From Syntrophales bacterium (GTDB lineage: Bacteria > Desulfobacterota > Syntrophia > Syntrophales > UBA2210): a stretch of DNA of 64,000 bases. Each line of letters starts with the position of its first letter. The first letter of the stretch is position 1. A program made the translations under genes and the position numbers. The stretch covers positions 640,001 through 704,000 of the forward strand of contig CAXXNF010000001.1 of the NCBI GenBank assembly GCA_963666365.2, read 5' to 3'. Below the pieces are notes generated by a model. That model worked only from the letters and a program-made list of their open reading frames with translations. It had not been told where the DNA came from and did not search any database. Shown in pieces: positions 1 through 64,000 of the stretch.

Positions 1-371
1 TGTTGCAGGCCGTCCTCGACGACGCCCACTTTCAAATGATCAGATTTTTCCTGCAGCCGCCCCGGATGGGAGAGAGTGAAATGAACGACATGCTGCGCCA
101 GATCAGGGATGTGGCGGCGACACCCCAGAAACTCTACATTCGCACCATTCGGAAGGTGCTGCGAAGCGGCCTTTTATCGCCAGCCTACCCATTTGAGGGC
201 GATGCCGACAGTGACGAGGTCTTCGCCCGCGCGCGCGTCCGGATGGAGGAATTGCTGAGGACGCCGGTAGAGCACATTAATGAAGAAATAACAGCACAAA
301 TTTTCAGGGAGATTCCCGGTCTGCTGCCGCGACTCAACCTGTATGGGAAGAAGGGGGATTACCATGAGTGA
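1..371 (+). CDS. C-terminal part of a trimethylamine:corrinoid methyltransferase (MttB superfamily)-like protein, 5' truncated by the window edge
   Basis: QAVLDDAHFQMIRFFL and DEVFARARVRMEELL resemble the MttB C-terminal pattern (EQLVID.EI..M.... and .AERAR.RVREIL). Its stop overlaps the start of a corrinoid protein gene. Confidence 0.6.
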   Translation, partial: LQAVLDDAHFQMIRFFLQPPRMGESEMNDMLRQIRDVAATPQKLYIRTIRKVLRSGLLSPAYPFEGDADSDEVFARARVRMEELLRTPVEHINEEITAQIFREIPGLLPRLNLYGKKGDYHE

Positions 372-1038
372 GGACATACTTGCCCTGTTGAAAGAAAATG
401 TCATTCAGGGAAGAATCACCGAAGAAGACGAGGGGATCGACGAGGAACTTTCCGGTCCTGGAGTGGTTGAGCTGACACAAAGTGCAATCGAACAGAAAAT
501 TCCTGTTCAGGATATCATTACACAAGGATTGACGGCGGGGATGGAAATAGTAGGAGCGCGGTTCAGTGCAAAAGAATATTTCGTACCGGACATGCTTGCT
601 TCGGCGGAAGCAGTCAGCGCCGCCATGGACCTCTTAAAGCCGCTCCTTGAAGAGTCGCAGATGGAACCCAAGGGTATCTTTGCCATCGCCACGGTCAAGG
701 GCGACATCCACGATATCGGCAAAAATATTGTGGCAACCCTCATCAAGGGGGCGGGCTACGAGGTGGTCGATCTGGGCATTGATGTACCCACCGAGAAAAT
801 TGTCGACTATGTCCGCGAAAATAAACCCGCTTTTCTCGGCCTCTCGGCCCTGCTCACCACCACGATGCTGGTCATGGGTGATGTGATCGAAGCACTGAAA
901 GCCGCCGGCATACGAGATATGGTTCGGGTGTTTGTGGGAGGCGCCGCCGTCTCGAAGGAATTCGCCGATGATATCGGCGCCGACGCCTATTGTGCCGACG
1001 GCTTCGAGGCAGTGAGAATTCTGGATTCAAGGGGATAG
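364..1038 (+). CDS. Methyltransferase-cognate corrinoid (B12-binding) protein
   Basis: Cobalamin-binding motif GDIHDIGKNIV, LGLSALLTTT, VGGAAV; N-terminal cap with EYFVPDML. ATG at 364 follows a purine-rich RBS. Confidence 0.92.
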   Translation: MSEDILALLKENVIQGRITEEDEGIDEELSGPGVVELTQSAIEQKIPVQDIITQGLTAGMEIVGARFSAKEYFVPDMLASAEAVSAAMDLLKPLLEESQMEPKGIFAIATVKGDIHDIGKNIVATLIKGAGYEVVDLGIDVPTEKIVDYVRENKPAFLGLSALLTTTMLVMGDVIEALKAAGIRDMVRVFVGGAAVSKEFADDIGADAYCADGFEAVRILDSRG

Positions 1039-1081
1039 GGAATATGGGTAACGGGTCACGCAAAAAAGGAGAGTGAAATCT

Positions 1082-2569
1082 ATGTCGGGAATCGCAGGAC
1101 TATATGGAGATGAACCATCAACGGTTGATCGCATGCTCGATACCATTGCTTATCGGGGACCTCAGGGCACATGGAGATTTGATGAAGGACTCGTGCATCT
1201 GGGAATCAGAGAACTGAATGTGGGAGGAATCGGCTCAGAGAACGCGCATTTCACTTCGGACGGAAAAAAAACGGTAGTGATCGACGGCCGGATATATAAC
1301 GCAGGTCTTGAGAATTTGAGCGATGCGGAAGCGATCCTTTCACTCTATGCTCGTTTCGGCGATCGTTTTGCCGAAAAAATTGACGGGGATTTCGCCTGCG
1401 CCCTGAGCGACAATGGTTCACTCATTCTGGCCCGTGATGAAGCAGGCATCAAGCCCCTCTACTACGGCCACGATGAAAAGGGCAATCTATGCTTTGCCTC
1501 CGAGGCGAAGGCATTGGTTGATATCGCATGCGATGTCCGGGAGTTCCCTCCGGGGTATACCTATTCCCGAGAAATAGGATTCCGTCGATCCGTAAACAGT
1601 GCCGTGGAAACACCGGGGTGCGAAACCTACGATCAGGCAAAAGGAGTGCTCAGGGACCTCCTCGAAAAGGCCGTGGAAAAGAGAATGCGCGACAAGGCGG
1701 TAACGGGGGTGCTGCTCAGCGGCGGACTAGACAGCAGTCTCATCGCCGCCATGGCCTGCCGGCATAGGCCGGATATCGACTGCTTCACTGTCAGTATGGA
1801 AGACGGAGTCGACCTTCCCCTCGCCCGTGATGTCACGGCCGCGCTGAAACTTCCCCATCATGTGCATATGTTCGGGAACAGCGATATAGGTGAAATTCTT
1901 CCGGCGGCAATTCACCACCAGGAGATGTATGAGGAAAGCTGCGTTCACGGCGCAATCGCAAATTTCCTGGCAGGACGGTTCATTAAGGGAAAATCAGCCT
2001 GTGTGCTTACAGGGGAAGGGGCAGACGAGTTTTTCGCCGGCTACGACGGGCAGTACAAGGCCGGATCGAATCCGGAAGAAGTTGCCGCTATCTGTGACAG
2101 TCTCATTATTGTGGCGCACAATACGGCACTCCAGCGTCTGGACAGATTGAACGCAGCAAACGGATACGAAAGCCGCACCCCCTTCCTCGACACGGCAGTC
2201 ATGCAATTCGCCCGGAAGATACCGCTGTCCTGGAAGATTCATGGAAAGGAACGCACCGGCAAGTGGATTCTTCGACAGGCCTTTGAGAATGTGCTGCCCG
2301 ATCATGTCATTTATCAGACCAAGCGGTTTTTCGCCCAGGGCTCCGGTGTGGCCTATGTCATGCGGCAGGAGGCGGAAAAGGTCGTTTCACCGGAAGAACT
2401 TGACGCATTCAACAGGGAACCGGGAAATCCGCTGCTCTCATCGGTAGAGGAACTGTATTATTACCGATTTTTCAAAAAAACCTTCCCCCACAACTCCTTC
2501 GATCGTCTCGTGGGACGCTGGGATCCCCTGCGACCGGGCTTTTTTCCACGATGGGAAAAGAGGAATTAG
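1082..2569 (+). CDS. Asparagine synthetase B-like ATP-dependent amide ligase with Cys1 replaced by Ser
   Basis: N-terminus MSGIAG (canonical MCGIAG), RGP, ARD..GIKPLYY, PP-loop LSGGLDSS, TGEGADE.FAGY, ESRTPFLD. AAGGAG RBS near 1066. Confidence 0.88.
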   Translation: MSGIAGLYGDEPSTVDRMLDTIAYRGPQGTWRFDEGLVHLGIRELNVGGIGSENAHFTSDGKKTVVIDGRIYNAGLENLSDAEAILSLYARFGDRFAEKIDGDFACALSDNGSLILARDEAGIKPLYYGHDEKGNLCFASEAKALVDIACDVREFPPGYTYSREIGFRRSVNSAVETPGCETYDQAKGVLRDLLEKAVEKRMRDKAVTGVLLSGGLDSSLIAAMACRHRPDIDCFTVSMEDGVDLPLARDVTAALKLPHHVHMFGNSDIGEILPAAIHHQEMYEESCVHGAIANFLAGRFIKGKSACVLTGEGADEFFAGYDGQYKAGSNPEEVAAICDSLIIVAHNTALQRLDRLNAANGYESRTPFLDTAVMQFARKIPLSWKIHGKERTGKWILRQAFENVLPDHVIYQTKRFFAQGSGVAYVMRQEAEKVVSPEELDAFNREPGNPLLSSVEELYYYRFFKKTFPHNSFDRLVGRWDPLRPGFFPRWEKRN

Positions 2570-2803
2570 GTAATGGATTATAGGTAATGGGGAATTTACT
2601 TTTTCTCGTACCTATAGCCTCTCGCCCATCACACACCGCCAATTTCTTGTTGCAGAATCGAGCAATTGCTGTTTAAATAGTTTTTTTAAGGGACGGCATT
2701 TGACCTTGGACCGTTGTCTGAATCGCATATATACCCGGGTCCTGTCTGAAATCACGTCTTTCCCATAAATTCGCAGTGACTGCGCCACAGTGGAGGAAAA
2801 TCA

Positions 2804-4879
2804 ATGAACCGTAGTGAACGTCTCCCATATGACACCATTAACACCATACGATTTCTCGCGGTCGATGCCATAGAGAAGGCTCAATCAGGACATCCGGGGC
2901 TTCCCATGGGGGGCGCCGCCACGGCATATGCCTTATGGACAGGGCATCTCAGGCACAACCCCGCCGATCCCCAATGGTTTAATCGCGATCGTTTCGTCCT
3001 TTCCGCGGGACACGGTTCAATGCTGCTCTACGCGCTCCTCTACCTTACAGGGTATGACATTACTCTTGACGATATAAAAAATTTCCGGACCTGGAGAAGC
3101 AAGACGCCGGGACACCCGGAATATAAAATCACTCCGGGGGCTGAAGTGACTACGGGACCTCTGGGCCAGGGAGTCGGCAATGCTGTAGGAATGGCTATCG
3201 CAGAGGCATACCTGTCTGCACGATATAATCGGCCGGGCTACCCTGTGGTGGACCATTGCACCTATGTCCTTGCCGGCGACGGCGACCTGATGGAGGGAGT
3301 GACTGCTGAGGCCTGTTCCCTGGCCGGCCACCTCCGCCTGGGCAAGCTTGTAATGCTCTATGACGACAACCACATTTCTTTGGCCGGCGCCACGGGGCTT
3401 TCCTTCACGGAGGATACAGGGAAACGGTTCGAGGCATATGGATGGCACGTGCACTACGTCGGCGACGGCAACGACATAGAGGCCATCGATCGAGCTATCC
3501 TGTCGGCAAAGGAAGAGACGACCCGTCCTTCCCTGATCGCGATTCGCAGCATCATCGGATACGGTTCTCCGAAAAAGCAGGGCTCCTCAAAGGCCCACGG
3601 TTCACCTCTGGGCGCCGAAGAAGCATCGGCTGCAAAAGAGCGCCTCGGCTGGCCCCAGGAACCGAAGTTCCGAGTTCCCGATGACGTGCATGCTTTCACC
3701 CGTGAAGCGCTTGAAAAAGGGGAAAAACTCCAGGCGCAATGGAATTCCCTTTACGAAGAATACCGCACAGACCATGGAGACTGCGCTGCAGAACTCGATA
3801 GAATCATAAAGGGAGAACTTCCTCCCCATTGGGAAAAGGCGTTGCCCTCTTTTACGGAAGCCGGGACGGCCGTCGCCACGAGAAAAGCATCGGAAGAGGT
3901 AATGCAGGCTCTTGGCCCACTGATGCCGGAACTGGTGGGAGGCACGGCGGACCTGAATCCCTCGACCCTTGCCTGGGTCAAGGGGGCCGGGGATTTTCAA
4001 GCTCCCGGAACCCTTCCACCGGAGGGAATCGAGGGATCTGTGGGCGGTCCATGGGGCTATGAGGGAAGAAATATTCACTACGGCGTGCGAGAGCATGCCA
4101 TGGGCGCCATAGCTGCGGGGTGCGCCCTTCATGGCGGCATCATCCCCTATACAGGAACGTTTCTTACCTTCTCCGATTACATGCGACCGTCGATTCGTCT
4201 GGCCGCCCTGATGGGAATAAGGATAGTCTATGTCTTTTCCCACGACAGTATCGGCGTTGGAGAAGACGGCCCAACTCACCAGCCGGTAGAACAGATTATG
4301 AGCCTCAGGTGTGTGCCCAATCTTACCGTCATTCGCCCTGCCGACGCCAATGAAACCGTAGAGGCCTGGAGGCAGGCACTGACTCGAAAAGAGGGTCCCA
4401 CAGCCCTTGTTCTTTCCCGACAGACGCTTCCGCTAATGGATAGAACTCGTTATGCGCCCGCGGAACACCTCTGCCGCGGCGGGTATATACTGTGGGAATC
4501 GTCAAAAGGGACCCTCCCGGAGGCGATTTTCATCGGTACCGGTTCCGAATGTGAGATCGCCCTTGCCGCAGGCGAAAGTCTTGCCGGGGAGGGCGTTGCC
4601 GTCCGCGTCGTCAGCCTTCCCAGCTGGGAGCTTTTTGACGCCCAGCAGGCAGAATACCGGGACGCGGTGCTCCCCCCGTCGGTATCGGTCCGCATAGCCG
4701 TCGAAGCGGGCATTGCCCTGGGATGGGAACACTACGTGGGCAGAGAAGGAAGGATAATCGGAATGGAAAGTTTCGGTGCAAGCGCGCCGGCCGGAATTCT
4801 CTATGACGCCTTCGGGATCACAGTGGAGACGGCTCTCCAGGCCGCCCGCGAGCTTCTTGAAAAGAAAGGCATTGTATGA
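2804..4879 (+). CDS. tkt: Transketolase
   Basis: [67 protein letters not shown]. Confidence 0.97.
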
Positions 4880-6579
4880 AAACAGCACTGCATATCTCCG
4901 GACTTGATAACTACCGGCAGATTATCAGCGAAACAGCCAGAAGACTGCAGGATGAAAATTTTGTAAGCAGAGTCAAGACCCGCGATCATTCCCTCTGGAA
5001 ACCTGCTCCCGACGAAATTGTTAATCGCCTCGGCTGGCTCGATGCCCCACACCTCATGAAGGATCGAATCGGCCAAATTCAGCAACTTGTCAATGACGCC
5101 CGAGATGAGCGATACACTCATGCAATTCTGCTGGGCATGGGCGGATCGAGTCTGGCTCCGGAAGTACTTAAAAACACGTTCGGATTCAAAGAAAGTTATC
5201 TCGATCTTTCAATCATCGACAGTACCGAACCGGCGGCAATTCTTCATCAAACAAGCAGGCTTAAAGTGGGACGCACGCTTGTGATTGTGTCTACCAAGTC
5301 GGGCTCCACCGTGGAAACGCTCTCCTTATTTAAATTTTTCTATAATGTGATGGGCGATGCCATCGGGCCGACAACAGTGGGTAGTCATTTTGTGGCCGTT
5401 ACCGATCCCGGATCGGGTCTGGCAGAACTGGCGAAACGATATAATTTCAGGGAAATTTTTTTTAACCCACCGGACATCGGGGGACGATACTCGGCACTTA
5501 CCTTTTTTGGCCTGGTCCCGGCGGCACTTACCGGCATCAATGTATCGTACCTCTTGATTCGCGCAGCTTCGGCTGCCCAAAGCTTCGAAGAAGCGGGCCC
5601 ATTGTCGAACGAAAAAAATCCCGGCGCTTTTCTGGGTATGCTTATGGGCGCTATGGCCCTGGTCGGCCGGGACAAGCTGACCTTTCTCATATCCCCTCAG
5701 GTAAAAAGTTTCGGCCCATGGCTGGAGCAGCTTATTGCAGAGAGTCTCGGGAAAGAAGGTACGGGCATTGTACCGATCGTCGATGAACCGCCCGCATCGC
5801 CTGTAAAATACGATGACGACCGCCTCTTCGTGTATCTCCGCCTCAAATGGGATTCCACCCTCGAAAAAACAGTTCAGGCGCTCAGGAAGGCGGGACATCC
5901 CATCATAACTGTGGAGATTGAGGACCTGTACGAACTGGGCTCACAGTTTTTCCTCTGGGAGGCGGCAACGGCCGTTGCCGGACATATTCTGGCCGTCAAT
6001 CCCTTCGACCAGCCTGATGTGGAAGCCACAAAGGCGATGACGAAGGTGATAATCGCTGAATATGGGGAAAGGGGGGCGCTCCCCGAAGAAAAATCTTCAC
6101 ATGCGGACCATCACATTACCCTCTACGGCGCCGTTGAGGCGGACGCTCCCCTCCAGGCCTTCACGAAATTTCTGGACAGGGCGGAACGGGGCGACTATAT
6201 AGCCCTTCAGGCTTATTTACAACCGAAGGACGATACCGACGCGGCGCTTGCCCTCCTGCGGAAGGCAATTCTGAACCGGTACAGGAGGGCCACCACGGTC
6301 GGCTACGGCCCTCGTTTCCTTCATTCAACGGGTCAGCTTCATAAAGGCGATGCAGGCAAAGGACTCTTCATCCAGATTACCTGCGATACAGTGCAGGACG
6401 TCCCCATCCCCGACGAGGCAGGGGAAATGCCTTCTACCCTCTCTTTCGGCATATTAACGTCGGCGGAGGCTCGGGGAGACAGAATGGCGCTCCTCAAAGC
6501 GGGGCGAAGGGTGCTGAGGGTTCATTTGGGGAAAGACGTTATGGGAGGGCTGAAATATCTGGCGGACGCCATAGCATGA
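4876..6579 (+). CDS. pgi: Glucose-6-phosphate isomerase (type resembling the PGI half of Tal/Pgi fusions)
   Basis: [70 protein letters not shown] overlap with tkt. Confidence 0.88.
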
Positions 6580-7196
6580 TGGAAGGGGCAACGATTTTTG
6601 ACAGAATTGTCATAGCTGTTCCTCGGGAAAAGATTTACCGTCGCCTGGGATATCGTCGCGGCATTACGGCATTGTCTGCAATGGAGCGCGCATCGGTCGA
6701 CGAGGCAATTGAGGATGCCTGCAGCCGGCTTCATCTCAGGGGAGCGGGAAAACGCCTTTCAATCAAAGCACAAACCCCCGAGCAAATTATCCTCTCTGAA
6801 GGAACGGCATTTCGCAGTACCGCACTGTCACGATTTATTGATGGCTGCCGGGAGATCATTCTGCTTGGCGCCACGGGGGGCACACAGATCATCGATGCGA
6901 TTCACGATGAAACCACACGGGACAATCTGAGTCGCGCCGTTGTGTATGATGCCACGGCAAGTGAGATGGTCGACGGCGCCCTTGAATGGATCATGCGCTA
7001 CTACAGGGGAATCCTGAGGCGGGAGGGCAGAGGACTTTTGAAGCGGCGCTTTTCTGCGGGGTACGGCGACTTCGCCCTGGAACATCAGAAAATAATATAC
7101 GATCTTTTGGGGTTTGACCGTATCGGAGTGAGCATCAGCAACAAGTCGATTCTCATACCTGAAAAATCGGTTACGGCGGTCACGGGAATAACATAA
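6576..7196 (+). CDS. Stand-alone B12-dependent methionine synthase activation-domain protein
   Basis: RFSAGYGDF and IPEKSVTAV motifs; lies directly upstream of a MetH that lacks this domain. Confidence 0.85.
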   Translation: MMEGATIFDRIVIAVPREKIYRRLGYRRGITALSAMERASVDEAIEDACSRLHLRGAGKRLSIKAQTPEQIILSEGTAFRSTALSRFIDGCREIILLGATGGTQIIDAIHDETTRDNLSRAVVYDATASEMVDGALEWIMRYYRGILRREGRGLLKRRFSAGYGDFALEHQKIIYDLLGFDRIGVSISNKSILIPEKSVTAVTGIT

Positions 7197-7219
7197 TTTT
7201 GGGACAAGGAGTATACACT

Positions 7220-9640
7220 TTGGCACAGAAGACCGGCATTCACAACATCCTAAGAAGGCGCATCGTTATTCTCGACGGTGCAACGGGCACGGAGCTTCAA
7301 AAAAGGGGGATGCCTGCCGGGGCATGTCCGGAACTATGGTGCATCGATCATCCGGAAGCGATATGTGCAATCCATAAAGACTATCGAAGGGCCGGCGCAG
7401 ACATTGTCTACAGCTGCACTTTCGGTGCAAACCGAATCAAGCTTGCACAATACGGCACCTCCGATGTGAAGGGAATCAACAGAGCGCTCGCTCTTTATGC
7501 ACGAAAAGCCCTCGGGAAGAAGGGATTTGTGGCAGGCGACATAGGTCCCACCGGGCGTTTTGTGGAACCCTTCGGCGATCTCGCCTTCGAAGAAGCGGTG
7601 GCTGTTTTCAAGGAGCAGATCACAGGCCTTCTCGAAGGCGGCGTTGACATGCTCGTCATCGAAACGATGATAGATATTCAGGAGGCACGCGCCGCGCTTA
7701 TCGCAGCACGTGAACTCAGCGATTGTTTTGTGATGACCACTATGACCTTTGAAGAAAACGGCCGAACCCTGAACGGAACCGATCCGATATCGGCCCTCGC
7801 TACCCTGCAGAGTCTCGGCGCCGATGCCGTAGGATGCAATTGTTCCACAGGCCCGGCCGAGATGAGAGCACTTATTGCCGCAATGAAGCCCTTTGCCACA
7901 GTTCCACTGGTGGCAAAACCGAACGCCGGCATGCCTGAATTACAAGCAAACGAAACGATATTCACTATGACTCCGGAGGAATTCGGCAACTACGGGAAGG
8001 AATTCGCCGCCCTCGGCGTGGACTTGATGGGAGGCTGCTGCGGCACCACACCGGATCACATCCGCACTCTCAAAGAATCGCTTGCCGGAGAAAGGGGGAT
8101 TCCACCCCGTCTCAATGCCCTCGGCGCCGTCAGCTCTTGCAGGCGCACGGTCTTGATCGACAGGGAAGGAACGCTCAAGATCATAGGCGAGCAAATCAAT
8201 CCCACGGGCAAAAAAGATCTCCAGGAAGCATTGCGCAACAAACAAACCGGGCCTGTCGGCGCCATGGGCAGGCAGCAGGAAAAGAAAGGGGCCGATCTCC
8301 TCGATGTCAATGTGGGCGCACCCGACGTCGATCAGCGGGCAATGATGAGGGAGGCGGTTAAAACGCTTTCCCTCACAACAACGGCGCCCCTTGTGATCGA
8401 CTCCGCCGATCCCGACGCCATCGAAGCGGGACTTCGGATCTATCCGGGCAGGGCCCTCATCAATTCGATTTCCGGTGAAACGGCGAAGCTGGAAAAGTTG
8501 CTCCCCCTGGCGGCCCGCTACGGCGCCATGTTCATACTGCTTCCACTTACGGAAAAAGGTGTACCGGAAACGGCAGATGCCAGAAAAGCGGTCATACAGG
8601 AGGTGTACAGAAAGGCGCAGGCCTTTGGATTTCGCAAACCGGATATTGTGGTTGACGGACTTGTAATGACGGTTTCGGCGGACCCGCAGGCACCGCGCGA
8701 GACATTGAAAACAATCGAGTGGGCGCACCGTTCTTTCCGGTGCGCCACGCTATTGGGACTTTCCAATGTCTCCTTCGGGATGCCCGCCCGTCCCTGGCTC
8801 AACGCCGCCTTTCTCGGAATGGCAGCCTCACGGGGACTGACCATGGCAATTGCCAACCCTGAAGTGGAAGAAATCATGCATGTTAAGGCGGCCTGCGATC
8901 TTCTGAACGACAAAGATCGTGATGGAGCGAGCTATCTGGCGCATTTTTCTACCGGCACCCCGGGAAAAAAGACCGGTCCGGAAAATAACGCTCCCCTGAC
9001 TCCGGGTGAGAAAATCGTCCATGCCGTCATCGAGGGAAATCGTGACGAAATCGAAAGCGCCCTGGCAGCAGCGCTCAAGACGGGCGAGGCCCCGCAGGAT
9101 CTGGTCAATACCTACATGATCCGTGCAATCACGGAGGTAGGAAACCGTTATGACCGGAAAGAGTATTTCCTTCCCCAGTTGATTGCAGGGGCAGAGACGA
9201 TGAAACGGGGCATAACCTATCTGGAACCGCTTCTCAGAGAAAACCGGCAGGAATCAGCACAGAGAGGGACGATCATTATGGCCACGGTCGAAGGCGATAT
9301 TCATGATATCGGGAAAAATATCGTGGTCCTCCTGCTGAAAAACCAGGGATACGACATCATAGATCTGGGAAAAGATGCACCCGCCGAGCTAATCATCGAA
9401 GAAGCAAAGCGATCGAAGGCAGCGCTCGTCGGACTTTCCGCTCTCATGACCACCACGATGGTGACGATGGAAACAACCATCGTCCTGGCGCGTCAACAAA
9501 AGCTTGCCTGCGACTTCATGGTGGGCGGCGCCGTCGTCACCCCGTCCTACGCCTCTTCCATAGGCGCTCACTATGCGAAAGACGGCGTTGATGCCGTACG
9601 TCTCGCGGAACGCCTCATCGCAAAGAGGCTTTCGAAATAA
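7220..9640 (+). CDS. metH: B12-dependent methionine synthase (homocysteine, pterin and cobalamin domains; no activation domain)
   Basis: LDGATGTELQ, GCNCSTGP, GGCCGTTP (Zn ligands), IIGEQINPTG, GLSNVSFG, GDIHDIGKNIV. TTG start at 7220 after AAGGAG. Confidence 0.92.
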   Translation: MAQKTGIHNILRRRIVILDGATGTELQKRGMPAGACPELWCIDHPEAICAIHKDYRRAGADIVYSCTFGANRIKLAQYGTSDVKGINRALALYARKALGKKGFVAGDIGPTGRFVEPFGDLAFEEAVAVFKEQITGLLEGGVDMLVIETMIDIQEARAALIAARELSDCFVMTTMTFEENGRTLNGTDPISALATLQSLGADAVGCNCSTGPAEMRALIAAMKPFATVPLVAKPNAGMPELQANETIFTMTPEEFGNYGKEFAALGVDLMGGCCGTTPDHIRTLKESLAGERGIPPRLNALGAVSSCRRTVLIDREGTLKIIGEQINPTGKKDLQEALRNKQTGPVGAMGRQQEKKGADLLDVNVGAPDVDQRAMMREAVKTLSLTTTAPLVIDSADPDAIEAGLRIYPGRALINSISGETAKLEKLLPLAARYGAMFILLPLTEKGVPETADARKAVIQEVYRKAQAFGFRKPDIVVDGLVMTVSADPQAPRETLKTIEWAHRSFRCATLLGLSNVSFGMPARPWLNAAFLGMAASRGLTMAIANPEVEEIMHVKAACDLLNDKDRDGASYLAHFSTGTPGKKTGPENNAPLTPGEKIVHAVIEGNRDEIESALAAALKTGEAPQDLVNTYMIRAITEVGNRYDRKEYFLPQLIAGAETMKRGITYLEPLLRENRQESAQRGTIIMATVEGDIHDIGKNIVVLLLKNQGYDIIDLGKDAPAELIIEEAKRSKAALVGLSALMTTTMVTMETTIVLARQQKLACDFMVGGAVVTPSYASSIGAHYAKDGVDAVRLAERLIAKRLSK

Positions 9641-9735
9641 AGGCATCTCTCCCGCAGAGTCCACTGAGAAAACCTCTACTATTTTTTATTCTTCTCTTAC
9701 CCTCTGCTTTACTGCGCGCGGCTTCCTCACGGGTG

Positions 9736-9767
9736 CAAAAAAGGGCGCCCTTCGGCGCCCTTTTTTG
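9736..9767. terminator. Bidirectional intrinsic terminator
   Basis: CAAAAAAGGGCGCC-CTTC-GGCGCCCTTTTTTG perfect hairpin with A/T tracts on both sides, between convergent genes. Confidence 0.9.
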
Positions 9768-11072
9768 TTACTTTGACGATTCGATGTATTCGACGACTTT
9801 TTCTGCGACGATGTTCATAGTCTCTTCAAAACGTCCTACATCCTTTTCGAGCAGCGTCAGCCTGAATCCGGGAAGCGCCGTAAAGAAGGATGTAAGTGGC
9901 ACCAGACATATCCCCGTGGCGCCCAGGAGATAGTAGACAAATCTTTTATCGTTCTCGATCTTGCCGGCTACAATCTTTTCCACGTATTCTCGAATCGCCG
10001 GTTCTTCGATATGGAGTGTCTGCCGCCCGTTCAGCACGGCTTCGTTGAATACAATAGTCATGTAAAAGGCGCCGTTGGTCCTGTTCACGACAATGTAGGG
10101 CACATCCTTGAGGATGCTGAAGGCAATATTGGACAGCTTTTCGTAGTGACGATTGCGACTCTCCAGATATTTCTGATACTCCGGATGTGCCATAATCCTC
10201 GGGATGGCAAGCTGCGGCAGCGTGGTGGAACAGACTTCCGACATCTTCTGGGTCAGTATGGCCGAGATATAGCGGGCGAATGTGTCATCCTTATCGGCGT
10301 TGTAAACCTCTATCCAGCCGCACCGTGCCCCGGGCCATGGAAATTCCTTCGATATCCCTTTCATGCTCATTCCCGGCACATCCTCAATGATATCGGAAAG
10401 GGGAAGCGTTTCCTGACCGTTGTAGATGATGTTACGGTATGTCTCGTCGAAGATGAGAAAGAGGTCGTATTCTTTGGCAATACCGACCACTTTCCTCAAT
10501 GTTTTTTCAGGATAGACGAAACCTGTTGGATTGTCTGGATTGATCACCAGGGCGCCTACGATCGTATTGTGGCTCTTTACCTTCCGCTCCAGCTCGGCGA
10601 TATCGGGGTGCCAGTTATGATAAGGATTCATCCGATAAGTATTGGGCGGAAAGGATGCATGGTGTATCTCCGCCAGAAGGTGCGTGGAATAGGTCGGCTC
10701 AGGCATGATGATGCGGGCATCGATTCTGATTGCACTGTAGGATCGTGCAATGGCGTCTCCCAGCCCGTTGAAAAAAATAATATCATCCATGTTGAGGGTA
10801 TAACACCCCCGCTTGGTCACCTGATCGGCAATAAATTCGCGTGTTTCATTCACACCCTTTGTGGGCGAATAGGCATAGGAGATATCATCACCCAGAATAT
10901 CCATCAGGGTATCCTTCATCCACTGGGGGATCTGTTCTCCCTTTGCGATGGGATCGCCGATGTTTTCCCAGAGGATATTCTTGCCGTATTCTCTCAATTT
11001 GTCGGCAACACCCACGATATTTCTAATTTCATACGTAAGGCCGGTGCCGCTCTTTGCAATGTCAAACCTCAT
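9768..11072 (-). CDS. PLP-dependent class I/II aminotransferase (AlaA-like)
   Basis: ENIGDP, YSPTKG, INPDNPTG, FDETY, GISKEFPWPGARCGW (PLP lysine). Confidence 0.9.
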   Translation of the reverse strand: MRFDIAKSGTGLTYEIRNIVGVADKLREYGKNILWENIGDPIAKGEQIPQWMKDTLMDILGDDISYAYSPTKGVNETREFIADQVTKRGCYTLNMDDIIFFNGLGDAIARSYSAIRIDARIIMPEPTYSTHLLAEIHHASFPPNTYRMNPYHNWHPDIAELERKVKSHNTIVGALVINPDNPTGFVYPEKTLRKVVGIAKEYDLFLIFDETYRNIIYNGQETLPLSDIIEDVPGMSMKGISKEFPWPGARCGWIEVYNADKDDTFARYISAILTQKMSEVCSTTLPQLAIPRIMAHPEYQKYLESRNRHYEKLSNIAFSILKDVPYIVVNRTNGAFYMTIVFNEAVLNGRQTLHIEEPAIREYVEKIVAGKIENDKRFVYYLLGATGICLVPLTSFFTALPGFRLTLLEKDVGRFEETMNIVAEKVVEYIESSK

Positions 11073-11108
11073 ATATACCCCTCACATCAAAGTCATAGTA
11101 AATGTTTG

Positions 11109-11137
11109 ATTATGTATTGCAATTTTGTCAATGTCAA
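11109..11137 (-). promoter_or_regulatory. Sigma-70-type promoter of the aminotransferase gene
   Basis: TTGACA-17 nt-CATAAT on the minus strand, about 37 nt upstream of the start codon. Confidence 0.65.
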
Positions 11138-11218
11138 AAGAAATTTTGACGATTTCTCAAAAAGTCGATTATGAAGCGTCATTGAATACGACCACCTCCG
11201 AAGCTGTCTCACGGGTAA

Positions 11219-11872
11219 TCAGGCAAAGGCGATAATATAACGGTACATCATCCAGAAATGAGAAAAGGACCCCATCATGACAAATATATGAAATATTTCA
11301 TGAAACCCGATGCAGGGCGGCCAGGGATCCGGCTTCTTGAGGGCATAAATCACGGCGCCCGCCGTATAAAACAGACCGCCGGCCACAAGCCACACCAGGG
11401 CGCCGGGCTGAAGAGTCTGTATCAGCGGCCATATGCCCACAAGGGCCATCCACCCCATACCGATGTAAATCGATGTCGAGAGCCAGCGCGGCGCCTTCAT
11501 CCAGAAAAGCTTGGTAAAAATCCCGGCTACGGCCAGTCCCCAAATCGTCCCGAAAATGCTCCACCCCCAGGGTCCCCGAAGCGGCGCCAGACACACCGGC
11601 GTATAGGTGGCTGCAATGAGCACAAATATCATCATGTGGTCGATTTTCCGTAATATGAGGGTGTCCTTCTCTGACAGAGGAAGCCAGTGATAGAGGGTGC
11701 TCGCCGTATAGAGAAGTATCATTCCGGCGCCGAATATGGAAAAGGAAACAATATGCCAGGGCGTACCGACAAAAGAAGCCTTGCATACCAGAAGCACCAG
11801 ACCGGCGACGGCAAGACATGCACCGATGCAATGGGTCAAACCGCTTATAGGATCTTTCACTTTAATCTTCAC
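11219..11872 (-). CDS. Hemolysin III / PAQR family membrane protein
   Basis: SGLTH, ASTLYH, KIDHMMIFVLIAATYTP, GFHEIFHIFV; about seven hydrophobic segments. GTG start at 11872 after GGAGAGG. Confidence 0.92.
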   Translation of the reverse strand: MKIKVKDPISGLTHCIGACLAVAGLVLLVCKASFVGTPWHIVSFSIFGAGMILLYTASTLYHWLPLSEKDTLILRKIDHMMIFVLIAATYTPVCLAPLRGPWGWSIFGTIWGLAVAGIFTKLFWMKAPRWLSTSIYIGMGWMALVGIWPLIQTLQPGALVWLVAGGLFYTAGAVIYALKKPDPWPPCIGFHEIFHIFVMMGSFSHFWMMYRYIIAFA

Positions 11873-12013
11873 TGCTGCAGCCTCTCCGAATTGTGTGACT
11901 GTCTTCTGTGTATCCGAAGCCGAATCAAAATGCAAGGGACCTCTCAAAAGGGTCGCCTCACACAAAAATCATCATGACCACCGGTCACGAAAAAAAACAC
12001 GTCATAACAGCCT

Positions 12014-12041
12014 ATTATAATACTAAAATCCCCCTGGTCAA
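12014..12041 (-). promoter_or_regulatory. Sigma-70-type promoter of the hemolysin III gene
   Basis: TTGACC-16 nt-TATAAT on the minus strand. Confidence 0.6.
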
Positions 12042-12378
12042 TGAGACAATTTTCACTTTTTGTTTGACCCGCCTTTCACAATATAGTAGATAAAAGCGTT
12101 TTTGGATCTGATATTCGAGGTGTGTAAACACCCCGTTCTTTCATACTGTGTTCTCCCCTTTCACAGCCGCGCGGAGGGGGATCATGCCATGTGAGAATCA
12201 TTGTGAACCGCCGGGAGAAGGGCGATTCGCATCAACAGGATCTTGATTATCAGCATTACCGCACAACCCCTTTCCTGAAGCGAGAATCGAGTGGGGAAAA
12301 GGCTTTTACAGACACCATACAGTCATGTGCGGCATACATAAGGATTATTCGGGTTCCTGATGTGGAGGAAAGAGTGTT

Positions 12379-12588
12379 ATGGCCAAGAAAAACTACAAGG
12401 TTACCGTGAATCGCAAAGCCTGCAAGGCCTGCGGTATTTGTGTCGCCTTTTGTCCGGTGTCAGTATTTACGACGGATCACGACGACAAGGCCGTCCCAAG
12501 CAACGTGGAAAAATGCACCGGATGCAGACAGTGCGAGCTTCTGTGTCCCGACTATTGTGTAGAAGTCGAGGAGGTTGCCAATGGCTGA
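12379..12588 (+). CDS. korD: 2-oxoacid:ferredoxin oxidoreductase delta subunit (2x[4Fe-4S] ferredoxin)
   Basis: CKACGICVAFCP and CTGCRQCELLCPD; overlaps the alpha-subunit start. Confidence 0.88.
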   Translation: MAKKNYKVTVNRKACKACGICVAFCPVSVFTTDHDDKAVPSNVEKCTGCRQCELLCPDYCVEVEEVANG

Positions 12589-13708
12589 AGTTCAATTGCT
12601 ACAAGGAAACGAGGCCTGCGTGTTTGGTGCCCTGGCAGCGGGGGTGCGCTTTTTTGCAGGATATCCCATTACCCCATCCACTGAAATTGCAAATATTTTC
12701 GCCCGCGAACTCCCCAAAATAGGGGGAAAATTTATGCAGATGGAAGACGAAATCGCGAGTATGGGGGCAATCATCGGGGCATCCTGCACGGGGACGAAAG
12801 CGATTACCGCGACAAGCGGACCGGGCTTCACCCTGAAGCAGGAAAATATCGGATTTGCCGCCGAGGCGGAAATACCCTGCGTCATTATAAATGTAATGCG
12901 TTATGGTCCGAGCACGGGGCTTCCCACCTGCCCGTCTCAGGGCGATTTTATGCAGGCACGATGGGGAACCCACGGCGATCATCCCATTATTGTGATCGCC
13001 CCCTACACCGCACGGGAGGCCTACAGGGAATCGGGAAGAGCAGTAAATCTCGCCGAAAAATATCGTGTGCCCGTTATTATCCTGATGGACGAAATACTGG
13101 GACATTTACGGGAACGGGTCGAATTTAAGGATGAAGACATCGTCCGAGTGGTGGATCGTAAAGGGCCAACGGGGGATGCCCCCTATTTCCCTTACGAGGA
13201 GACCGACGACGGGGTGCCGCCTTTTGCCAATTTCGGCTCAGGACACCGCTACCACATCACCGGCCTTATTCACGACAGAACGGGATTTCCCACCAATGAC
13301 CCGGAAACGGTCGACAGGATCATGCGACGAATGAACGGAAAAATCGACAAGCATATCGACGATATCACCCGTACGTCCATGGTTGAAATGGATGATGCAG
13401 AAATTGTGATCATCGCATTCGGCAGCGTAGCCAGATCCGCGGCGGAAGTAGTGAGAAACATGCGCCGTGCAGGCAGGAAAATCGGGTTGATCCGTCCCGT
13501 GACCCTCTGGCCGTTTCCCGATCGTGAAATCAGAGAAGCCACCGCCGGCAAAAAGGCCGTAATCGTAGCGGAAATGAACCTTGGGCAAATGGTTCGCGAG
13601 GTGGAGAGGACCATTGCCGGACAGACACCCGTGTACCCCCTGAACAGGATAGACGGACAGATGATCACGCCACACGATATAAGTGGCCGTATCGAGGAGA
13701 TAGAGTAA
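12581..13708 (+). CDS. korA: 2-oxoacid (probably 2-oxoglutarate):ferredoxin oxidoreductase alpha subunit
   Basis: GNEA, FAGYPITPSTE, QMEDEIAS, ATSGPGF, MRYGPSTGLPT. Confidence 0.9.
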   Translation: MAEVQLLQGNEACVFGALAAGVRFFAGYPITPSTEIANIFARELPKIGGKFMQMEDEIASMGAIIGASCTGTKAITATSGPGFTLKQENIGFAAEAEIPCVIINVMRYGPSTGLPTCPSQGDFMQARWGTHGDHPIIVIAPYTAREAYRESGRAVNLAEKYRVPVIILMDEILGHLRERVEFKDEDIVRVVDRKGPTGDAPYFPYEETDDGVPPFANFGSGHRYHITGLIHDRTGFPTNDPETVDRIMRRMNGKIDKHIDDITRTSMVEMDDAEIVIIAFGSVARSAAEVVRNMRRAGRKIGLIRPVTLWPFPDREIREATAGKKAVIVAEMNLGQMVREVERTIAGQTPVYPLNRIDGQMITPHDISGRIEEIE

Positions 13709-13710
13709 TC

Positions 13711-14541
13711 ATGGATGCCATCCACAAAAAATACCTGCGCATGGATAAGCTTCCCCACATCTGGTGTCCCGGTTGCGGGAACGGCACGATTATGGGTGCC
13801 TTTATCCGTGCAATCGACACGCTCGGCTACGAACAGGATGATGTAGTGGCGGTGTCGGGCATCGGTTGTTCCGGCCGTATTACCGGTTATCTAAATTTTA
13901 ATACGCTCCATACAACCCATGGAAGGGCACTGGCCTTTGCAACGGGCGTTAAAATGGCAAATCCGCGGCTCAAGGTGTTTGTATTCATGGGCGACGGCGA
14001 TGCGACCGCTATCGGCGGCAATCATTTGATCCACTCATGTCGAAGGAACATCGACATTACGGCGATCATATTCAATAATCATATCTACGGAATGACGGGC
14101 GGTCAGTATTCCCCCACGACATTCAGAAATAAGTATGCCACCACCGCCCCCTACGGCACCACGGACCCTGATTTCGATATCTGCAATCTCTGCATCGGGG
14201 CCGGCGCTTCCTATGTGGCCAGAGGGACGAGTTATCACGCAAAGATGCTCACGGATCTGATCGTTGCAGGCGCACGCCATGAGGGATTTTCGGTCATAGA
14301 AATCATCACGCACTGTCCCGTAAATTTTGGAAGGCGCAATGACTTTGATACCCCGGTCGACATGCTCCGCTGGCAGAAGGATCATGCCGTCAGGGCCTCC
14401 AGGGCTGAAAAGATGCCTCTGGAAGACATGGAAGGTAAATTTGTCATCGGCGAGCTCATGAAAACCGACAAGCCCGAATACGTGGCAGAATATGACCGTT
14501 TGATAGATGAGGTCCGGAAAGGAGTAACAGGCCGTGGGTAA
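13711..14541 (+). CDS. korB: 2-oxoacid:ferredoxin oxidoreductase beta subunit (TPP-binding)
   Basis: WCPGCG, SGIGCS, HTTHGRA, GDGDATAIGGNH, NNHIYGMTGGQ. Confidence 0.92.
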   Translation: MDAIHKKYLRMDKLPHIWCPGCGNGTIMGAFIRAIDTLGYEQDDVVAVSGIGCSGRITGYLNFNTLHTTHGRALAFATGVKMANPRLKVFVFMGDGDATAIGGNHLIHSCRRNIDITAIIFNNHIYGMTGGQYSPTTFRNKYATTAPYGTTDPDFDICNLCIGAGASYVARGTSYHAKMLTDLIVAGARHEGFSVIEIITHCPVNFGRRNDFDTPVDMLRWQKDHAVRASRAEKMPLEDMEGKFVIGELMKTDKPEYVAEYDRLIDEVRKGVTGRG

Positions 14542-15076
14542 GCGATGGGAAGTACGATTGATCGGAACGGGCGGCCAGGGAATTGTAACAGTAAGCATCA
14601 TTCTTGCCAACGCAGCCCTCAATGAAGGAAATAACGTAGTGCAATCGCAGAACTATGGACCGGAAGTGCGGGGAGGCCATAGTACTGCCTACGTGATTGC
14701 GTCGGACAACAGCATACTTTACCCCAAAATTGATTCACCTAATGTGATGCTCGTCATGTCCAATACAGACTACGAAAAATATTTGCCGGATATATCCGAT
14801 GACGGGATGCTTATCATGAACGGCGATGCCGGCGAGAGGGACCTCCCTGACAATGTCTATTTCGTGCCGATCACCGACATTGCCCATGACAAGGTGAAAC
14901 GGCCCATTACCGCTAATATTGTTTCACTGGGCGTGCTTGTGGGCATCACCGGCATGGTGTCGGAAAAGACGGCTCTGGAGGCAATGAAAAATGCGGTTCC
15001 CGCAAAGGCGGTTGTCATCAATGAAAAGGCTTTCATGCTCGGCGTTGAGGCGGGGAAAGCAGCCCTGATACGATAA
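14534..15076 (+). CDS. korC: 2-oxoacid:ferredoxin oxidoreductase gamma subunit
   Basis: GTGGQG, YGPEVRGG, ANIVSLG, NEKAF. Confidence 0.9.
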   Translation: MGKRWEVRLIGTGGQGIVTVSIILANAALNEGNNVVQSQNYGPEVRGGHSTAYVIASDNSILYPKIDSPNVMLVMSNTDYEKYLPDISDDGMLIMNGDAGERDLPDNVYFVPITDIAHDKVKRPITANIVSLGVLVGITGMVSEKTALEAMKNAVPAKAVVINEKAFMLGVEAGKAALIR

Positions 15077-15164
15077 GATATGGAGCAGGCAGGTTCCCGA
15101 AACACCTGTTTATTTCAGGCTTTACTGAGAGCAGGCATCGAGAGTGTACACGCTTCACTACCAT

Positions 15165-16211
15165 ATGCATAGGCATCGACTTTCCACATTTTTTGCCGTG
15201 GCACTACTCCTGCTCCCTGTCTGCACCGCCTGCACAGGATCAACGGATGCCGGTCTTTTTGTTGAAGACCAGCCGGCCCTTCTTACGCCGGAGGAACATC
15301 ATCGTTTAGTCCGAACGGGAGAAGCAATCCTCCGCGACCTCGATATTCATATTAAAACGGTTATCCTTAAAGAACAGGCGGACAACATAGAGCGAAGGGC
15401 CACGGAAATATTCGGCGCCGAAGCCCTTGGAAGCAAAACCGCCGGATCACGAGGCGTACTTTTTCTTATCGATCCCATGGGCAGGCAGGTCCGCCTGGAA
15501 ATAGGCTATGACCTTGAACCCCTGTTCCCCGATGGGTTCATAGGGTACATCGAGCGGCGCCAAATGCTTCCTTTTTTCCAAAGCGGCAAGGTCGGTCCGG
15601 GCATTGAAGCAACAATGGAACTGATCGTGGGAAAGGCACTCGGCAGGATTGACGAAAGCCGATACCGCATCGATCCGATACCGGAGCCGCACCAGCAGGG
15701 GCATTATTCGGGCGGTGCAGGAGCACGTATCGCCGTGGAAATTGATTCGCACGTTCCTCTCAGGGAGAAGACGGATCGACAAGAGGAATTCGGCCCTCAG
15801 GAATCGCCGTTGCGCACACTGGAACTGTATCGGAGCGTGTTGGCGCATCACATAAAAGATCCCTGCCTGAAACTCTACACTCCCGAAACACGGCAGTTTC
15901 TTGCCTCATGGACAGTAACGGACGCACAGCAGGACAATGAACTGCGCACACTGGAGTCGGTCAGCGGTCAAGAAACGGTAGTGTACGAAAAGGACCGAGC
16001 AGTGATCAGATTCCCATTGGACAATCGAAAGGCGCCCCCCTACTTCTTTCGAAGAAAAGACTCCCGGTGGATGCTCGATCTTGCAGGCATGAACGGAATC
16101 ATAGGGTTTAACCACCTGAATCAGTGGCACTTTCTAAAAACCGACCATCCGTGGCGTTTTTCCTTTTCCGATGTCCGCATCGATAAAAACGGATTCCCCC
16201 ATGCCCGATAA
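15165..16211 (+). CDS. Exported TPM-domain protein with an extra C-terminal domain (start codon uncertain)
   Basis: Hydrophobic leader ending in C-T-A-C; TPM motif GVLFLID...RQVRLEIGYDLEP. Confidence 0.72.
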   Translation: MHRHRLSTFFAVALLLLPVCTACTGSTDAGLFVEDQPALLTPEEHHRLVRTGEAILRDLDIHIKTVILKEQADNIERRATEIFGAEALGSKTAGSRGVLFLIDPMGRQVRLEIGYDLEPLFPDGFIGYIERRQMLPFFQSGKVGPGIEATMELIVGKALGRIDESRYRIDPIPEPHQQGHYSGGAGARIAVEIDSHVPLREKTDRQEEFGPQESPLRTLELYRSVLAHHIKDPCLKLYTPETRQFLASWTVTDAQQDNELRTLESVSGQETVVYEKDRAVIRFPLDNRKAPPYFFRRKDSRWMLDLAGMNGIIGFNHLNQWHFLKTDHPWRFSFSDVRIDKNGFPHAR

Positions 16212-16226
16212 ATGGAGGTATTATAC

Positions 16227-18461
16227 GTGACCGACAAAAAGCAACGGGCAATGTCCGCCATCATGTCCGCATTTCCCACGATCGAATCATTTACCGAGTT
16301 TTGCTCACATATCGATAATTCATCTATCGTTGATTCCTTCATAGGCTTTGCCGCAAGGAATAGGGTCATCGATTCCGCCGAGCAGGAAAGTCTGGAACAG
16401 TGGGTTCTTCACAACACAGTCTCAAATATCTGTCCCGCCTCTCCCCAAAAGATCACCTTCGAGGAACTACTCAATAAAAAGGGGGAAACGCTTCGACTGA
16501 ATCTTTCCCTGCGTGCATTGTGCACCCGCATCAATACGGTTCTTGATTCTCAACACATCGCCCTGCCTCGCGTCACCAATTCCATGCTGATCAGGTTAAA
16601 AAAGGAACCTCTGGATACGGCCCATAAACAAAATGTGCTGCGGAGTTTTGCATTCTGGATGGGATTTGAGCGACCGGACATCGCCGCAACGTGGCATTTT
16701 GAATCACTGGCAAATTTATTTCGTGGAGGCCGCCCGGCGCGTAATTACACAGAGGGTGTACGCATCGGGTTTGCGCTTTCCAGCAGGGGAGATGTCATAG
16801 ACCATGAAGTCGTCGGATGGCTGAAAAAAGCGATCAAAGAGTATATCGGGCAATCCATCACCAGGTTTCTTTACGGGAAATGGGGCAAGGTCAAGGCACA
16901 CGACATAATGACCTTGTACGTTGATTTTCCAAAAGAAGAGAAAGGAGGCAATCTCGTCTATTATAGGAATTGCATGCAAAGCGCGGTCATGCTGGCCCAT
17001 CAGATTTCACTTCGCTGGGCACTCTCCAGGTTTGCCACAAAAAACAGATTTCTCTCTATCGCCATAGTGGCGGGAGAATATGCGAACCTCGATAATTACC
17101 TCCTGCAGCTTCTTTCGACGCGCCTCCCCGGCGACCCGGTCATCAGGCTTTCCGACTATGCCCGCCAATGTCTTCTGATTAATGACATCCGTGCGATTCT
17201 TTGCCCGAATCCTGCGGAGACCACGTTATTCAACGGCGAATCACTCCCCGTCTGGTGGATTACGGGTCTATGGACAACACTGTATTTTGAATTTATTTCA
17301 GAGCTGCTCGATGACGAAGCATTGCAAAACACCCCCTCATCGATTGAAACACTAGACCGTCTGCTCTGGCCTATCAGTGAAGGCGGCGAAGCACCGTCGG
17401 GCATACTGTCCGAAGACCATGCCATCGCCACATTCTTTAAGTCTCCCCATAATTCTATGCTGGGCGTGGAAATTGCGAAGACGCTGTACTATCGGAAGAG
17501 ATGCGCCGAGGCCGCTGAAATTCTGCGAATTGTGCTGTCCATTAACCCTATGGATCTTGTCGCACGGACACTGCGTATGATCCTGTTTCGCAATATGGCG
17601 CTTGATACACCGTCGTACCGGACGGCGGCGGCGATTTTCCGTCAAGCCGAACAGGAGGCCGACAACATTCAGAAACACTGTGACTGTCATTCCGAGGATT
17701 TTTATTGTGAATACGGTATTTTGTGCCTGGCGGAAGCCTTGTCCATCGTCAGGCACCTGCGCGCATCTTCCGAAATTGTTTCGCCTATGAACGAAATGGA
17801 AAAACTGAAGCAAGGGGTCTACGCCGCATTGGAACGCTCGAAATATTTTTTTGAAAAAGGGATATCCCTCTCTCCTTCGGCCACCCGGTCTTCCTACTTG
17901 CTAAAAAGCGCCGCCATTTTGAAAGCGATCTTCGAAAATGATGAGGAACTCTTCATCAACCCGGTAAAACCGTTGACCGCGGAAGCGCATGTCGGCCAGA
18001 AAGAATCCATGGACGTCCAGTGGCAGGTCGGATATCGCCGCAGCGACTTACCAATCCATAAGCAGGATGAGCTGGCAGAAACAACGATGATTCACAACGC
18101 CACCACTCACGGCGAATCGATTGTCCTGTTGGGATATCAACCCGCGGCCCATTTCTGCTATGCCGTCGCATTGTGGGATTTCCTCTCTCCTCATACGGTT
18201 TCAAGGGCACGGATTGTAAGAGATAAAATACAATGCGCGCTGGAAACGGCCCAACAGGCACAGGAAAAAAATGTGTACATCTATTCATTTACCCGCATCT
18301 ATGGCGAGATGATTCCTCCCGGGGAATTCATTGAACACATGCAACGGGCAATGCAAATGATCAGCGAAGAAGTGGGAGGCGACCTGGAGGGACGACAGGA
18401 TAATGAAATCATCACGAGCGGAAAACGCCGGCCGCCAAAACTGTTTACACTGAATTTTTAA
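16227..18461 (+). CDS. Large hypothetical protein (possible HTH, degenerate nucleotide-cyclase-like and TPR regions)
   Basis: About 745-codon ORF; GTG at 16227 after GGAGG; TPR-like EAAEILRIVLSINPMDLVA. Confidence 0.75.
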   Translation: MTDKKQRAMSAIMSAFPTIESFTEFCSHIDNSSIVDSFIGFAARNRVIDSAEQESLEQWVLHNTVSNICPASPQKITFEELLNKKGETLRLNLSLRALCTRINTVLDSQHIALPRVTNSMLIRLKKEPLDTAHKQNVLRSFAFWMGFERPDIAATWHFESLANLFRGGRPARNYTEGVRIGFALSSRGDVIDHEVVGWLKKAIKEYIGQSITRFLYGKWGKVKAHDIMTLYVDFPKEEKGGNLVYYRNCMQSAVMLAHQISLRWALSRFATKNRFLSIAIVAGEYANLDNYLLQLLSTRLPGDPVIRLSDYARQCLLINDIRAILCPNPAETTLFNGESLPVWWITGLWTTLYFEFISELLDDEALQNTPSSIETLDRLLWPISEGGEAPSGILSEDHAIATFFKSPHNSMLGVEIAKTLYYRKRCAEAAEILRIVLSINPMDLVARTLRMILFRNMALDTPSYRTAAAIFRQAEQEADNIQKHCDCHSEDFYCEYGILCLAEALSIVRHLRASSEIVSPMNEMEKLKQGVYAALERSKYFFEKGISLSPSATRSSYLLKSAAILKAIFENDEELFINPVKPLTAEAHVGQKESMDVQWQVGYRRSDLPIHKQDELAETTMIHNATTHGESIVLLGYQPAAHFCYAVALWDFLSPHTVSRARIVRDKIQCALETAQQAQEKNVYIYSFTRIYGEMIPPGEFIEHMQRAMQMISEEVGGDLEGRQDNEIITSGKRRPPKLFTLNF

Positions 18462-18600
18462 ACGGTTTTTTAACTCACCACCCCTTTGAGAAGCAGTGCA
18501 ACATAACGGGCGGGAGACCTGCCCTTCGCCCCCCCGCCCTGCTATCTTTTCTCTTTGCCGTCATTTATGCACTTGCGGCGACGGCTCAGCATCTCTTTTC

Positions 18601-19950
18601 TCACTTCGCACATCTGTCCAGGTCCTCCGGCACAGGAGGCGTACAGTACTGCGCAGGAACTATAAACACTTTGTCGTACCCGGCAACCCCTTCGTACCAC
18701 TCATTCGGATAGACAAGTTCCGCCACCGCCATGTCTCTCACGACCTGGTGATCGCAGGCTCTCATCTTCACTACGCCGTTAATCGCTTTGTATTCATCAC
18801 CTTCCCAGGTAGCAATAATTTTCTCTGCATCGAGGCTTCCGGCCCTTTCAATAACATCCATAAGCCAATAGTACATCGCCGTGGTTGCACCGGGAGGTCC
18901 CTGGGGATATTTCCACAGCACATTCGTATAGTCTCCGCCCCATTTCGGCCACTGATCGGCCCATGCCTTGGCCAATGCCTTCATTTCCGGCGTGTCAATG
19001 GCGAGACAATGATCGGAGCACACAACTGTTCCAGCACCCGCCTCTCCCTTGAGGTGACCCTGGATCGGCGGGTTGTCCGTTTCATACCCTGCGATCGGCT
19101 GAGTGATGCCCAGTTCGCGCGCCTGTTTCATCAGATTCGTGATATCGGCGCCCCAATTACTGGAAATAAGAACCTCCGCGCCACTCCCCTGAATTTTCGT
19201 AAGATAGGGAGCAAAATCTTTCAGGAACAGCGGGTGATATTCCTCACCCACAATTTCCGCATCAGGCTTATACTTTTTCAAGCTATTCTTTACCGCATCG
19301 GCCCAGGCATGGCCAAAGGCATAGTCCTGACAAAGAAAATAGAATTTCTTCTCCGGCCTTTTTGAGTAGAAATAGCCGAGTGCACCCAGCATGGTCGTGT
19401 TTTGTCTGACCCTGAAGGTGTAGCGATTAAAATTCGCCCCATTCATCAACTCGTCTGAATAACCGGCATAGCTCATGAAAATTGTTTTGTATTTCTTTGC
19501 CACATTCTGCACTATCAGCGTATGGTGGGTTCCGACAACTCCCGCCAGGATATCGACTTTGTCTTCCAGACAGAGCTTTTCCGCCACTTTTTTCGTGACA
19601 GCCGGCTTGAATTGGTCATCAGCTTTTATTATCTGAATCTTTTTCCTTTTCCCGTCAACGACGATGCCGCCCCGCTTGTTGATGTCATGCACAACCCAGG
19701 CCGAAACGAGATTGTAGCAGACGCCGGCTATCGCCCCGGGACCTGAAAACGCCTCAATCAATCCGATCTTGATCGTGTCCCCCGTGGAAACGACAGGGTT
19801 GTTCGGATTAAAGTCGGACATGTCCGACATTTTAGCGGCATCAAAGCCGGGCATAGCCACTGACTGCCCTGTCAAAAGGAACAGCAGGGCCGCTGCCATG
19901 CACAGGCAGCCTATTATGACATTCCCCTGGTACCTTCTACGTGTTCTCAT
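18601..19950 (-). CDS. ABC transporter solute-binding protein, LivJ/K-like (paralog 1)
   Basis: Signal peptide; IKIGLI..FSGP, FNRYTFR, QDYAFG, YHPLFLKDFAPYLTKI, MRACDHQ. ATG at 19950 after AAGGAGG. Confidence 0.9.
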   Translation of the reverse strand: MRTRRRYQGNVIIGCLCMAAALLFLLTGQSVAMPGFDAAKMSDMSDFNPNNPVVSTGDTIKIGLIEAFSGPGAIAGVCYNLVSAWVVHDINKRGGIVVDGKRKKIQIIKADDQFKPAVTKKVAEKLCLEDKVDILAGVVGTHHTLIVQNVAKKYKTIFMSYAGYSDELMNGANFNRYTFRVRQNTTMLGALGYFYSKRPEKKFYFLCQDYAFGHAWADAVKNSLKKYKPDAEIVGEEYHPLFLKDFAPYLTKIQGSGAEVLISSNWGADITNLMKQARELGITQPIAGYETDNPPIQGHLKGEAGAGTVVCSDHCLAIDTPEMKALAKAWADQWPKWGGDYTNVLWKYPQGPPGATTAMYYWLMDVIERAGSLDAEKIIATWEGDEYKAINGVVKMRACDHQVVRDMAVAELVYPNEWYEGVAGYDKVFIVPAQYCTPPVPEDLDRCAK

Positions 19951-19990
19951 ACATGCCTCCTTTGCGGTCTTACACCTTTTTCGGTTCATA

Positions 19991-21658
19991 CTATTTTTGC
20001 TTCCCCTTCTGCTTTTGAATCTCTTCATCTCTCAACATTCTTCTCAGCACCTTCCCGACAGCCGACTGCGGGAGGGTATCCCGGAACTCAACCGTCTTCG
20101 GCACCTTGTAGCCGGTCAGCTTTTCACGGCAGAACGAGATGATGTCATCCGCCGTGGCCGCCTCGCCCTCTCTCAGCACCACAAACGCTTTGACCGTTTC
20201 ACCCCTGTACTCATGAGGGACACCGACCGATATCGCCTCTTTGATCTTCGGGTGCCCATGCAGGACCTCGTCAATCTCCCGGGGATAAATATTGAATCCA
20301 CCGGCAATGATCATGTCTTTTTTCCGGTCGACGATGAAGAAGTACCCGTCTTCGTCCTGTATGGCGACATCACCGGTATAAAGCCATCCGTCCTTGATCT
20401 GCCCGGCGGTTTCTTCCGGTTTATTCCAATAGCCCTTCGTCACCGTGGGACTCTTTATTATCATCTCGCCCGGTTCGCCACGCGGGACTTCATTGACGCC
20501 CGCGGTAAGATCTACAAGGCGTATATCCGTATCAATGACGGGAATGCCGATGCTTCCATTCTTTGAAAGACCGAGAAGGGGATTTAATGTGCCGGCACAG
20601 GTGGTTTCGCTCATGGACCATCCCTCGCTGTAGAAAATACCCATATTGTTTATACGATTAATCGTTTCGACAGGCATGGGCGCGCCACCGGAGTTTAAAA
20701 GCCCCAACTTACGGTCGAGACCGAGCGCTTCCGCCCTCGGATGATTGATGATTGCGGAAATCATTGTAGGCACTGTGGGAAAAGAGAAAATCTCCTTGTA
20801 GTGTGCCAGAAGCTCCATCATCTCATCGATCTGAAATTCAGGCACAAGTATCTGGGTTCCGCAATTGAACATGGCGATGTTGAGAACACCGATATTCCCA
20901 TAGATATGAAAAAAAGGAATCGCACCCATCCAAAACCGACGTTCCGGCGGTATCAACTGCATTACTGGACCCAGCCAAAGCGAGAGGCCCACCGTTGCGG
21001 CAATTACGTTGGCGTGGGACAGAACGGCCCCCTTGGGCACTCCCGTGGTACCTCCCGTAAATTGAATAAGCGCAGGATCTTCCGGTCGGATGTTCACTCG
21101 GGGACGGCGCGTGTCGGTACATTCCTCAAGAATCTTGGAATAATAGCACCAGCCGGCTTCCAGTTCCGGAGGCGTTTTCGACTCACCTGACTTTGCGAAA
21201 TCCCGCAGCCTTGTTACAATTACCCCTGTGATTTCCACATGCTTTGAAAGGGTACTCACCGTCGGAAGCGCCGTATCGATAGTAAAAAGGGTCGTAATGC
21301 CGGTAGACTCAAAAACTCCTCTCAGCTCTTCAGCCGTGTAAAGGGGGTTGAGATTGACCACAATTGCCCCGAGAGACAGCACCGCATAATAGGCGATGAC
21401 ATATTGAGGACACGTGGGCAGATGCATTCCGACGCGATCCCCCTGTCGCACCCCCATGGCGCCCAGTGCATTGGCCATGCGCAGCACCTGGCACCGCAAT
21501 TGCCAGAATGTGATTTCGGCCCCCAGAAAGTGCACCGCCGCCTTGTCGGGATAGGCATTGGCGGGAATCTGAAGCAGATCGGATACGGCAAGACGGGGAA
21601 TGCGAGTGGTGATGGGTACGTTATAATCATAATGCCTATGCCATAACCTATGCTCCAT
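19991..21658 (-). CDS. Long-chain-fatty-acid--CoA ligase (AMP-binding family)
   Basis: QFTGGTTGVPKGA, EGWSMSET, WLYTGD, VDRKKDMII.GGFNIYPRE, VGKVLRR. Confidence 0.92.
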   Translation of the reverse strand: MEHRLWHRHYDYNVPITTRIPRLAVSDLLQIPANAYPDKAAVHFLGAEITFWQLRCQVLRMANALGAMGVRQGDRVGMHLPTCPQYVIAYYAVLSLGAIVVNLNPLYTAEELRGVFESTGITTLFTIDTALPTVSTLSKHVEITGVIVTRLRDFAKSGESKTPPELEAGWCYYSKILEECTDTRRPRVNIRPEDPALIQFTGGTTGVPKGAVLSHANVIAATVGLSLWLGPVMQLIPPERRFWMGAIPFFHIYGNIGVLNIAMFNCGTQILVPEFQIDEMMELLAHYKEIFSFPTVPTMISAIINHPRAEALGLDRKLGLLNSGGAPMPVETINRINNMGIFYSEGWSMSETTCAGTLNPLLGLSKNGSIGIPVIDTDIRLVDLTAGVNEVPRGEPGEMIIKSPTVTKGYWNKPEETAGQIKDGWLYTGDVAIQDEDGYFFIVDRKKDMIIAGGFNIYPREIDEVLHGHPKIKEAISVGVPHEYRGETVKAFVVLREGEAATADDIISFCREKLTGYKVPKTVEFRDTLPQSAVGKVLRRMLRDEEIQKQKGKQK

Positions 21659-21733
21659 AATCTCACCTCGATTAATAGTTGTGGGCTTTTTCTCTACAGT
21701 GTGGTGACCCCTGCCAACATATTACAGTAGTGC

Positions 21734-21763
21734 AGTCTACAGCACTGAAGAAATATCTGTCAA
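21734..21763 (-). promoter_or_regulatory. Putative sigma-70 promoter of the acyl-CoA ligase/solute-binding protein operon
   Basis: TTGACA-18 nt-TAGACT on the minus strand in an AT-rich intergenic region. Confidence 0.5.
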
Positions 21764-22145
21764 TTTGATATGGTGATTTACAATAAATAGTGTTTTATCA
21801 TAAATCAGTTCACTATTATTTTATCAGGGGAGGAAGACAGGCACTTAAATTCTGAAATGTAAAATTTTTGTGACTACTTGAAATATTTGGATTTGGATAC
21901 CAGACGCAACGTGCAAACCGGGCAATACAGACACGCGTTCCCCCATTCCAAAGGAGCAATTTGTTTCCGCTGCTTTATCATTATCCGATAAATCAGATCC
22001 CATCTACTCCCCTTTCTATTTTACCGGATGAAACGACGCCATCGATTCCGCCGCGTTGAAAAAATCGTTCAAAGGCACCGCAACAGTATGAAAACCAACA
22101 AAATATTATACACACACTCCATATAAGGATTGTGTGTTGTTAGAA

Positions 22146-22179
22146 AAGGGCGGAAGACCTTATTCGGTTTCCCGCCCTT
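22146..22179 (-). terminator. Intrinsic terminator after solute-binding paralog 2
   Basis: AAGGGCGG...CCGCCCTT stem with a T-tract on the minus strand. Confidence 0.7.
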
Positions 22180-22224
22180 CGCTTCACATAACTGCCGCCC
22201 AATTCCGGCGCAGCACCGTCTTTT

Positions 22225-23583
22225 TTATTTCTTACACCTTTCCAGATCCTCAGGAATCGGCGGCGTACAGTATTCGGCCGGAATCGTCACAACCTTTCCG
22301 TAACTCGCGGCGCCTTCTCCCCAGAAGCGACCGGGATACTCAAATTCGGTGGCATACATGTTCTTGACCGCCTGGTGATCGCAGGCCCGCATCTTCATCA
22401 CGCCCGTGAGTCCCTTGTACTCATCCCCTTCAAACTTGGCAATGAACTTCTCGGCATCGGTGGAACCGGCTCTTTCAAAGACATCAAGCATCCAATAGAG
22501 CTGATCGACACAGGAACCAAGCACCGTAATGGGATATTTGTATTCGATAGTGTCGTAAGGGCTCTTCCAGTTCTTCCACTCTTTGTGCCAGGCCGCCACG
22601 AAGGCCTTGTTCTCGGGGGTGTCGCAGGTGATCAAGTAATCGTTGACATTGACATGCCCCTTGCCGGCTTCTCCAAGGGCCTCGTAATTCTGAGGGGTAT
22701 CGCCATAAAGATGGGCTACGGGAATATTGGTCTGGAGGCTTTTAAGCGTGAGCATCAGATTTACTGAGTCCGGCTTCCAGTCTGCCGTATAGAGCACCTC
22801 GGCCCCGGAACCTTTGACACGTGTAACGTAAGGGGCAAAGTCTTTCATGAAAAGGGGATGATAGACTTCATCAAGGATTACCGCCTGCGGTTTGTACTTT
22901 TTCAATCCGTTCTTGAAAGCATCGGCCATTTCGTGACCGAAGAGATAATCCTGATCCAGAATGTAAAATTTCGTCTCCGGCCGCTTTGAATAGAAATAGG
23001 CCATGGCATCGCCGAACATGGAGGAATTCAGGCAGGTTCTAAAGGAATAGCGGTTGAAATTCTTCCCGTCCAGGAGGTTTGCCGAATTGGCGCACATAAC
23101 CACATAGGGAGTTTTGTATTTCTTGGCAACGCTCTGAAGCACCAGCGAAATATGGCTTCCGTTGGTCCCTACCATCAGATTTACTTTTTCTTCGAGACAC
23201 ATTCTCTCGGCCATCTTTTTTGCCGGAGACGGTTTTCCCTGGGTATCGCCTTTGATGATCTCTATCAATTTTTTCTTGCCGTCCACCGAGATGCCGCCCC
23301 GCTTGTTCAGATCGTGGGCAACCCACCCCGACTGACACCAATACAACTCTCCGTTCCCGGCGCCCGGTCCGGAAAAAATCATCATAATCCCGATCTTAAA
23401 CGTATCGCCTGTCGGAATGTTCTGATTGCTTGGATCATATCCGGTCATATCTGACACTTTCGTCATGTCATAGCCGGGCATTGCAGCCGCCGGCATGCTG
23501 ATCCCCATAGTCATAAGTGCCAGCAATGAACAAACAGCCATTAACTTCCCCACACTTTTAAACGATCCCTTCATTCTCACCAC
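22225..23583 (-). CDS. ABC transporter solute-binding protein, LivJ/K-like (paralog 2)
   Basis: Same motifs as paralog 1: FSGPGAG, QDYLFG, YHPLFMKDFAPY, MRACDHQ, C-terminal CTPPIPEDLERC. Confidence 0.9.
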   Translation of the reverse strand: MVRMKGSFKSVGKLMAVCSLLALMTMGISMPAAAMPGYDMTKVSDMTGYDPSNQNIPTGDTFKIGIMMIFSGPGAGNGELYWCQSGWVAHDLNKRGGISVDGKKKLIEIIKGDTQGKPSPAKKMAERMCLEEKVNLMVGTNGSHISLVLQSVAKKYKTPYVVMCANSANLLDGKNFNRYSFRTCLNSSMFGDAMAYFYSKRPETKFYILDQDYLFGHEMADAFKNGLKKYKPQAVILDEVYHPLFMKDFAPYVTRVKGSGAEVLYTADWKPDSVNLMLTLKSLQTNIPVAHLYGDTPQNYEALGEAGKGHVNVNDYLITCDTPENKAFVAAWHKEWKNWKSPYDTIEYKYPITVLGSCVDQLYWMLDVFERAGSTDAEKFIAKFEGDEYKGLTGVMKMRACDHQAVKNMYATEFEYPGRFWGEGAASYGKVVTIPAEYCTPPIPEDLERCKK

Positions 23584-23734
23584 ATCCTTTCTTAAAGTCG
23601 TTGAGTGATTTATATACTGTCTTTTGAAACATATAAGAATATGGCGATAAGTCGTAGAGGATGATTACCCTATTTTGACTGCTCCAAAACCTTAGTGCGG
23701 GCAGGTATTCGGAGCATATTGCTTCTGAAAAAGA

Positions 23735-23775
23735 AAAGGCCCCGCGGGAAGTATCACACTTCCCGCGGGGCCTTT
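23735..23775 (-). terminator. Intrinsic terminator after solute-binding paralog 3
   Basis: Perfect 18-bp stem AAAGGCCCCGCGGGAAGT/ACTTCCCGCGGGGCCTTT with a T-rich tail on the minus strand. Confidence 0.88.
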
Positions 23776-23810
23776 GTCTACCCCCCGACGTCAAATCACT
23801 TGAGATGACG

Positions 23811-25145
23811 CTATTTGTTGCAGCGAGGGAGATCGGCCGGCACCGGCGGCGTACAGAATTCCGCCGGAATGGTGATGGCCTTTCCGTAACTGGCAGCGCC
23901 TTCAAAGAAGGGGCTGGGATATACGAATTCGGTGGCATACATGGGTTTGATCGCCTGATGATCGCAGGCGCGCATCTTCATGACCCCGGTCAGGCCCTTG
24001 TACTCGTCATCCTCGAATTTCGCAATAAACTTCTCTGGATCAGTTGAACCGGCGCGTTCAAACACATCAAGAATCCAGTACATCTGATCGCTGGCGGAAC
24101 CGAGAACGGTAATGGGGTACTTATATTCGATCGTATCGAATGGGCTCTTCCAGTTCTTCCATGCGGTGTACCAGGCGTTCACAAAGGCTTTGTTTTCCGG
24201 CGTATCGCAGGTAATAAGATAATCGTTGACGTTGACCTTTCCCTTTCCCATGGGACCGAGAGCCCGGTAATTTTCCGGATTGTCGGCATAGAGATTGGCC
24301 ACGGGGAGAGCGACCTCAAGACTTTTCAGGGTCATCAGCAGATTTTCCGAATCGGGTTTCCAGTCCCCCGTATAGATCACCTCGGCGCCAGAACCTTTAA
24401 TCTTTGTCACATAGGGAGCAAAGTCTTTCATAAAGAGCGGGTGATAAACTTCGTCAACAATCACTGCCTCGGGCTTGTACTTCTTCAACCCCTCTTTGAA
24501 TGAATTCGCCATTTCATGCCCGAAGAGATAATCCTGGCAGAGGATGTAGAATTTCTTCTCAGGTCGTTTTGAATAGAAATAGGCCATGGCATCGCCAAAC
24601 ATGGAAGAATCCAGGCAGGTCCTGAAACTGTGGCGGTTGAAATTGGTACCACTCATGAGGTTTTTCGCATTTGCCGCCAGCACCACGTAAGGTGTCTTAT
24701 ACTTGTCGGCAACACTCTGAAGGACGAGCGAAATATGACTGCCGTTGGTCCCCACCATCAACTGCACCTTTTCCTCGAGACACATCCGTTCGGCCATCTT
24801 CTTGGCCGGAGCGGGCTTGCCCTGGGTATCCGCCTTTATCAGTTCAATCAATTTTTTCTTTCCGTCCACCGCAAGGCCGCCCCGTTTATTGATGTCGTAG
24901 GCAACCCAGGAAGACTGAGACCAAAAAAGCCTGCCGTTGCCGGCGCCGGCGCCCGAGAAAATCCACATTAAGCCAATTTTGAATGTATCATCCGCCTTGG
25001 GATTTTCATAGGTGGATGGATCAAAACCGCTCATGTCGGAAACCTTGGCAAGATCATACCCCGGCATTGCAAGAGCGGGAACGGCTAATCCGAGAACCAA
25101 AACCAGGCTGCACAATCCGACGCACCATACAAAATACTTTCTCAT
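23811..25145 (-). CDS. ABC transporter solute-binding protein, LivJ/K-like (paralog 3, tandem duplicate of paralog 2)
   Basis: Long stretches identical to paralog 2 (SSMFGDAMAYFYSKRPE, VNVNDYLITCDTPENKAFV, DTIEYKYPITVLGS); AAGGAGG RBS. Confidence 0.9.
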   Translation of the reverse strand: MRKYFVWCVGLCSLVLVLGLAVPALAMPGYDLAKVSDMSGFDPSTYENPKADDTFKIGLMWIFSGAGAGNGRLFWSQSSWVAYDINKRGGLAVDGKKKLIELIKADTQGKPAPAKKMAERMCLEEKVQLMVGTNGSHISLVLQSVADKYKTPYVVLAANAKNLMSGTNFNRHSFRTCLDSSMFGDAMAYFYSKRPEKKFYILCQDYLFGHEMANSFKEGLKKYKPEAVIVDEVYHPLFMKDFAPYVTKIKGSGAEVIYTGDWKPDSENLLMTLKSLEVALPVANLYADNPENYRALGPMGKGKVNVNDYLITCDTPENKAFVNAWYTAWKNWKSPFDTIEYKYPITVLGSASDQMYWILDVFERAGSTDPEKFIAKFEDDEYKGLTGVMKMRACDHQAIKPMYATEFVYPSPFFEGAASYGKAITIPAEFCTPPVPADLPRCNK

Positions 25146-25456
25146 AAACCCCTCCTTTTTTCCCGTAGACCATTATAATATTGAAGAAAAGACGCACTCC
25201 CAAAAAGTTCGCGCTCCCCTCCCCTAGAGCTGAGGCTGGGACATCATTTGACCTCAACACTCCGAAACCCCAGCCGTCTACGCTTTTTCCTTAGATTGTG
25301 TAAGATATTTACTTATACACACAGAAAACGTTCAAATGCAATAGCAAAACAGAATTTATTGCCCTTCATAGTCATTCTTTCTGTTGCTCAATGCGGCTAC
25401 CATGAAAGATTTGAATGATGCCATTGATGCTATCGCTGCAGATGACCACATAAAGC

Positions 25457-25583
25457 AAATAAAGGGACACTTCCCTATTTAAACAGCGTTTAGAGCGTTT
25501 GGGACGTTTAGACAACAGCAATCTGAACGTTCATAACGTTACTAACGATCCTCACGATTTAATAGGGAAGTGTCCCTTTATTT
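25457..25583. repeat. 127-bp palindromic element with perfect 23-bp terminal inverted repeats (MITE/REP-like)
   Basis: AAATAAAGGGACACTTCCCTATT (25457-25479) is the exact reverse complement of 25561-25583; the interior carries 9-nt periodic repeats. Confidence 0.8.
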
Positions 25584-27140
25584 AAGAATGTATCCCTCGG
25601 CAAGTGCGGTGAATTCCTCAATCTGGACTTTCTGCCACCGGCGTCGGCGTCCCAGTTCCTTTGCCATGAGGCGGGCCACTTCCGGGGCCATTCGAATGGC
25701 GGCCCTGGCATCGAGAAAAAGCGCCCTGGTCCTTCGCGCCAGCACATCCTCCACTGTTCTTGCCATTTCGTGCCGTGCGGCCCAGACTACTTCGGCTTTC
25801 ACCGTGGGAAGGGCCTCGTCAAGTTTTTCTCCCAGTTTGGGAGTGCGTTCGATCATGCGGCGAATGGCAATGGAATCGGAACCGTAGGCATGGAGAAAAT
25901 CACCCTTGTCCAGGTTTTTTAGCCACCCGTGGATTCGAAGATGGGCTGATGTGCTGGGACGTTCATCGAGACCGGCCACAAGGACCGCTTTGTCAATCGT
26001 ATCCTGCCCCATTTTACGGTAGGTGGTCCATTTTCCTCCTACCAGCGTCACCAAGCCCGAAAGCGATACGAGAATCTTGTGGCTTCGGGAAATTTCCTTG
26101 GTCGGCTTGCTCTCGTCATGGGTTGCCGCCAGAGGACGAAGGCCGGCAAAGACACTGAGGACATCGGTTCGTTTCGGCGTCTTCTCCAGATATCGCGCCG
26201 CGTTGTTCAATATGAAGTCGATCTCTTCGTCCAGGGCGCGGGGCTCGAGGCTCGGTCTTTCGACGGGCGTATCGGTGGTCCCGACGACCACCTTGTCATA
26301 CCAGGGAACGGCGAAAAGCACCCTCCCGTCGTCGGTATGGGGAACCATAATCGCCGTTTCACCGGGAAGGAACTCCTTAGCAAGGACCAGATGAACCCCC
26401 TGGCTCGGGGTCACGATATTGAGCGCGTCGGGATCATCCATTTGCAGTATGTCGTCGACGAAAACCCCTGTGGCGTTCACCACTACTCTCCCGTATACCC
26501 GGTATTCCTTACGCGTTTCCAGATCCAGGACACGAACTCCGTTGACCATGTCGCCCGATTTCAACAACCCCGTCACCTTCATGTAATTAAGGGGAGTCCC
26601 CCCCAGGTCGGCCGCGGTCTGCGCCAGATTGAGGGCCAGACGCGCATCGTCGAACTGACCGTCCTGATAAATGATTCCTCCTCGAAGCCCCTCGGTTTTC
26701 ACAGTGGGTATATATTTGAGGGTTTCCTTTTTCGTCAGGCTTTTGGAGGGTCCCAGCCCCAGTTTTCCCGCAAGCATGTCGTACACTTTCAGTCCTATGC
26801 GGTAAAAAGGTCCGTCCCACCATTCGTAACTGGGAACGACGAAATTTTGATTGCTGACGAGATGGGGCGCATTCTGTCGCAGAAGCCCCCGCTCGTGCAG
26901 TGCCTCCAGCACCATGGATACATCCCCCTGCTGGAGATATCGCACCCCTCCGTGAATCAGTTTGGTGCTTCGGCTCGATGTGCCCTTTGAAAAATCTGAT
27001 TGTTCCAGCAGAAGGCAGGTGTAGCCCCGTGAACTTGCCTCCACGGCTGTTCCCAGGCCGGAAGCGCCTCCTCCTATCACAATAATATCCCATACCTCAT
27101 CAAATGCCTCCAGGGTGGCGATCATATCTTCTCGTATCAT
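25578..27140 (-). CDS. glpD: FAD-dependent glycerol-3-phosphate dehydrogenase
   Basis: IGGGASG, GTSSRSTKLIHGGVRYL, YQDGQFDDAR, GGKWTTYR; directly downstream of glpK. Confidence 0.93.
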   Translation of the reverse strand: MIREDMIATLEAFDEVWDIIVIGGGASGLGTAVEASSRGYTCLLLEQSDFSKGTSSRSTKLIHGGVRYLQQGDVSMVLEALHERGLLRQNAPHLVSNQNFVVPSYEWWDGPFYRIGLKVYDMLAGKLGLGPSKSLTKKETLKYIPTVKTEGLRGGIIYQDGQFDDARLALNLAQTAADLGGTPLNYMKVTGLLKSGDMVNGVRVLDLETRKEYRVYGRVVVNATGVFVDDILQMDDPDALNIVTPSQGVHLVLAKEFLPGETAIMVPHTDDGRVLFAVPWYDKVVVGTTDTPVERPSLEPRALDEEIDFILNNAARYLEKTPKRTDVLSVFAGLRPLAATHDESKPTKEISRSHKILVSLSGLVTLVGGKWTTYRKMGQDTIDKAVLVAGLDERPSTSAHLRIHGWLKNLDKGDFLHAYGSDSIAIRRMIERTPKLGEKLDEALPTVKAEVVWAARHEMARTVEDVLARRTRALFLDARAAIRMAPEVARLMAKELGRRRRWQKVQIEEFTALAEGYILK

Positions 27141-27171
27141 TGCCTGTGACTCCCTTCCTTCTCCAAGGCAT

Positions 27172-28668
27172 TCATTCTTCAATCCACCGTTCGGACCGCC
27201 CGCGAGCCTTCTCCCAATTCCGGCAGAGCATCATCACCTCTTCATGGGCCATGGCGGCATGGAATGTTTCGTCGCGCTTCCATTGAGCGGCAATTTCATC
27301 GTACCCCTGCCAGTACCCCACGGCCAGGCCCGCAAGATAGGCGGCCCCCAGGGCCGTTGTTTCGAGGATCACGGGACGCACCACGGGAATCTTCAGGATG
27401 TCGGCCTGAAACTGCAACAGCAGGTCATTCGATGCGGCGCCTCCATCCACTCGAAGTTCGGCAGCGTCAATGGACGCGTCGGCGCTCATTGCTTTTATCA
27501 CGTCATGTACCTGAAAGGCGATGCCTTCAAGGGCAGCCCGCGCAAGGTGTCCCGCAGTGGTCCCCCGGGTGACGCCGACTATGGTCCCCCGGGCATACTG
27601 GTCCCAGTGCGGCGCGCCGAGGCCGGTAAACGCCGGCACCAGATACACGCCCCCATTGTTTTCGACGGTGCGCGCCAAGGCCTCCACGTCGCCCGATGCC
27701 GCGATCAGTCCCATACCGTCCCGAAGCCACTGAACGACGGCGCCGGCCACAAAGATGCTCCCTTCCAGGGCATAGGTCGTCGTTCCGTCTATCTGCCATG
27801 CAATTGTTGCAAGCAGCTTGTTCTTGGAGAAGATTCGTTCTTCGCCGGTGTTCATCATGACGAAACTGCCCGTACCATAGGTGTTCTTTATCATCCCCCG
27901 CCGGGTGCACATCTGACCGAAGAGGGCCGCCTGCTGGTCCCCGGCAATGCCCCCCAGGGGAATCTTCCTGCCGAAAAGCGCTTCCTCTGTGTACCCGTAT
28001 ATCTCACTGGAGCTTGCCACCTCGGGGAGGATGGACCGAGGAATGTCCATAAGGTTACAGAGTTGTTCGTCCCAGCAGAGATCTTCAATATTATACAGCA
28101 TCGTCCTGCTTGCATTGGATACATCGGTGAGATGCCGTTTCCCGCCCGTCAGATTCCAGAGAAGCCAACTATCGATCGTCCCGAAGGCCAAATCTCCCGC
28201 TTCCGCCTTCCTTCGAGCCCCTTCGACATGTTCCAATATCCAGCGGATTTTCGGTCCTGAAAAATAGGCATCGATGACAAGACCGCAGACATGCCCGATC
28301 ATATCCTCGTATCCCCGATCCTTCAGATCATCGCAGTATGCCGCAGTGCGTCGGTCCTGCCATACAATGGCATTATAGAGAGGTTCTCCGGTTTTTCTGT
28401 CCCAGACCACAGTGGTTTCCCGCTGATTGGTGATGCCGATGGCGGCGATACACTCGACGCCGATTCCCGCCGATGCGATCGCCTCGCGGGCCGTGGAAAT
28501 CTGAGAGTCCAGAATCTCGCGGGGATTCTGTTCCACCCACCCCAGTTGTGGAAAATACTGGGGAAACTCCCGCTGAGACAGGGCAACAACCGCACCCCGG
28601 CGATCGAACAGAATCGCCCGTGAACTGGTCGTCCCCTGATCGAGCGCCAAAATGTACGTTTCCATCAT
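27172..28668 (-). CDS. glpK: Glycerol kinase
   Basis: [53 protein letters not shown]. Confidence 0.97.
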
Positions 28669-28933
28669 CTCACCCCCTGGACCTGTTGTAAGGAACCCGC
28701 CTTCGTCGCATCCCCATTCATCACACCTTTTATTGCAATGAGATGTGCTCATGTACGCATCCTGAAGGACTATTGCCCACAACGATATTTTTATCGGAAG
28801 TCTTTATGAACCGCTTCTACGGAATATGTGATAGGATCAAATTTCTCTGAAGTCAAGACAAATCACTGTGCGCACTCTACACCTCAGCACGAAACGTCTT
28901 TGCAGGATTTGCCGCACCATAAGGAATAACGAA

Positions 28934-28971
28934 CAGAGGGGCGACGGGGAATTTCCCCGCCGCCCCTTCTG
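28934..28971 (-). terminator. Hairpin/terminator after solute-binding paralog 4
   Basis: GC-rich near-perfect stem GGGGCGACGGGGAA/TTCCCCGCCGCCCC. Confidence 0.65.
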
Positions 28972-29039
28972 GCATCAATGGCACACCCTCTATTCCGTTC
29001 TCAACTGCGCCGGAACAGACCTGCCTGTCCGCGCACTGC

Positions 29040-30389
29040 CTACTTCTTGCATCTATCCAGATCTTCCGGCATCGGGGGCGTGCAGTACTTCGCGGGAATC
29101 ACAACCACATCGCCTGCATTCGACATTTCGTCATACCACTGGTTGGGATGAACATAGACGGTAGCGTAGTGATCCATCACCGCCTGATGATCACAGGCCC
29201 TCATGGTCAGCGGCCCCACGATCGAGTTCCACACATCGCCTTCCCATACTTTGATAATCTTGTCCGGCTTTGTGCTTCCCGCCCTCTTGACCACATCCAT
29301 CAGCCAGTAGGTCTGGGACAGCGTGGCGCCGATGGTGCCGCTGTTCCATTTATACAGAGGGGTGTCGTAAGGCTTGGCCCACTTATTCTTCCACTGATCG
29401 TTCCATTTCTTCAGCCACAGGGCCTTTTCAGGCGTATCGGGGGCGCACAGAAACTGGTTCACATGAATAAGTCCCTTGGTGCCTTCGGGACCGACGCCCG
29501 CCAGTGAATTAGGCTCATCCATAAAGAGGTTCACAAAGGAAAGTTTCATTCCCAGATCACGGGACTGTTTGAGCAGATTGCCTGAATCGGGGAGCCAGTC
29601 GGCAGTATAGACGACTTCGGCGCCGGAACCCATGATCTTGGTAATGTAGGGGGCGAAATCCTTCAGGAAGAGCGGATGATATTCCTGACCCACGATCTCG
29701 ACATCCGGTGCGTACTTCTTCAGACCCTTTATAAATCCTTCCGCCATGTCATGACCGAATAGATAATCCTGACAGAGAATGTAATACTTCTTCTCGGGCC
29801 GCGTGGAGCAGTAATAGGCAGCGGCAAGTCCGTGCATACTGGTGTTCAACATGGTCCTGAAGGTGTAGCGGTTGAAATTCTTGCCGTCCATGAGTCCATC
29901 GGAAAGTGCCAGGACATTCACGAAGATTCTTTTATATTTCTTGGCCACATTCTGAATAATAAGGGCCAAGTGGCTGCCTGTGGTTCCCCAGAGGATGTCT
30001 ACCTTTTCTTCCAGACAGAGTCGTTCGGCTATTTTCTTGCAGACGGCCGGCTTCCCCTGCGTGTCGCCCTTGATTATTTCAAGTTTTTTCTTTTTGCCGT
30101 CCACAAGAATCCCGCCACGCTTGTTCATGTCGTAGGCAATCCAGGTGCATACCAGCCAATAGATCTCGCCGTTGCCGGCCCCTGGTCCCGAAAAAATATT
30201 CATGAGCCCCAGCTTGAGCGTATCTCCCTTGGGATTTTCAAAGGTGTTCGGATCAAAATCCGACATATCGGACATCTCGTGGATGTTAAACCCGGGGGTG
30301 GCAGCGCATACTTCCACTGCCGACAGTCCCAGCGCCATCACACACAAAACCAGCAATGTCACAATGCCATTCATTAAAATTTTCTTCAT
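29040..30389 (-). CDS. ABC transporter solute-binding protein, LivJ/K-like (paralog 4)
   Basis: MSDMSDFDP, FSGPGAGNG, QDYLFG, YHPLFLKDFAPY, MRACDHQ, CTPPMPEDLDRC. Confidence 0.9.
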   Translation of the reverse strand: MKKILMNGIVTLLVLCVMALGLSAVEVCAATPGFNIHEMSDMSDFDPNTFENPKGDTLKLGLMNIFSGPGAGNGEIYWLVCTWIAYDMNKRGGILVDGKKKKLEIIKGDTQGKPAVCKKIAERLCLEEKVDILWGTTGSHLALIIQNVAKKYKRIFVNVLALSDGLMDGKNFNRYTFRTMLNTSMHGLAAAYYCSTRPEKKYYILCQDYLFGHDMAEGFIKGLKKYAPDVEIVGQEYHPLFLKDFAPYITKIMGSGAEVVYTADWLPDSGNLLKQSRDLGMKLSFVNLFMDEPNSLAGVGPEGTKGLIHVNQFLCAPDTPEKALWLKKWNDQWKNKWAKPYDTPLYKWNSGTIGATLSQTYWLMDVVKRAGSTKPDKIIKVWEGDVWNSIVGPLTMRACDHQAVMDHYATVYVHPNQWYDEMSNAGDVVVIPAKYCTPPMPEDLDRCKK

Positions 30390-30721
30390 AACTTCCCCTT
30401 TCTTCTGTTTCGATACCACGTCGTTTATGATTCACAGCTCCGCGCACTCATCACTCACAGCGTAATCTCTGTGGGTGATTGCAATACTACCCTGCGAAAG
30501 GGGTGAAATATATGCTCCTATGTGGGATTTCTATCGTCTCTTTTGCCTATGTAACACTCAGGATCGACCTTATTCCCGATTAAGAAAACATCGTTGCGCA
30601 CCTGTGTTATCCTGAGTTTCGTTAACTTCGCTGCATCGCACCGTTGTGAGACCCCATTAAAGATAAGCAGAGACTTTCCCGATAGTATCTGCTAGAAAAA
30701 AATAAACGAGGTTAGGATTCA

Positions 30722-31999
30722 ATGACTGCACAAAGAATCATCACTGCCATCAGCGCGGCCATACTGTGTATAGTATGCGCCCTCTGTTCATTCGCCGGTC
30801 CGGCGCTGGCCGGAGAACTGGGATTAATCCCCATGGACCGTAAGATCTACGAATCATACCTTAAAAGGAAGCCCTTCCGAAAGCCGCTCGCGGCCCTTCC
30901 CGCACACTACGACTGGCGCACCTCCGACGCCGTGACGCCCGCAAGGGATCAGGGAAAATGCGGCTCATGCTGGGCCTTCAGTGCAACCGCCGCCTTCGAA
31001 TCGAAGATACTCATCGGTTTCGGCATCGAGTACGACCTTGCGGAGCAGATGCTGGTCTCCTGTTACGGCCCCCCGAAGGCCTTCGGCTGCTGCGGAGGAG
31101 AATTGGATGCCGTCCGTTTTTATGAAACCGCCGCCCCCCGCGAAGAAAGTTGCTATCGGTACGGCGACGGCTGTTTTGCCGATATCCATCAGGACTGCCC
31201 CCCCACCACCGACATGGCTGCGCACTACGCCTGTCCCCCCGTCTGTTACCACGTGCAGGAGTTCTATACCCTTGAAAAGGATTATCCGGGCAAGATAAAG
31301 CAGTCATTACTGGAAGACGGTCCCGGCCTGATGGCCTTCTTCGTCTATGAAGATTTTAAAACCTACTGGAAAGAGCCTGCCGGCGCCTCTCCCTGGTCGG
31401 ACGGAGCATACTCCCATGAATCGGGTGAAAACATCGGAGGACATGCCGTGCTGGCAATCGGCTGGGACGATGCCACGGAAAGTTATCTCTGCAAAAACAG
31501 CTGGGGCGCCGAGGGCGGTCCCTTCGGCGACGGCACCTTCAGGATTCGGTACGACCAGATACTCTCCTTTGCCAATTTTACCATTGCTGAAGGGATCTGC
31601 GACTACTACACTATCGCCCTTACGCGCCAGAAAGCGAGATTTGCCGCCATTCGCGATTATATTGAAGAACGGGGGTCTTCAGTGGAACTTACAACCAGGG
31701 TTGTCACCTCCTTCCCCGAATATATCGCAGGCGGCTATGCCCATATCTCCCGTGCATACTCTTCCCGGGAGGATCGCGTACCCAGTTATCAGCCTATCCC
31801 CAACGGCAGCTCCTGCCGGTGGGATGAAAAAACAGGTGAATTGGTCCTGAACGTTGCTGTGGACTGGCAAGACAGCACATGGGTCGACCTGGAATCGTGG
31901 ATCGTCGATGCGCAGGGTATCGAATCGGAGCATCAGGGACTTCGCCTGTATCGTCCGGGAAGACGAAACCAGCCGCACCGCCAAAGAGCTTTCCCTTAA
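30722..31999 (+). CDS. Secreted papain-like cysteine protease (MEROPS C1) with a C-terminal extension
   Basis: Signal peptide; YDWR, DQGKCGSCWAF (catalytic Cys), GGHAV (His), KNSWG (Asn). Confidence 0.92.
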   Translation: MTAQRIITAISAAILCIVCALCSFAGPALAGELGLIPMDRKIYESYLKRKPFRKPLAALPAHYDWRTSDAVTPARDQGKCGSCWAFSATAAFESKILIGFGIEYDLAEQMLVSCYGPPKAFGCCGGELDAVRFYETAAPREESCYRYGDGCFADIHQDCPPTTDMAAHYACPPVCYHVQEFYTLEKDYPGKIKQSLLEDGPGLMAFFVYEDFKTYWKEPAGASPWSDGAYSHESGENIGGHAVLAIGWDDATESYLCKNSWGAEGGPFGDGTFRIRYDQILSFANFTIAEGICDYYTIALTRQKARFAAIRDYIEERGSSVELTTRVVTSFPEYIAGGYAHISRAYSSREDRVPSYQPIPNGSSCRWDEKTGELVLNVAVDWQDSTWVDLESWIVDAQGIESEHQGLRLYRPGRRNQPHRQRAFP

Positions 32000-32132
32000 A
32001 GCACTTGAAAGGCCCGTCAATCTATGCTACACCTGCAGGGCAGTACCCAGTTGATATTATTCCTGTCTCACTAAAATTGCATGCTCATTCGCCGGATGTC
32101 TTGTCGCATATACATGATTGAGGGATGTATAA

Positions 32133-33491
32133 ATGGAGCACCTGTCTTTTGAATGCTGTGAGGCAGTGCCCGTCGGTATCTTTGTCGTTGATGCCGGCAT
32201 GGGCATCACTTTTTTTAACTCCACGGCTGAAAGGATTACCGGATACTCGAAGTCCGAGGCCCTCTCCTGCAAGTGTTTTGAGATCTTCCGGGCCGCACGA
32301 TGCTTTGAGGAATGCCCGCTGAGAGCCGCTCTGGAAAAAAAGGACACCGTCCCTTTCAGGACAGGAAACACCATTCTGACAAAGGACAACAGGGAAATCC
32401 CCATAGAGATATCCGCATCGGTCCTCTCCGATGAGAACGGCAATATTACCTGCGCCATCGAATGCTTTCAGGAACCGCTCCCCGATGCCGCCAGGGACAG
32501 GGCAAAAAAAGGGGCGCCCCGAAACAGAGCATCCTTTGATGATATCATCGGAACTGATCCCACGATCAGGCACATTGTCGACATTCTCACCGTTGCATCG
32601 AAGACGGACGCACATATACTTCTTACGGGAGAAACGGGCACAGGAAAGGACATTCTCGCCCGATCCATTCACCGTGCGAGCAACCGGCGAGAGGGTCGAT
32701 TTGTCAAGGTGAATTGTGCGGCTATGCCGGGCGAACTGCTTGAATCGGAATTCTTCGGCTACAAAAAAGGCGCCTTTACCGACGCCAAAACCGATAAGCC
32801 GGGGCGTTTTCAACTGGCCGAAGGAGGGACAATTTTTCTCGATGAGATAGGCGATCTCCCCCTTGCCCTTCAGGCGAAACTGCTTCAGGTTGTCGACGAG
32901 AAAACCTTCTACCCTCTGGGCGCCTCAAAACCGCAGAGTGTGGACGTGCGCGTGATTTCATCAACCAACCGCAACCTTGCAGAAATGGTGGAAGAGGGCC
33001 TTTTCAGGGAAGACCTTTTCTACCGGCTGAACGTTATCGGTATCGAATTGCCGCCGCTGAGGGACCGTCCTTCGGATATACCCGCCCTGACAGATCATTT
33101 CCTCAGCAACTTTCGTCCTCATGACTGTGGCGCATCTTTCGAAGAGGCACTCTCCGCTGAGGCAAAAGATCTTCTTTTTCACTACAGCTACCCCGGAAAC
33201 ATACGGGAACTCAAACACATCCTTGAACATGCCTGTATCATGAGCCAGGGGAAGCCCATAACCGCCGCAATGCTCCCCCCACGTCTTACCGCGGGCGCGC
33301 CGTCGAAGCAGTCCGGCATCGACGGTCCCGGTGCGACAACCGATTTCATGGGCGCCGACGCTGAAGAACGGGAGCTCATTCTTGATACCCTCCGCCGCCA
33401 AAAATGGAATCGACAGAAGGCGGCGACAGCGCTTTCAATCGATCGTACAACCCTGTGGCGCAAGATGAAACGCCTGGGTCTCCGGACATGA
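32133..33491 (+). CDS. Sigma-54-dependent activator (PAS-AAA+-Fis HTH)
   Basis: PAS N-terminus; GETGTGKD (Walker A), GAFTDA, FLDEIG, FREDLFYRL, IDRTTLWRKM. Confidence 0.95.
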   Translation: MEHLSFECCEAVPVGIFVVDAGMGITFFNSTAERITGYSKSEALSCKCFEIFRAARCFEECPLRAALEKKDTVPFRTGNTILTKDNREIPIEISASVLSDENGNITCAIECFQEPLPDAARDRAKKGAPRNRASFDDIIGTDPTIRHIVDILTVASKTDAHILLTGETGTGKDILARSIHRASNRREGRFVKVNCAAMPGELLESEFFGYKKGAFTDAKTDKPGRFQLAEGGTIFLDEIGDLPLALQAKLLQVVDEKTFYPLGASKPQSVDVRVISSTNRNLAEMVEEGLFREDLFYRLNVIGIELPPLRDRPSDIPALTDHFLSNFRPHDCGASFEEALSAEAKDLLFHYSYPGNIRELKHILEHACIMSQGKPITAAMLPPRLTAGAPSKQSGIDGPGATTDFMGADAEERELILDTLRRQKWNRQKAATALSIDRTTLWRKMKRLGLRT

Positions 33492-33500
33492 TCGCTACGC

Positions 33501-33534
33501 TGCAACATATGCAACACTGCCGCAGTATGTTGCA
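33501..33534. promoter_or_regulatory. Candidate upstream activator sites (TGCAACA repeats / palindrome)
   Basis: TGCAACA at 33501 and 33510, TGTTGCA at 33528 and a further GCAACATA near 33599; the main palindrome lies about 145-175 bp upstream of a sigma-54 promoter. It could also act as a terminator hairpin. Confidence 0.55.
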
Positions 33535-33676
33535 ACGACTCAACACCTTTATTTAATTAAATATTTATCGAAAGGCGCCTCTACTTGTCGGCGGATACGC
33601 AACATATCGGCCATACAGCCAGATGGTGCCGGCGCCTCGTCTTTATAACCACCTGATATCACTCAATTCATGATAG

Positions 33677-33692
33677 TGGCACGCCTATTGCT
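33677..33692 (+). promoter_or_regulatory. Sigma-54 (-24/-12) promoter
   Basis: TGGCAC-GCCTA-TTGCT matches the TGGCAC-N5-TTGC consensus exactly and lies just downstream of a sigma-54 activator gene. Confidence 0.88.
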
Positions 33693-33724
33693 GTACTTTG
33701 ATGTACGAAGGCAGGAGGAAGGCC

Positions 33725-34048
33725 ATGCATGCGATAGTATGCACACTCAACGGCAGAATTGCCCCCAAGTATTATGACGCAGCGCAACTGCTTTCCCTCG
33801 TCATAAAGGAAGGGAAGATCGCCCATCGAAAGGTGATCGCCGTTGATGCGCTTGATCCTGATGAGTTGTGTGCGCTGGTGCTCCACCTGAAGGCCGACGT
33901 GGTAATCTGCGGCGGGATTCGTCAGGACTACCAGCGCAAACTGGCCGGATCATCGGTGCAGCTCATCTACAATGTTATCGGAAATATCGACGATGTAGTG
34001 AAGCGCTTTGTGGAGGGCACACTCGGCACGGGCGATATTGTCACGTAA
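33725..34048 (+). CDS. NifB/NifX-family (dinitrogenase FeMo-cofactor domain) protein
   Basis: GRIAPKYY, ADVVICGGI, NVIGNIDDVV..F..G.L; AGGAGG RBS. Confidence 0.8.
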   Translation: MHAIVCTLNGRIAPKYYDAAQLLSLVIKEGKIAHRKVIAVDALDPDELCALVLHLKADVVICGGIRQDYQRKLAGSSVQLIYNVIGNIDDVVKRFVEGTLGTGDIVT

Positions 34049-34075
34049 CAACCACACATAAAGGAGGATTTGAGT

Positions 34076-35143
34076 ATGAAAAGAAGAGACTTCTTGAAGG
34101 GAATCGCCGCAACGGGCGCGGGCATCGCCGTTTCAGGGGGTGTGGGAACACTAACGACGGCACACGCGCGAAAGAAGGAAGATTTTGGAGAAGTTAAAAG
34201 CGTTAAAGTGTACTGCGTCTCCGAGACAAGCTGGTTCGACAATGCCACGCTCGGCAAAGACATCAAGGCCGCCGGCGGCATAAATACAAACCAGTATGAT
34301 GTCGCCTACAACATTGAAAATCTCGGCGGTTACTCTGCCGTCGTAGAAGTGGAGGCCCTTGACGGTAAGAAAACCAAATATCTTCTTGATACCGGCTGGA
34401 ACAACGACTGGATGGATTATGTCTTTGAAAAATCAGGCGTTGACAAGATGCTTAAGGGCAAAGAAATCGATACGATGATCATTTCCCACGATCATATCGA
34501 CCACTATTTCGGTCTTGAAAGCACGCTGAAGCATCAGCCTGACATCAAAATTTATTTCCCCGGCACCTCGATGAAAAAGAGTTTTGAGCTGCTCAAGGGC
34601 GCCGACTTTTCGGCAACGCCGGGCTGTCCGAAAAATACGGTTCCTCATACCGGTGAATTGATTGTGACCGAGACCAACAAACTCTACAAACTGCAGGAGG
34701 GCGCCGCCGTTGTGTTCTTCGACTGCCCGGCGACGCTGCAGGTTCGCGGCGAGAACGTCATGTACTTCAAACTGAAAGACAAGGGCTACGTCACCGTTAC
34801 CGGTTGCTGCCATCCCGGCATTCTCACACTGATCAACCACGCCCGCAGAAACTTCAAGGACGGCAACAAAAATTACGGGTGCTACGGCGGTCTGCATATC
34901 TCGGTCTTTGAGAACTGGGATCCGAAATTCGATGACATCATCAAAGGCATGAAGACGTACAATATGACCAAGATCGGTTGCAACCACTGCACCGGGTGGA
35001 TCTGGGCGGAGAAAGCCGCTGCCGCGGGACTGCCCATCGTCCACGGCACCAATAAAAATCTTTCTTACAAGAAGGTGGGATCACTTGCCAAAGCCAAAAC
35101 ATCCAATGTGTATCTAGGAAATGGCGACGAAATGGTGTTCTGA
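34076..35143 (+). CDS. Tat-exported metallo-beta-lactamase-fold hydrolase (COG1237-like)
   Basis: Tat signal MKRRDFLK plus h-region; LLDTG, SHDHIDH, TGCCHPG, GGLH, NHCTG. Confidence 0.85.
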   Translation: MKRRDFLKGIAATGAGIAVSGGVGTLTTAHARKKEDFGEVKSVKVYCVSETSWFDNATLGKDIKAAGGINTNQYDVAYNIENLGGYSAVVEVEALDGKKTKYLLDTGWNNDWMDYVFEKSGVDKMLKGKEIDTMIISHDHIDHYFGLESTLKHQPDIKIYFPGTSMKKSFELLKGADFSATPGCPKNTVPHTGELIVTETNKLYKLQEGAAVVFFDCPATLQVRGENVMYFKLKDKGYVTVTGCCHPGILTLINHARRNFKDGNKNYGCYGGLHISVFENWDPKFDDIIKGMKTYNMTKIGCNHCTGWIWAEKAAAAGLPIVHGTNKNLSYKKVGSLAKAKTSNVYLGNGDEMVF

Positions 35144-35280
35144 GTGGAGATCGACCAGGCAACAGACGAAATGAATCGATAATTGTCCCGAAGGGGTCGA
35201 ACACTCCTGAAAAATTATTTTCCGGGTATCGACCCCTTTCTTTCATCAACACGACATCTACACACACAAGGGGGGTATCT

Positions 35281-36525
35281 ATGGACAACAATCAATCCAA
35301 TGAAAACTGGCTCGCTACTCGGCAGCTGGAACCTCGATGGTCTATTGGTCTTTCGGGCATCGTCAATTTGATCGTGCTTATCATCGGCGTGTGTGCCATA
35401 TGGTGGATCTTTTTCTCAGAGGCAGGATTGTGTAAACTTTATACACCTCTTCTGGGTTTTTCTCTGGTTATATGGACACTGCTCATACTGCTCTGGCAGA
35501 CGGAACTGTTTGATTATTGGCCGTTCTCACGCACCTACCTGAAGAATACAAATCCCCTGGCCAAGGGAGCGACGATGACCGCACTGATGATTGTCATTTA
35601 CCTCGTCCTTGTTATCGGATGTGTATTTCTGATATTGGGAAAACTGGGCATCACCTATTTCAACTGGAACAGTCTGATGGCCTATGGCGAGCTGGGACAG
35701 GACGCCCTGTCCACCAGGGAAACAGCCTCCTGGGCAATGCTTTCACTCTCGGTTCCGTTCTTTCTTTTCAGCGTCTGGTTCATGTTCGGCATCGGAAGGG
35801 ACCTTTTCCCCGAGCTGAAACAGCCGAAACTCGGAATTGCCATGTGGGCGATTATAGCCGTATTCGGCATCTACTTTTTCTTCATCTTCTTTCACCCCCA
35901 TCTCGGCTCCATGTTCTATCCGAAGCAGGTCTATACGGCGATCCCGCCCTGGTGGGAAAGCATCGCCCACACAAACAGCGCCGAATACAGTCTGGGCATT
36001 CTTTTCTGCACCGTCGTAGCAACCTTTCTCGCCTTCCATCTCTGGGACGGCTGGCCCTTCCTCTACGTAAAAAAACAACCCTGGCGATTTATCATTTTTG
36101 CCGTAATCAGTCTTGTGCTCGGCTATATCCTGTTCCGCATTCAGCTCTTCGTGTTCGACTACTTATGGGATGAAGCCTATGTGGGCGGCCAGAACGATGC
36201 CAATTTCGGGTGGCGCTACGGTCACACCGTGACAATGGCGAATTTTATCCTTGTAATTGCCCTGATTCAGAACATATACTTCGGGCAGGCCTACGAAAAA
36301 TTGAATGGAATCGTACGGTCCGTCATCAAGACCGTCGTTGCCATCGTGATAGGTCTTCTTTTCGCATGGGCCTATTACGCATGGGGACCGACGCTTCTTG
36401 GCGTATGCGAGGGCGTGTCCCATCCATCGGAAAATGCCGCCGCCTTTTTGATCATGGTCATTAACCTGATTATGATACATGATTACTTTATGGACGGATG
36501 GCCGGGCTATCGACTGAAAAAATAA
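35281..36525 (+). CDS. Polytopic membrane protein, putative transporter
   Basis: About 10 hydrophobic segments; recurring WP motifs (FDYWPF, WDGWPF, MDGWPG) suggest internal repeats; same operon. Confidence 0.8.
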   Translation: MDNNQSNENWLATRQLEPRWSIGLSGIVNLIVLIIGVCAIWWIFFSEAGLCKLYTPLLGFSLVIWTLLILLWQTELFDYWPFSRTYLKNTNPLAKGATMTALMIVIYLVLVIGCVFLILGKLGITYFNWNSLMAYGELGQDALSTRETASWAMLSLSVPFFLFSVWFMFGIGRDLFPELKQPKLGIAMWAIIAVFGIYFFFIFFHPHLGSMFYPKQVYTAIPPWWESIAHTNSAEYSLGILFCTVVATFLAFHLWDGWPFLYVKKQPWRFIIFAVISLVLGYILFRIQLFVFDYLWDEAYVGGQNDANFGWRYGHTVTMANFILVIALIQNIYFGQAYEKLNGIVRSVIKTVVAIVIGLLFAWAYYAWGPTLLGVCEGVSHPSENAAAFLIMVINLIMIHDYFMDGWPGYRLKK

Positions 36526-36542
36526 CCGAAGAGAAGAGAAGT

Positions 36543-37526
36543 ATGACCGTAACAGAGCACACCGATCCTGTCGCCGCCGCTGAATCGCTTATGCTTGAAC
36601 TGTTCCAGCATGTGTTTCAGAATGATGCAGCGCGGCGCCATTTCGGTTTTTCTCAGATATCTCAGGTGGTTGATGCGGATGGGCTGCCGCAGTGGTATCT
36701 CTGGTTTTCAGATAAGAGGGGCGCCTACTCCCTGACAATTGTCGAAGGGTGCACGTTGTCCGACAGTTTTGACGCGGCGGCCCACGGTTCAGGCGCCCCT
36801 TTGGTAGAAAGCAGAATCCTTCTCCGTTACTTTCCGGCCATCGAAGAGGACGACTTCGATGCACTGTCCTGTACCGAGCAGCTCTTCAGAATGAGCCCCA
36901 ACTGCGACGCAACCGGCACGCCCTCCTTCGAAGGAGGCGGCGCCATGCATCCAAGTTTCTTTGTCGCCGGACATATGGACATCATCGTCGATTCCTCGAA
37001 AAGGGATGTCGCGTTTTTTTGTGCCGCACCCGACAGATGGCGCGATTATCGTACCGACGGCCTGATTATGACTGATACAACAGGCACACCCCAGCAGGTG
37101 CTCTCGCCCGGAGACATTGACCGAGATTTTCCGGGATGGATGCTGACGTCCTTCTTTTTTGACAAAATAATCTCGGCATTCTGCTGTATGACCGCAGGAG
37201 CGCCCCGCATTGCGGGCGCTGCGATGAAGCGTTCCCGTCACTATGAGATCGACGGGGCGAACCACGTCACCGTCGTCGACGACGACACCATTATGGAACG
37301 GATTTTGGGCGCAGCGTTTTTCGACGCCGACGATGAAGAGACTGTACGAAAGAAGGCGGCATCTTTTACGGAAAGACTCAATTCGAGGGACTACGGACTG
37401 ATCGGCATATGGGAACGGCCCGACGATATACCTGCAGGATGGTGTAATCCGGCATGGTGGACAATCAGAGACAGACATTTTCATGCCGATTCGGACCGCC
37501 TGTGCTCCTGCTATCATGATCATTAG
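36543..37526 (+). CDS. Hypothetical protein ending in CSCYHDH
   Basis: 327-codon ORF closely spaced within the operon; no family recognised. Confidence 0.7.
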   Translation: MTVTEHTDPVAAAESLMLELFQHVFQNDAARRHFGFSQISQVVDADGLPQWYLWFSDKRGAYSLTIVEGCTLSDSFDAAAHGSGAPLVESRILLRYFPAIEEDDFDALSCTEQLFRMSPNCDATGTPSFEGGGAMHPSFFVAGHMDIIVDSSKRDVAFFCAAPDRWRDYRTDGLIMTDTTGTPQQVLSPGDIDRDFPGWMLTSFFFDKIISAFCCMTAGAPRIAGAAMKRSRHYEIDGANHVTVVDDDTIMERILGAAFFDADDEETVRKKAASFTERLNSRDYGLIGIWERPDDIPAGWCNPAWWTIRDRHFHADSDRLCSCYHDH

Positions 37527-37553
37527 AGGGAAGTGAAAGGACGGCGCGCATCC

Positions 37554-37826
37554 ATGGTCGACAAATCACGTCGAAGCTTTTTTAACGATTATTTTCTGAA
37601 AACCGCAGTCAAATGCATTTCCGAAGGCCGTGAAGCCTATGAAAAGACGAAAAACGATCTGGACTACTTTGATTCTTTCGAATCGGCCTATCCTCTCATA
37701 TCGGAAAGCTATTCTTTTCTTGAGGACGAAGCACAGCGACTTGGAATCGACGTTACGGGCATGACAAAACTAGAGATTGTCAAAGAAATTTACCGAAAAG
37801 ACAATAAACGTTCCTCGCGAACCTAA
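37554..37826 (+). CDS. Small hypothetical protein with an N-terminal SRRSFF motif
   Basis: 90-codon ORF in the same orientation, AAAGGA upstream. Confidence 0.6.
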   Translation: MVDKSRRSFFNDYFLKTAVKCISEGREAYEKTKNDLDYFDSFESAYPLISESYSFLEDEAQRLGIDVTGMTKLEIVKEIYRKDNKRSSRT

Positions 37827-37873
37827 CAGAATGAGTTCTTCGGCACAGGAATCAGCGTGTAAAAAATATTTAC

Positions 37874-37975
37874 ATGAATCTTCACGCATCTCTTCGCACC
37901 AAACTGTTCTTAATTCACCTGCTCATGGTCCTTCTTATTGCAGGCAGCATCGGCACATACTTCTCAATGTATACA
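37874..37975 (+). pseudogene. Possible 5' remnant of a membrane sensor (TM1) gene
   Basis: SLRTKLFLIHLLMVLLIAGSIGTYF resembles the start of a TM/HAMP sensor protein; the frame then runs into the antisense of gatB. Confidence 0.35.
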
Positions 37976-38019
37976 TCTGAGGGGAAATTTTATCTTTTCA
38001 TTCCATATGACCGGTGCGA

Positions 38020-39453
38020 TCATGACGATGACAATCGCCGGGTCAGCAATTCCCGGATCACTTTCGGATTGGCTTTTCCGCCGGAGGTCTGCATGATCTG
38101 ACCGATCAAAAAACCCAGGGCTTTTCCCTGGCCGCTTTTGTAATCGGCCACCGCCGCCGCCTGCGCCGCAAACACCTGATCAATCAGCGATTCGAGCGCG
38201 CCCGCGTCGGACACCTGACCCAGGCCTTTGACTTTCACAATGTCCCGGGGAGCATCACCGGAATCAAACATGCACGACAGCACATCGCGGGCCGCGTTGG
38301 CGTTGATCTCGTCTTTTGCCAGCATTTCCAGAAGTGCGGCCAGTCTTTCCGGCGTCACGGGCGTATGGGAAAGATCCTGGCGACGTTCACGCAGGGCGGG
38401 CAAAAGCTGGGTGGTCAGCCAGTGCATGGCTGCTCTGATCTGGGCGCCCGCGCGAATCAATTCTTCAAAATAGACGGCCGTTTCCGGATCAGTGCTCAGA
38501 TAGGTCGCCTCGTCGGTTGAAAGGCCATACTGGTTGACAAACCGTTCAGCGCGCACTGCGGGCATTTCCGGCAGACGGGCGCGCAGTACCGCAATTTCTT
38601 CGGGTGAAAGCTCAATGACCGGCACAGAGGGATCGGGAACACAGGGGCCCTCAAACTTCTGCCGCATGGGCAGCGTGACTTTCTTATCCGGATCCCACAA
38701 CCGGGTGTGCAGCACCACGGATTCGCCGGCCCGCACGGCCGCGCTCTGACGGCTGATTTCGTAAGAAATTGCATCCCCCACGTGTCGGACGGAATTCATA
38801 TTCTTCACTTCCACCTTGGTGTTCATACGGCCGTCGCCTTTGGGACGGATGGAGATGTTCGCATCGGCGCGCATCGTGCCGTTTTCCATACTGCATTCCG
38901 ATGATCCCACATAGCGCACCTGCGTACGCAGGGCCTTGAGAAACTCCATTGCATGGTGGGGCGTCCGGAAATCCGGCTCGGTGACGATTTCCACGAGCGG
39001 TGCACCGGCACGATTGAAATCCACCAGACTGATCGGCGTTCGTCCTTCCATTTCATGCACCAGTTTGGCGACGTCCTCCTCCATATGAATATGATGGATG
39101 CGCATCCTTTTGGGCGAGCCGTCTTCATCGGCAATGTCAACCCAGCCACCGCGGGCCAGCGGCAGATGCACCTGTGAAAGCTGATATCCCTTGGGCAGGT
39201 CCGGATAGTAGTAAACCTTTTGATCAAAGGCGCTTTTCGGCTGAAGTTCGGCATTGAGGCCCAGGCATAAAAGCGCCGCCTTTTCGAGCGCGGCCCCGCT
39301 CAAACGAGGCGCGGCGCCGGGATGCCACAGACAGACCGGACAGGTGTTAATGTTCGGGTCATCGCCGGGATTATTGGGACAATCGCAAAAGAGCTTTGTG
39401 GCACAGTTGAGTTCGACATGAATTTCCAATCCAATAACCGCTTCAAATTCCAT
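38020..39453 (-). CDS. gatB: Asp-tRNA(Asn)/Glu-tRNA(Gln) amidotransferase subunit B, divergent
   Basis: VIGLEIHVEL, YYYPDLPKGYQ, HMEED, DFNRAGAPLVEIVTEPD, EVKNMNS, C-terminal YqeY-like GFLIGQIM..SGGKANP. Confidence 0.95.
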   Translation of the reverse strand: MEFEAVIGLEIHVELNCATKLFCDCPNNPGDDPNINTCPVCLWHPGAAPRLSGAALEKAALLCLGLNAELQPKSAFDQKVYYYPDLPKGYQLSQVHLPLARGGWVDIADEDGSPKRMRIHHIHMEEDVAKLVHEMEGRTPISLVDFNRAGAPLVEIVTEPDFRTPHHAMEFLKALRTQVRYVGSSECSMENGTMRADANISIRPKGDGRMNTKVEVKNMNSVRHVGDAISYEISRQSAAVRAGESVVLHTRLWDPDKKVTLPMRQKFEGPCVPDPSVPVIELSPEEIAVLRARLPEMPAVRAERFVNQYGLSTDEATYLSTDPETAVYFEELIRAGAQIRAAMHWLTTQLLPALRERRQDLSHTPVTPERLAALLEMLAKDEINANAARDVLSCMFDSGDAPRDIVKVKGLGQVSDAGALESLIDQVFAAQAAAVADYKSGQGKALGFLIGQIMQTSGGKANPKVIRELLTRRLSSS

Positions 39454-39455
39454 CA

Positions 39456-40655
39456 CTATTTACCTCCCCTGCGCTGCTGATAAAGATAGTCTCCCAGGGC
39501 AATCAGCCGCGCGTCCGCCTGCAACGCACCCACAATCTGCAGACCCGGCCGGTCGGGAGCTGAGGCCGGCGCCGTCAAAGCCGGCCAGCCTGCGACGTTG
39601 GCATGCACCGTGTGGATACACTGTTCGTAAAGGTGGCCCAATGCTTCCGATGTATCAATCAAGGCTGTGTTTTGCACCGGAAAAATCAGTGCGTCGGCCT
39701 GCCTTTCCAGACGTCGGGTATCCTTCACCAGGCGTGCACGGATGCGGCAGGCCTTTTCGTAGGCATCGTAACGCTCAAACTGAAAATAGGCACCCTGCAT
39801 CAGGTAACTTTTTAAAAGGGTTCCAAAAGACGCGCCGCGGCATTGCAGATACATATCGTTCCAGTTTTTGGCGCCCGGTACGCGCTTTCCGAAGCGCACG
39901 GAATCATACCGTCCGGCCGCGGATGAGGCCTCAACTGAACCGACAATCTTATGCACAACCAGACACAGGGCATAGTCCGGCCAGGAAAAAGATTTGACGA
40001 TGAACCCCAACTGACCGAGTCCATCCAATTCCCCGTCGAAGGCGCTCCGTTCGGACGCGGAGAGTGCAGACAGGGATTCTTCGATGACGCCCAGTGTCAT
40101 TTTTTTCGAGTCAAGGTCCTTCAATGGAATATCGGAGAAATCCAGATCGGGCTGAGAAAAATCCCGTTCGTCAACCCCGGCGACGCCTTTGACCACTGCA
40201 CGGATATCACCGGGCGTCTTTGCCAGAATCCCACAGACTTCCATCGATGGAATCAAGCCGGCAATCCCCAGACGGGGAATCAGGCCCCAGGACGGTTTGA
40301 ACCCCCAAAGCCCGGCACGCTCTGCGGCCAGGCGCGCCTCTCCTGCCAGATCCAGCATGATCTCCGCGTCCGCCTCTTTTTGTTCAACGGCCCTGCCGGC
40401 GCCGCTGCTTCCATTGATGCCGAAGCCGAATTCACTTGTGTGCGTCAAGCCCGATATCACCGCGCCGTTCCTTCTGAGTCGCTCTACGACAGCGGCGTCT
40501 TCCAGGGCCTTAAAACCGTTCAGCGCCTCTGAACCCGCCTCCATGGGCCAGCCTGCAACGGCGATGTTCGATTGAAGGGCAACTGCCATGCCGGCAAGCG
40601 GACCGCCGGCGCCTTCAGATACGTTCGGATTGCGATAGAAAAAACTTTTTTTCAT
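39456..40655 (-). CDS. gatA: GatA-like amidase-signature protein with degenerate catalytic residues
   Basis: GPLAG, SEFGFG, GFKPSWG, EASSAAGRYDSVRFG, ANVAGWPA; lies between aspS-gatC and gatB. The Lys and Ser catalytic positions are substituted. Confidence 0.85.
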   Translation of the reverse strand: MKKSFFYRNPNVSEGAGGPLAGMAVALQSNIAVAGWPMEAGSEALNGFKALEDAAVVERLRRNGAVISGLTHTSEFGFGINGSSGAGRAVEQKEADAEIMLDLAGEARLAAERAGLWGFKPSWGLIPRLGIAGLIPSMEVCGILAKTPGDIRAVVKGVAGVDERDFSQPDLDFSDIPLKDLDSKKMTLGVIEESLSALSASERSAFDGELDGLGQLGFIVKSFSWPDYALCLVVHKIVGSVEASSAAGRYDSVRFGKRVPGAKNWNDMYLQCRGASFGTLLKSYLMQGAYFQFERYDAYEKACRIRARLVKDTRRLERQADALIFPVQNTALIDTSEALGHLYEQCIHTVHANVAGWPALTAPASAPDRPGLQIVGALQADARLIALGDYLYQQRRGGK

Positions 40656-40665
40656 AGATAATCCC

Positions 40666-42786
40666 TTATTCCAGAATACTGGCAACTTTAAAAAAATTGC
40701 CTTTGACCGCCGGGGCGTTCTGGAGCAGAACGCCTGTTTCAGCCATAACCGAGCGTTTTGCGGTCAGCCCGGGCCGCGTGCGGTGCGTCGCGGGCAACAC
40801 CGAACGGATCGGTTCATCGTTTCCCGCCCTGTCGCAGGCAACCTCCGCCAGCGACTGAGCCTGCGAGAGCACCGCTTCCAAAATCGCCCGCTCCTCGGTC
40901 GCGATACCGATGCGCGACACCCAGGACAGACGGTCCAGCATATTTTCTTTTTCCGTGGTTCCGGGCAGCACATCCTTGCCGCCCAAATTCAGAAGGCCCA
41001 GTTCGGCCAACTGTTCCCGTTCAACGACGGACGGCGCCCCGGTGAGCGGGCAACCGGCGGAACGGTTTTTCGGGAAGGCGATGACCTCGCGAATGGACTG
41101 CGTTTTGAGAATCATCGACACCACACGGTCCATGCCCAGCGCGAGGCCCCCGTGGGGCGGCGCACCATAATCAAAAGCCCTCAGGAAGAAACCGAATTTT
41201 TCCCGCATGTCCTTTTCGGTAAGCCCCAGTGCCGTGAATATTTTACGCTGGAGGTCGCGGTTGCTGATACGAATGCTTCCGCCGCCCAGTTCCTCTCCGT
41301 TCATCACCAGGTCGTAGGCGCGGGAACGCAGGCTGAGCAGTTCTTCCACATTTTTCGGATCGAAATCCGTCCGGTCCGGCGCCGTGAAGGGATGGTGGCT
41401 CGATGTAACGGCGCCCTCCTCGGCGGCTTCAAAAAGGGGAAATTCCGTGATCCAGACCGGACAAAAGCTGTCTTCGGGAATGAGGTTCAAACGATGCGCC
41501 AGGTGCAGGCGCAGCTGCCCCAACGCGGAGGTGACGGTTGTGTAGGAGGGATCGGCCACCATAATCAGCACATCGCCGTCTTCCACGTCAAAACGCTTCT
41601 TGAGCAGGACCAGTTCCGCTTCGCTGAAAAACCGGACAATATTGGATTCCAATTTTCCGCCTTCGGCCCGCATCCAGGTCATACCTTTGGCGCCGAAAGA
41701 CGGCGCAATCTCCTTGGCATACTCATTTTGCAGCACATTTTTGCTTAACTGTTCGGATCGGCCCCTGATGTTGATGCCCTTGATGCAACCGCCGCGCTTC
41801 AGTATCTGTTGGAAAATTGAATACTTAGTGTCGGTAAATACATCCGTGACGTCCACGAAACGGAGGCCGAATCGCAAATCGGGCCGGTCAGAACCGGTGG
41901 CGTCCATCGCATCGGCGTAGGTCATGCGCGGAAAAGGCCTGGGAAGATCGATGTCACCCAGCGTAAACATCTGAACCGTCAGCTCCTCGATCAGCTCATA
42001 GAGAAATTCCTCGTCGATAAAAGACGCTTCCAGATCGAGCTGTGTGAATTCCGGCTGACGGTTGGGACGCAAATCCTCGTCGCGGAAACAGCGGGCCAGT
42101 TGAAAATAACGCTCCAGGCCGCCGATCATCAGCAGTTGCTTGAACAGCTGCGGCGACTGGGGCAGGGCGTAGAAGCTTCCCGGATGCACACGGCTGGGTA
42201 CCAGATAGTCGCGGGCGCCTTCGGGGGTGCTCATCGTAAGCACGGGCGTTTCCACTTCCACAAAGCCCCGCTCATCGAGAAACCGGCGTACACACTGGAA
42301 AATCTTGTGCCGCAACCGCAGATTGTTTTGCATGACGGGGCGGCGGATATCGAGGTAGCGGTACTGCAAGCGCAGCTCTTCCGAAACCTGCTCCGTGCCT
42401 GACGTTTCGGCGCCCGCTACCATGGCCTTGTCGGATATGACAAAGGGCAGAGGATCGGAGTCGGCCAGCACGGTTACATTCTGTGCAATGACTTCAACAT
42501 CTCCGGTTTCGATATGGGGGTTTTCCGTCCCGGAACGCCGCCTTGTGACTTCGCCTTCCACGGTGACGCAATACTCCGCCCGCAGTGCCGAGGCCGCCTC
42601 GCATACATCCCCGGGGGCAATCTCCGGATTAAAGACAATCTGCACGATGCCGCTGCGATCACGCAGATGAATGAAGATAAGACCGCCGTGATCGCGGTAG
42701 GCATCCACCCATCCGCACAGTTGTACCTGTTGACCAATTTTTTCAGCCGAAATGGCGCCGCAAAAAATCCTCCCGGAAAAGCTCAT
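40666..42786 (-). CDS. aspS: Non-discriminating aspartyl-tRNA synthetase with a C-terminal GatC-like domain
   Basis: RDHGG, LRLQYRYLDIRR, TPEGARDYLVPSR, CFRDEDLR..RQPEFTQLD, APPHGGLALGMDR. The last ~95 aa end LLQNAPAVKGNFFKVASILE, a GatC-type C-terminus. Confidence 0.95.
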   Translation of the reverse strand: MSFSGRIFCGAISAEKIGQQVQLCGWVDAYRDHGGLIFIHLRDRSGIVQIVFNPEIAPGDVCEAASALRAEYCVTVEGEVTRRRSGTENPHIETGDVEVIAQNVTVLADSDPLPFVISDKAMVAGAETSGTEQVSEELRLQYRYLDIRRPVMQNNLRLRHKIFQCVRRFLDERGFVEVETPVLTMSTPEGARDYLVPSRVHPGSFYALPQSPQLFKQLLMIGGLERYFQLARCFRDEDLRPNRQPEFTQLDLEASFIDEEFLYELIEELTVQMFTLGDIDLPRPFPRMTYADAMDATGSDRPDLRFGLRFVDVTDVFTDTKYSIFQQILKRGGCIKGINIRGRSEQLSKNVLQNEYAKEIAPSFGAKGMTWMRAEGGKLESNIVRFFSEAELVLLKKRFDVEDGDVLIMVADPSYTTVTSALGQLRLHLAHRLNLIPEDSFCPVWITEFPLFEAAEEGAVTSSHHPFTAPDRTDFDPKNVEELLSLRSRAYDLVMNGEELGGGSIRISNRDLQRKIFTALGLTEKDMREKFGFFLRAFDYGAPPHGGLALGMDRVVSMILKTQSIREVIAFPKNRSAGCPLTGAPSVVEREQLAELGLLNLGGKDVLPGTTEKENMLDRLSWVSRIGIATEERAILEAVLSQAQSLAEVACDRAGNDEPIRSVLPATHRTRPGLTAKRSVMAETGVLLQNAPAVKGNFFKVASILE

Positions 42787-42953
42787 ACAATATATATCCT
42801 TTCTGCTGGAATCGCGTGACGCATACCCGCCTCCCTGGCATGGCTAAAATCCTACCGCTACAGACGGGGATCTCTGCGCGCCGGCGTTGCATTCAACGGC
42901 GCGAGTACTTTTTTTCTTTTACCCCCCCCATCTCCGGGATCGCCGTCCGGGAC

Positions 42954-42982
42954 AGCATAATGCGCATGCCATCCATTGTCAA
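42954..42982 (-). promoter_or_regulatory. Sigma-70-type promoter of the aspS-gatA-gatB operon
   Basis: TTGACA-17 nt-TATGCT on the minus strand, leaving a leader of about 160 nt. Confidence 0.65.
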
Positions 42983-43060
42983 GGCCGCAGAACCTTTAGA
43001 AAAGAAAACATGGTTGTAGTGTGTCGGATGGCCCGTTCCTCCGGTGTCTCGAGTGGGTCA

Positions 43061-43681
43061 TCAGGAGCAGTGCGCCGTCCACTGATCCATTTCGCGGAAA
43101 AAAGAGTCTGCATCCCTGTAGTGCACGGCCTTCCAACCTTTCTGCCGCGCCCGTTCGACATGCCCGGGGTGATCATCGACAAACACTATCCTTTCAGCAG
43201 GTCGCTTAATCCGGGCAGCGATATCGTCAAATAATGAGGCGTCGCGCTTGCCCTTCCCGATATGGTAGCTGTTGAACACATAGTCGAAGAACTTGAAGAA
43301 ATCATAGGCGGCGTTGAGTTCATCGAGCATATCGATCTGATCGCTCAAGATTCCCACAATCAGATTGCATCCCCTGAGTCGCTTCACGTAATCGATCATC
43401 CAGTCTCGTACCACAAAACGTGAAAAAATCTCCTGACGCAGGGCAGCTTCGTCACCGGAAATGCCCGTTTTCCCCTTGAGAACCCTCCAGAATTTTTTTT
43501 CAGCACCGACGCCGGTGAGATAACCCGTCTCGTAGGCTGTATCGGCTGCCGCTTCCGCAAGCCAATCGCCGTCCAGTCCCTGTGCGCGGGCGATCGCCGT
43601 AAAGCCGTTCTTCCACCCCTCTTCCGCCAGCACCCCTCCGAAATCGAACATCACCACATCAATTGTTTCAGTCTTCCCCAT
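43061..43681 (-). CDS. HAD-family phosphatase
   Basis: MFDFGGVL (motif I), GILSDQ, SYHIGKGK, FVDD. Confidence 0.88.
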   Translation of the reverse strand: MGKTETIDVVMFDFGGVLAEEGWKNGFTAIARAQGLDGDWLAEAAADTAYETGYLTGVGAEKKFWRVLKGKTGISGDEAALRQEIFSRFVVRDWMIDYVKRLRGCNLIVGILSDQIDMLDELNAAYDFFKFFDYVFNSYHIGKGKRDASLFDDIAARIKRPAERIVFVDDHPGHVERARQKGWKAVHYRDADSFFREMDQWTAHCS

Positions 43682-43760
43682 CGGTTTTTTCTGTCCTTTC
43701 TTCCCTGTCATACCGGTCACTGATTGCCTGAACTTCCCCCCTTTTACTCCCATAATGACC

Positions 43761-43789
43761 TTGACACAAAAAATTTCTCTTCATATAAT
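43761..43789 (+). promoter_or_regulatory. Consensus sigma-70 promoter of the giant surface-protein gene
   Basis: Exact TTGACA-17 nt-TATAAT, 86 nt upstream of the ATG. Confidence 0.8.
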
Positions 43790-43875
43790 GCAAAAAAAGT
43801 AAGTAAATCCTTATTATCACTTCAGACAGAACCTTCTGCCCGCTGACGTTACAAAGCAATGAAGGGACCTTTGTC

Positions 43876-46800
43876 ATGACGCGTACCATAATCAATGCAT
43901 TTTTCATTTCTGCAGTTTGCCTTTTTTGTCCGCTTTTTCTGACACAGAGTACCGCCCTTTCCTGCGCTGTCACTGCACAGTCTGTTCCTTACGGCGTCAA
44001 TTCAGCCGGCGAAACCACGACTGCCGATGCCTGTCTCGACAACTATCCCGGCCTGACCTTTTCTCAGGCGGATTTGTATATTCTGCGGCACCAGCTCGAC
44101 TCCCTCCGCTATAACTATGAAGCCTATCGATCAACCATGTTTCAGCATTTCGAAATGTTTCAAGGCGCCTCGCCTTACAGCAACAAAGTAAATCTGGAAA
44201 CCCTGGGACCGCTCTATTCCGAAGACTACAAAAAGATCCTTCAGTTCGCCTCCGGCAGCGGCAGTGATCCCTCCGCCGCCTCACTGATGGAAGAGGCCAA
44301 GGAAAAGATCAACATGGAGGAGATCGTCGCAACAGCGGGAAGCGAACTGTCGGAGAAACTGCTCGAAATGGCGGGGGTCTCCATCATCCTCATGCCGCTG
44401 GATAAATTCAAACAGTGCGCCCAGTTTCTGGCGACGGCGACACTCGACGGACTGAACGGCATGATGGACAACTTCTATACCGGTGCGGCCGAGCTGTACC
44501 TGTTTCAAGCCTGGGAAGATTCCCAGGGTGATGAAATATACAACCCCAACTACACGCTGGAAGAGAATGCCGATCAGACCGCCCGCGTGATCAACGGCAT
44601 GACGAACGCCATTAACCTGATCGAAACGGCCAACGGCCAGTCTTCTTTCAGTTACAGCGCGTCGGTAAGCGAAAACCAAGCGGCCTGGACGGCGCTGGAA
44701 ACGGCGCTGAACAACCAAAAAGGGCTTATTGCCACACTGGACAGCAAGGCACAGACCACGCGGGGAGAATACGGCCTCGGAAGATCAGTGGTGTGGCAGT
44801 GGACAAGCGAAGCCCTGCAAGCGGTCGATATGGATCCTTTGTCGGATGCGGGAGACGTCAACGGCGACGGCGTGACTGAAATGCTGGCCGATGCCATTCT
44901 GCTGGCCTGGAAGATGGAACTCGATTCGCTGCGCGGGACGATCGACCTGCAGCGCGAACTGATCGATGAGTACACCGTTCCGGAACTGGAACTTCTGTCA
45001 TTCATCGATCCGAATCCCGATTCGGAGATAGACCGATACCCCGTAAGCGATCACGGAAACCTTCCGGCATATACCCATGCACTACCGAACGCGCCGGACT
45101 GGACCGTCGGTCCCTCCGGTTGCGATTTCACCACCATACAGGCGGCCGTTGCCGCCGCTTCTCCCGGCGACGCGATCATGGTGTCGCCCAAAGAGAACAA
45201 TGCCTATTATCAGGAATCCGTCATCATTGATAAGGAAGGGGTGATCCTTTATGGAGATCCCGCGGCTCGCCCCTTTATCGGGACATCCGACGGAACGCCC
45301 CCTCTTCCGTTCGGAATCGAAATCGCCGCCGACAACGTGACGGTCTCCAATCTGATCATTCAACGGACCGTCCGGGGAATAATTGTGAAGGGCAACGGCG
45401 CCGCTGTCGTCAATAATCTCATTCAATGGACTATCTACGGCATTCTCGTCGAAGAGTGTCATGACGGCCTTTTTGCAGGGAATATCGTCGACGAGGCAGT
45501 GGGCCGGGCGATACGGCTAGAGCGCGGCGCCGGCAACACACTTTATTACAATTCATTCAATCTCAAATCGGACGTTGCTGGTACGGCCTGCGCCTACAGC
45601 AGCGGCGTCAATACCTGGGACGACGGCGTCGATACAGGCAACTTCTGGAGCGATTACGACGGATCGGGGATCTATCCCATTGCAGACGGACGAGAGAAAG
45701 ACGACCGTGTATATGGCGCTGCGGCCGTGACACCCGGCGCCACATTGACGGCAAAAACGCTTGTCAGGGGAGCAATGGGCGACGATACGATTGAAGTGGA
45801 TTTTTATTTCGGCAACCCGGACAACGGGGGAATTCTGCTTAATGCCTCGCCGGTCCTGGCCGAGATTCGGGGCAATTACGCCGTTGCCGTGTACGAGTGG
45901 GACACTGCAGGGTTTCTCGGCACACAGGATATTCACGTCCGCATACACGGTGCAGGCGACGGCGTTACGGAAAAAGTCAGAGTCTTTCCCTCCGGTCTAT
46001 GGCCGAGCTCGGCGGCCACTCTTTTCGTAACCGGGTTGCATCTGGAACCCGGGGACGACCTGACCCTTTTCAACGCTATACACTGGATCGATTCACCTTA
46101 CGAAAGTCCGGGAATTACGGTTCCGGACGGTGCATCCCTTTCCCTATCGGGTGTAATCTTTTCCGTACTGGAAAATCTCGCCGTTTCAGTTGCCGCCGAA
46201 GGAGCCTTCTTCTCCCACAATGACGTGAACTGGAATACGGATGTCGATCTCTTTCACAGAGGCGAACGCCTTCTGGAGGAAGGCTTTGCGCCGGTTGTCT
46301 CGAATACTTCCTTGAATCTGGAGCACAACGTTATCAATCTCAGGGGCTGCGGGAACATAGATTGGCAGGGCAGGGACTTTACCGGATATGAAATAACGCT
46401 TTCGAACCTCACCGACCTTAGAATGGAAAACGTGACGGCCGATGCCGTGACGATTACAGACTGCACTTTCGGCGCCTCCGCTCCCGGAACGATCACGAAC
46501 GCTCATATTCCGCTCATTACCCTGCGTAACAGCGATTCGTTCCATATCACCGACAGTGTCTTCGGCGGCAATGGGCGCATTGTCCTGGAACAGGGTATCG
46601 ATAATCTTCAAATCAGCGGAAATACCTTTACTGATATCGAGGGATACGCCATCAGTGGAACAGCCGTGACCGCCGGAAACCTTCTCGTGGAATCGAATAC
46701 CTTCGATAATTGTTTCGGCTGCTTCTCTCTGTCTCTGGCAAGCGACACGACCGGAATCAATTTCCAGGAAAACGACATCACCGGCCTTGCCACGGCGGGC

Positions 46801-49800
46801 TATGCCGGGGTCTATCTAAACGCCTCCACTCTTTTGAACAATAGGGACCTTACTATCACAGGCAACACCTTTGTCAACAGTAGTGCGCACACTGTCAAGG
46901 CAGTCCATCTCGTCAACCTGGACGGAGGGACAATCAAAAATAACACCTTCACCTATGTCGATTACGGGCTCTATCTTCAGGGGTGCCGCAACATCACCGC
47001 CACGGTGAACCGTTTTCTGGAAGGCAGCAACGGATACGACAGCTCAGGTTCAACGAACAACCGGTGGTATGAAAACCGTCTGGGCAACTACTGGAGCGGG
47101 TTTCGTTGCGAAACACCCAATGAGGCAAACCTTCAGGTATTCTCCTGCCCCTATGTCAATGGATTCGGGGTCAACGATCCCTATCCGCTCATCCGCGACA
47201 GGTTGATCGAATCGGTGGTTGCCGTGCCGACAACGGGAAGGACGGAAGAGACATCATCGGGGATATCATGGCCCAACCCGCGTTTTGAGATTCAGCACGA
47301 CGGAAACGTAGTGCTGGATCGCCTTACCGGCCTGATGTGGTGCGCTGAAGGAAACGCCATAGGCGATTTCTGTCCCGGGTTTGATACAGACGATGTTGAA
47401 GGGGACGGCAAAATCACATGGGCCAGGGCGCTCAATTTCATCAACTACGTGAACAGCGGCAACTGTGGCGAAATCTCGGCAGGGTATACCGACTGGCGCC
47501 TTCCTAACATGAACGAACTTGAGAGCCTATGGAATACATCATCTCTGACCATAAAGGATTTTCTGGATAACGCCGGTTTTTCCAATATGCAGTCAGGCAG
47601 ATACTGGTCTTCAACCACCCATTATCCGGATGGATTTGCCTATACTGTTGATTTTACGACAGGAGAAATTGTCATTGAATACTGGAATAACTGCACCTAT
47701 TCTCTAATGGTGCGAGGCGGCGCTGATGGCGGCACGGATCCCGCATATCCCGCAAATATCGCGCAAACCGGACAGATCACCAGTCACATGAACGGAGACG
47801 ACGGTGATCTGCAACGAGGGATTGCCTGGCCTTCCGACCGGTTTGTCGACAACGGCGATGGAACAGTAACGGATGTGCTTACCGGTCTGATGTGGTTTGC
47901 AGAAACCGGCAGGTCATACACCTGGCAGGAAATTCCGGCTGTCATGGAAGCGCTCAACAACGGCACATATCTATTTGACACCAACAGAGGGTACTCGGAC
48001 TGGCGGCTGCCCAGTGTCCAGGAGTTGCTCAGTCTCGATTGTTATTTCAATGTATATCCCGAAGGCTATCTGTATCCCAACGGCGGTATTCCCGATTCTG
48101 TCCTTTTGGATTATGTGTGGAGTGCCACGACCCGACCGGATGACACATCCAAAGCCTATGTCATGAATTTGGGGGACGGGCAGCTCATTTCCGAGAACAA
48201 ACTGGACCCGCACCTCGCATTCATACGATTCATACCCGTCCGCGGCGGCCTGTATCGTCCCGCCGCCGCCACGCGGCTACACATGACCCCCGAGGCACTT
48301 GACTTTGGGGCAGTGGCAATGCTGGGCAGCCAAACGGAACTGTTGGAAGTGCGCAATGACGGAATCAATTCTGCCGCGATTTTCTTAGTTTCACTGATCG
48401 GGGAGCATGCCGACAGCTTTTCCCTGCTCAGCGAGCCGATGCCTCACAGCCTGATTCCGGGAGGAGGAAGCGATACGATAGAAGTAGTGTTCAATCCGAC
48501 GAGCCCCGGTGAAAAACAGGCCCGTCTGATCATCTATTCAGACGATCCGATTACCCTCTGGGACGAGATCCCCCTGAGGGGAACATCGACAGAGCATACC
48601 GTCTCCATCGGGTTCCAGGGTAACGGCAGTGGAGTCATCGAGGCCCATTCCCACTATGACAATCAGACATACAGCTTCTCTGAAAGCGGCACGCTGCAAG
48701 TCGTACCCGGCACCGATGTAACCTTCACGGCAACCCCCGCCGCCGGGTCGCACTTTGACTGCTGGACGGGTCTTCCCGAGGACGTGTCACGCAGTAACCC
48801 CATAACCGTGCGTATCAATGCGGATACGACCGTAACCGCTACGTTTGCCCTGGATACGTTCACGGTGCGCGGGAGCGTCGCCACAGCCGGCGGCGCCATC
48901 AGTCCCTCGGGATCGGTGACGGTAGATTACGGACAGGACCAGGCCTTTACCTTTGCCGCCGATCCTCACTATTTCCTGTCAGACGTCCGTGTCGATGGGG
49001 CATCCGTTGGGACGCCGGACGCGTACACCTTCGAAAACATCAGCGGGGATCACAGCATTACCGCAGATTTTACGTTGATCCCCTACAGCGTCGCTGCAAG
49101 CGCCGGCAATGGCGGCGCCATATCTCCCTCGGGCACTCTGGAGATGAATGTTACCCAAGAGCAGATCTTTGCGATAACACCCGAACCAGGTTATGCCATC
49201 TCCGATCTGCTGGTCGATGGCGTGTCCCAGGGCGCCGTTTCCTCTTACACACTTTCAAACCCGGAAGAAAATCACACCATCGAGGCGGTCTTCGAGACAA
49301 TCGAGTATGCCGTTTCAATTACCCACAGCGGTTTAGGTACGATAGACCCGGCAGGACCTCTGACCATGACGGTGGAGGATACACAGACGCTTCTATTCAC
49401 CCCTGACGCATATTACTGGTATGTCCAGGATGTCCTTGTCAATGGTCAATCCCAGGGGGCAAGTGATGTCTACGAGATCGCAGGCGTAACTGAAAATCTG
49501 GATATTCAGGTGATATTCGAAACGGACTGGCACAGGTTTGAAGCAACGGCAGGAGAAGGGGGAACGGTCTTGCCTATCGGTGAATATTACGTCGCGCCCG
49601 GTGAAACTCGACGCGTTATTATTACCCCCGATGACGGCTATCTGATCGCCGATGTCGTGGTGGACGGCGTCTCTCTTGGGGTGATAGACCGCTATACTTT
49701 TACGAATGTGGACGCGGTCCACTCAATCGAGGCCTCCTTTGTCGCCCATGACCCGTTGCCCCTCTCCCTTCCCAGGACCGGCGCCGATATTTCCTGGTAT

Positions 49801-52800
49801 GAAGGTGACGACGGCGATCTACAGGAAGGCATCGAATGGCCTGATCCCCGATTTACCGATAACGGAGATGGAACCATTACCGATAATCTGACGGGTCTTA
49901 TCTGGCTTAAAGACAGCGCCGCACTGGGCGCGCACAGCTGGGAAAATGCCTTGGTTGCCATCGAAACGCTCAACACCTCCCCCCAGAGCATCGCTCCAAC
50001 CGGCTATGACGGAGATTATCCAGACTGGCGCATGCCCAATCAATTCGAGCTGCTCAGCCTCTTTGTCAACGCAGGGGAGGGGGACTTGACCGCATGGCTC
50101 GCACGCGCCGGATTTACCTGCGGTTCATCGATATGGTCGTCCACAACGGCACAAAGTTACTTTCTCCCTGCTTTTTATGTCGAATCGGGTACGTCCGGAT
50201 TCACGTACCTCACGGCAAACAAAACCGACGTCAAGGGAATACTTGCGGTACGGGGCACATCAACGGGCCCGTTTACGGTTCCCAAAACCGGTCAAACAAT
50301 ATCCTATGCGCCGGGAGACGATGGCGATCTGCAAAAAGGGGCAACCTGGCCTTCCCCCCGCTTTGTCGACAACGGAGACGGCACGGTCACGGATCAGCTT
50401 ACCAATCTGATGTGGCTGAAGACGGCCAACCCCTTAAAGTCATACAACACTCCTTCTTTGGGCGATTCCGACGGATGTGCCAACTGGCACAACTCGTTGC
50501 TTTTTATCAATAAACTTAACGATGGCGATTATTCCGAAAAAACGGACCTTTTCGACGACTGGCATCTTCCCAATGCCTGGGAGTTTTTAAGTCTCTACAA
50601 TCCCTCACAGAGCGTGCCGGTCTTTGCGGAGCGCCCCTTTACCGAAACCAGCGGTTCGACCGGAACCGTTCCACGAGACGACCTGTACTGGACGGGAACG
50701 ATCAGTCCGGTTGACGGCGATTTCGGTGGACGCGTGCTGACAAAAATCGACGGGAGCAATTACCAGCGAAGCTACTACGAATGGAATGAACTTTCAACCG
50801 CGGCCGCCGTGGCCTGGGTCGTGCGCGATGCATCGAAAGTGACCGTGCATACCTGCGTTTCAGGAAACGGCAGCGTTTCACCGTCGGGCGACATCAGGGT
50901 GGATATCGACGGGAACCAGACCTTTACCATTGCCGCCGACAGGGGCTACGAAATCGCCGATGTCATCGTTGACGGTGTGTCCGTCGGCGCGGTGAATTCC
51001 TACACCTTCGAAAACCTTACGGAACCGCACACATTGGAAGTGCAGTTCGCACCATTGACCTACACGATTACCACGGGCGTCACGGGAAACGGATCGATCC
51101 TGCCTGAGGGGAATCAGGCAGTGGAATACGGTCAGTCCCTGCGCCTCACCTTCACCCCGGATTACGGGTCGGTGGTTGCCGACGTGCTGGTGGACGGCCT
51201 TTCAGTTGGAAATTCTTCATATTATATATTCGACAGCGTAACCGAACACCACGACGTTGCCGTGGTGTTTGAAGAGATGTCCGGCCAGCGTGCCGAGGCG
51301 CCTGCCACGGGTCAAACAATTTCCTACGCCGCCGGGGACGATGGCGCGCATCAAAGCGGTGTTGTCTGGCCTGAACCACGGTTTGTCGATAACGGCGACG
51401 GCACGATTACGGATATGCTCACGGGCCTCATGTGGCTGAAGCACGCCAATCTGGGAACACTGGAAAGAGGTTGGTCCCATACGTGGAACGGCGCACTGGC
51501 TGAAGTGGCGGCCTTCAACAGTGATCCAGCATCTTTCGCCCGTGAAGAATACACGGCTGACTATACAGACTGGCGGCTTCCTAGCATTGTTGAACTCAGC
51601 AGCATTCTGCGCAACGCAGGCGTTTCGGATATTAAAACCTGGCTCGAGGATGCGGGATTTCTTTACGTGCCGTCCGGCAATTCCTGGACGTCTACCACGC
51701 TGACGCTCGGTCCGACCACCTATGCCTACTATGCCGCGATTTATTCCAATTCCGGACTTGATGAGGTCGGTTATCATGATGTGTCTCAGAGCTTCTACAC
51801 ATGGCCTGTCCGGGGGACCGCCAGCGGTGCGATCTACCTGCCGTCGACCGGGCAGACTGTAAGTTATGCCGACGGCGACGACGGGAACCTCAAAAAAGGG
51901 CTTGCCTGGCCCGAACCGCGCTTTATTGACAACGGCAACGGAACCATTACCGATGAGCTGACCGGCCTGATGTGGCTGAAAAACGCAGATCTCGCTTCAG
52001 GGGAAGTTGAATGGTCTTCGGCCCTGAACACCGTCGCCGGAATCAACAACGGCAGTATCAGCGGTGCCTGCGGCTACAGGGACTGGCGGCTTCCCACGCT
52101 CGCCGAACAGATGAGCCTGATAGACTGGTCTGCCGCATACCCGCCCTTGCCTGCAGGGCACCCCTTTGTGAATTTGCAACTGGCTGAGTATTGGACCTCC
52201 ACCACCGACGCAAGCTCCGACATTTCAGCATATATCGTTGATTCCCGTTTTGCCGAAATTCATAATTATCCCAAAACCGGTTCTTACTATTCAGACAATT
52301 ATGTCATGGCTGTTCGAAATACCTATTACACGATCACTTACAGTCCGCCGACGTTGACAAATCGGGATGTGACGGCCGCAATCACCTTCAGCGACGAAAC
52401 GTTGACCGTCACCAGCGAGGGCGGCGCCGCGCACGTATTCACCGAAAACGGTACATGGGACTTTACCTTCGAAGACGGGGAAAGCGCTACCGGTACGGTG
52501 ACGGCCACCGTCGACTGGATCGACAAAGCGCCGCCCACGGCGACCATTGCCTATTCAACCACCGATACGACAAACCAGGATGTCGTGGCAACGATCACAT
52601 TAAGCGACGGCTCGGTGACCAGCGAGGGCGGCGCCACACACACCTTCACAGAAAATGGTGACTGGACCTTTACGTTTGAAGACGATCTCGGTAACAGCGG
52701 CACAGCGTCAGCAACAGTGAACTGGATTGACAAGGCGCCGCCCACGGCGACCATCGCCTACTCAACCGTGTATTCCACCAATCAGGATGTGACAGCCACA

Positions 52801-55443
52801 TTAAGGCCGACAGAAACGGTCACGGTCATCAATAATGATGGACTGGATACGTACAGGTTTACCGACAATGGGACGTTTACGTTCTCTTTCGAAGATGAAG
52901 CCGGCAACGCCGGCACGGCAGTAGCCGCCGTTGACTGGATCGACAGAACGCCACCGGCGGCATCAATCGAATACTCGCCCGCGTCGTCCACATTCCAGAA
53001 TGTCGAAGCAACTATCACGTTGAGTGACGGCATCGTCACAAGCGACGGCGGGGCCACACACATCTTCACCGATAATGGCGCCTGGACATTTACCTATGAG
53101 GATATCGCCGGTAATGCAGGCACTGCAGAAGCGACAGTGGACTGGATCGACAGAACGGCGCCCGCGGCGACCATCGTCTATTCGCCCGCCACATCGACCA
53201 ATCAGAACGTCATCGCCACATTGCAGCCAAATGAAACGGTGGCCGTGACCAACAACGGCGGACTGGATACGTACACATTCGTCGGTAACGGAACATTTAC
53301 CTTCCAGTTTGAAGACGCGGCCGGAAATGCCGGAACGGCGGAGGCTGCGGTGGACTGGATCGACAGAACGCCGCCGACGGCAACCATCGTGTATTCAAAC
53401 ACCGATCTCACAAACCAGGATGTAGTCGCAACAATTTCTCTCAGTGACGGCACAGTGACCAGTGCAGGCGGCGACACACACATCTTCAGAGAAAACGGCG
53501 TCTGGACCTTTACTTTTGAAGACTCTGCCGGGAATACCGGCGCTGCGGATGCCATGGTTGACTGGATCGACAAAGAGGCACCGGCATACGAGATCAGCTA
53601 CACTCCTTCAACGCCGACCAACGGAGACACGGTGGTGGCAACCATCACACTAAGCGATGGCTCGGTAACCAGCGACGGCGGCGCCACGCACACCTTTACC
53701 GAAAACGGTACCTGGGTATTTGAATTTGCCGATGCCCTGGGTAACACGGGTACGGCGGAGGCGATGGTGGACTGGATCGACAGAACGCCTCCGACGGCAG
53801 AGATCTGGTATTTCACAACAGATCCTACCAATCAGGACGTAAGCGCCGGATTGCTGATTTCGGAGCCGGTAACGGTGACCAACAATGGAGGATCGGGCTT
53901 TTATATCTTTAAAGAAAACGGGACATTTGAATTTCAGTTTGTGGATGCGGCCGGAAATGCAGGTGCGGCAGTCGCGACGGTGGATTGGATCGACAAAGAG
54001 GCGCCGACCTGCGAAATCATCTACACACCTTCAACACCGACCAACGGAGACACGGTGGCGGCAACCATCACATTAAGCGATGGTTCGGTGACCAGCGACG
54101 GCGGCGCCACACACACCTTCACCGAAAACGGTACCTGGGTATTTGAATTCGCCGATGCCCTGGGTAACACTGGCACGGCCGTGGCGACGGTGGACTGGAT
54201 CGACAGGATGCCGCCGACAGCGTCCATTGTCTACTCTACCACCACTCTGACCAATAAGGATGTAACCGCCGCGCTACAGCCTTCCGAGCCGGTAGAGGTA
54301 ACCAATAATGGGGGATTGGACACGTATTCATTTGTCCAAAACGGAACCTTTACCTTTACTTTCAAAGACGCGGCGGGCAATACGGGTGAAGCCCCCGCTA
54401 CGGTGGACTGGATCGATAAAACGCCGCCGACGGCGACAGTCACATATTCTATCACCGAGCCGACCACCCAGAATGTTGTGGCAACCATCACATTAAGCGA
54501 TGGTGCGATCACAAGTGACGGCGGCGCCACGCACACCTTTACCGACAATGGTTCATGGACCTTTTTATTTGAAGATGCCCTCGGCAATACCGGCACGGTG
54601 GTGGCCGAGGTCAATTGGATAGACAAGGAGGCCCCGACCTGCACGATCAGCTATAATCCGGCGACGGCGACCAACCAGGATGTAGTCGCGACGATCGTCC
54701 TCAGTGACGGCACCGTAACGAGCGACGGCGGCGCCACTCACGTATTCACAAGAAATGGCGTGTGGACCTTTAATTTTACCGATGATCTGGGCAACGCAGG
54801 TACCGCAACCGCCGTCGTTGACTGGATCGACAAGACGCCGCCGACGGCAACTGTCAGTTACTCAACCGTAAGTCCGACCAACCAGGATGTCGTGGCGACC
54901 GTTACATTAAGCGACGGTTCGGTAACCAGCGACGGCGGCGCCACATATACCTTTAGAGAAAACGGTGCATGGACATTCGCCTATGAGGACGAAGCAGGCA
55001 ACAGTGGTACGGCAGTGGCAACCGTTGACTGGATCGACAAAACGCCACCGACGGCGACCGTCCTCTATTCTACCACCGATCCGACCAACCAGGATGTCGT
55101 TGCCACATTACAGCCCAGTGAAACGATAACTGTGTCCAATAATGGCGGATCGCTCAGTTACACCTTTACAGCAAACGGCACATTCACCTTTGAATTTAAA
55201 GATGAAGCCGGCAATGCAGGCGTCGCTACGGCAGAGGTACACAACATTGTGTTTCTTGCCGGTGACGTGGATGGCAATGGAGAGCTCGCACTCGCAGACG
55301 CAATACTTTCGATGCGCGCCTGCCTCGGAGCAGGTTCCAATGAAATGTATAATAAAAAGGCCGATGTGAACAACGATCAACGTATCGGCATTGAAGAAGT
55401 GATATTTATTCTGCGATCATTGGCATATGGTGAATTGCCATAG
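43876..55443 (+). CDS. 3855-aa secreted multidomain protein: beta-helix (NosD-like) regions, six DUF1566/Lcl-type domains, Ig-like repeats and a dockerin-like C-terminus
   Basis: Signal peptide; TIQAAV..A.PGD and GNFWSDY/GNYWSG beta-helix hallmarks; six units of WP..RF.DNGDGT.TD..TGLMW...DWRLP; VLVDG.S.G repeats; 14 repeats of about 70 aa; GDVDGNG..LADAI...ADVNND.RIG.EE.I.IL. Confidence 0.9.
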   Translation: MTRTIINAFFISAVCLFCPLFLTQSTALSCAVTAQSVPYGVNSAGETTTADACLDNYPGLTFSQADLYILRHQLDSLRYNYEAYRSTMFQHFEMFQGASPYSNKVNLETLGPLYSEDYKKILQFASGSGSDPSAASLMEEAKEKINMEEIVATAGSELSEKLLEMAGVSIILMPLDKFKQCAQFLATATLDGLNGMMDNFYTGAAELYLFQAWEDSQGDEIYNPNYTLEENADQTARVINGMTNAINLIETANGQSSFSYSASVSENQAAWTALETALNNQKGLIATLDSKAQTTRGEYGLGRSVVWQWTSEALQAVDMDPLSDAGDVNGDGVTEMLADAILLAWKMELDSLRGTIDLQRELIDEYTVPELELLSFIDPNPDSEIDRYPVSDHGNLPAYTHALPNAPDWTVGPSGCDFTTIQAAVAAASPGDAIMVSPKENNAYYQESVIIDKEGVILYGDPAARPFIGTSDGTPPLPFGIEIAADNVTVSNLIIQRTVRGIIVKGNGAAVVNNLIQWTIYGILVEECHDGLFAGNIVDEAVGRAIRLERGAGNTLYYNSFNLKSDVAGTACAYSSGVNTWDDGVDTGNFWSDYDGSGIYPIADGREKDDRVYGAAAVTPGATLTAKTLVRGAMGDDTIEVDFYFGNPDNGGILLNASPVLAEIRGNYAVAVYEWDTAGFLGTQDIHVRIHGAGDGVTEKVRVFPSGLWPSSAATLFVTGLHLEPGDDLTLFNAIHWIDSPYESPGITVPDGASLSLSGVIFSVLENLAVSVAAEGAFFSHNDVNWNTDVDLFHRGERLLEEGFAPVVSNTSLNLEHNVINLRGCGNIDWQGRDFTGYEITLSNLTDLRMENVTADAVTITDCTFGASAPGTITNAHIPLITLRNSDSFHITDSVFGGNGRIVLEQGIDNLQISGNTFTDIEGYAISGTAVTAGNLLVESNTFDNCFGCFSLSLASDTTGINFQENDITGLATAGYAGVYLNASTLLNNRDLTITGNTFVNSSAHTVKAVHLVNLDGGTIKNNTFTYVDYGLYLQGCRNITATVNRFLEGSNGYDSSGSTNNRWYENRLGNYWSGFRCETPNEANLQVFSCPYVNGFGVNDPYPLIRDRLIESVVAVPTTGRTEETSSGISWPNPRFEIQHDGNVVLDRLTGLMWCAEGNAIGDFCPGFDTDDVEGDGKITWARALNFINYVNSGNCGEISAGYTDWRLPNMNELESLWNTSSLTIKDFLDNAGFSNMQSGRYWSSTTHYPDGFAYTVDFTTGEIVIEYWNNCTYSLMVRGGADGGTDPAYPANIAQTGQITSHMNGDDGDLQRGIAWPSDRFVDNGDGTVTDVLTGLMWFAETGRSYTWQEIPAVMEALNNGTYLFDTNRGYSDWRLPSVQELLSLDCYFNVYPEGYLYPNGGIPDSVLLDYVWSATTRPDDTSKAYVMNLGDGQLISENKLDPHLAFIRFIPVRGGLYRPAAATRLHMTPEALDFGAVAMLGSQTELLEVRNDGINSAAIFLVSLIGEHADSFSLLSEPMPHSLIPGGGSDTIEVVFNPTSPGEKQARLIIYSDDPITLWDEIPLRGTSTEHTVSIGFQGNGSGVIEAHSHYDNQTYSFSESGTLQVVPGTDVTFTATPAAGSHFDCWTGLPEDVSRSNPITVRINADTTVTATFALDTFTVRGSVATAGGAISPSGSVTVDYGQDQAFTFAADPHYFLSDVRVDGASVGTPDAYTFENISGDHSITADFTLIPYSVAASAGNGGAISPSGTLEMNVTQEQIFAITPEPGYAISDLLVDGVSQGAVSSYTLSNPEENHTIEAVFETIEYAVSITHSGLGTIDPAGPLTMTVEDTQTLLFTPDAYYWYVQDVLVNGQSQGASDVYEIAGVTENLDIQVIFETDWHRFEATAGEGGTVLPIGEYYVAPGETRRVIITPDDGYLIADVVVDGVSLGVIDRYTFTNVDAVHSIEASFVAHDPLPLSLPRTGADISWYEGDDGDLQEGIEWPDPRFTDNGDGTITDNLTGLIWLKDSAALGAHSWENALVAIETLNTSPQSIAPTGYDGDYPDWRMPNQFELLSLFVNAGEGDLTAWLARAGFTCGSSIWSSTTAQSYFLPAFYVESGTSGFTYLTANKTDVKGILAVRGTSTGPFTVPKTGQTISYAPGDDGDLQKGATWPSPRFVDNGDGTVTDQLTNLMWLKTANPLKSYNTPSLGDSDGCANWHNSLLFINKLNDGDYSEKTDLFDDWHLPNAWEFLSLYNPSQSVPVFAERPFTETSGSTGTVPRDDLYWTGTISPVDGDFGGRVLTKIDGSNYQRSYYEWNELSTAAAVAWVVRDASKVTVHTCVSGNGSVSPSGDIRVDIDGNQTFTIAADRGYEIADVIVDGVSVGAVNSYTFENLTEPHTLEVQFAPLTYTITTGVTGNGSILPEGNQAVEYGQSLRLTFTPDYGSVVADVLVDGLSVGNSSYYIFDSVTEHHDVAVVFEEMSGQRAEAPATGQTISYAAGDDGAHQSGVVWPEPRFVDNGDGTITDMLTGLMWLKHANLGTLERGWSHTWNGALAEVAAFNSDPASFAREEYTADYTDWRLPSIVELSSILRNAGVSDIKTWLEDAGFLYVPSGNSWTSTTLTLGPTTYAYYAAIYSNSGLDEVGYHDVSQSFYTWPVRGTASGAIYLPSTGQTVSYADGDDGNLKKGLAWPEPRFIDNGNGTITDELTGLMWLKNADLASGEVEWSSALNTVAGINNGSISGACGYRDWRLPTLAEQMSLIDWSAAYPPLPAGHPFVNLQLAEYWTSTTDASSDISAYIVDSRFAEIHNYPKTGSYYSDNYVMAVRNTYYTITYSPPTLTNRDVTAAITFSDETLTVTSEGGAAHVFTENGTWDFTFEDGESATGTVTATVDWIDKAPPTATIAYSTTDTTNQDVVATITLSDGSVTSEGGATHTFTENGDWTFTFEDDLGNSGTASATVNWIDKAPPTATIAYSTVYSTNQDVTATLRPTETVTVINNDGLDTYRFTDNGTFTFSFEDEAGNAGTAVAAVDWIDRTPPAASIEYSPASSTFQNVEATITLSDGIVTSDGGATHIFTDNGAWTFTYEDIAGNAGTAEATVDWIDRTAPAATIVYSPATSTNQNVIATLQPNETVAVTNNGGLDTYTFVGNGTFTFQFEDAAGNAGTAEAAVDWIDRTPPTATIVYSNTDLTNQDVVATISLSDGTVTSAGGDTHIFRENGVWTFTFEDSAGNTGAADAMVDWIDKEAPAYEISYTPSTPTNGDTVVATITLSDGSVTSDGGATHTFTENGTWVFEFADALGNTGTAEAMVDWIDRTPPTAEIWYFTTDPTNQDVSAGLLISEPVTVTNNGGSGFYIFKENGTFEFQFVDAAGNAGAAVATVDWIDKEAPTCEIIYTPSTPTNGDTVAATITLSDGSVTSDGGATHTFTENGTWVFEFADALGNTGTAVATVDWIDRMPPTASIVYSTTTLTNKDVTAALQPSEPVEVTNNGGLDTYSFVQNGTFTFTFKDAAGNTGEAPATVDWIDKTPPTATVTYSITEPTTQNVVATITLSDGAITSDGGATHTFTDNGSWTFLFEDALGNTGTVVAEVNWIDKEAPTCTISYNPATATNQDVVATIVLSDGTVTSDGGATHVFTRNGVWTFNFTDDLGNAGTATAVVDWIDKTPPTATVSYSTVSPTNQDVVATVTLSDGSVTSDGGATYTFRENGAWTFAYEDEAGNSGTAVATVDWIDKTPPTATVLYSTTDPTNQDVVATLQPSETITVSNNGGSLSYTFTANGTFTFEFKDEAGNAGVATAEVHNIVFLAGDVDGNGELALADAILSMRACLGAGSNEMYNKKADVNNDQRIGIEEVIFILRSLAYGELP
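52327..55250 (+). repeat. Fourteen tandem ~70-aa Ig-like coding repeats
   Basis: Thirteen units end in V(D/N)WID(K/R)xxP and the last in VHNIV; units 7 and 9 are nearly identical at DNA level. Confidence 0.9.
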
Positions 55444-55564
55444 TGCGGCCTTCACTGCCTTTATCGCAGGCGGTTTCCTTTTGCGGCCCTGTCTGTTGCT
55501 GCAACAGGATTTTTTTCACTGTTGGAGATCACACCGCGGCGACACATTGAATTACTGAAAAACC

Positions 55565-56317
55565 ATGCTAAAAGAAGAAACAGTCGATGAAATTCTTGAG
55601 GGGAGCCTGAAAATCCGACAGAGCAGGCGCGGATACCGGTTCAACCTTGATTCGCTGATCCTTGCGCACTTTGTGACGGCGAAACCCCGCAGTGTGAATC
55701 TCGATATCGGCTGCGGGAACGGCGTGATCGCGCTGGTGCTGGCCAGGCGCTTTCCGGAATCTCGCTGGCACGGGCTGGAACTTCAGCCGGCCCTTGCGGA
55801 ACTTGCGAAAAAAAATGCGGAAGACAATGGCCTGGACCGCCGCGTGACGATCGATCAGGCCGACGCAGGGGATATCAAAAATATATATGCCGCGCGGACC
55901 TTTGACAATGTAGTGTTCAATCCTCCTTATAGAAAAATCAATTCGGGCCGCATTAATCCTCTGGCCCAGAAGGCAATCGCCCGTCACGAGATTCATGGAT
56001 CGCTTGCGCTGTTTCTCGAGGCGGCCCGACATGCGTTAAACCCGACAGGTCGCGTATTCACGATCTATCCCGCCTCCAGGATGGTTACACTGATCACGCA
56101 TTTCCGCACCAGTGGAATTGAACCGAAGAGAATGAAACTGGTATTTTCCGATGCGGAATCAGTGGCTCAGTTCGTTGTGGTGGAAGGTCGAAGAGGATCG
56201 CGTGAAGAGTTAAAGATGGAGCCGCCTCTCTATATCTATGAAAGGGGCAGGGCCTATACGGAGGCGATGAAGCGGATTTTCACCGACCTGACCTTTTACC
56301 CGACCGCCGGCGGATGA
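55565..56317 (+). CDS. tRNA1(Val) A37 N6-methyltransferase-like SAM methyltransferase (YfiC/TrmN6 family)
   Basis: QSRRGYRFNLDSLILA, LDIGCGNG, FNPPY, IARHEI. Confidence 0.88.
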   Translation: MLKEETVDEILEGSLKIRQSRRGYRFNLDSLILAHFVTAKPRSVNLDIGCGNGVIALVLARRFPESRWHGLELQPALAELAKKNAEDNGLDRRVTIDQADAGDIKNIYAARTFDNVVFNPPYRKINSGRINPLAQKAIARHEIHGSLALFLEAARHALNPTGRVFTIYPASRMVTLITHFRTSGIEPKRMKLVFSDAESVAQFVVVEGRRGSREELKMEPPLYIYERGRAYTEAMKRIFTDLTFYPTAGG

Positions 56318-56632
56318 TGCCTTTTTTATACCCGTGCATGAAGTGTTCGCTGAAGAACAAATGAATTTCATTTTCCAGAGTTACTGTTTACATACCCGGC
56401 CTTATCGTGGTTCTATCCTTTGACGGCTCATATACCCGATAGTTCCGGCATACACACAAGGGGCCATATCCGGCAGATATGGCCCCAGTCATTACGCAGT
56501 ACGTCTGTTGTTTCTCTTCAGGAAAACCAGTGCGCAAGATTTGCCCCTCCCCGGCTTTTCGCGCCCTCCAGAGGATCTCCTCTCCTGCAGACCGGGGAAA
56601 AATCTGTCCTTGTCTCGCTGCCCTGCCCTATC

Positions 56633-57040
56633 CTAAGCAAATGCCGTCACAAGGGCTGCCCGGCATATGGATACATCTTCCTCGGGCGTTCCCCCGCTCA
56701 CCCCGATCGCGCCTATGACCCGGTCGCCGGCCGTAATGGGCAACCCGCCGGGAATAGTCGTCAGGCGATCATTCCAGTTCTGGGTATTAAATCCATAGCC
56801 CGGGGTTGAGGGATCACCGAACTGCCCGATATCCGCACTCGGCATCCTGAATGTAGAAGCCGTCCACGCCTTATCCCGGGCGATATCAACGGTCGGAATC
56901 GGCGCACAGTCCATCCGGTGGAGGGCGACCAAAAATCCCCTGTCATCAACAACGGCGACACTGCACAACCGATCCATTTCCCGGGCCTGCTCGATCGCAG
57001 CCCGAATCACCTTCTTGGCTAACTCTATATTCATCACCAT
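56633..57040 (-). CDS. GlcG/HbpS-family heme-binding protein
   Basis: SVAVVDDRG, HRMD, KAWTA, PGGLPI, IGAIGVSG..PEED. Confidence 0.9.
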   Translation of the reverse strand: MVMNIELAKKVIRAAIEQAREMDRLCSVAVVDDRGFLVALHRMDCAPIPTVDIARDKAWTASTFRMPSADIGQFGDPSTPGYGFNTQNWNDRLTTIPGGLPITAGDRVIGAIGVSGGTPEEDVSICRAALVTAFA

Positions 57041-57076
57041 AGTACTGGCCCTCTCAATGTCTCGTTTTTCGCTCGG

Positions 57077-57529
57077 CTAATCGTATTCTTCGTAGATGGC
57101 GGCATACCCGGCCTGCACAACGGTAGTGTCGCTTATTTCACCGACGCCGTCAGGAACGCCGCTGCAGCCGATCCCACCGATCACCTTCATCTCTTCATCC
57201 CTGATCGGATTGCCGCCGGGGATAAACATAATACGGAGTTTCGCCTGTGTCAGCAGTCCAAGTCCACCGCTGCCCGGTGTGGGGCCCGCCATGCGCGGGT
57301 CGATCATTCGCGCCAGCATCAGGGTAGGCGCGGTTGAATACACCGCCGAAAAGGCCTTGTTGATAGAAATATCGGTGGTCATCGGCCCGGCGCCGTCCAT
57401 TCGATGCACGGCAATAACCGCTCCTGCGTTATCAACGACCGCGATACTGCTCGGATAGCCGCAGAGAGTGGCCCACCGCTCAGCAGCATCGAGCATCTTC
57501 TCAGCCATTTCCAGAGTTACTTCTTTCAT
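57077..57529 (-). CDS. GlcG/HbpS-family heme-binding protein (second paralog)
   Basis: SIAVVDNAG, HRMDGA, KAFSA, PGGNPI, IGGIGCSG. Confidence 0.88.
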   Translation of the reverse strand: MKEVTLEMAEKMLDAAERWATLCGYPSSIAVVDNAGAVIAVHRMDGAGPMTTDISINKAFSAVYSTAPTLMLARMIDPRMAGPTPGSGGLGLLTQAKLRIMFIPGGNPIRDEEMKVIGGIGCSGVPDGVGEISDTTVVQAGYAAIYEEYD

Positions 57530-57643
57530 GAGACCATTACCCCCTCATTGTTTCGCTGTTATCAAAAGCATTTCCTGTTTTCGTTGCGTCACTCCGTCGG
57601 CGCCCCCAGGGGCGCCTTTGCCTGCCGACGTTATCCTTTTCGG

Positions 57644-58012
57644 CTAGGAAAGCAGATCGCTGCTCGCCACGATATCGACGCCGGTACCGAGAAGATCGGG
57701 AATAACGACCTCTCCCATCTTCAGGGGGGGCTTCGCTTTTACCCCGGCTATTACCTGCATGCCTTCCATCTGTTTTGTCTTCAATATCGGCTTGCTGGTC
57801 CTTACCGCCAGCAGGGGGTAGGTACTGCCTTCGGTCAGAACGGTAGCCGTCAAGGTACGGACCGGGTTTTGATATTCTTCCAGTACATACTTCTTGCCTT
57901 CCTTGCATTTATTTCCGGTAAATTCCTGCACATCGCCTTTGTTGTCGATGGTCAGCGTGACCGCACATCCCAAGGGACAACCGATGCAGATGAATGTCTT
58001 TTTCTGTGCCAC
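57644..58012 (-). CDS. DUF1667 CxxC-containing small protein
   Basis: CIGCPLGC, GNKCKEG, NPVRTLTATV; follows two FAD oxidoreductases. Confidence 0.88.
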   Translation of the reverse strand: MAQKKTFICIGCPLGCAVTLTIDNKGDVQEFTGNKCKEGKKYVLEEYQNPVRTLTATVLTEGSTYPLLAVRTSKPILKTKQMEGMQVIAGVKAKPPLKMGEVVIPDLLGTGVDIVASSDLLS

Positions 58013-58013
58013 C

Positions 58014-59273
58014 TTACTTCCCTCCCCTCTTCTCGCAGTCTATGACCAGTTCTCCTGTACCTTCTTTCAGTTTCTTCAGCTTCTCTGCGGACAGCTCAAT
58101 TTTCAGCATCTCACTGGGTTTGACCGCCTTTATCGCTTTGGTCATAATATCGCCTATTTTGATCCTGACAGTCTCTTCCGGCTCTGCAACCCTCATATAG
58201 AGGGTGGTGTCTCTTGTACCGCTTATGGTCTGGGGCACAACGTATCTGATGTTTCTTCCCGCCGTGACCTTGATCTTTCCTCTTCCTTCCTGTGTTCCTT
58301 CCATTGCAAACCGGGCGGCACTCTCGCCCGCCAGCTCGCTCTCCCAGGAAACGTTATCAACAAGGTCGTGGACATGAAGGACATTTCCCCCTGCAAATAC
58401 ACCGTTAATATTCGTCTGTCTCGTCTCATCGACAAGGGCCCCTCCGGTCACCGGGTCCAGTTGCACTCCCGCCATGATGGACAGTTCGTTTTCCGGAATG
58501 AGACCGACCGACAGAAGGAGCGTATCACATTCAATCGTCCTCTCGGTGCCGGGGATCGGCGCCCTGTTGCCGTTGACCTGTGCCACGGTCACGGCCTCCA
58601 CCCGCTCTTCGCCATAAATCTGCGTCACGGTGTGGTTGAGAAATAACGGGATATCAAAATCATGGAGGCACTGCACCTCATTCCTGATCAAACCGCCTAT
58701 GTAGGGGAGTATCTCCACCACCGCCTCTACTCGCGCCCCTTCCAGGGTCATACGGCGGGCCATGATCATCCCGATATCCCCCGACCCCAATATCACCACC
58801 CTTTTCCCCGGGATAAACCCTTCAACATTGACATACCGCTGGGCGGTGCCGGCAGTGAGCACGCCGCCCGGCCTCGAGCCGGGGATATTCAACGCCCCGC
58901 GGCTCCGCTCGCGGCATCCCATGGCCAGCACGACCGACTTCGGTCTGAAGCTGATAAACCCCTCCCGTGTATTCACCGCACCGATCTGACGGTCCTTGCC
59001 AAGCCTGACGACCATGGTTTCCAGGAGCGGCGTAACACCGGTATCCATGACTTTCTCGATAAAGCGATGACCGTACTCCGGACCCGTGAGATCCTGATTA
59101 AAGTAGAGCACCCCGAACCCGTTGTGTACGCACTGATGCAACAATCCTCCCAACTCTTCCGCCCGCTCCATCAGAACGACACGCTCCGCCCCCGCTTCCT
59201 TCGCCCTGATCGCGGCGGCCATTCCGGCCGGTCCGGCGCCTATCACGGCTACATCTATGTCTTTGAGCTTCAT
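58014..59273 (-). CDS. FAD/NAD(P)-dependent oxidoreductase (pyridine nucleotide-disulfide family)
   Basis: IGAGPAG, QCVHNGFG, LTGPEY, AMGCRER, GSGDIGMIMARR, GNVLHVHDLVD. Confidence 0.9.
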   Translation of the reverse strand: MKLKDIDVAVIGAGPAGMAAAIRAKEAGAERVVLMERAEELGGLLHQCVHNGFGVLYFNQDLTGPEYGHRFIEKVMDTGVTPLLETMVVRLGKDRQIGAVNTREGFISFRPKSVVLAMGCRERSRGALNIPGSRPGGVLTAGTAQRYVNVEGFIPGKRVVILGSGDIGMIMARRMTLEGARVEAVVEILPYIGGLIRNEVQCLHDFDIPLFLNHTVTQIYGEERVEAVTVAQVNGNRAPIPGTERTIECDTLLLSVGLIPENELSIMAGVQLDPVTGGALVDETRQTNINGVFAGGNVLHVHDLVDNVSWESELAGESAARFAMEGTQEGRGKIKVTAGRNIRYVVPQTISGTRDTTLYMRVAEPEETVRIKIGDIMTKAIKAVKPSEMLKIELSAEKLKKLKEGTGELVIDCEKRGGK

Positions 59274-60757
59274 CGTTGCGCCTCCAGTAATTCCTTGCTT
59301 TTGTACTTGAGATGCCGGGATTCCCCGCCCTTTTTCGTCACTTCTTCCTCAGGAATACCCAGTTCCCGTGACAGAATCTTGGTTATTCGCGGGCCGCAGA
59401 ACCCACCCTGACAGCGCCCCATACCCGGCCTGCACCTGAACTTCACCCCGTCAAGGGTTCTGGCGCCCCGCCTGATTGCCTCGACGATTTCACCCTCGGT
59501 CACCGTCTCACAGCGACAGACTACATGCCCGTACCGTGGATCCTTGGCAATAAGCCGGCTTTTTTCCTTGTCGGAAAGCTCACTGAAATCGGGCAGCGCT
59601 TTTTCATATGGATCGAACTTCGGGTTTTCCTCCAAGGCCAACCCTTCCTTCTTCAGGATATCGATCATCTCCTTGCCAACCGCCGGCGCGGCACAGATCC
59701 CGGGGAACCCGATACTGGCATTAATAAAGCGAGGCACCCATCGCGACACACCGACGGTGCACTCATGCCACCCGACTTCAAAATTCCTGAACACGATAAA
59801 GCCGACAAAGGCGTTGATGATATCTTTCTCCGATATGGAAGGCACCAGCGCCCGGGCGTGCTTCAGTGCGGCATCGGCCAACTTTTGGTCGGTGGAGTGA
59901 TCATGGGCCCTCCCCAGCCGCTGCGTCCCCGGTGATATGCCGAAGAAAAGATTGCCGTGGATCGTGGGAGAAACCATGCCGTGTTTCGTCGAAAGGACCA
60001 TGTGATTGATCAGGCCGCCCACTTTCTTGTCCAGAACAGCCTGGTAGCTCTTGACCGGATACATGGCGAAATCGTCGGCATTGGCCATCCGCGCCACATC
60101 GTTCACATATTCCCCCGCCGCATTGATCAGATACCGGCACTTGATAGAGCCCTTATTCGTCTGCACTTCAAAATCATCGGTACCCACCGCTATGTCCAGC
60201 ACCTCGGTTCCCAGCAGGACGTTGATCCCGTTTTTTGCGGCATTGTCAACCAGGGCGATGGTGAGTCGAACAGGGTCATTTACTGCGATATTAGGATCAT
60301 AGACAGCGCCGGCATACTTCTTGTCGACATTCGGCTCCCATTCTCGAAGGGTATCCCTGTCGATAAACCGGAGCGGTTCTATGTCGGCAGGCAGATACTT
60401 GCCGTGCCAGTCATTGAATCGTCGCACCATCTTTTCAGGATGCTTCATCCCCGCCTGGTTCTCCACCAGCTCCAGCGACCCTATCTTCTTGAAGGGAATA
60501 TCCAGCTCCCGGCAGAGCGGCTCCATCATAGGCATGCCGGCCCAGACCAGCCGACTGTTATGGTACTCGGATCTGAACTCGAGGACATTCGCCCCCTGAC
60601 ACATGATGGTGGAGCTGTACTTGGTAATTCCCTGGCCGACATCCTCCCCCTTTTCAACCAGGGTCGCGTCAACCTTGTACCTGGACAGCTCCCTGGCTAT
60701 GGCAGCACCGCCGATCCCGCCTCCGATAATCAGCACCTCGGTTTGCAGCTGACTCAT
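59270..60757 (-). CDS. FAD-dependent oxidoreductase, GlpA/LhgO-like, with a C-terminal BFD-like [2Fe-2S] domain
   Basis: IIGGGIGG, INAAG, VCRCETVTEGEI, GMGRCQGGFC. Confidence 0.88.
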   Translation of the reverse strand: MSQLQTEVLIIGGGIGGAAIARELSRYKVDATLVEKGEDVGQGITKYSSTIMCQGANVLEFRSEYHNSRLVWAGMPMMEPLCRELDIPFKKIGSLELVENQAGMKHPEKMVRRFNDWHGKYLPADIEPLRFIDRDTLREWEPNVDKKYAGAVYDPNIAVNDPVRLTIALVDNAAKNGINVLLGTEVLDIAVGTDDFEVQTNKGSIKCRYLINAAGEYVNDVARMANADDFAMYPVKSYQAVLDKKVGGLINHMVLSTKHGMVSPTIHGNLFFGISPGTQRLGRAHDHSTDQKLADAALKHARALVPSISEKDIINAFVGFIVFRNFEVGWHECTVGVSRWVPRFINASIGFPGICAAPAVGKEMIDILKKEGLALEENPKFDPYEKALPDFSELSDKEKSRLIAKDPRYGHVVCRCETVTEGEIVEAIRRGARTLDGVKFRCRPGMGRCQGGFCGPRITKILSRELGIPEEEVTKKGGESRHLKYKSKELLEAQR

Positions 60758-60869
60758 AATTGTGCCTCCCTTTCAGTTTGATTGACCACCTCGGACCCTC
60801 TTTTAACTACCTACGGGTTGTTGCCTGTCAATGATTTTTACTCGATGAAACGCCGGTTCCTGTGTCGGC

Positions 60870-60899
60870 AGTGTAGACGTCTATTATTCCATGTGTCAA
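60870..60899 (-). promoter_or_regulatory. Putative sigma-70 promoter of the oxidoreductase operon
   Basis: TTGACA-18 nt-TACACT on the minus strand. Confidence 0.5.
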
Positions 60900-61006
60900 G
60901 AAAATATTGCCCATCACATATCTTTGAGGTCTGAAAAAAAATCTAGTCCGATGACAAAATCAGCAATTTAAAATAATTACAACTCGCAGGACAACGTGAT
61001 TGTTTT

Positions 61007-62178
61007 TTAATTCTGCCATCTCTTACCGGAAATTATTTGAAGGATATATATATCGCCTCCTGCAGACCGAATACATTGTCGCCATTGATATCTTTGTCCA
61101 TAACTATGTTTGATATGCTCAGGGGATCGACCAGAAGCCGCAAGGCGAGCACCGCATCCGCCATATCGATTGCACTGTCGTTATTCAGATCAGCCCCGAA
61201 ATGGGGGGACGCCTCTCCCCCCGCCGAGAAAAGAAAGGTGGTGTCAATATGCTTCTGAGCGCTCATGCCGCCGAAAAACAGGACATCGATAGAAAGATAG
61301 GGATTTTTCTGGTCGTGTAGCACCGCCGATGCCCCGCAAGAATAGGGAAAGGGCATCCTGTTCTCTCTCTGTGACAGGGTTTTCGCTGTGGTGTTATAGT
61401 CATAGACAATATCGCTTTCAACACCTCCTTCGGCAACTCCCCCGAAAATAATAATAATTTTCTCACCCTGTTCGTTGTCTCTCACCGCGGAAGCAGCATG
61501 CCCCCAAATCGGCGGACCGCCTTCTTGTGCGTTCCATTTTTTCGTGGAAACGTTGTAGGTAACAACCTTTCCCGGTTCATCGAAAATGAAAATAGTGTCT
61601 CCCGCGAGCTCCGCCGAATGGTTTGAGAATGCGAAGGGGCAAGGGAGCGATGTGTACGATTTGTCAGGGTTCAGCTTCCAGCAGTCGTGAAAGGAGTTTC
61701 CCTCGGTATCCGTTCCGCCCATAAGAATGACACTGCCGTCGGAAAGGACGGTGGCCGAATGTCCATGCCTCGGGGAGGGTTTCGTCTCGGAAGTCTGCTC
61801 TTCATTCCACTCATTCTTCCCTGGATCGAATGACCACAGATCATTCATCAGTTGCTGATTTCTTCCCGCGCCACCGTGTATGTAAAGCTTCCCGTCAATG
61901 TACCAGGCGCGGTGCCCTCTTCGGGCCGGCGGGAGTTTTACTGGAGGGTTTATGGGGCTCCATGATCCGCTGTCATAGGCAAAAAGATCGTTATAAATAT
62001 CCTGCGCGTCGTTTTCTCAGCCGAACATGATGATCCTGCCGTCGGGCAGCGTGGTCATGGTATGCCTGGCACGTGCTGAAGGAGGATCTGCGGCCTGCAA
62101 CGTCCGCCAGTCTCCTTCGGCATGAAGATTCGTGATAAACCCAAAGAAGGACGCACATACCAGCATCACTGTTTTCAT
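61007..62178 (-). pseudogene. Secreted kelch-repeat protein with a dockerin-like tail, disrupted by an in-frame TGA and a +2 frameshift
   Basis: One frame reads MKTVML...PPSARARHTMT..PDGRIIMFG*ENDAQDIYNDLF...PPARRGH...LYIHGG...MNDLWSF, with TGA at 62017-62019. An extra AT in (AT)5 at 61044-61053 changes the tail. Confidence 0.8.
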
Positions 62179-62244
62179 GGATGAGTCCTCCCGCTGCAAA
62201 AAGATAGTATCCAATGCACAGGCATACTTCATCTTTCGTGTCCC

Positions 62245-64000
62245 TCAATTCTCCATAGTACCGAGAAGGAACACCGCATCTCCCAGATCAATTCTGTCGT
62301 TCCCGGTGATGTCGGCCAGGGTTGTATCCAGCTCATCGGGACCTTTATTGACAATGATCCTCAGGATCGTGATCAAATCCGCCAGATCGGCAACGCCGTC
62401 GCCGTTGATGTCGCCCCAGCTGACCGTGCGTTCCGCCCGAAGGGGATAGCGGTGAAGCTGGGTTACTCCCGACGCCGCCTGAAAGAGCGCCGTCAGCTCC
62501 AGGGCGCCCTCCGTTCCGATGCACTGGAGATGGGGCTGACGAAAATCACCCTCGACAGGGGCGGCAATCTTTCTGAAGCCCCGGATGACCATGTTACTCA
62601 GGTCGACACCCCTGTAACAGAGATGCGTCCAATACCCGTCGCTTTCGGTCCAGGCCGCAACGAGATATTCCTTCCCGCCGTCACCGGCCGCTACCAGCGA
62701 AAGCTCCCGGGGCGCGGCGCCGGGAATGAGATTCTCATACTCCGCCCAGGCGCCCGTTCCTCCATCCCGGTAAAAAACCCCGATGCCGCCATTCTTCATT
62801 GCATAGGCAAGATAGGTCCGGTTGTTGTAACGGCAGAAGGCAAGTCCGCTGCCCGCCGACTCCCAGATGAGCAGGGAATCGGAAACTGCATCGGCCCACT
62901 CGATGAGGCGGAGCCCTCCCCTGTCGTCCCGATATGCCACCAGCGTGGGCCGCCGGGTAAGGTCATCGCTGCCGAGGGCATCAAAGCGTTCCAGGGCGGA
63001 CGGCGTCAGACTCAGGGGTGCGGACCAGGCGCTGCCGTTCCACAGCACGGCGCTGATGCCGGAACTGCCGGCGGCCGGCCCTTCTTTCTTTTCGCTGTAG
63101 ATCAGCGCGACGCTGTCGCCGTGGGGGACGAGCGTGGCGGCATCGGCCACATTCTCCAGGACAAGAACCGGCGCGGCGGCCGACCACTGGCTCCCTTCAG
63201 CATCCCCCAGGGCGTACATGAGTTTCGACGGTGGATAGAGTCCCTCTGCCTGATCCCGGGCAATCTCGGTCCAGAGCACAAGCCAGCCGCCCTGCGGAAG
63301 GGCAATGGCGTCGGCGGCCACCACGATACCCTGCACGGAAGCGACGGCGACCGGCGCACCCCGGCTCTGATCGCCTTTGCGCAGCGACGCCTTCAGCACC
63401 ATATCGCCCCCGGAGACGGCCATGTCGGTATAGAGCAGCAGGTCGCCGTCCGGCCGCGAGGCGCCCTGCGACAGGAGCAGGGGTAATGCCTTGTCAACAA
63501 CAACAGTAAGCTCATTTTTGAATTCCGCGGGGGTGCCGGCCGTCAGGTCCTGACGCTGGAGGGAAATTTCCATTTCAATGAGATCCATGGACGACTCCGT
63601 GCCGAACTGATGGTCGATTGGCCAGAGCTTCCAGAACCAGAGTTTTCTGAACTTCACCATCCATGCCTGCAGGTAGGCCTCCAGTGTGCCCCGCAAATCC
63701 CCCTTGATCTGTTTTATGATCGGCCAATCGGCATTGGGATTCACATCGATGAGCAGGGACGGGACGCCTGACCAGGGAGCGTCATCTCCGGAAACCTGTA
63801 CGGCGCCCTTGGCCCCCAGGACTCCCTTGAATGCGCTTACATGCATGCCGACGCCAAAATTAAAGGCGATCTCCAGCTTTTGGGGCTTCTCGGGATCCTG
63901 CTGTTTCGCCAGATAGGCAATTCCCGCTTCATCACCGCCGAGGAAATGCCGACGGCGCTGTTTCGTCCCGAGGTCGGGCTGTGATATATACGACGACGCC
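62245..64000 (-). CDS. C-terminal part of a large, probably extracellular protein with a dockerin-like tail, 5' truncated by the window edge
   Basis: The frame is open from the window end to 62245; beta-propeller-like Trp-containing repeats; ends WGDINGDGVADLADLITILR...ADITGNDRIDLGDAVFLL. Confidence 0.8.
   Translation of the reverse strand, partial: ASSYISQPDLGTKQRRRHFLGGDEAGIAYLAKQQDPEKPQKLEIAFNFGVGMHVSAFKGVLGAKGAVQVSGDDAPWSGVPSLLIDVNPNADWPIIKQIKGDLRGTLEAYLQAWMVKFRKLWFWKLWPIDHQFGTESSMDLIEMEISLQRQDLTAGTPAEFKNELTVVVDKALPLLLSQGASRPDGDLLLYTDMAVSGGDMVLKASLRKGDQSRGAPVAVASVQGIVVAADAIALPQGGWLVLWTEIARDQAEGLYPPSKLMYALGDAEGSQWSAAAPVLVLENVADAATLVPHGDSVALIYSEKKEGPAAGSSGISAVLWNGSAWSAPLSLTPSALERFDALGSDDLTRRPTLVAYRDDRGGLRLIEWADAVSDSLLIWESAGSGLAFCRYNNRTYLAYAMKNGGIGVFYRDGGTGAWAEYENLIPGAAPRELSLVAAGDGGKEYLVAAWTESDGYWTHLCYRGVDLSNMVIRGFRKIAAPVEGDFRQPHLQCIGTEGALELTALFQAASGVTQLHRYPLRAERTVSWGDINGDGVADLADLITILRIIVNKGPDELDTTLADITGNDRIDLGDAVFLLGTMEN

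Follow-up and report, generated by a model that had tools for sequence, protein, structure and literature searches.

AsnBl, an AsnB-like protein encoded near the start of the window (the whole stretch of DNA analyzed, 64,000 nucleotides of contig CAXXNF010000001.1 from a Syntrophales bacterium), may well be a catalytically competent, glutamine-independent AsnB-type enzyme dedicated to a pyrrolysine-independent methyl-transfer cassette. From the sequences compared, we give this reading an even chance. The cassette contains genes for a MetH-activation-like protein, MetF, the MttB paralog MttB_A, a methyl-corrinoid:THF methyltransferase, the second MttB paralog MttB_B, a corrinoid protein and, in last position, AsnBl. 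The original prediction was that the ligase takes a free amine rather than glutamine in a possibly pyrrolysine-independent anaerobic methylamine route. It was partly supported: pyrrolysine independence, a non-glutamine enzyme and conserved linkage all held.

The end of MttB_B, the corrinoid gene and the AsnBl gene are found at the start of the window (Table 1). Inspection of the open reading frames and translations confirmed the tight arrangement that had been described, with the three genes in this order on the same strand. The corrinoid gene start overlaps the MttB_B stop (ATG at 343, MttB_B end at 371); a second ATG lies at 364. The distance from the corrinoid stop to the AsnBl start is 43 nt in the window, and the median was about 48 nt in 75 related loci. 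The AsnBl ATG at 1082 is preceded by a Shine-Dalgarno sequence, AAGGAG, and a GTG at 1073 is a possible other start. These short gaps suggest that the cassette genes are co-transcribed. Promoter and terminator scans of window positions 1-3000 gave nothing above shuffled expectation, and no terminator-like site was found on the + strand after AsnBl. A search for sequencing runs returned none of RNA from this organism. In one sediment metatranscriptome, short contigs matched segments of the corrinoid gene (731-878) and of AsnBl (1452-1692) at 97-99% identity, which may reflect DNA carry-over, and none of its contigs bridged cassette genes. A search for riboswitches and other RNAs upstream of or in the cassette returned only PYLIS_3 in MttB_A, which was rejected as coding-sequence homology with an ATG at the Pyl codon.

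Table 1. Cassette features at the start of the window, in window positions.
Feature	Position	Strand	Basis
MttB_B 3' end, last 122 codons	1..371 (fragment 3-371)	+	PF06253 on full ORF
Cognate corrinoid protein, 231 aa	343..1038	+	PF02310, PF02607, DxHxxG motif
AsnBl, 495 aa, Ntn-type N domain without Cys1 and PP-loop synthetase domain	1082..2569	+	PF00733, 1ct9

The full MttB_B ORF encodes 517 aa at contig positions 638818-640371 (L003:13818-15371) and starts 1183 nt upstream of the window. The fragment in the window had been taken for an MttB-family protein. Its 122 residues alone gave zero Pfam or NCBIfam matches, and the full ORF settled the assignment, scoring 199.6 bits against PF06253 MTTB (cut-off 25). 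The closest solved structure was Methanosarcina barkeri MttB (7xcl, 1.7e-42). The upstream part of the gene was checked for an in-frame TAG, and neither a TAG nor an internal stop was present in the full ORF. Val351 aligns with the pyrrolysine position, and the next residue, Cys352, is Cys in 114 and Ser in 9 of 123 orthologs. The score against TIGR02369, the pyrrolysine-type trimethylamine methyltransferase MttB, was 276.8 with a cut-off of 525, and neither PylD nor PylS was found above cut-off in the source genome. Judging from these comparisons, MttB_B is a divergent non-pyrrolysine methyltransferase of the MttB superfamily. The available part of PMC13080624 gives Y97, R312, H348 and F356 as the glycine betaine-binding residues of MtgB. 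At those positions MttB_B has S, Y, C and N, and MttB_A has G, Y, D and A/C. Thus, as far as that part of the source describes the site, the two basic residues with which MtgB contacts the carboxylate of glycine betaine are gone in both paralogs (R312 to Tyr in both; H348 to Asp or Cys).

The corrinoid protein has B12-binding cap and Rossmann domains (PF02310, 92.6 bits; PF02607, 61.9 bits), and its DxHxxG motif reads DIHDIG. Its best NCBIfam models were the MtgC type and TIGR02370, both under cut-off (194.7 against 215.3 for TIGR02370).

The linkage was examined in both search directions. A search with MttB_B provided 80 metagenome loci, of which 17 were too short and 63 had at least 1200 nt after the MttB_B ortholog. 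MttB_B was followed by the corrinoid gene in every related locus that was long enough, and an AsnB-family gene came next in all 63 metagenome loci with room. When the search was run with AsnBl, the cassette was found upstream in 42 of 54 genome loci, and 11 of the other 12 were cut by a contig end. Among 151 genomes of the same order, 13 had both genes, one had only AsnBl (at a contig start), two had only MttB_B and 135 had neither. AsnBl is retained with the cassette at 63-91% identity in Chloroflexota and Desulfobacterota, showing that the gene accompanies the cassette from one phylum to another; the cassette has been transferred between sediment members of these two groups. Eight of 11 further loci with distant Cys-less members (31-40% identity) also lay within MttB cassettes. 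At another distant locus, L160, an OpuA-type transporter adjoins the gene instead of an MttB cassette, and no MttB gene was present within about 9 kb at L154 and L155, which belong to one lineage. The co-occurrence of MSGIAG-type AsnB with MttB and corrinoid genes that had been proposed as a check was therefore conserved. The last position is not always held by a Cys-less gene. A canonical Cys1 AsnB alone occupied it in 11 of the 63 metagenome loci (that of L084 scored 593.7 bits against NF006949, cut-off 499), and no Cys-less copy was found at E <= 1e-30 in one 99%-complete genome (G032). These cases mean that the Cys-less enzyme is dispensable in some cassettes or that the linkage is partly historical.

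AsnBl matched PF00733 with 198.1 bits and fell below both NCBIfam asparagine synthetase cut-offs tried (NF006949, 329.1 against 499; TIGR01536, 249.3 against 267.1). Its best sequence relative by phmmer was E. coli AsnB (1ct9, 7e-48). The AF2 model (pLDDT 90, pTM 0.90) matched 1ct9 with a TM score of 0.84-0.86, so that the predicted fold is confidently the AsnB-like two-domain Ntn and PP-loop fold. A search of the ESM Atlas with AsnBl returned generic AsnB clusters only. Among longer or fused forms, only an unrelated 901-aa AsnB/SAM-methyltransferase fusion with 37% identity was found, and it was discarded as uninformative. Literature searches did not find a description of a Cys-less AsnB family of MttB operons.

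AsnBl starts with MSGIAG and carries DGRIYN, SGGLDS, GEGADE and RTPFLD; the aligned segments of E. coli AsnB are CSIFG..., NGEIYN, SGGLDS, GEGSDE and ARVPFLD. The absence of the Cys1 nucleophile, first noticed in the window copy, proved true of the whole family: Cys1 is Ser in the window and Ala in 71, Ser in two and Pro in one of the 74 type I genes. The glutamine-binding and oxyanion residues named in the available part of PMC6748925 are Arg49, Asn74, Glu76 and Asp98, and the window has E, D, R and D at these positions. E49 and D74 are found in 100% of type I and type II sequences, and across the Cys-less sequences Arg49 is replaced by E, A, S, Y or T and Asn74 by Asp in all. The tunnel positions are also altered, with M329N in all Cys-less sequences and A388 replaced by L, V or M (Asn and Leu in the window); the available part of PMC11615228 gives their human equivalents, Met-344 and Ala-404, as ammonia-tunnel residues. 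Given the substitutions at the nucleophile, Arg49 and Asn74 and at two residues lining the tunnel, the N domain is predicted to be unable to hydrolyze glutamine.

The synthetase domain is different. The PP-loop SGGLDS, E348, D351, E352, Y357, R387, K429 and K449 are intact in AsnBl, and the PP-loop and catalytic residues needed to form an acyl-adenylate are thus in place. D351, E348 and R387 are modeled contacts of the alpha-amino and alpha-carboxylate groups of aspartate in the available parts of PMC6748925 and PMC11615228. All synthetase motifs had been said to be kept; SGGLDS, GEGADE and RTPFLD are present, but this was slightly too generous, since Arg324 of the TTIR motif, conserved in canonical AsnB, is His in the window and in 98% of type I, and Ser in 94% of type II. 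In E. coli AsnB, Arg324 is essential for the formation of beta-aspartyl-AMP. Mutagenesis in the 1990s reportedly showed that Arg-325, Thr-322 and Thr-323 of the E. coli enzyme act in this step. The human equivalent of R324H, R340H, appears among the disease variants in the available part of PMC6053511, which suggests a possible defect or change in aspartate activation. A substrate without the alpha-carboxylate of aspartate was considered from the loss of Arg324 and set aside as weak, because in the available part of PMC11615228 that contact sits on Arg-403, the equivalent of the conserved E. coli R387.

AsnBl shares the two-domain fold, the PP-loop and the catalytic synthetase residues with E. 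coli AsnB (1CT9) and human ASNS (6GQ3). It differs from the E. coli enzyme by C1S, R49E, N74D, E76R, M329N, A388L and R324H, by its sub-cut-off NCBIfam scores and by being fixed in MttB operons. The C1A and C1S variants of E. coli AsnB (1CT9 crystal form) have no nucleophile and retain ammonia-dependent synthetase activity. They would be the simplest functional analog of AsnBl, although these laboratory variants still bind glutamine, whereas AsnBl has substitutions at the glutamine-binding residues as well and belongs to a natural clade in which the changes are fixed. Beta-lactam synthetase (1JGT) and carbapenam synthetase (1Q15) are also natural Cys-less AsnB homologs that use a nitrogen nucleophile other than glutamine. 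AsnBl did not group with them (phmmer 8.8e-18 and 1.7e-14, compared to 7e-48 for AsnB; TM 0.71-0.76), and they catalyze intramolecular ring closure in antibiotic clusters, in contrast to the MttB cassette context. The MtgB/MtgC/MtgA system of Desulfitobacterium hafniense and other non-pyrrolysine MttB systems follow the same trio logic of an MttB-family protein, a corrinoid protein and a pterin-binding methyltransferase. The cassette described here instead has two MttB paralogs, both lacking the glycine betaine-binding residues of MtgB given in the part of the source cited above, and adds the MetH-activation-like protein, MetF and the AsnB-family gene. To our knowledge, these three are not part of the described systems, and literature searches found no paper linking them to MttB systems. 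Gamma-glutamylmethylamide synthetase of the N-methylglutamate pathway also captures an amine as a side-chain amide at the expense of ATP. This likeness would be functional only, since that enzyme has a glutamine synthetase fold and acts in an aerobic pathway with no corrinoid, unlike the PP-loop/Ntn protein AsnBl.

In the reading of AsnBl as a competent, glutamine-independent enzyme, it would adenylate aspartate or a close analog with an amino/ammonium group. A free nitrogen nucleophile, either ammonia or a small amine that the demethylation pathway generates or processes, would go straight to the synthetase site, and a carboxamide would be formed. The pathway would then include an ATP-driven amide-forming step. 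Within this reading, conversion of ammonia to asparagine is possible, and it is just as possible that the amide is the pathway intermediate itself. Scavenging of the amine or ammonia released by demethylation, the second option originally offered, is compatible with it.

A more specific and somewhat less likely proposal is that the pyrrolysine-independent corrinoid pathway for methylated amines has an obligatory ATP-made amide intermediate that MttB_B demethylates, with accessory amidohydrolases closing the cycle. Either methylamine would be ligated to aspartate, giving an N4-methyl-asparagine carrier, or an imported betaine carboxylate would be amidated; the amide would be the MttB_B substrate, and an amidase would regenerate the acid. 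We regard such a route as rather unlikely. The specific tie of AsnBl to MttB_B-type genes and the absence from both MttB paralogs of the two basic carboxylate-binding residues of MtgB, as far as the source describes them, are in its favor, as are the conserved changes around the acyl pocket in clades I and II (R324H/S, T322C, Y359G/M, E372I/L). However, Arg324 and Tyr359 are still present in the early-branching Cys-less lineages. Genes for amidohydrolases were found inside some cassettes (isochorismatase family in 12 of 134 loci, CN_hydrolase in three of 134, plus L163) and OpuA-type betaine transporters flank distant ones, but the window's own cassette has neither an amidase nor a transporter. 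Loss of the glutaminase would keep out competing ammonia, yet the 11 loci with canonical AsnB alone are easier to square with ordinary aspartate amidation. The chemistry also argues against this route: an amide N-methyl would be a poorer methyl donor and leaving-group system than a protonated amine, and each cycle would cost two ATP equivalents.

It is improbable that AsnBl is an ordinary ammonia-dependent asparagine synthetase for nitrogen assimilation, with its linkage a relic of tandem duplication of a housekeeping asnB followed by horizontal transfer. The phylogeny lends this some support, as the 26 Cys-less sequences all group together in a single clade (SH-aLRT 96) whose nearest kin is the canonical type III AsnB, itself embedded in cassettes. 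Tandems of Cys-less and canonical genes occur at eight loci (4/54 genome and 4/63 metagenome; L012, L015, L020, L057, L074, L132, L142), and further ones were seen at L156, L161 and L162. In addition, glnA and amt adjoin the cassette in one lineage, and the activity retained by the E. coli C1A variant would suit such a role. Against it, the gene is kept with the cassette in both phyla, it is missing from the 135 order-level relatives that also lack MttB_B, and Arg324 is replaced. The source genome has two canonical Cys1 AsnB paralogs besides AsnBl and two GatB, and no AsnRS was found in it above cut-off; thus, housekeeping supply of asparagine for translation is not an obvious role for AsnBl. 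Least probable is that AsnBl is a pseudoenzyme that keeps the AsnB fold but acts without catalysis, as a scaffold, sensor or regulator in the methyltransferase system: the dead glutaminase site and the replacement of the essential Arg324 would fit, but the PP-loop, E348, D351, E352, K429 and K449 are invariant in the 26 Cys-less sequences, with E348K in a second copy (L106b) as the sole exception, and this conservation would be unexpected without catalysis.

Non-pyrrolysine MttB enzymes demethylate quaternary amines. What the next steps are in pyrrolysine-free anaerobes, and why many MttB paralogs lack a known substrate, are questions that bear on this cassette. One divergent type of MttB is invariably followed by an AsnB, mostly a glutaminase-dead paralog and less often a canonical one, which points to an ATP-dependent amide-forming reaction in the pathway. 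The idea can be tested directly with MttB_B, its corrinoid protein and AsnBl, all three small and soluble. An amide intermediate would represent new activation chemistry for corrinoid methyl transfer, and an amide-carrier route would act as the anaerobic, B12-dependent equivalent of the aerobic gamma-glutamyl carrier strategy. Plain ammonia capture would tie the use of methylated amines to nitrogen assimilation. These data suggest that a widespread B12-dependent amine-demethylation operon with a fixed last AsnB-like gene includes an undescribed ATP-driven amide-forming step.

Genes of the cassette around AsnBl, the Cys-less AsnB-fold protein, are listed in the table together with the other mapped features. 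In 15 kb of DNA retrieved from upstream (L003), the left-edge frame proved to extend without interruption into an ORF of 517 aa, MttB_B, of which it forms the end. Its 122-aa fragment alone had no match in Pfam or NCBIfam profile searches; the whole ORF matched PF06253 with 199.6 bits. The original prediction of three linked, co-directional genes beginning with an MttB-family member was thus confirmed, all three lying on the plus strand. An in-frame TAG, raised there as a question for the upstream MttB gene, was absent from the ORF (517 aa read through), and Val351 aligned with the pyrrolysine of Methanosarcina barkeri MttB (7xcl), the closest solved structure (1.7e-42). PylD and PylS were not found above cut-off in the source genome, G000. 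The glycine betaine-binding residues of MtgB (PMC13080624) were absent from both MttB_B and its paralogue MttB_A in an alignment. An Rfam match to PYLIS_3, the mttB pyrrolysine insertion sequence, lies inside MttB_A, 2.5 kb upstream of the window (61.4 bits; gathering score 38), and its start coincides exactly with the UAG codon of Pyl-type mttB. Because MttB_A has ATG (Met341) at that codon, the match was rejected as a Pyl signal and ascribed to coding-sequence homology. Transketolase follows the AsnB-like gene after a gap of 234 nt.

Coordinates and order of the cassette genes and other mapped features
Feature	Location	Strand	Remarks
Region under study (the window)	G000:C1:640001-704000		
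232-aa protein	first of upstream gene order	+	weak MetH activation-domain match
MetF	second, after 232-aa protein	+	
MttB_A, conventional non-Pyl MttB paralogue, 500 aa	after MetF	+	PF06253, 385.8 bits
PYLIS_3 match in MttB_A	L003:12405-12504		rejected as Pyl signal
Methyl-THF:corrinoid methyltransferase, 270 aa	after MttB_A	+	NF005719, 278 bits, above cut-off
MttB_B, corrinoid protein, AsnB-like gene, in this order	after methyltransferase	+	
Open frame entering from left edge	window to 371	+	ORF listing; end of MttB_B
Corrinoid protein gene, 231 aa	window 343-1038	+	ORF listing
AsnB-like gene, 498/495 aa	window 1073/1082-2569	+	ORF listing
206-aa ORF	window 6576-7196	+	upstream of MetH; no Pfam match
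MetH, 813 aa	window 7199-9640	+	no activation domain
gatB	window 38032-39453	-	above cut-off
gatB	G000:C2:2041243-2042664		above cut-off
Synthetase-only protein, 315 aa	L067:1471-2418		G000:C1, about 1.4736 Mb
AsnB-like match in locus L045	L045:10001-11221		starts at residue 87
MttB_B orthologue in G076, two pieces	G076:C1:2111751-2112920 and 2114272-2114691		residues 128-517 and 1-139

AsnBl belongs to one class of MttB cassette as a fixed member. A protein search with AsnBl gave 4622 matches at E <= 1e-20, of which the best 120 (65-91% identity, about 495 aa) came from Syntrophales/Thermodesulfobacteriota and Chloroflexota/Dehalococcoidia and were named merely "asparagine synthase-related"; 108 of these 120 carried DGR[VIL]YN and nearly all began M-A/S/P-G-I. 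The genome-contig search returned 54 family loci (63-80% identity) and six outgroup loci (31%). The cross-genome co-occurrence proposed earlier held, as 42 of the 54 loci had MttB_B and the corrinoid gene immediately before the AsnBl gene and in the same orientation. Further upstream in these 42 were MttB_A and the activation-like gene, usually with the pterin methyltransferase, which a second corrinoid gene sometimes replaces. Among the other 12, seven start with the AsnBl gene itself or no more than about 300 nt from it, and four are truncated within the corrinoid gene or immediately ahead of it; only L045 had long upstream DNA yet no cassette, and since its match begins at residue 87 it is probably a truncated remnant.

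When metagenome contigs were searched in the reverse direction, with MttB_B as query, 80 loci were recovered, 63 of them with at least 1200 nt after MttB_B, and all 63 had an AsnB-family gene downstream. This slot held Cys-less type I only (29 loci), type I with type III (1), type I with a second Cys-less copy (1), the type II-like Cys-less form only (MASIAG..., DGELFN; 19), types II and III (2) or canonical type III only (MCGIAGCFG..., NGEIYN; 11). NCBIfam classes type III as a true AsnB, with 593.7 bits where the cut-off is 499. When a sample of 151 genomes of the same order was searched, AsnBl and MttB_B occurred together in 13 and neither in 135. AsnBl stood at a contig start in G064, MttB_B was partial in G130, and in G032 MttB_B was accompanied by type III, a search at E <= 1e-30 giving no Cys-less copy. 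The distribution was patchy across five families, whose related genomes are not independent. In G076, a same-family genome, the MttB_B orthologue is split into two parts separated by about 1.35 kb, which may reflect an insertion in the gene. Short contigs from a marine-sediment metatranscriptome run were 97-99% identical to window 731-878 (corrinoid gene) and 1452-1692 (AsnB-like gene), which weakly suggests in situ transcription in a close relative. Full-text literature searches found no paper that connects AsnB-type genes with MttB or with corrinoid systems; the sole co-mention was in a lake metagenome survey.

AAGGAG precedes the ATG at 1082, a start that yields MSGIAG... in agreement with the N-termini of the family. 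AsnB was the closest relative in sequence (phmmer: E. coli AsnB, 7e-48; human ASNS, 2e-35; beta-lactam synthetase, 8.8e-18; CarA, 1.7e-14) and in structure, where an AF2 model built with 37 sequences (pLDDT 90, pTM 0.90) gave TM scores of 0.84-0.86 to 1ct9, 0.85 to human ASNS and 0.72-0.76 to beta-lactam synthetase. AsnBl scored 329.1 bits on NF006949, below the cut-off of 499. In the numbering of the E. coli asnB product (Cys as residue 1), the loss of the Cys nucleophile noted originally is a family-wide trait: position 1 is Ser in the window, and 71 of the 74 type I genes have Ala there. Elsewhere in the glutaminase site, Glu stands for R49, Asn for S51 and Asp for N74, each in 100% of types I and II; type I also has Arg for E76, and D98 is retained. 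The residues responsible for glutamine binding are given in PMC6748925. Two residues corresponding to human Met-344 and Ala-404, which line the ammonia tunnel (PMC11615228), are altered in essentially all Cys-less sequences (M329 to Asn; A388 to Leu, Val or Met). Judged by these residues, the glutaminase half is predicted to be dead and its tunnel altered. The synthetase side retains SGGLDS, E348, D351, E352, Y357, R387, K429 and K449, and the adenylating half seems catalytically intact. Arg324 of the TTIR motif, invariant in canonical enzymes, is lost: 98% of type I sequences have His there and 94% of type II have Ser. The corresponding substitution in the human enzyme, R340H, appears in a table of disease variants (PMC6053511).

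From 401 genomes of the phylum, 12 further matches (33-40% identity) were chosen, and 11 had a Cys-less gene, L164 having the canonical gene only. MttB-family cassettes surrounded eight of the 11 (L153, L156-L159, L161-L163), often with an OpuA-type ABC transporter, DAO-type oxidoreductase, MBL-fold hydrolase or CN_hydrolase added. The L160 gene is directly downstream of an OpuA-type transporter, and no MttB was near the gene in L154 and L155. In a quick LG+G4 tree with long-branch warnings, all 26 Cys-less sequences formed one clade (SH-aLRT 96); the canonical proteins embedded in cassettes form a separate clade, and E. coli AsnB likewise lies outside. The whole clade shares N74D and M329N; its early branches (L161b, L162b, L163) retain Arg324. 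The window's Syntrophales sequence was nested within Dehalococcoidia sequences in this tree, a position that favours transfer of the whole operon in one piece. In seven loci of one type II lineage (L082, L084, L085, L088, L091, L092, L111) the cassette is closely followed by glnA, amt and a response regulator on the opposite strand and preceded by nadE and a YbjQ-like gene, a nitrogen-metabolism neighbourhood in that lineage only.

Two AsnB paralogues in G000 (94% complete), of 648/649 aa, are canonical and carry Cys1. The 315-aa synthetase-only protein of this genome consists of the Asn_synthase PP-loop domain with a Cys-rich C-terminal tail and lacks the N-terminal domain. Because there are two gatB genes and no AsnRS above cut-off in this genome (best 92.6 bits against 342.6), Asn-tRNA is probably made by transamidation. 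The 206-aa ORF preceding MetH cross-matches, at 23-35% identity and in many loci, the MetH-activation-like protein (232 aa) of the cassette; together with the 813-aa MetH it appears to make up a divided MetH whose reactivation subunit is encoded separately and is paralogous to the first gene of the cassette.

Some observations favour ordinary Asp amidation by AsnBl: canonical AsnB alone holds the slot in 11 of 63 loci, G032 lacks a Cys-less copy at the E-value limit given above, and the modelled Asp contacts are retained. Others favour a specialised reaction, namely the replacement of Arg324 and other conserved pocket changes, translation that does not need free Asn, the strict tie to a divergent MttB, and the accessory amidohydrolases that some of the cassettes contain: of 134 loci, 12 have an isochorismatase-type gene and three a CN_hydrolase. 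One candidate for such a reaction is the original proposal that AsnBl makes an N-methylamide from a free amine for the methyltransferase to demethylate, a route we judge chemically unfavourable without acid activation. AsnBl would join a free nitrogen nucleophile to an acid resembling Asp, giving an amide, and the nucleophile may reach the synthetase site by direct entry, as has likewise been proposed for free ammonia in ASNS (PMC11615228).

Follow-up and report, generated by a model that had tools for sequence, protein, structure and literature searches.

The window analysed here, a 64-kb (64,000-nucleotide) stretch of the genome of a Syntrophales bacterium, carries on its reverse strand a cassette of three genes that encode, in the order in which they are read, a fusion of aspartyl-tRNA synthetase with a GatC-like tail (AspRS-GatC; 40666..42786), a GatA-like protein that we call GatA' (39456..40655), and a GatB paralogue, GatB2 (38020..39456). 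The fusion gene specifies 706 aa, in which a bacterial-type AspRS (OB fold, catalytic core, and GAD domain) is followed by a GatC-like tail of ~110 residues. It matches the Pfam families tRNA_anti-codon, tRNA-synt_2, and GAD, scores 765 bits against the aspS model NF001750 (cut-off 443), and is 47% identical to the second AspRS of the same genome. Residues 1-706 align to positions 18-723 of the 723 in NF009460 (PRK12820), the family of bifunctional AspRS/GatC proteins, and because this alignment is full-length, the fusion architecture is one already catalogued, although the score of 1288.5 bits falls 90 bits short of the cut-off of 1379. The tail itself (40666..41010, reverse strand) reaches 16.8 bits against Pfam GatC (cut-off 23, E = 0.0078), and its BLAST match to the genome's own GatC is confined to the last 19 residues (NAP..G.FKV..ILE); it is conserved among 20 fusions, and its putative identity as a GatC is weak at the sequence level.

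A sigma-70-like promoter candidate (TTGACA-17-TATGCT; 42954..42982, reverse strand), which comes from a consensus scan only and agrees at 10 of 12 positions, lies ~170 nt upstream of the fusion ATG. Control of the cassette by a riboswitch or T-box was considered and rejected, as no Rfam family reached its gathering score in the window, none appeared in 42600-43900 at E ≤ 1, and no T-box or riboswitch match was obtained at 12 loci from different phyla. Syntrophales loci also share an upstream motif, whose two copies in L043 and L047 fit direct repeats better than a stem when compared by eye. An RNA hairpin reading of this motif is disfavoured on that comparison, and a sigma-54 promoter was rejected because the spacing, likewise judged by eye, is GG-N9-GT and not GG-N10-GC.

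GatA' is the product of an uninterrupted ORF of 399 aa, and the original prediction, which had described such a frame with its own ribosome-binding site and an overlap with gatB, was borne out in these respects. The ATG lies at 40655, 10 nt past the TAA stop of the AspRS-GatC gene, with AGGGA 7-11 nt before it; the TAG stop shares bases with the gatB GTG or, if the gatB ATG is taken as the start, lies 1 base before it, and a GGAGG is found upstream of the gatB start. The protein has a recognizable GatA fold. It matches Pfam Amidase (PF01425) over residues 83-384 at 164.4 bits, above the gathering threshold of 27 bits, and TIGR00132 gatA in two stretches at 212.7 bits, below the curated cut-off of 481.1; the canonical gatA of the same genome scores 639.3 bits against the latter model. 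The best Foldseek matches to the AF2 model of GatA' (pTM 0.79) are the GatA chains 3kfu_E, 3h0l_A, 4wj3_A, and 2df4_A (TMq 0.72-0.76). Residues 249-293 form the best-conserved stretch of the protein and yet are modelled with the lowest confidence (pLDDT 41-49).

Within this fold the Ser-cisSer-Lys glutaminase machinery is, as judged from the alignments, gone. Substitutions were read from HMMER alignments to the Aquifex and Thermus GatA and from a MAFFT alignment to the genome's own canonical GatA; columns were counted in a close set of the query plus 120 homologues (n = 121), and wider comparisons drew on 15 GatA' representatives from 15 divergent clusters and on 84 canonical-pattern representatives. 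The motif AIKD has become ALQS, which puts Gln28 (codon CAA, 40572..40574, reverse strand) where the catalytic Lys would be, and GSDTGGSIR has become MLDLAGEAR, which puts Glu106 (codon GAG, 40338..40340, reverse strand) where the nucleophile Ser would be. Both replacements had been predicted, and both hold in the alignments and in the codons. Glu106, inside an invariant D..GE.R motif, is E in 121/121 close homologues and in 14 of the 15 wider representatives (Q in the other one), whereas the Lys column, Q in 118/121 and S in 3/121, is more variable in the wider family (Q in 10, P in 3, E in 1, S in 1); the two columns are K and S, respectively, in 84/84 canonical-pattern representatives, with K for the Lys and S for the nucleophile. 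Also in keeping with the prediction, which had noted the loss of a loop of ~20 aa and of the N-terminal helical region, the residues that separate EF.MG from GGSSGG in canonical GatA give way to a 19-column gap, and canonical residues 1 to about 55 (the N-terminal helices) have no counterpart. The GGSSGG motif is absent, and at the cis-Ser column the two programs differ, HMMER placing Ser83 of a 'GSSG' remnant there and MAFFT leaving a gap; across the wider GatA' family, this position is not conserved and varies among S, T, A, R, and D.

The glutamine-binding set is only partly retained. Arg273 (39837..39839, reverse strand), the counterpart of the Arg that holds the glutamine carboxylate, is R in 121/121, 15/15, and 84/84 of the respective sets, its column having been mapped by motif and not by structure. 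As predicted, Cys346 (39618..39620, reverse strand) occupies the column of the glutamine-binding Asp (MYLSD), which in the close family is mostly Phe (F 109, C 6, other 6 of 121), and EASSAAGRYDSVRFG is retained. His235 (39951..39953, reverse strand; H in 120/121 and in 14/15 representatives) replaces the canonical substrate-pocket Tyr (Y in 83/84), and Gln292 (39780..39782, reverse strand) is a family-specific invariant (Q in 121/121 and 15/15) at a position where canonical proteins have Leu (82/84). The roles assigned here to the Arg (carboxylate) and the Asp (amino group) are those stated in passages of PMC4027206, where R334 of yeast GatA is the residue that binds the carboxylate.

With Glu106, His235, and Gln292 invariant, the former active site is, on the pattern of conservation, rebuilt and not eroded. 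Such a site need not be inert: perhaps a pocket composed of Asp102, Glu106, Arg108, His235, Arg273, and Gln292 binds or hydrolyses another nitrogen donor, or senses a metabolite and gates GatB2 accordingly, in which case bulk ammonia would not be the feed and the complex would have switched donor or come under allosteric control. The near-invariance of the replacements and their family-specific occurrence across the 15 divergent clusters are what such a pocket would show, the substrate-carboxylate Arg and its partner Glu242 are retained, and the conserved but poorly modelled segment 249-293 would be in keeping with an element of induced fit or of an interface. Nevertheless, the unfixed Lys column of the wider family and the change to Phe or Cys of the Asp that holds the glutamine amino group both count against it, and a candidate new Cys-His-Glu triad was rejected since its Cys141, kept in close homologues, is not retained throughout the 15 clusters. 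Nor did a known amidase-signature enzyme with a Glu nucleophile turn up incidentally in the analysis. We regard an active or sensing pocket as unlikely.

A GatA that scores so far under the gatA cut-off, and that shows less conservation than either partner gene (48-66% identity across related loci, versus 71-86% for the partners), could also be mistaken for a pseudogene decaying in a redundant operon. The selection and conservation data refute this reading, to which we give practically no credence. GatA' has an open frame at all 80 loci whose contigs extend far enough, its replacement residues are invariant, and it strictly co-occurs with GatB2: of 401 sampled genomes, 10 have GatA', and cassette-type GatB is found in exactly those 10. 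By the Nei-Gojobori method, dN/dS in 14 non-overlapping pairs is 0.11-0.32 for GatA', 0.05-0.17 for the fusion, and 0.06-0.16 for GatB2, GatA evolving about twice as fast as its cassette partners. The only apparent truncation of GatA', in genome G240, is an N-run in the assembly and no deletion. The substitutions, which are conserved under purifying selection, are by these measures not decay.

GatB2 (38020..39456, reverse strand) is a full-length GatB paralogue with cradle, helical, and YqeY tail domains (Pfam GatB_N 323 bits, GatB_Yqey 148 bits; 566 bits against NF004012, cut-off 338) and shares 42% identity with the canonical GatB of the same genome. Seven residues (E11, H13, E126, E127, E156, N200, and S202) show no variation among 20 cassette GatBs and sit in the motifs of the Mg and ATP ligands as these are named in PMC4027206. 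With equivalog scores above their cut-offs and these motif residues invariant, AspRS and GatB2 look catalytically intact, in line with the intact partner genes that had been predicted for the operon. GatB2 is also a changed protein: it keeps 75 of 103 canonical-invariant columns and carries invariant replacements at the other 28 (including R78Q and N80V), the canonical DYRYFP loop has been replaced, and its stem in a quick tree is long (1.56 plus 0.43 changes per column). Its 3_10-turn region, the element that reads U1-A72 in bacterial GatB (PMC2811023), is unchanged in length. Taken together, triad loss, conservation, and intact partners make a non-glutaminase GatA in a working complex the natural reading. 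The earlier description of GatA' as a pseudo-enzyme scaffold is thus partly supported, although 'mere scaffold' may understate a protein whose pocket has new invariant polar residues.

The order of the cassette, AspRS-GatC fusion, GatA', and divergent GatB, is fixed, and the cassette is intact in 9/9 other genomes of the phylum and in every one of the 80 loci where the contig reaches. It is found in anaerobes of at least eight phyla and looks to have spread horizontally as a self-contained unit. Beyond the cassette, every neighbour family is limited to at most 6 of the 80 loci, so that there is no linked separate gene for an ammonia donor; linked transporters and regulators were rejected on the same count, no ammonium-transport or nitrogen-regulation gene being linked in the 80 loci. 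The canonical gatC-gatA-gatB set is also complete in the genome studied here, which has a second AspRS and a GlnRS as well. A second canonical gatCAB or an asnS had been proposed as something to look for, and the former is present whereas no AsnRS was found in this genome. More broadly, canonical GatA is above cut-off in 24/24 cassette-bearing genomes examined, this one included, which is a new observation, and AsnRS is above cut-off in 6 of the 24. Because all of these carriers possess canonical GatA, the cassette is an accessory second system and not the obligatory route to Asn-tRNA.

An accessory set may also be a back-up, namely an insensitive copy for times when glutamine is scarce or when glutamine analogues, aspartyl-adenylate mimics, or GatA-mimicking toxins inhibit the housekeeping AspRS or GatCAB, with GatA' only folding and capping GatB2. 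Its constant occurrence as an extra to a complete canonical set, its spread as a self-contained unit, and the roughly twofold faster evolution of GatA, as expected for a mainly structural subunit, are all compatible with this. A toxin of the relevant kind is known in Tse8, a type VI toxin of Pseudomonas aeruginosa that, in the account available in bioRxiv 10.1101/733030, targets the transamidosome. As is proposed for GatA', Tse8 is a GatA look-alike that acts via the transamidosome and not by amidase chemistry; unlike GatA', it is described as secreted, with an immunity gene, and is no operon partner of AspRS or GatB. However, no toxin, immunity, or antibiotic-synthesis gene is linked to the cassette in the 80 loci, the new invariant polar residues would go unexplained, and a nitrogen source would still be required, such that the back-up idea overlaps with a glutamine-independent transamidosome and does not replace it. 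We consider it distinctly unlikely.

The tRNA complement bears on what the cassette makes. The genome has a single tRNA-Asn (GUU, U1-A72), a single tRNA-Asp (G1-C72), and no extra isoacceptor of either, and a dedicated cassette tRNA was rejected, none being present in the window and only scattered ordinary tRNAs in 60 related loci. These findings, together with the lack of any linked biosynthetic or transferase gene in the 80 loci, argue against a product other than Asn-tRNA(Asn) for translation, whether through a non-ammonia nucleophile or a non-ribosomal use. Such a product would nonetheless make sense of several features: the hosts already own the full housekeeping route, the cassette is patchy and mobile in the manner of accessory metabolism, a long branch followed by strong conservation in GatB2 is what a change of function would be expected to leave, and the invariant GatB2 changes fall beside the Lys that is conserved in the R-K-N motif as well as within the DYRYFP loop. 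We think another product improbable. For instance, perhaps the cassette does not make asparagine, and once GatB2 has phosphorylated the Asp on the tRNA, the rebuilt GatA' pocket and an altered GatB2 tunnel deliver a non-ammonia nucleophile, yielding a non-canonical aminoacyl-tRNA for conditional use in anaerobes of many phyla alongside normal Asn-tRNA synthesis; in this specific form, the idea is very much a long shot.

Set against the canonical Asn transamidosome (ND-AspRS, GatCAB, and tRNA-Asn; PDB 3KFU, 4WJ3, 2DF4, and 3H0L), the cassette likewise encodes an AspRS, a GatA fold, and a GatB, with gatA followed by, and translationally coupled to, gatB, with the motifs and the tail of GatB preserved, and with a tRNA-Asn that has U1-A72; GatA chains are the best matches of GatA' in both sequence and fold. 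It differs in the fusion of a GatC-like tail to the AspRS C-terminus, in a GatA' without Lys, nucleophile Ser, GGSSGG, N-terminal helices, and the 19-residue loop and with the glutamine-binding Asp and Tyr replaced, in a GatB2 without the DYRYFP loop and altered at 28 of 103 canonical-invariant columns, and in sitting beside a canonical set as an extra copy. Outside GatCAB, a GatA-like amidase is also found in AtzE of s-triazine catabolism, which we presume to be an active hydrolase that works without GatB or tRNA. AtzE pairs with a GatC-like peptide in the 'vestigial' complex AtzE-AtzG (PDB 6C62), which ranks 26 among the GatA' fold matches (TMq 0.67); in contrast to AtzE, GatA' has lost the hydrolase site, and its cassette keeps GatB and AspRS. 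A second set is itself not without parallel, as Clostridium acetobutylicum has a second, T-box-controlled aspS-gatCAB operon (Saad et al. 2012, J Biol Chem 287:20382; via PMC4206432). In what PMC4206432 relates of it, that operon similarly places an extra AspRS and GatCAB beside the housekeeping set for tRNA-dependent Asn synthesis, and it differs by its T-box, none having been found in this window or in the 12 related loci.

As GatA' is conserved without a glutamine-splitting site, the nitrogen used by the cassette is probably not from glutamine. Our preferred reading is a hard-wired accessory Asn-transamidosome, spread horizontally and glutamine-independent, with free ammonia as its most likely donor, and we regard the case for it as evenly balanced. 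In this scheme, the AspRS part of the fusion would load Asp on the single tRNA-Asn, the GatC-like tail would tether the synthetase to the GatA'-GatB2 pair, and GatB2 would phosphorylate the Asp side chain using ATP and amidate it with ammonia not freed from glutamine by GatA', most likely free NH3/NH4+. GatA', which has kept the GatA fold, would also keep its position within the complex, and its rebuilt pocket (Glu106, His235, and Gln28, with the lid loop and N-terminal helices gone) may form an open, acidic entry for ammonium to the old tunnel. There is precedent for such chemistry: statements in PMC4027206 have tRNA amidotransferases accepting 20 mM NH4Cl in place of Gln, and describe yeast mitochondrial GatFAB in which trimming of the peptide of the GatF N-terminal domain that caps the glutaminase site lowers Gln-dependent transamidation and raises that dependent on NH4Cl. 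This truncated GatFAB, in which the glutaminase is weakened and NH4Cl transamidation persists or rises, may be viewed as a laboratory analogue of the natural state proposed for GatA', albeit as an engineered mutant with an intact triad and not a natural triad-less subunit (PMC4027206).

Several points speak against the ammonia reading. Since canonical GatCAB can already use NH4Cl in vitro, it is not obvious why an enzyme dedicated to ammonia should be required. None of the 24 carriers is cassette-only, so the sufficiency of the cassette for Asn-tRNA is unsupported by any genome, and 6 of them have AsnRS as well. The extent of change in GatB2 (long stem, 28 of 103 columns, DYRYFP) would seem to exceed the need of a simple switch in nitrogen source, and the invariant Glu, His, and Gln of the pocket could signify a new ligand or chemistry instead of an open door. 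The lack of linked ammonium-transport and nitrogen-regulation genes, and the weak GatC identity of the predicted tail, weigh on the same side.

By definition, a tRNA-dependent amidotransferase couples a glutaminase to a tRNA-dependent kinase. Glutamine-independent formation of Asn-tRNA is, in the coverage of the review PMC2330236, otherwise known only through AsnA plus AsnRS. Literature searches turned up no description of the cassette and no paper on a triad-less GatA partner of the NF009460 fusion, and the catalogue entry is silent on such a partner. The question is directly testable, because a cultured carrier, Syntrophus buswellii DM-2 (locus L091), exists. The cassette would offer a test case for how ammonia enters and travels through the GatCAB tunnel, for what GatA contributes besides catalysis, and for why cells keep two routes. 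If the preferred reading of a glutamine-independent transamidosome is true, a synthetase-fused complex would be common to anaerobes of at least eight phyla as a mobile cassette, and its conserved, naturally glutaminase-less design would constitute a new link of nitrogen status to translation.

The cassette comprises three tightly packed minus-strand genes of the window: an AspRS-GatC fusion of 706 aa (40666-42786), the 399-aa GatA-fold protein GatA' as the middle gene (39456-40655), and GatB2, a full-length GatB (38020-39456; GatB_N 323 bits, GatB_Yqey 148 bits; 566 bits against NF004012, cut-off 338). As had been claimed from the sequence, GatA' has a ribosome-binding site and overlaps gatB: its ATG, with AGGGA ahead of it, lies 10 nt past the fusion stop, and its own stop overlaps the gatB start. 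The AspRS part of the fusion, with an OB fold, class II core and GAD domain, is bacterial-type (aspS equivalog 765 bits, cut-off 443) and is followed by a C-terminal tail of ~110 residues. This architecture is already catalogued as NF009460, 'bifunctional AspRS/GatC', to which the whole fusion aligns end to end with a score slightly below the cut-off (1288.5 bits, cut-off 1379). The tail appears weakly GatC-like, scoring 16.8 bits against Pfam GatC (cut-off 23) and matching the genome's own GatC over its last 19 residues only.

A giant 3855-aa ORF adjoins the operon (43876-55443, plus strand). It combines NosD/beta-helix repeats with six Lcl C-terminal domains, has InlB B-repeat-like as well as Ig-like domains, ends in a weak dockerin-like stretch, and resembles an adhesin-like protein that is secreted or located at the surface. 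Downstream, the plus strand at 34070-37826 encodes a TAT-signal metallo-beta-lactamase-fold protein, a 414-aa membrane protein and two ORFs without a Pfam match; none of these neighbours recurs beside cassettes elsewhere (9 genomes of the phylum, 80 loci).

Residues of GatA' were mapped with HMMER against solved GatA chains and with MAFFT against the genome's own canonical GatA, and the codons were checked. The original prediction of a GatA without its glutaminase machinery is borne out by both alignments: the catalytic Lys is replaced by Gln28 (codon 40572-40574), the nucleophile Ser by Glu106 (codon 40338-40340) and the Gln-binding Asp by Cys346; the first ~55 canonical residues have no counterpart, a 19-column gap replaces the loop preceding GGSSGG, and the EASS..RYD..R.G stretch is kept. 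The sole soft point is the cis-Ser, at which HMMER places Ser83 (a 'GSSG' remnant) and MAFFT does not; in the wider family S, T, A, R or D occurs there. By its predicted structure GatA' is still a GatA, as the nine best PDB matches of its AF2 model (pTM 0.79, mean pLDDT 71.8) are all GatA chains (TMq 0.69-0.76, 23-27% identity).

Of the 8000 candidates scored in a word-indexed search, 449 proteins reached E<=1e-10, and the best 120 of them are all 375-405 aa long. Across these 120 and the query (n=121), the nucleophile column is E in 121/121 and the Lys column Q in 118/121 and S in 3/121, while the pocket Tyr is H in 120/121, a canonical Leu is Q and the canonical Asp214 is E in 121/121 each, and the Gln-binding Asp is F in 109/121, C in 6 and other residues in 6; Asp177, Arg183 and Arg350 are kept throughout (121/121). 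From a full scan of 1.84 billion representatives the 150 best matches were taken, and the 132 of them with a length of 340-699 aa were aligned. Fragments and clusters P0136 and P0144 were left out of the family rows (the query and 14 full-length clusters), and these two clusters carry the nucleophile-column E as well. The 15 family rows carry E (14) or Q (1) at this column and Q (10), P (3), E (1) or S (1) at the Lys column, and K and S stand at these columns in each of the 84 representatives that show the canonical K-S-S-S-D pattern. Glu106, Glu139, His235, Gln287, Gln292, Trp36, Trp265 and Asn266 are family-specific invariants over the 15 rows; the pocket has been rebuilt rather than eroded. 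In addition, 14 non-overlapping pairs at 70-97% GatA' identity, drawn from 59 loci with all three genes nearly full-length, gave Nei-Gojobori dN/dS values of 0.11-0.32 for GatA', 0.05-0.17 for the fusion and 0.06-0.16 for GatB2. The substitutions are therefore conserved under purifying selection, and decay of GatA' is rejected by its conserved family, the invariance of the replacements and its dN/dS; GatA' is, with high probability, a selected, non-glutaminase subunit.

Canonical GatBs from the same genomes share 103 invariant columns; GatB2 keeps 75 of them, including the Mg- and ATP-ligand motifs, whose roles were named for yeast GatB (PMC4027206) and mapped here by motif, and 20 cassette GatBs all have E11, H13, E126, E127, E156, N200 and S202. 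The region of the 3_10 turn, which in GatB reads U1-A72 (PMC2811023), shows no length change. The canonically invariant E..DYRYFPDPDL loop is gone (38640-38670, residues ~264-276), with FEGP-CVPDP, three residues shorter, in its place; this replacement is invariant in 15 cassette GatBs, as are R78Q and N80V, next to a conserved Lys. We postulate that the AspRS domain of the fusion would aspartylate tRNA-Asn, the tail would hold GatA'-GatB2, and GatB2 would activate the Asp side chain with ATP and then amidate it. Because the known route to ammonia would be closed to GatA' and the cassette has no other linked donor subunit, the simplest nitrogen source would be free ammonia. A precedent exists: amidotransferases are active with 20 mM NH4Cl, and trimming of the yeast glutaminase-site cap peptide lowered Gln-dependent and raised NH4Cl-dependent activity (PMC4027206). 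It is tempting to speculate that GatA' might form an entrance to the old tunnel that is open and attracts cations, an idea fitted by the removal of the N-terminal helices and the pocket-near loop and by the carboxylates of Glu and Asp where the nucleophile used to be. Three features speak against a simple open door: His and Gln as new invariant residues, the retention of the Arg that binds the carboxylate, and the remodelled GatB2. They keep alive a GatA' pocket with a new ligand, or a cassette with a different product. Feeding of the cassette by ammonia is, in our judgement, an even bet.

GatA' occurs in 10/401 sampled genomes of the phylum (Desulfobacterota), source genome included, and a cassette-GatB profile at E<=1e-200 found exactly the same ten; the fusion-GatA'-GatB2 order is identical in the other 9/9, and an apparent GatA' truncation in one (G240) was rejected as a stretch of N in the assembled sequence. 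A one-genome-per-species scan yielded 233 stretches encoding a GatA' relative, the best 80 of which hold the same cassette wherever their contig extends far enough. These 80 come from Smithella, Syntrophus, Dehalococcoidia and other Chloroflexota, Desulfobacteraceae, Desulfatiglans, Acidobacteriota, Verrucomicrobia, Lentisphaerae, Planctomycetes, Thermoleophilia, Gaiellales and one Competibacteraceae bin. No neighbour family recurs (any one is common to <=6/80 loci), no dedicated tRNA was found among the scattered ordinary tRNAs of 60 scanned loci, and Rfam matched only two ordinary tRNA genes in 12 loci of different phyla. Five Smithella-type loci of the scan have a second, unfused AspRS gene within a few kb, 43-48% identical to the fusion (L044 1002-2774; L045 1812-3584; L054 9613-11391; L057 11729-13171; L070 7885-8874), and one genus has additional genes of the amidase family immediately 3' of the cassette (G316:C3:93046-93885; G233:C135:10826-11668, 12664-14049). 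In Smithella/Syntrophus-type loci (L043-L100), a promoter-like TTGAAA-N17-TACGCT with TG extension, common to ~24/62 upstream regions, lies 60-130 nt upstream of the fusion, directly followed by two tandem palindromic ACAAATTTGT-like boxes ~17 nt apart. The two boxes match each other more closely when read as direct repeats than when read as the arms of a hairpin, which suggests an operator for a cassette regulator; the arrangement is absent from the window.

Source-genome proteins were also compared with their counterparts in 14 carriers belonging to other lineages. Cassette GatB identity is 71-85%; that of canonical GatB in the same genomes is 46-75%, falling with taxonomic distance. In a quick ML tree, 15 cassette GatBs split from 16 canonical ones (SH-aLRT 100) as a clade with short inner branches on a long stem, in which a Dehalococcoidales cassette adjoins Syntrophia-type ones, apart from other Chloroflexota. 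We read these identities and this tree as indicating horizontal spread.

A full-text literature search, covering main articles, turned up none that deals with a GatA lacking the triad or with the AspRS-GatC fusion. Extra AspRS and GatCAB sets, the point of likeness here, are known from Clostridium acetobutylicum (cited in PMC4206432). A search for a second canonical gatCAB in the source genome found a complete gatC-gatA-gatB operon (gatA 639 bits; IKD, GGSSGG and GSDTGGSIR intact), together with a second, stand-alone AspRS, GlnRS, two AsnB-type genes above cut-off, one tRNA-Asn (U1-A72) and one tRNA-Asp (G1-C72); asnS, also sought, was absent (no AsnRS), as was AsnA. Separately, an AsnB-like frame of 505 aa (187 bits, under the family cut-off) lies in the window at 1115-2329 on the plus strand (G000:C1:641115-642329), and outside it ARAGORN calls a 98-nt 'tRNA-His' with anticodon ATG (G000:C2:790224-790321), beside a normal tRNA-His(GTG) and tRNA-Sec, which may be a false call or else an unusual tRNA with a long arm. 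Canonical GatA is above cut-off in 9/9 phylum carriers and 14/14 other-lineage carriers (24/24 with the source genome), non-fused AspRS is present in 9/9 phylum carriers (one cut by a contig end), and a second, canonical GatB in 14/14 other-lineage carriers. AsnRS is above cut-off in 0/1, 2/9 and 4/14 (source genome, phylum and other-lineage carriers), and no genome examined shows the cassette as sole Asn-tRNA supply. The cassette is an extra system on top of the canonical set, and this status is the main addition to the picture first drawn from the sequence.
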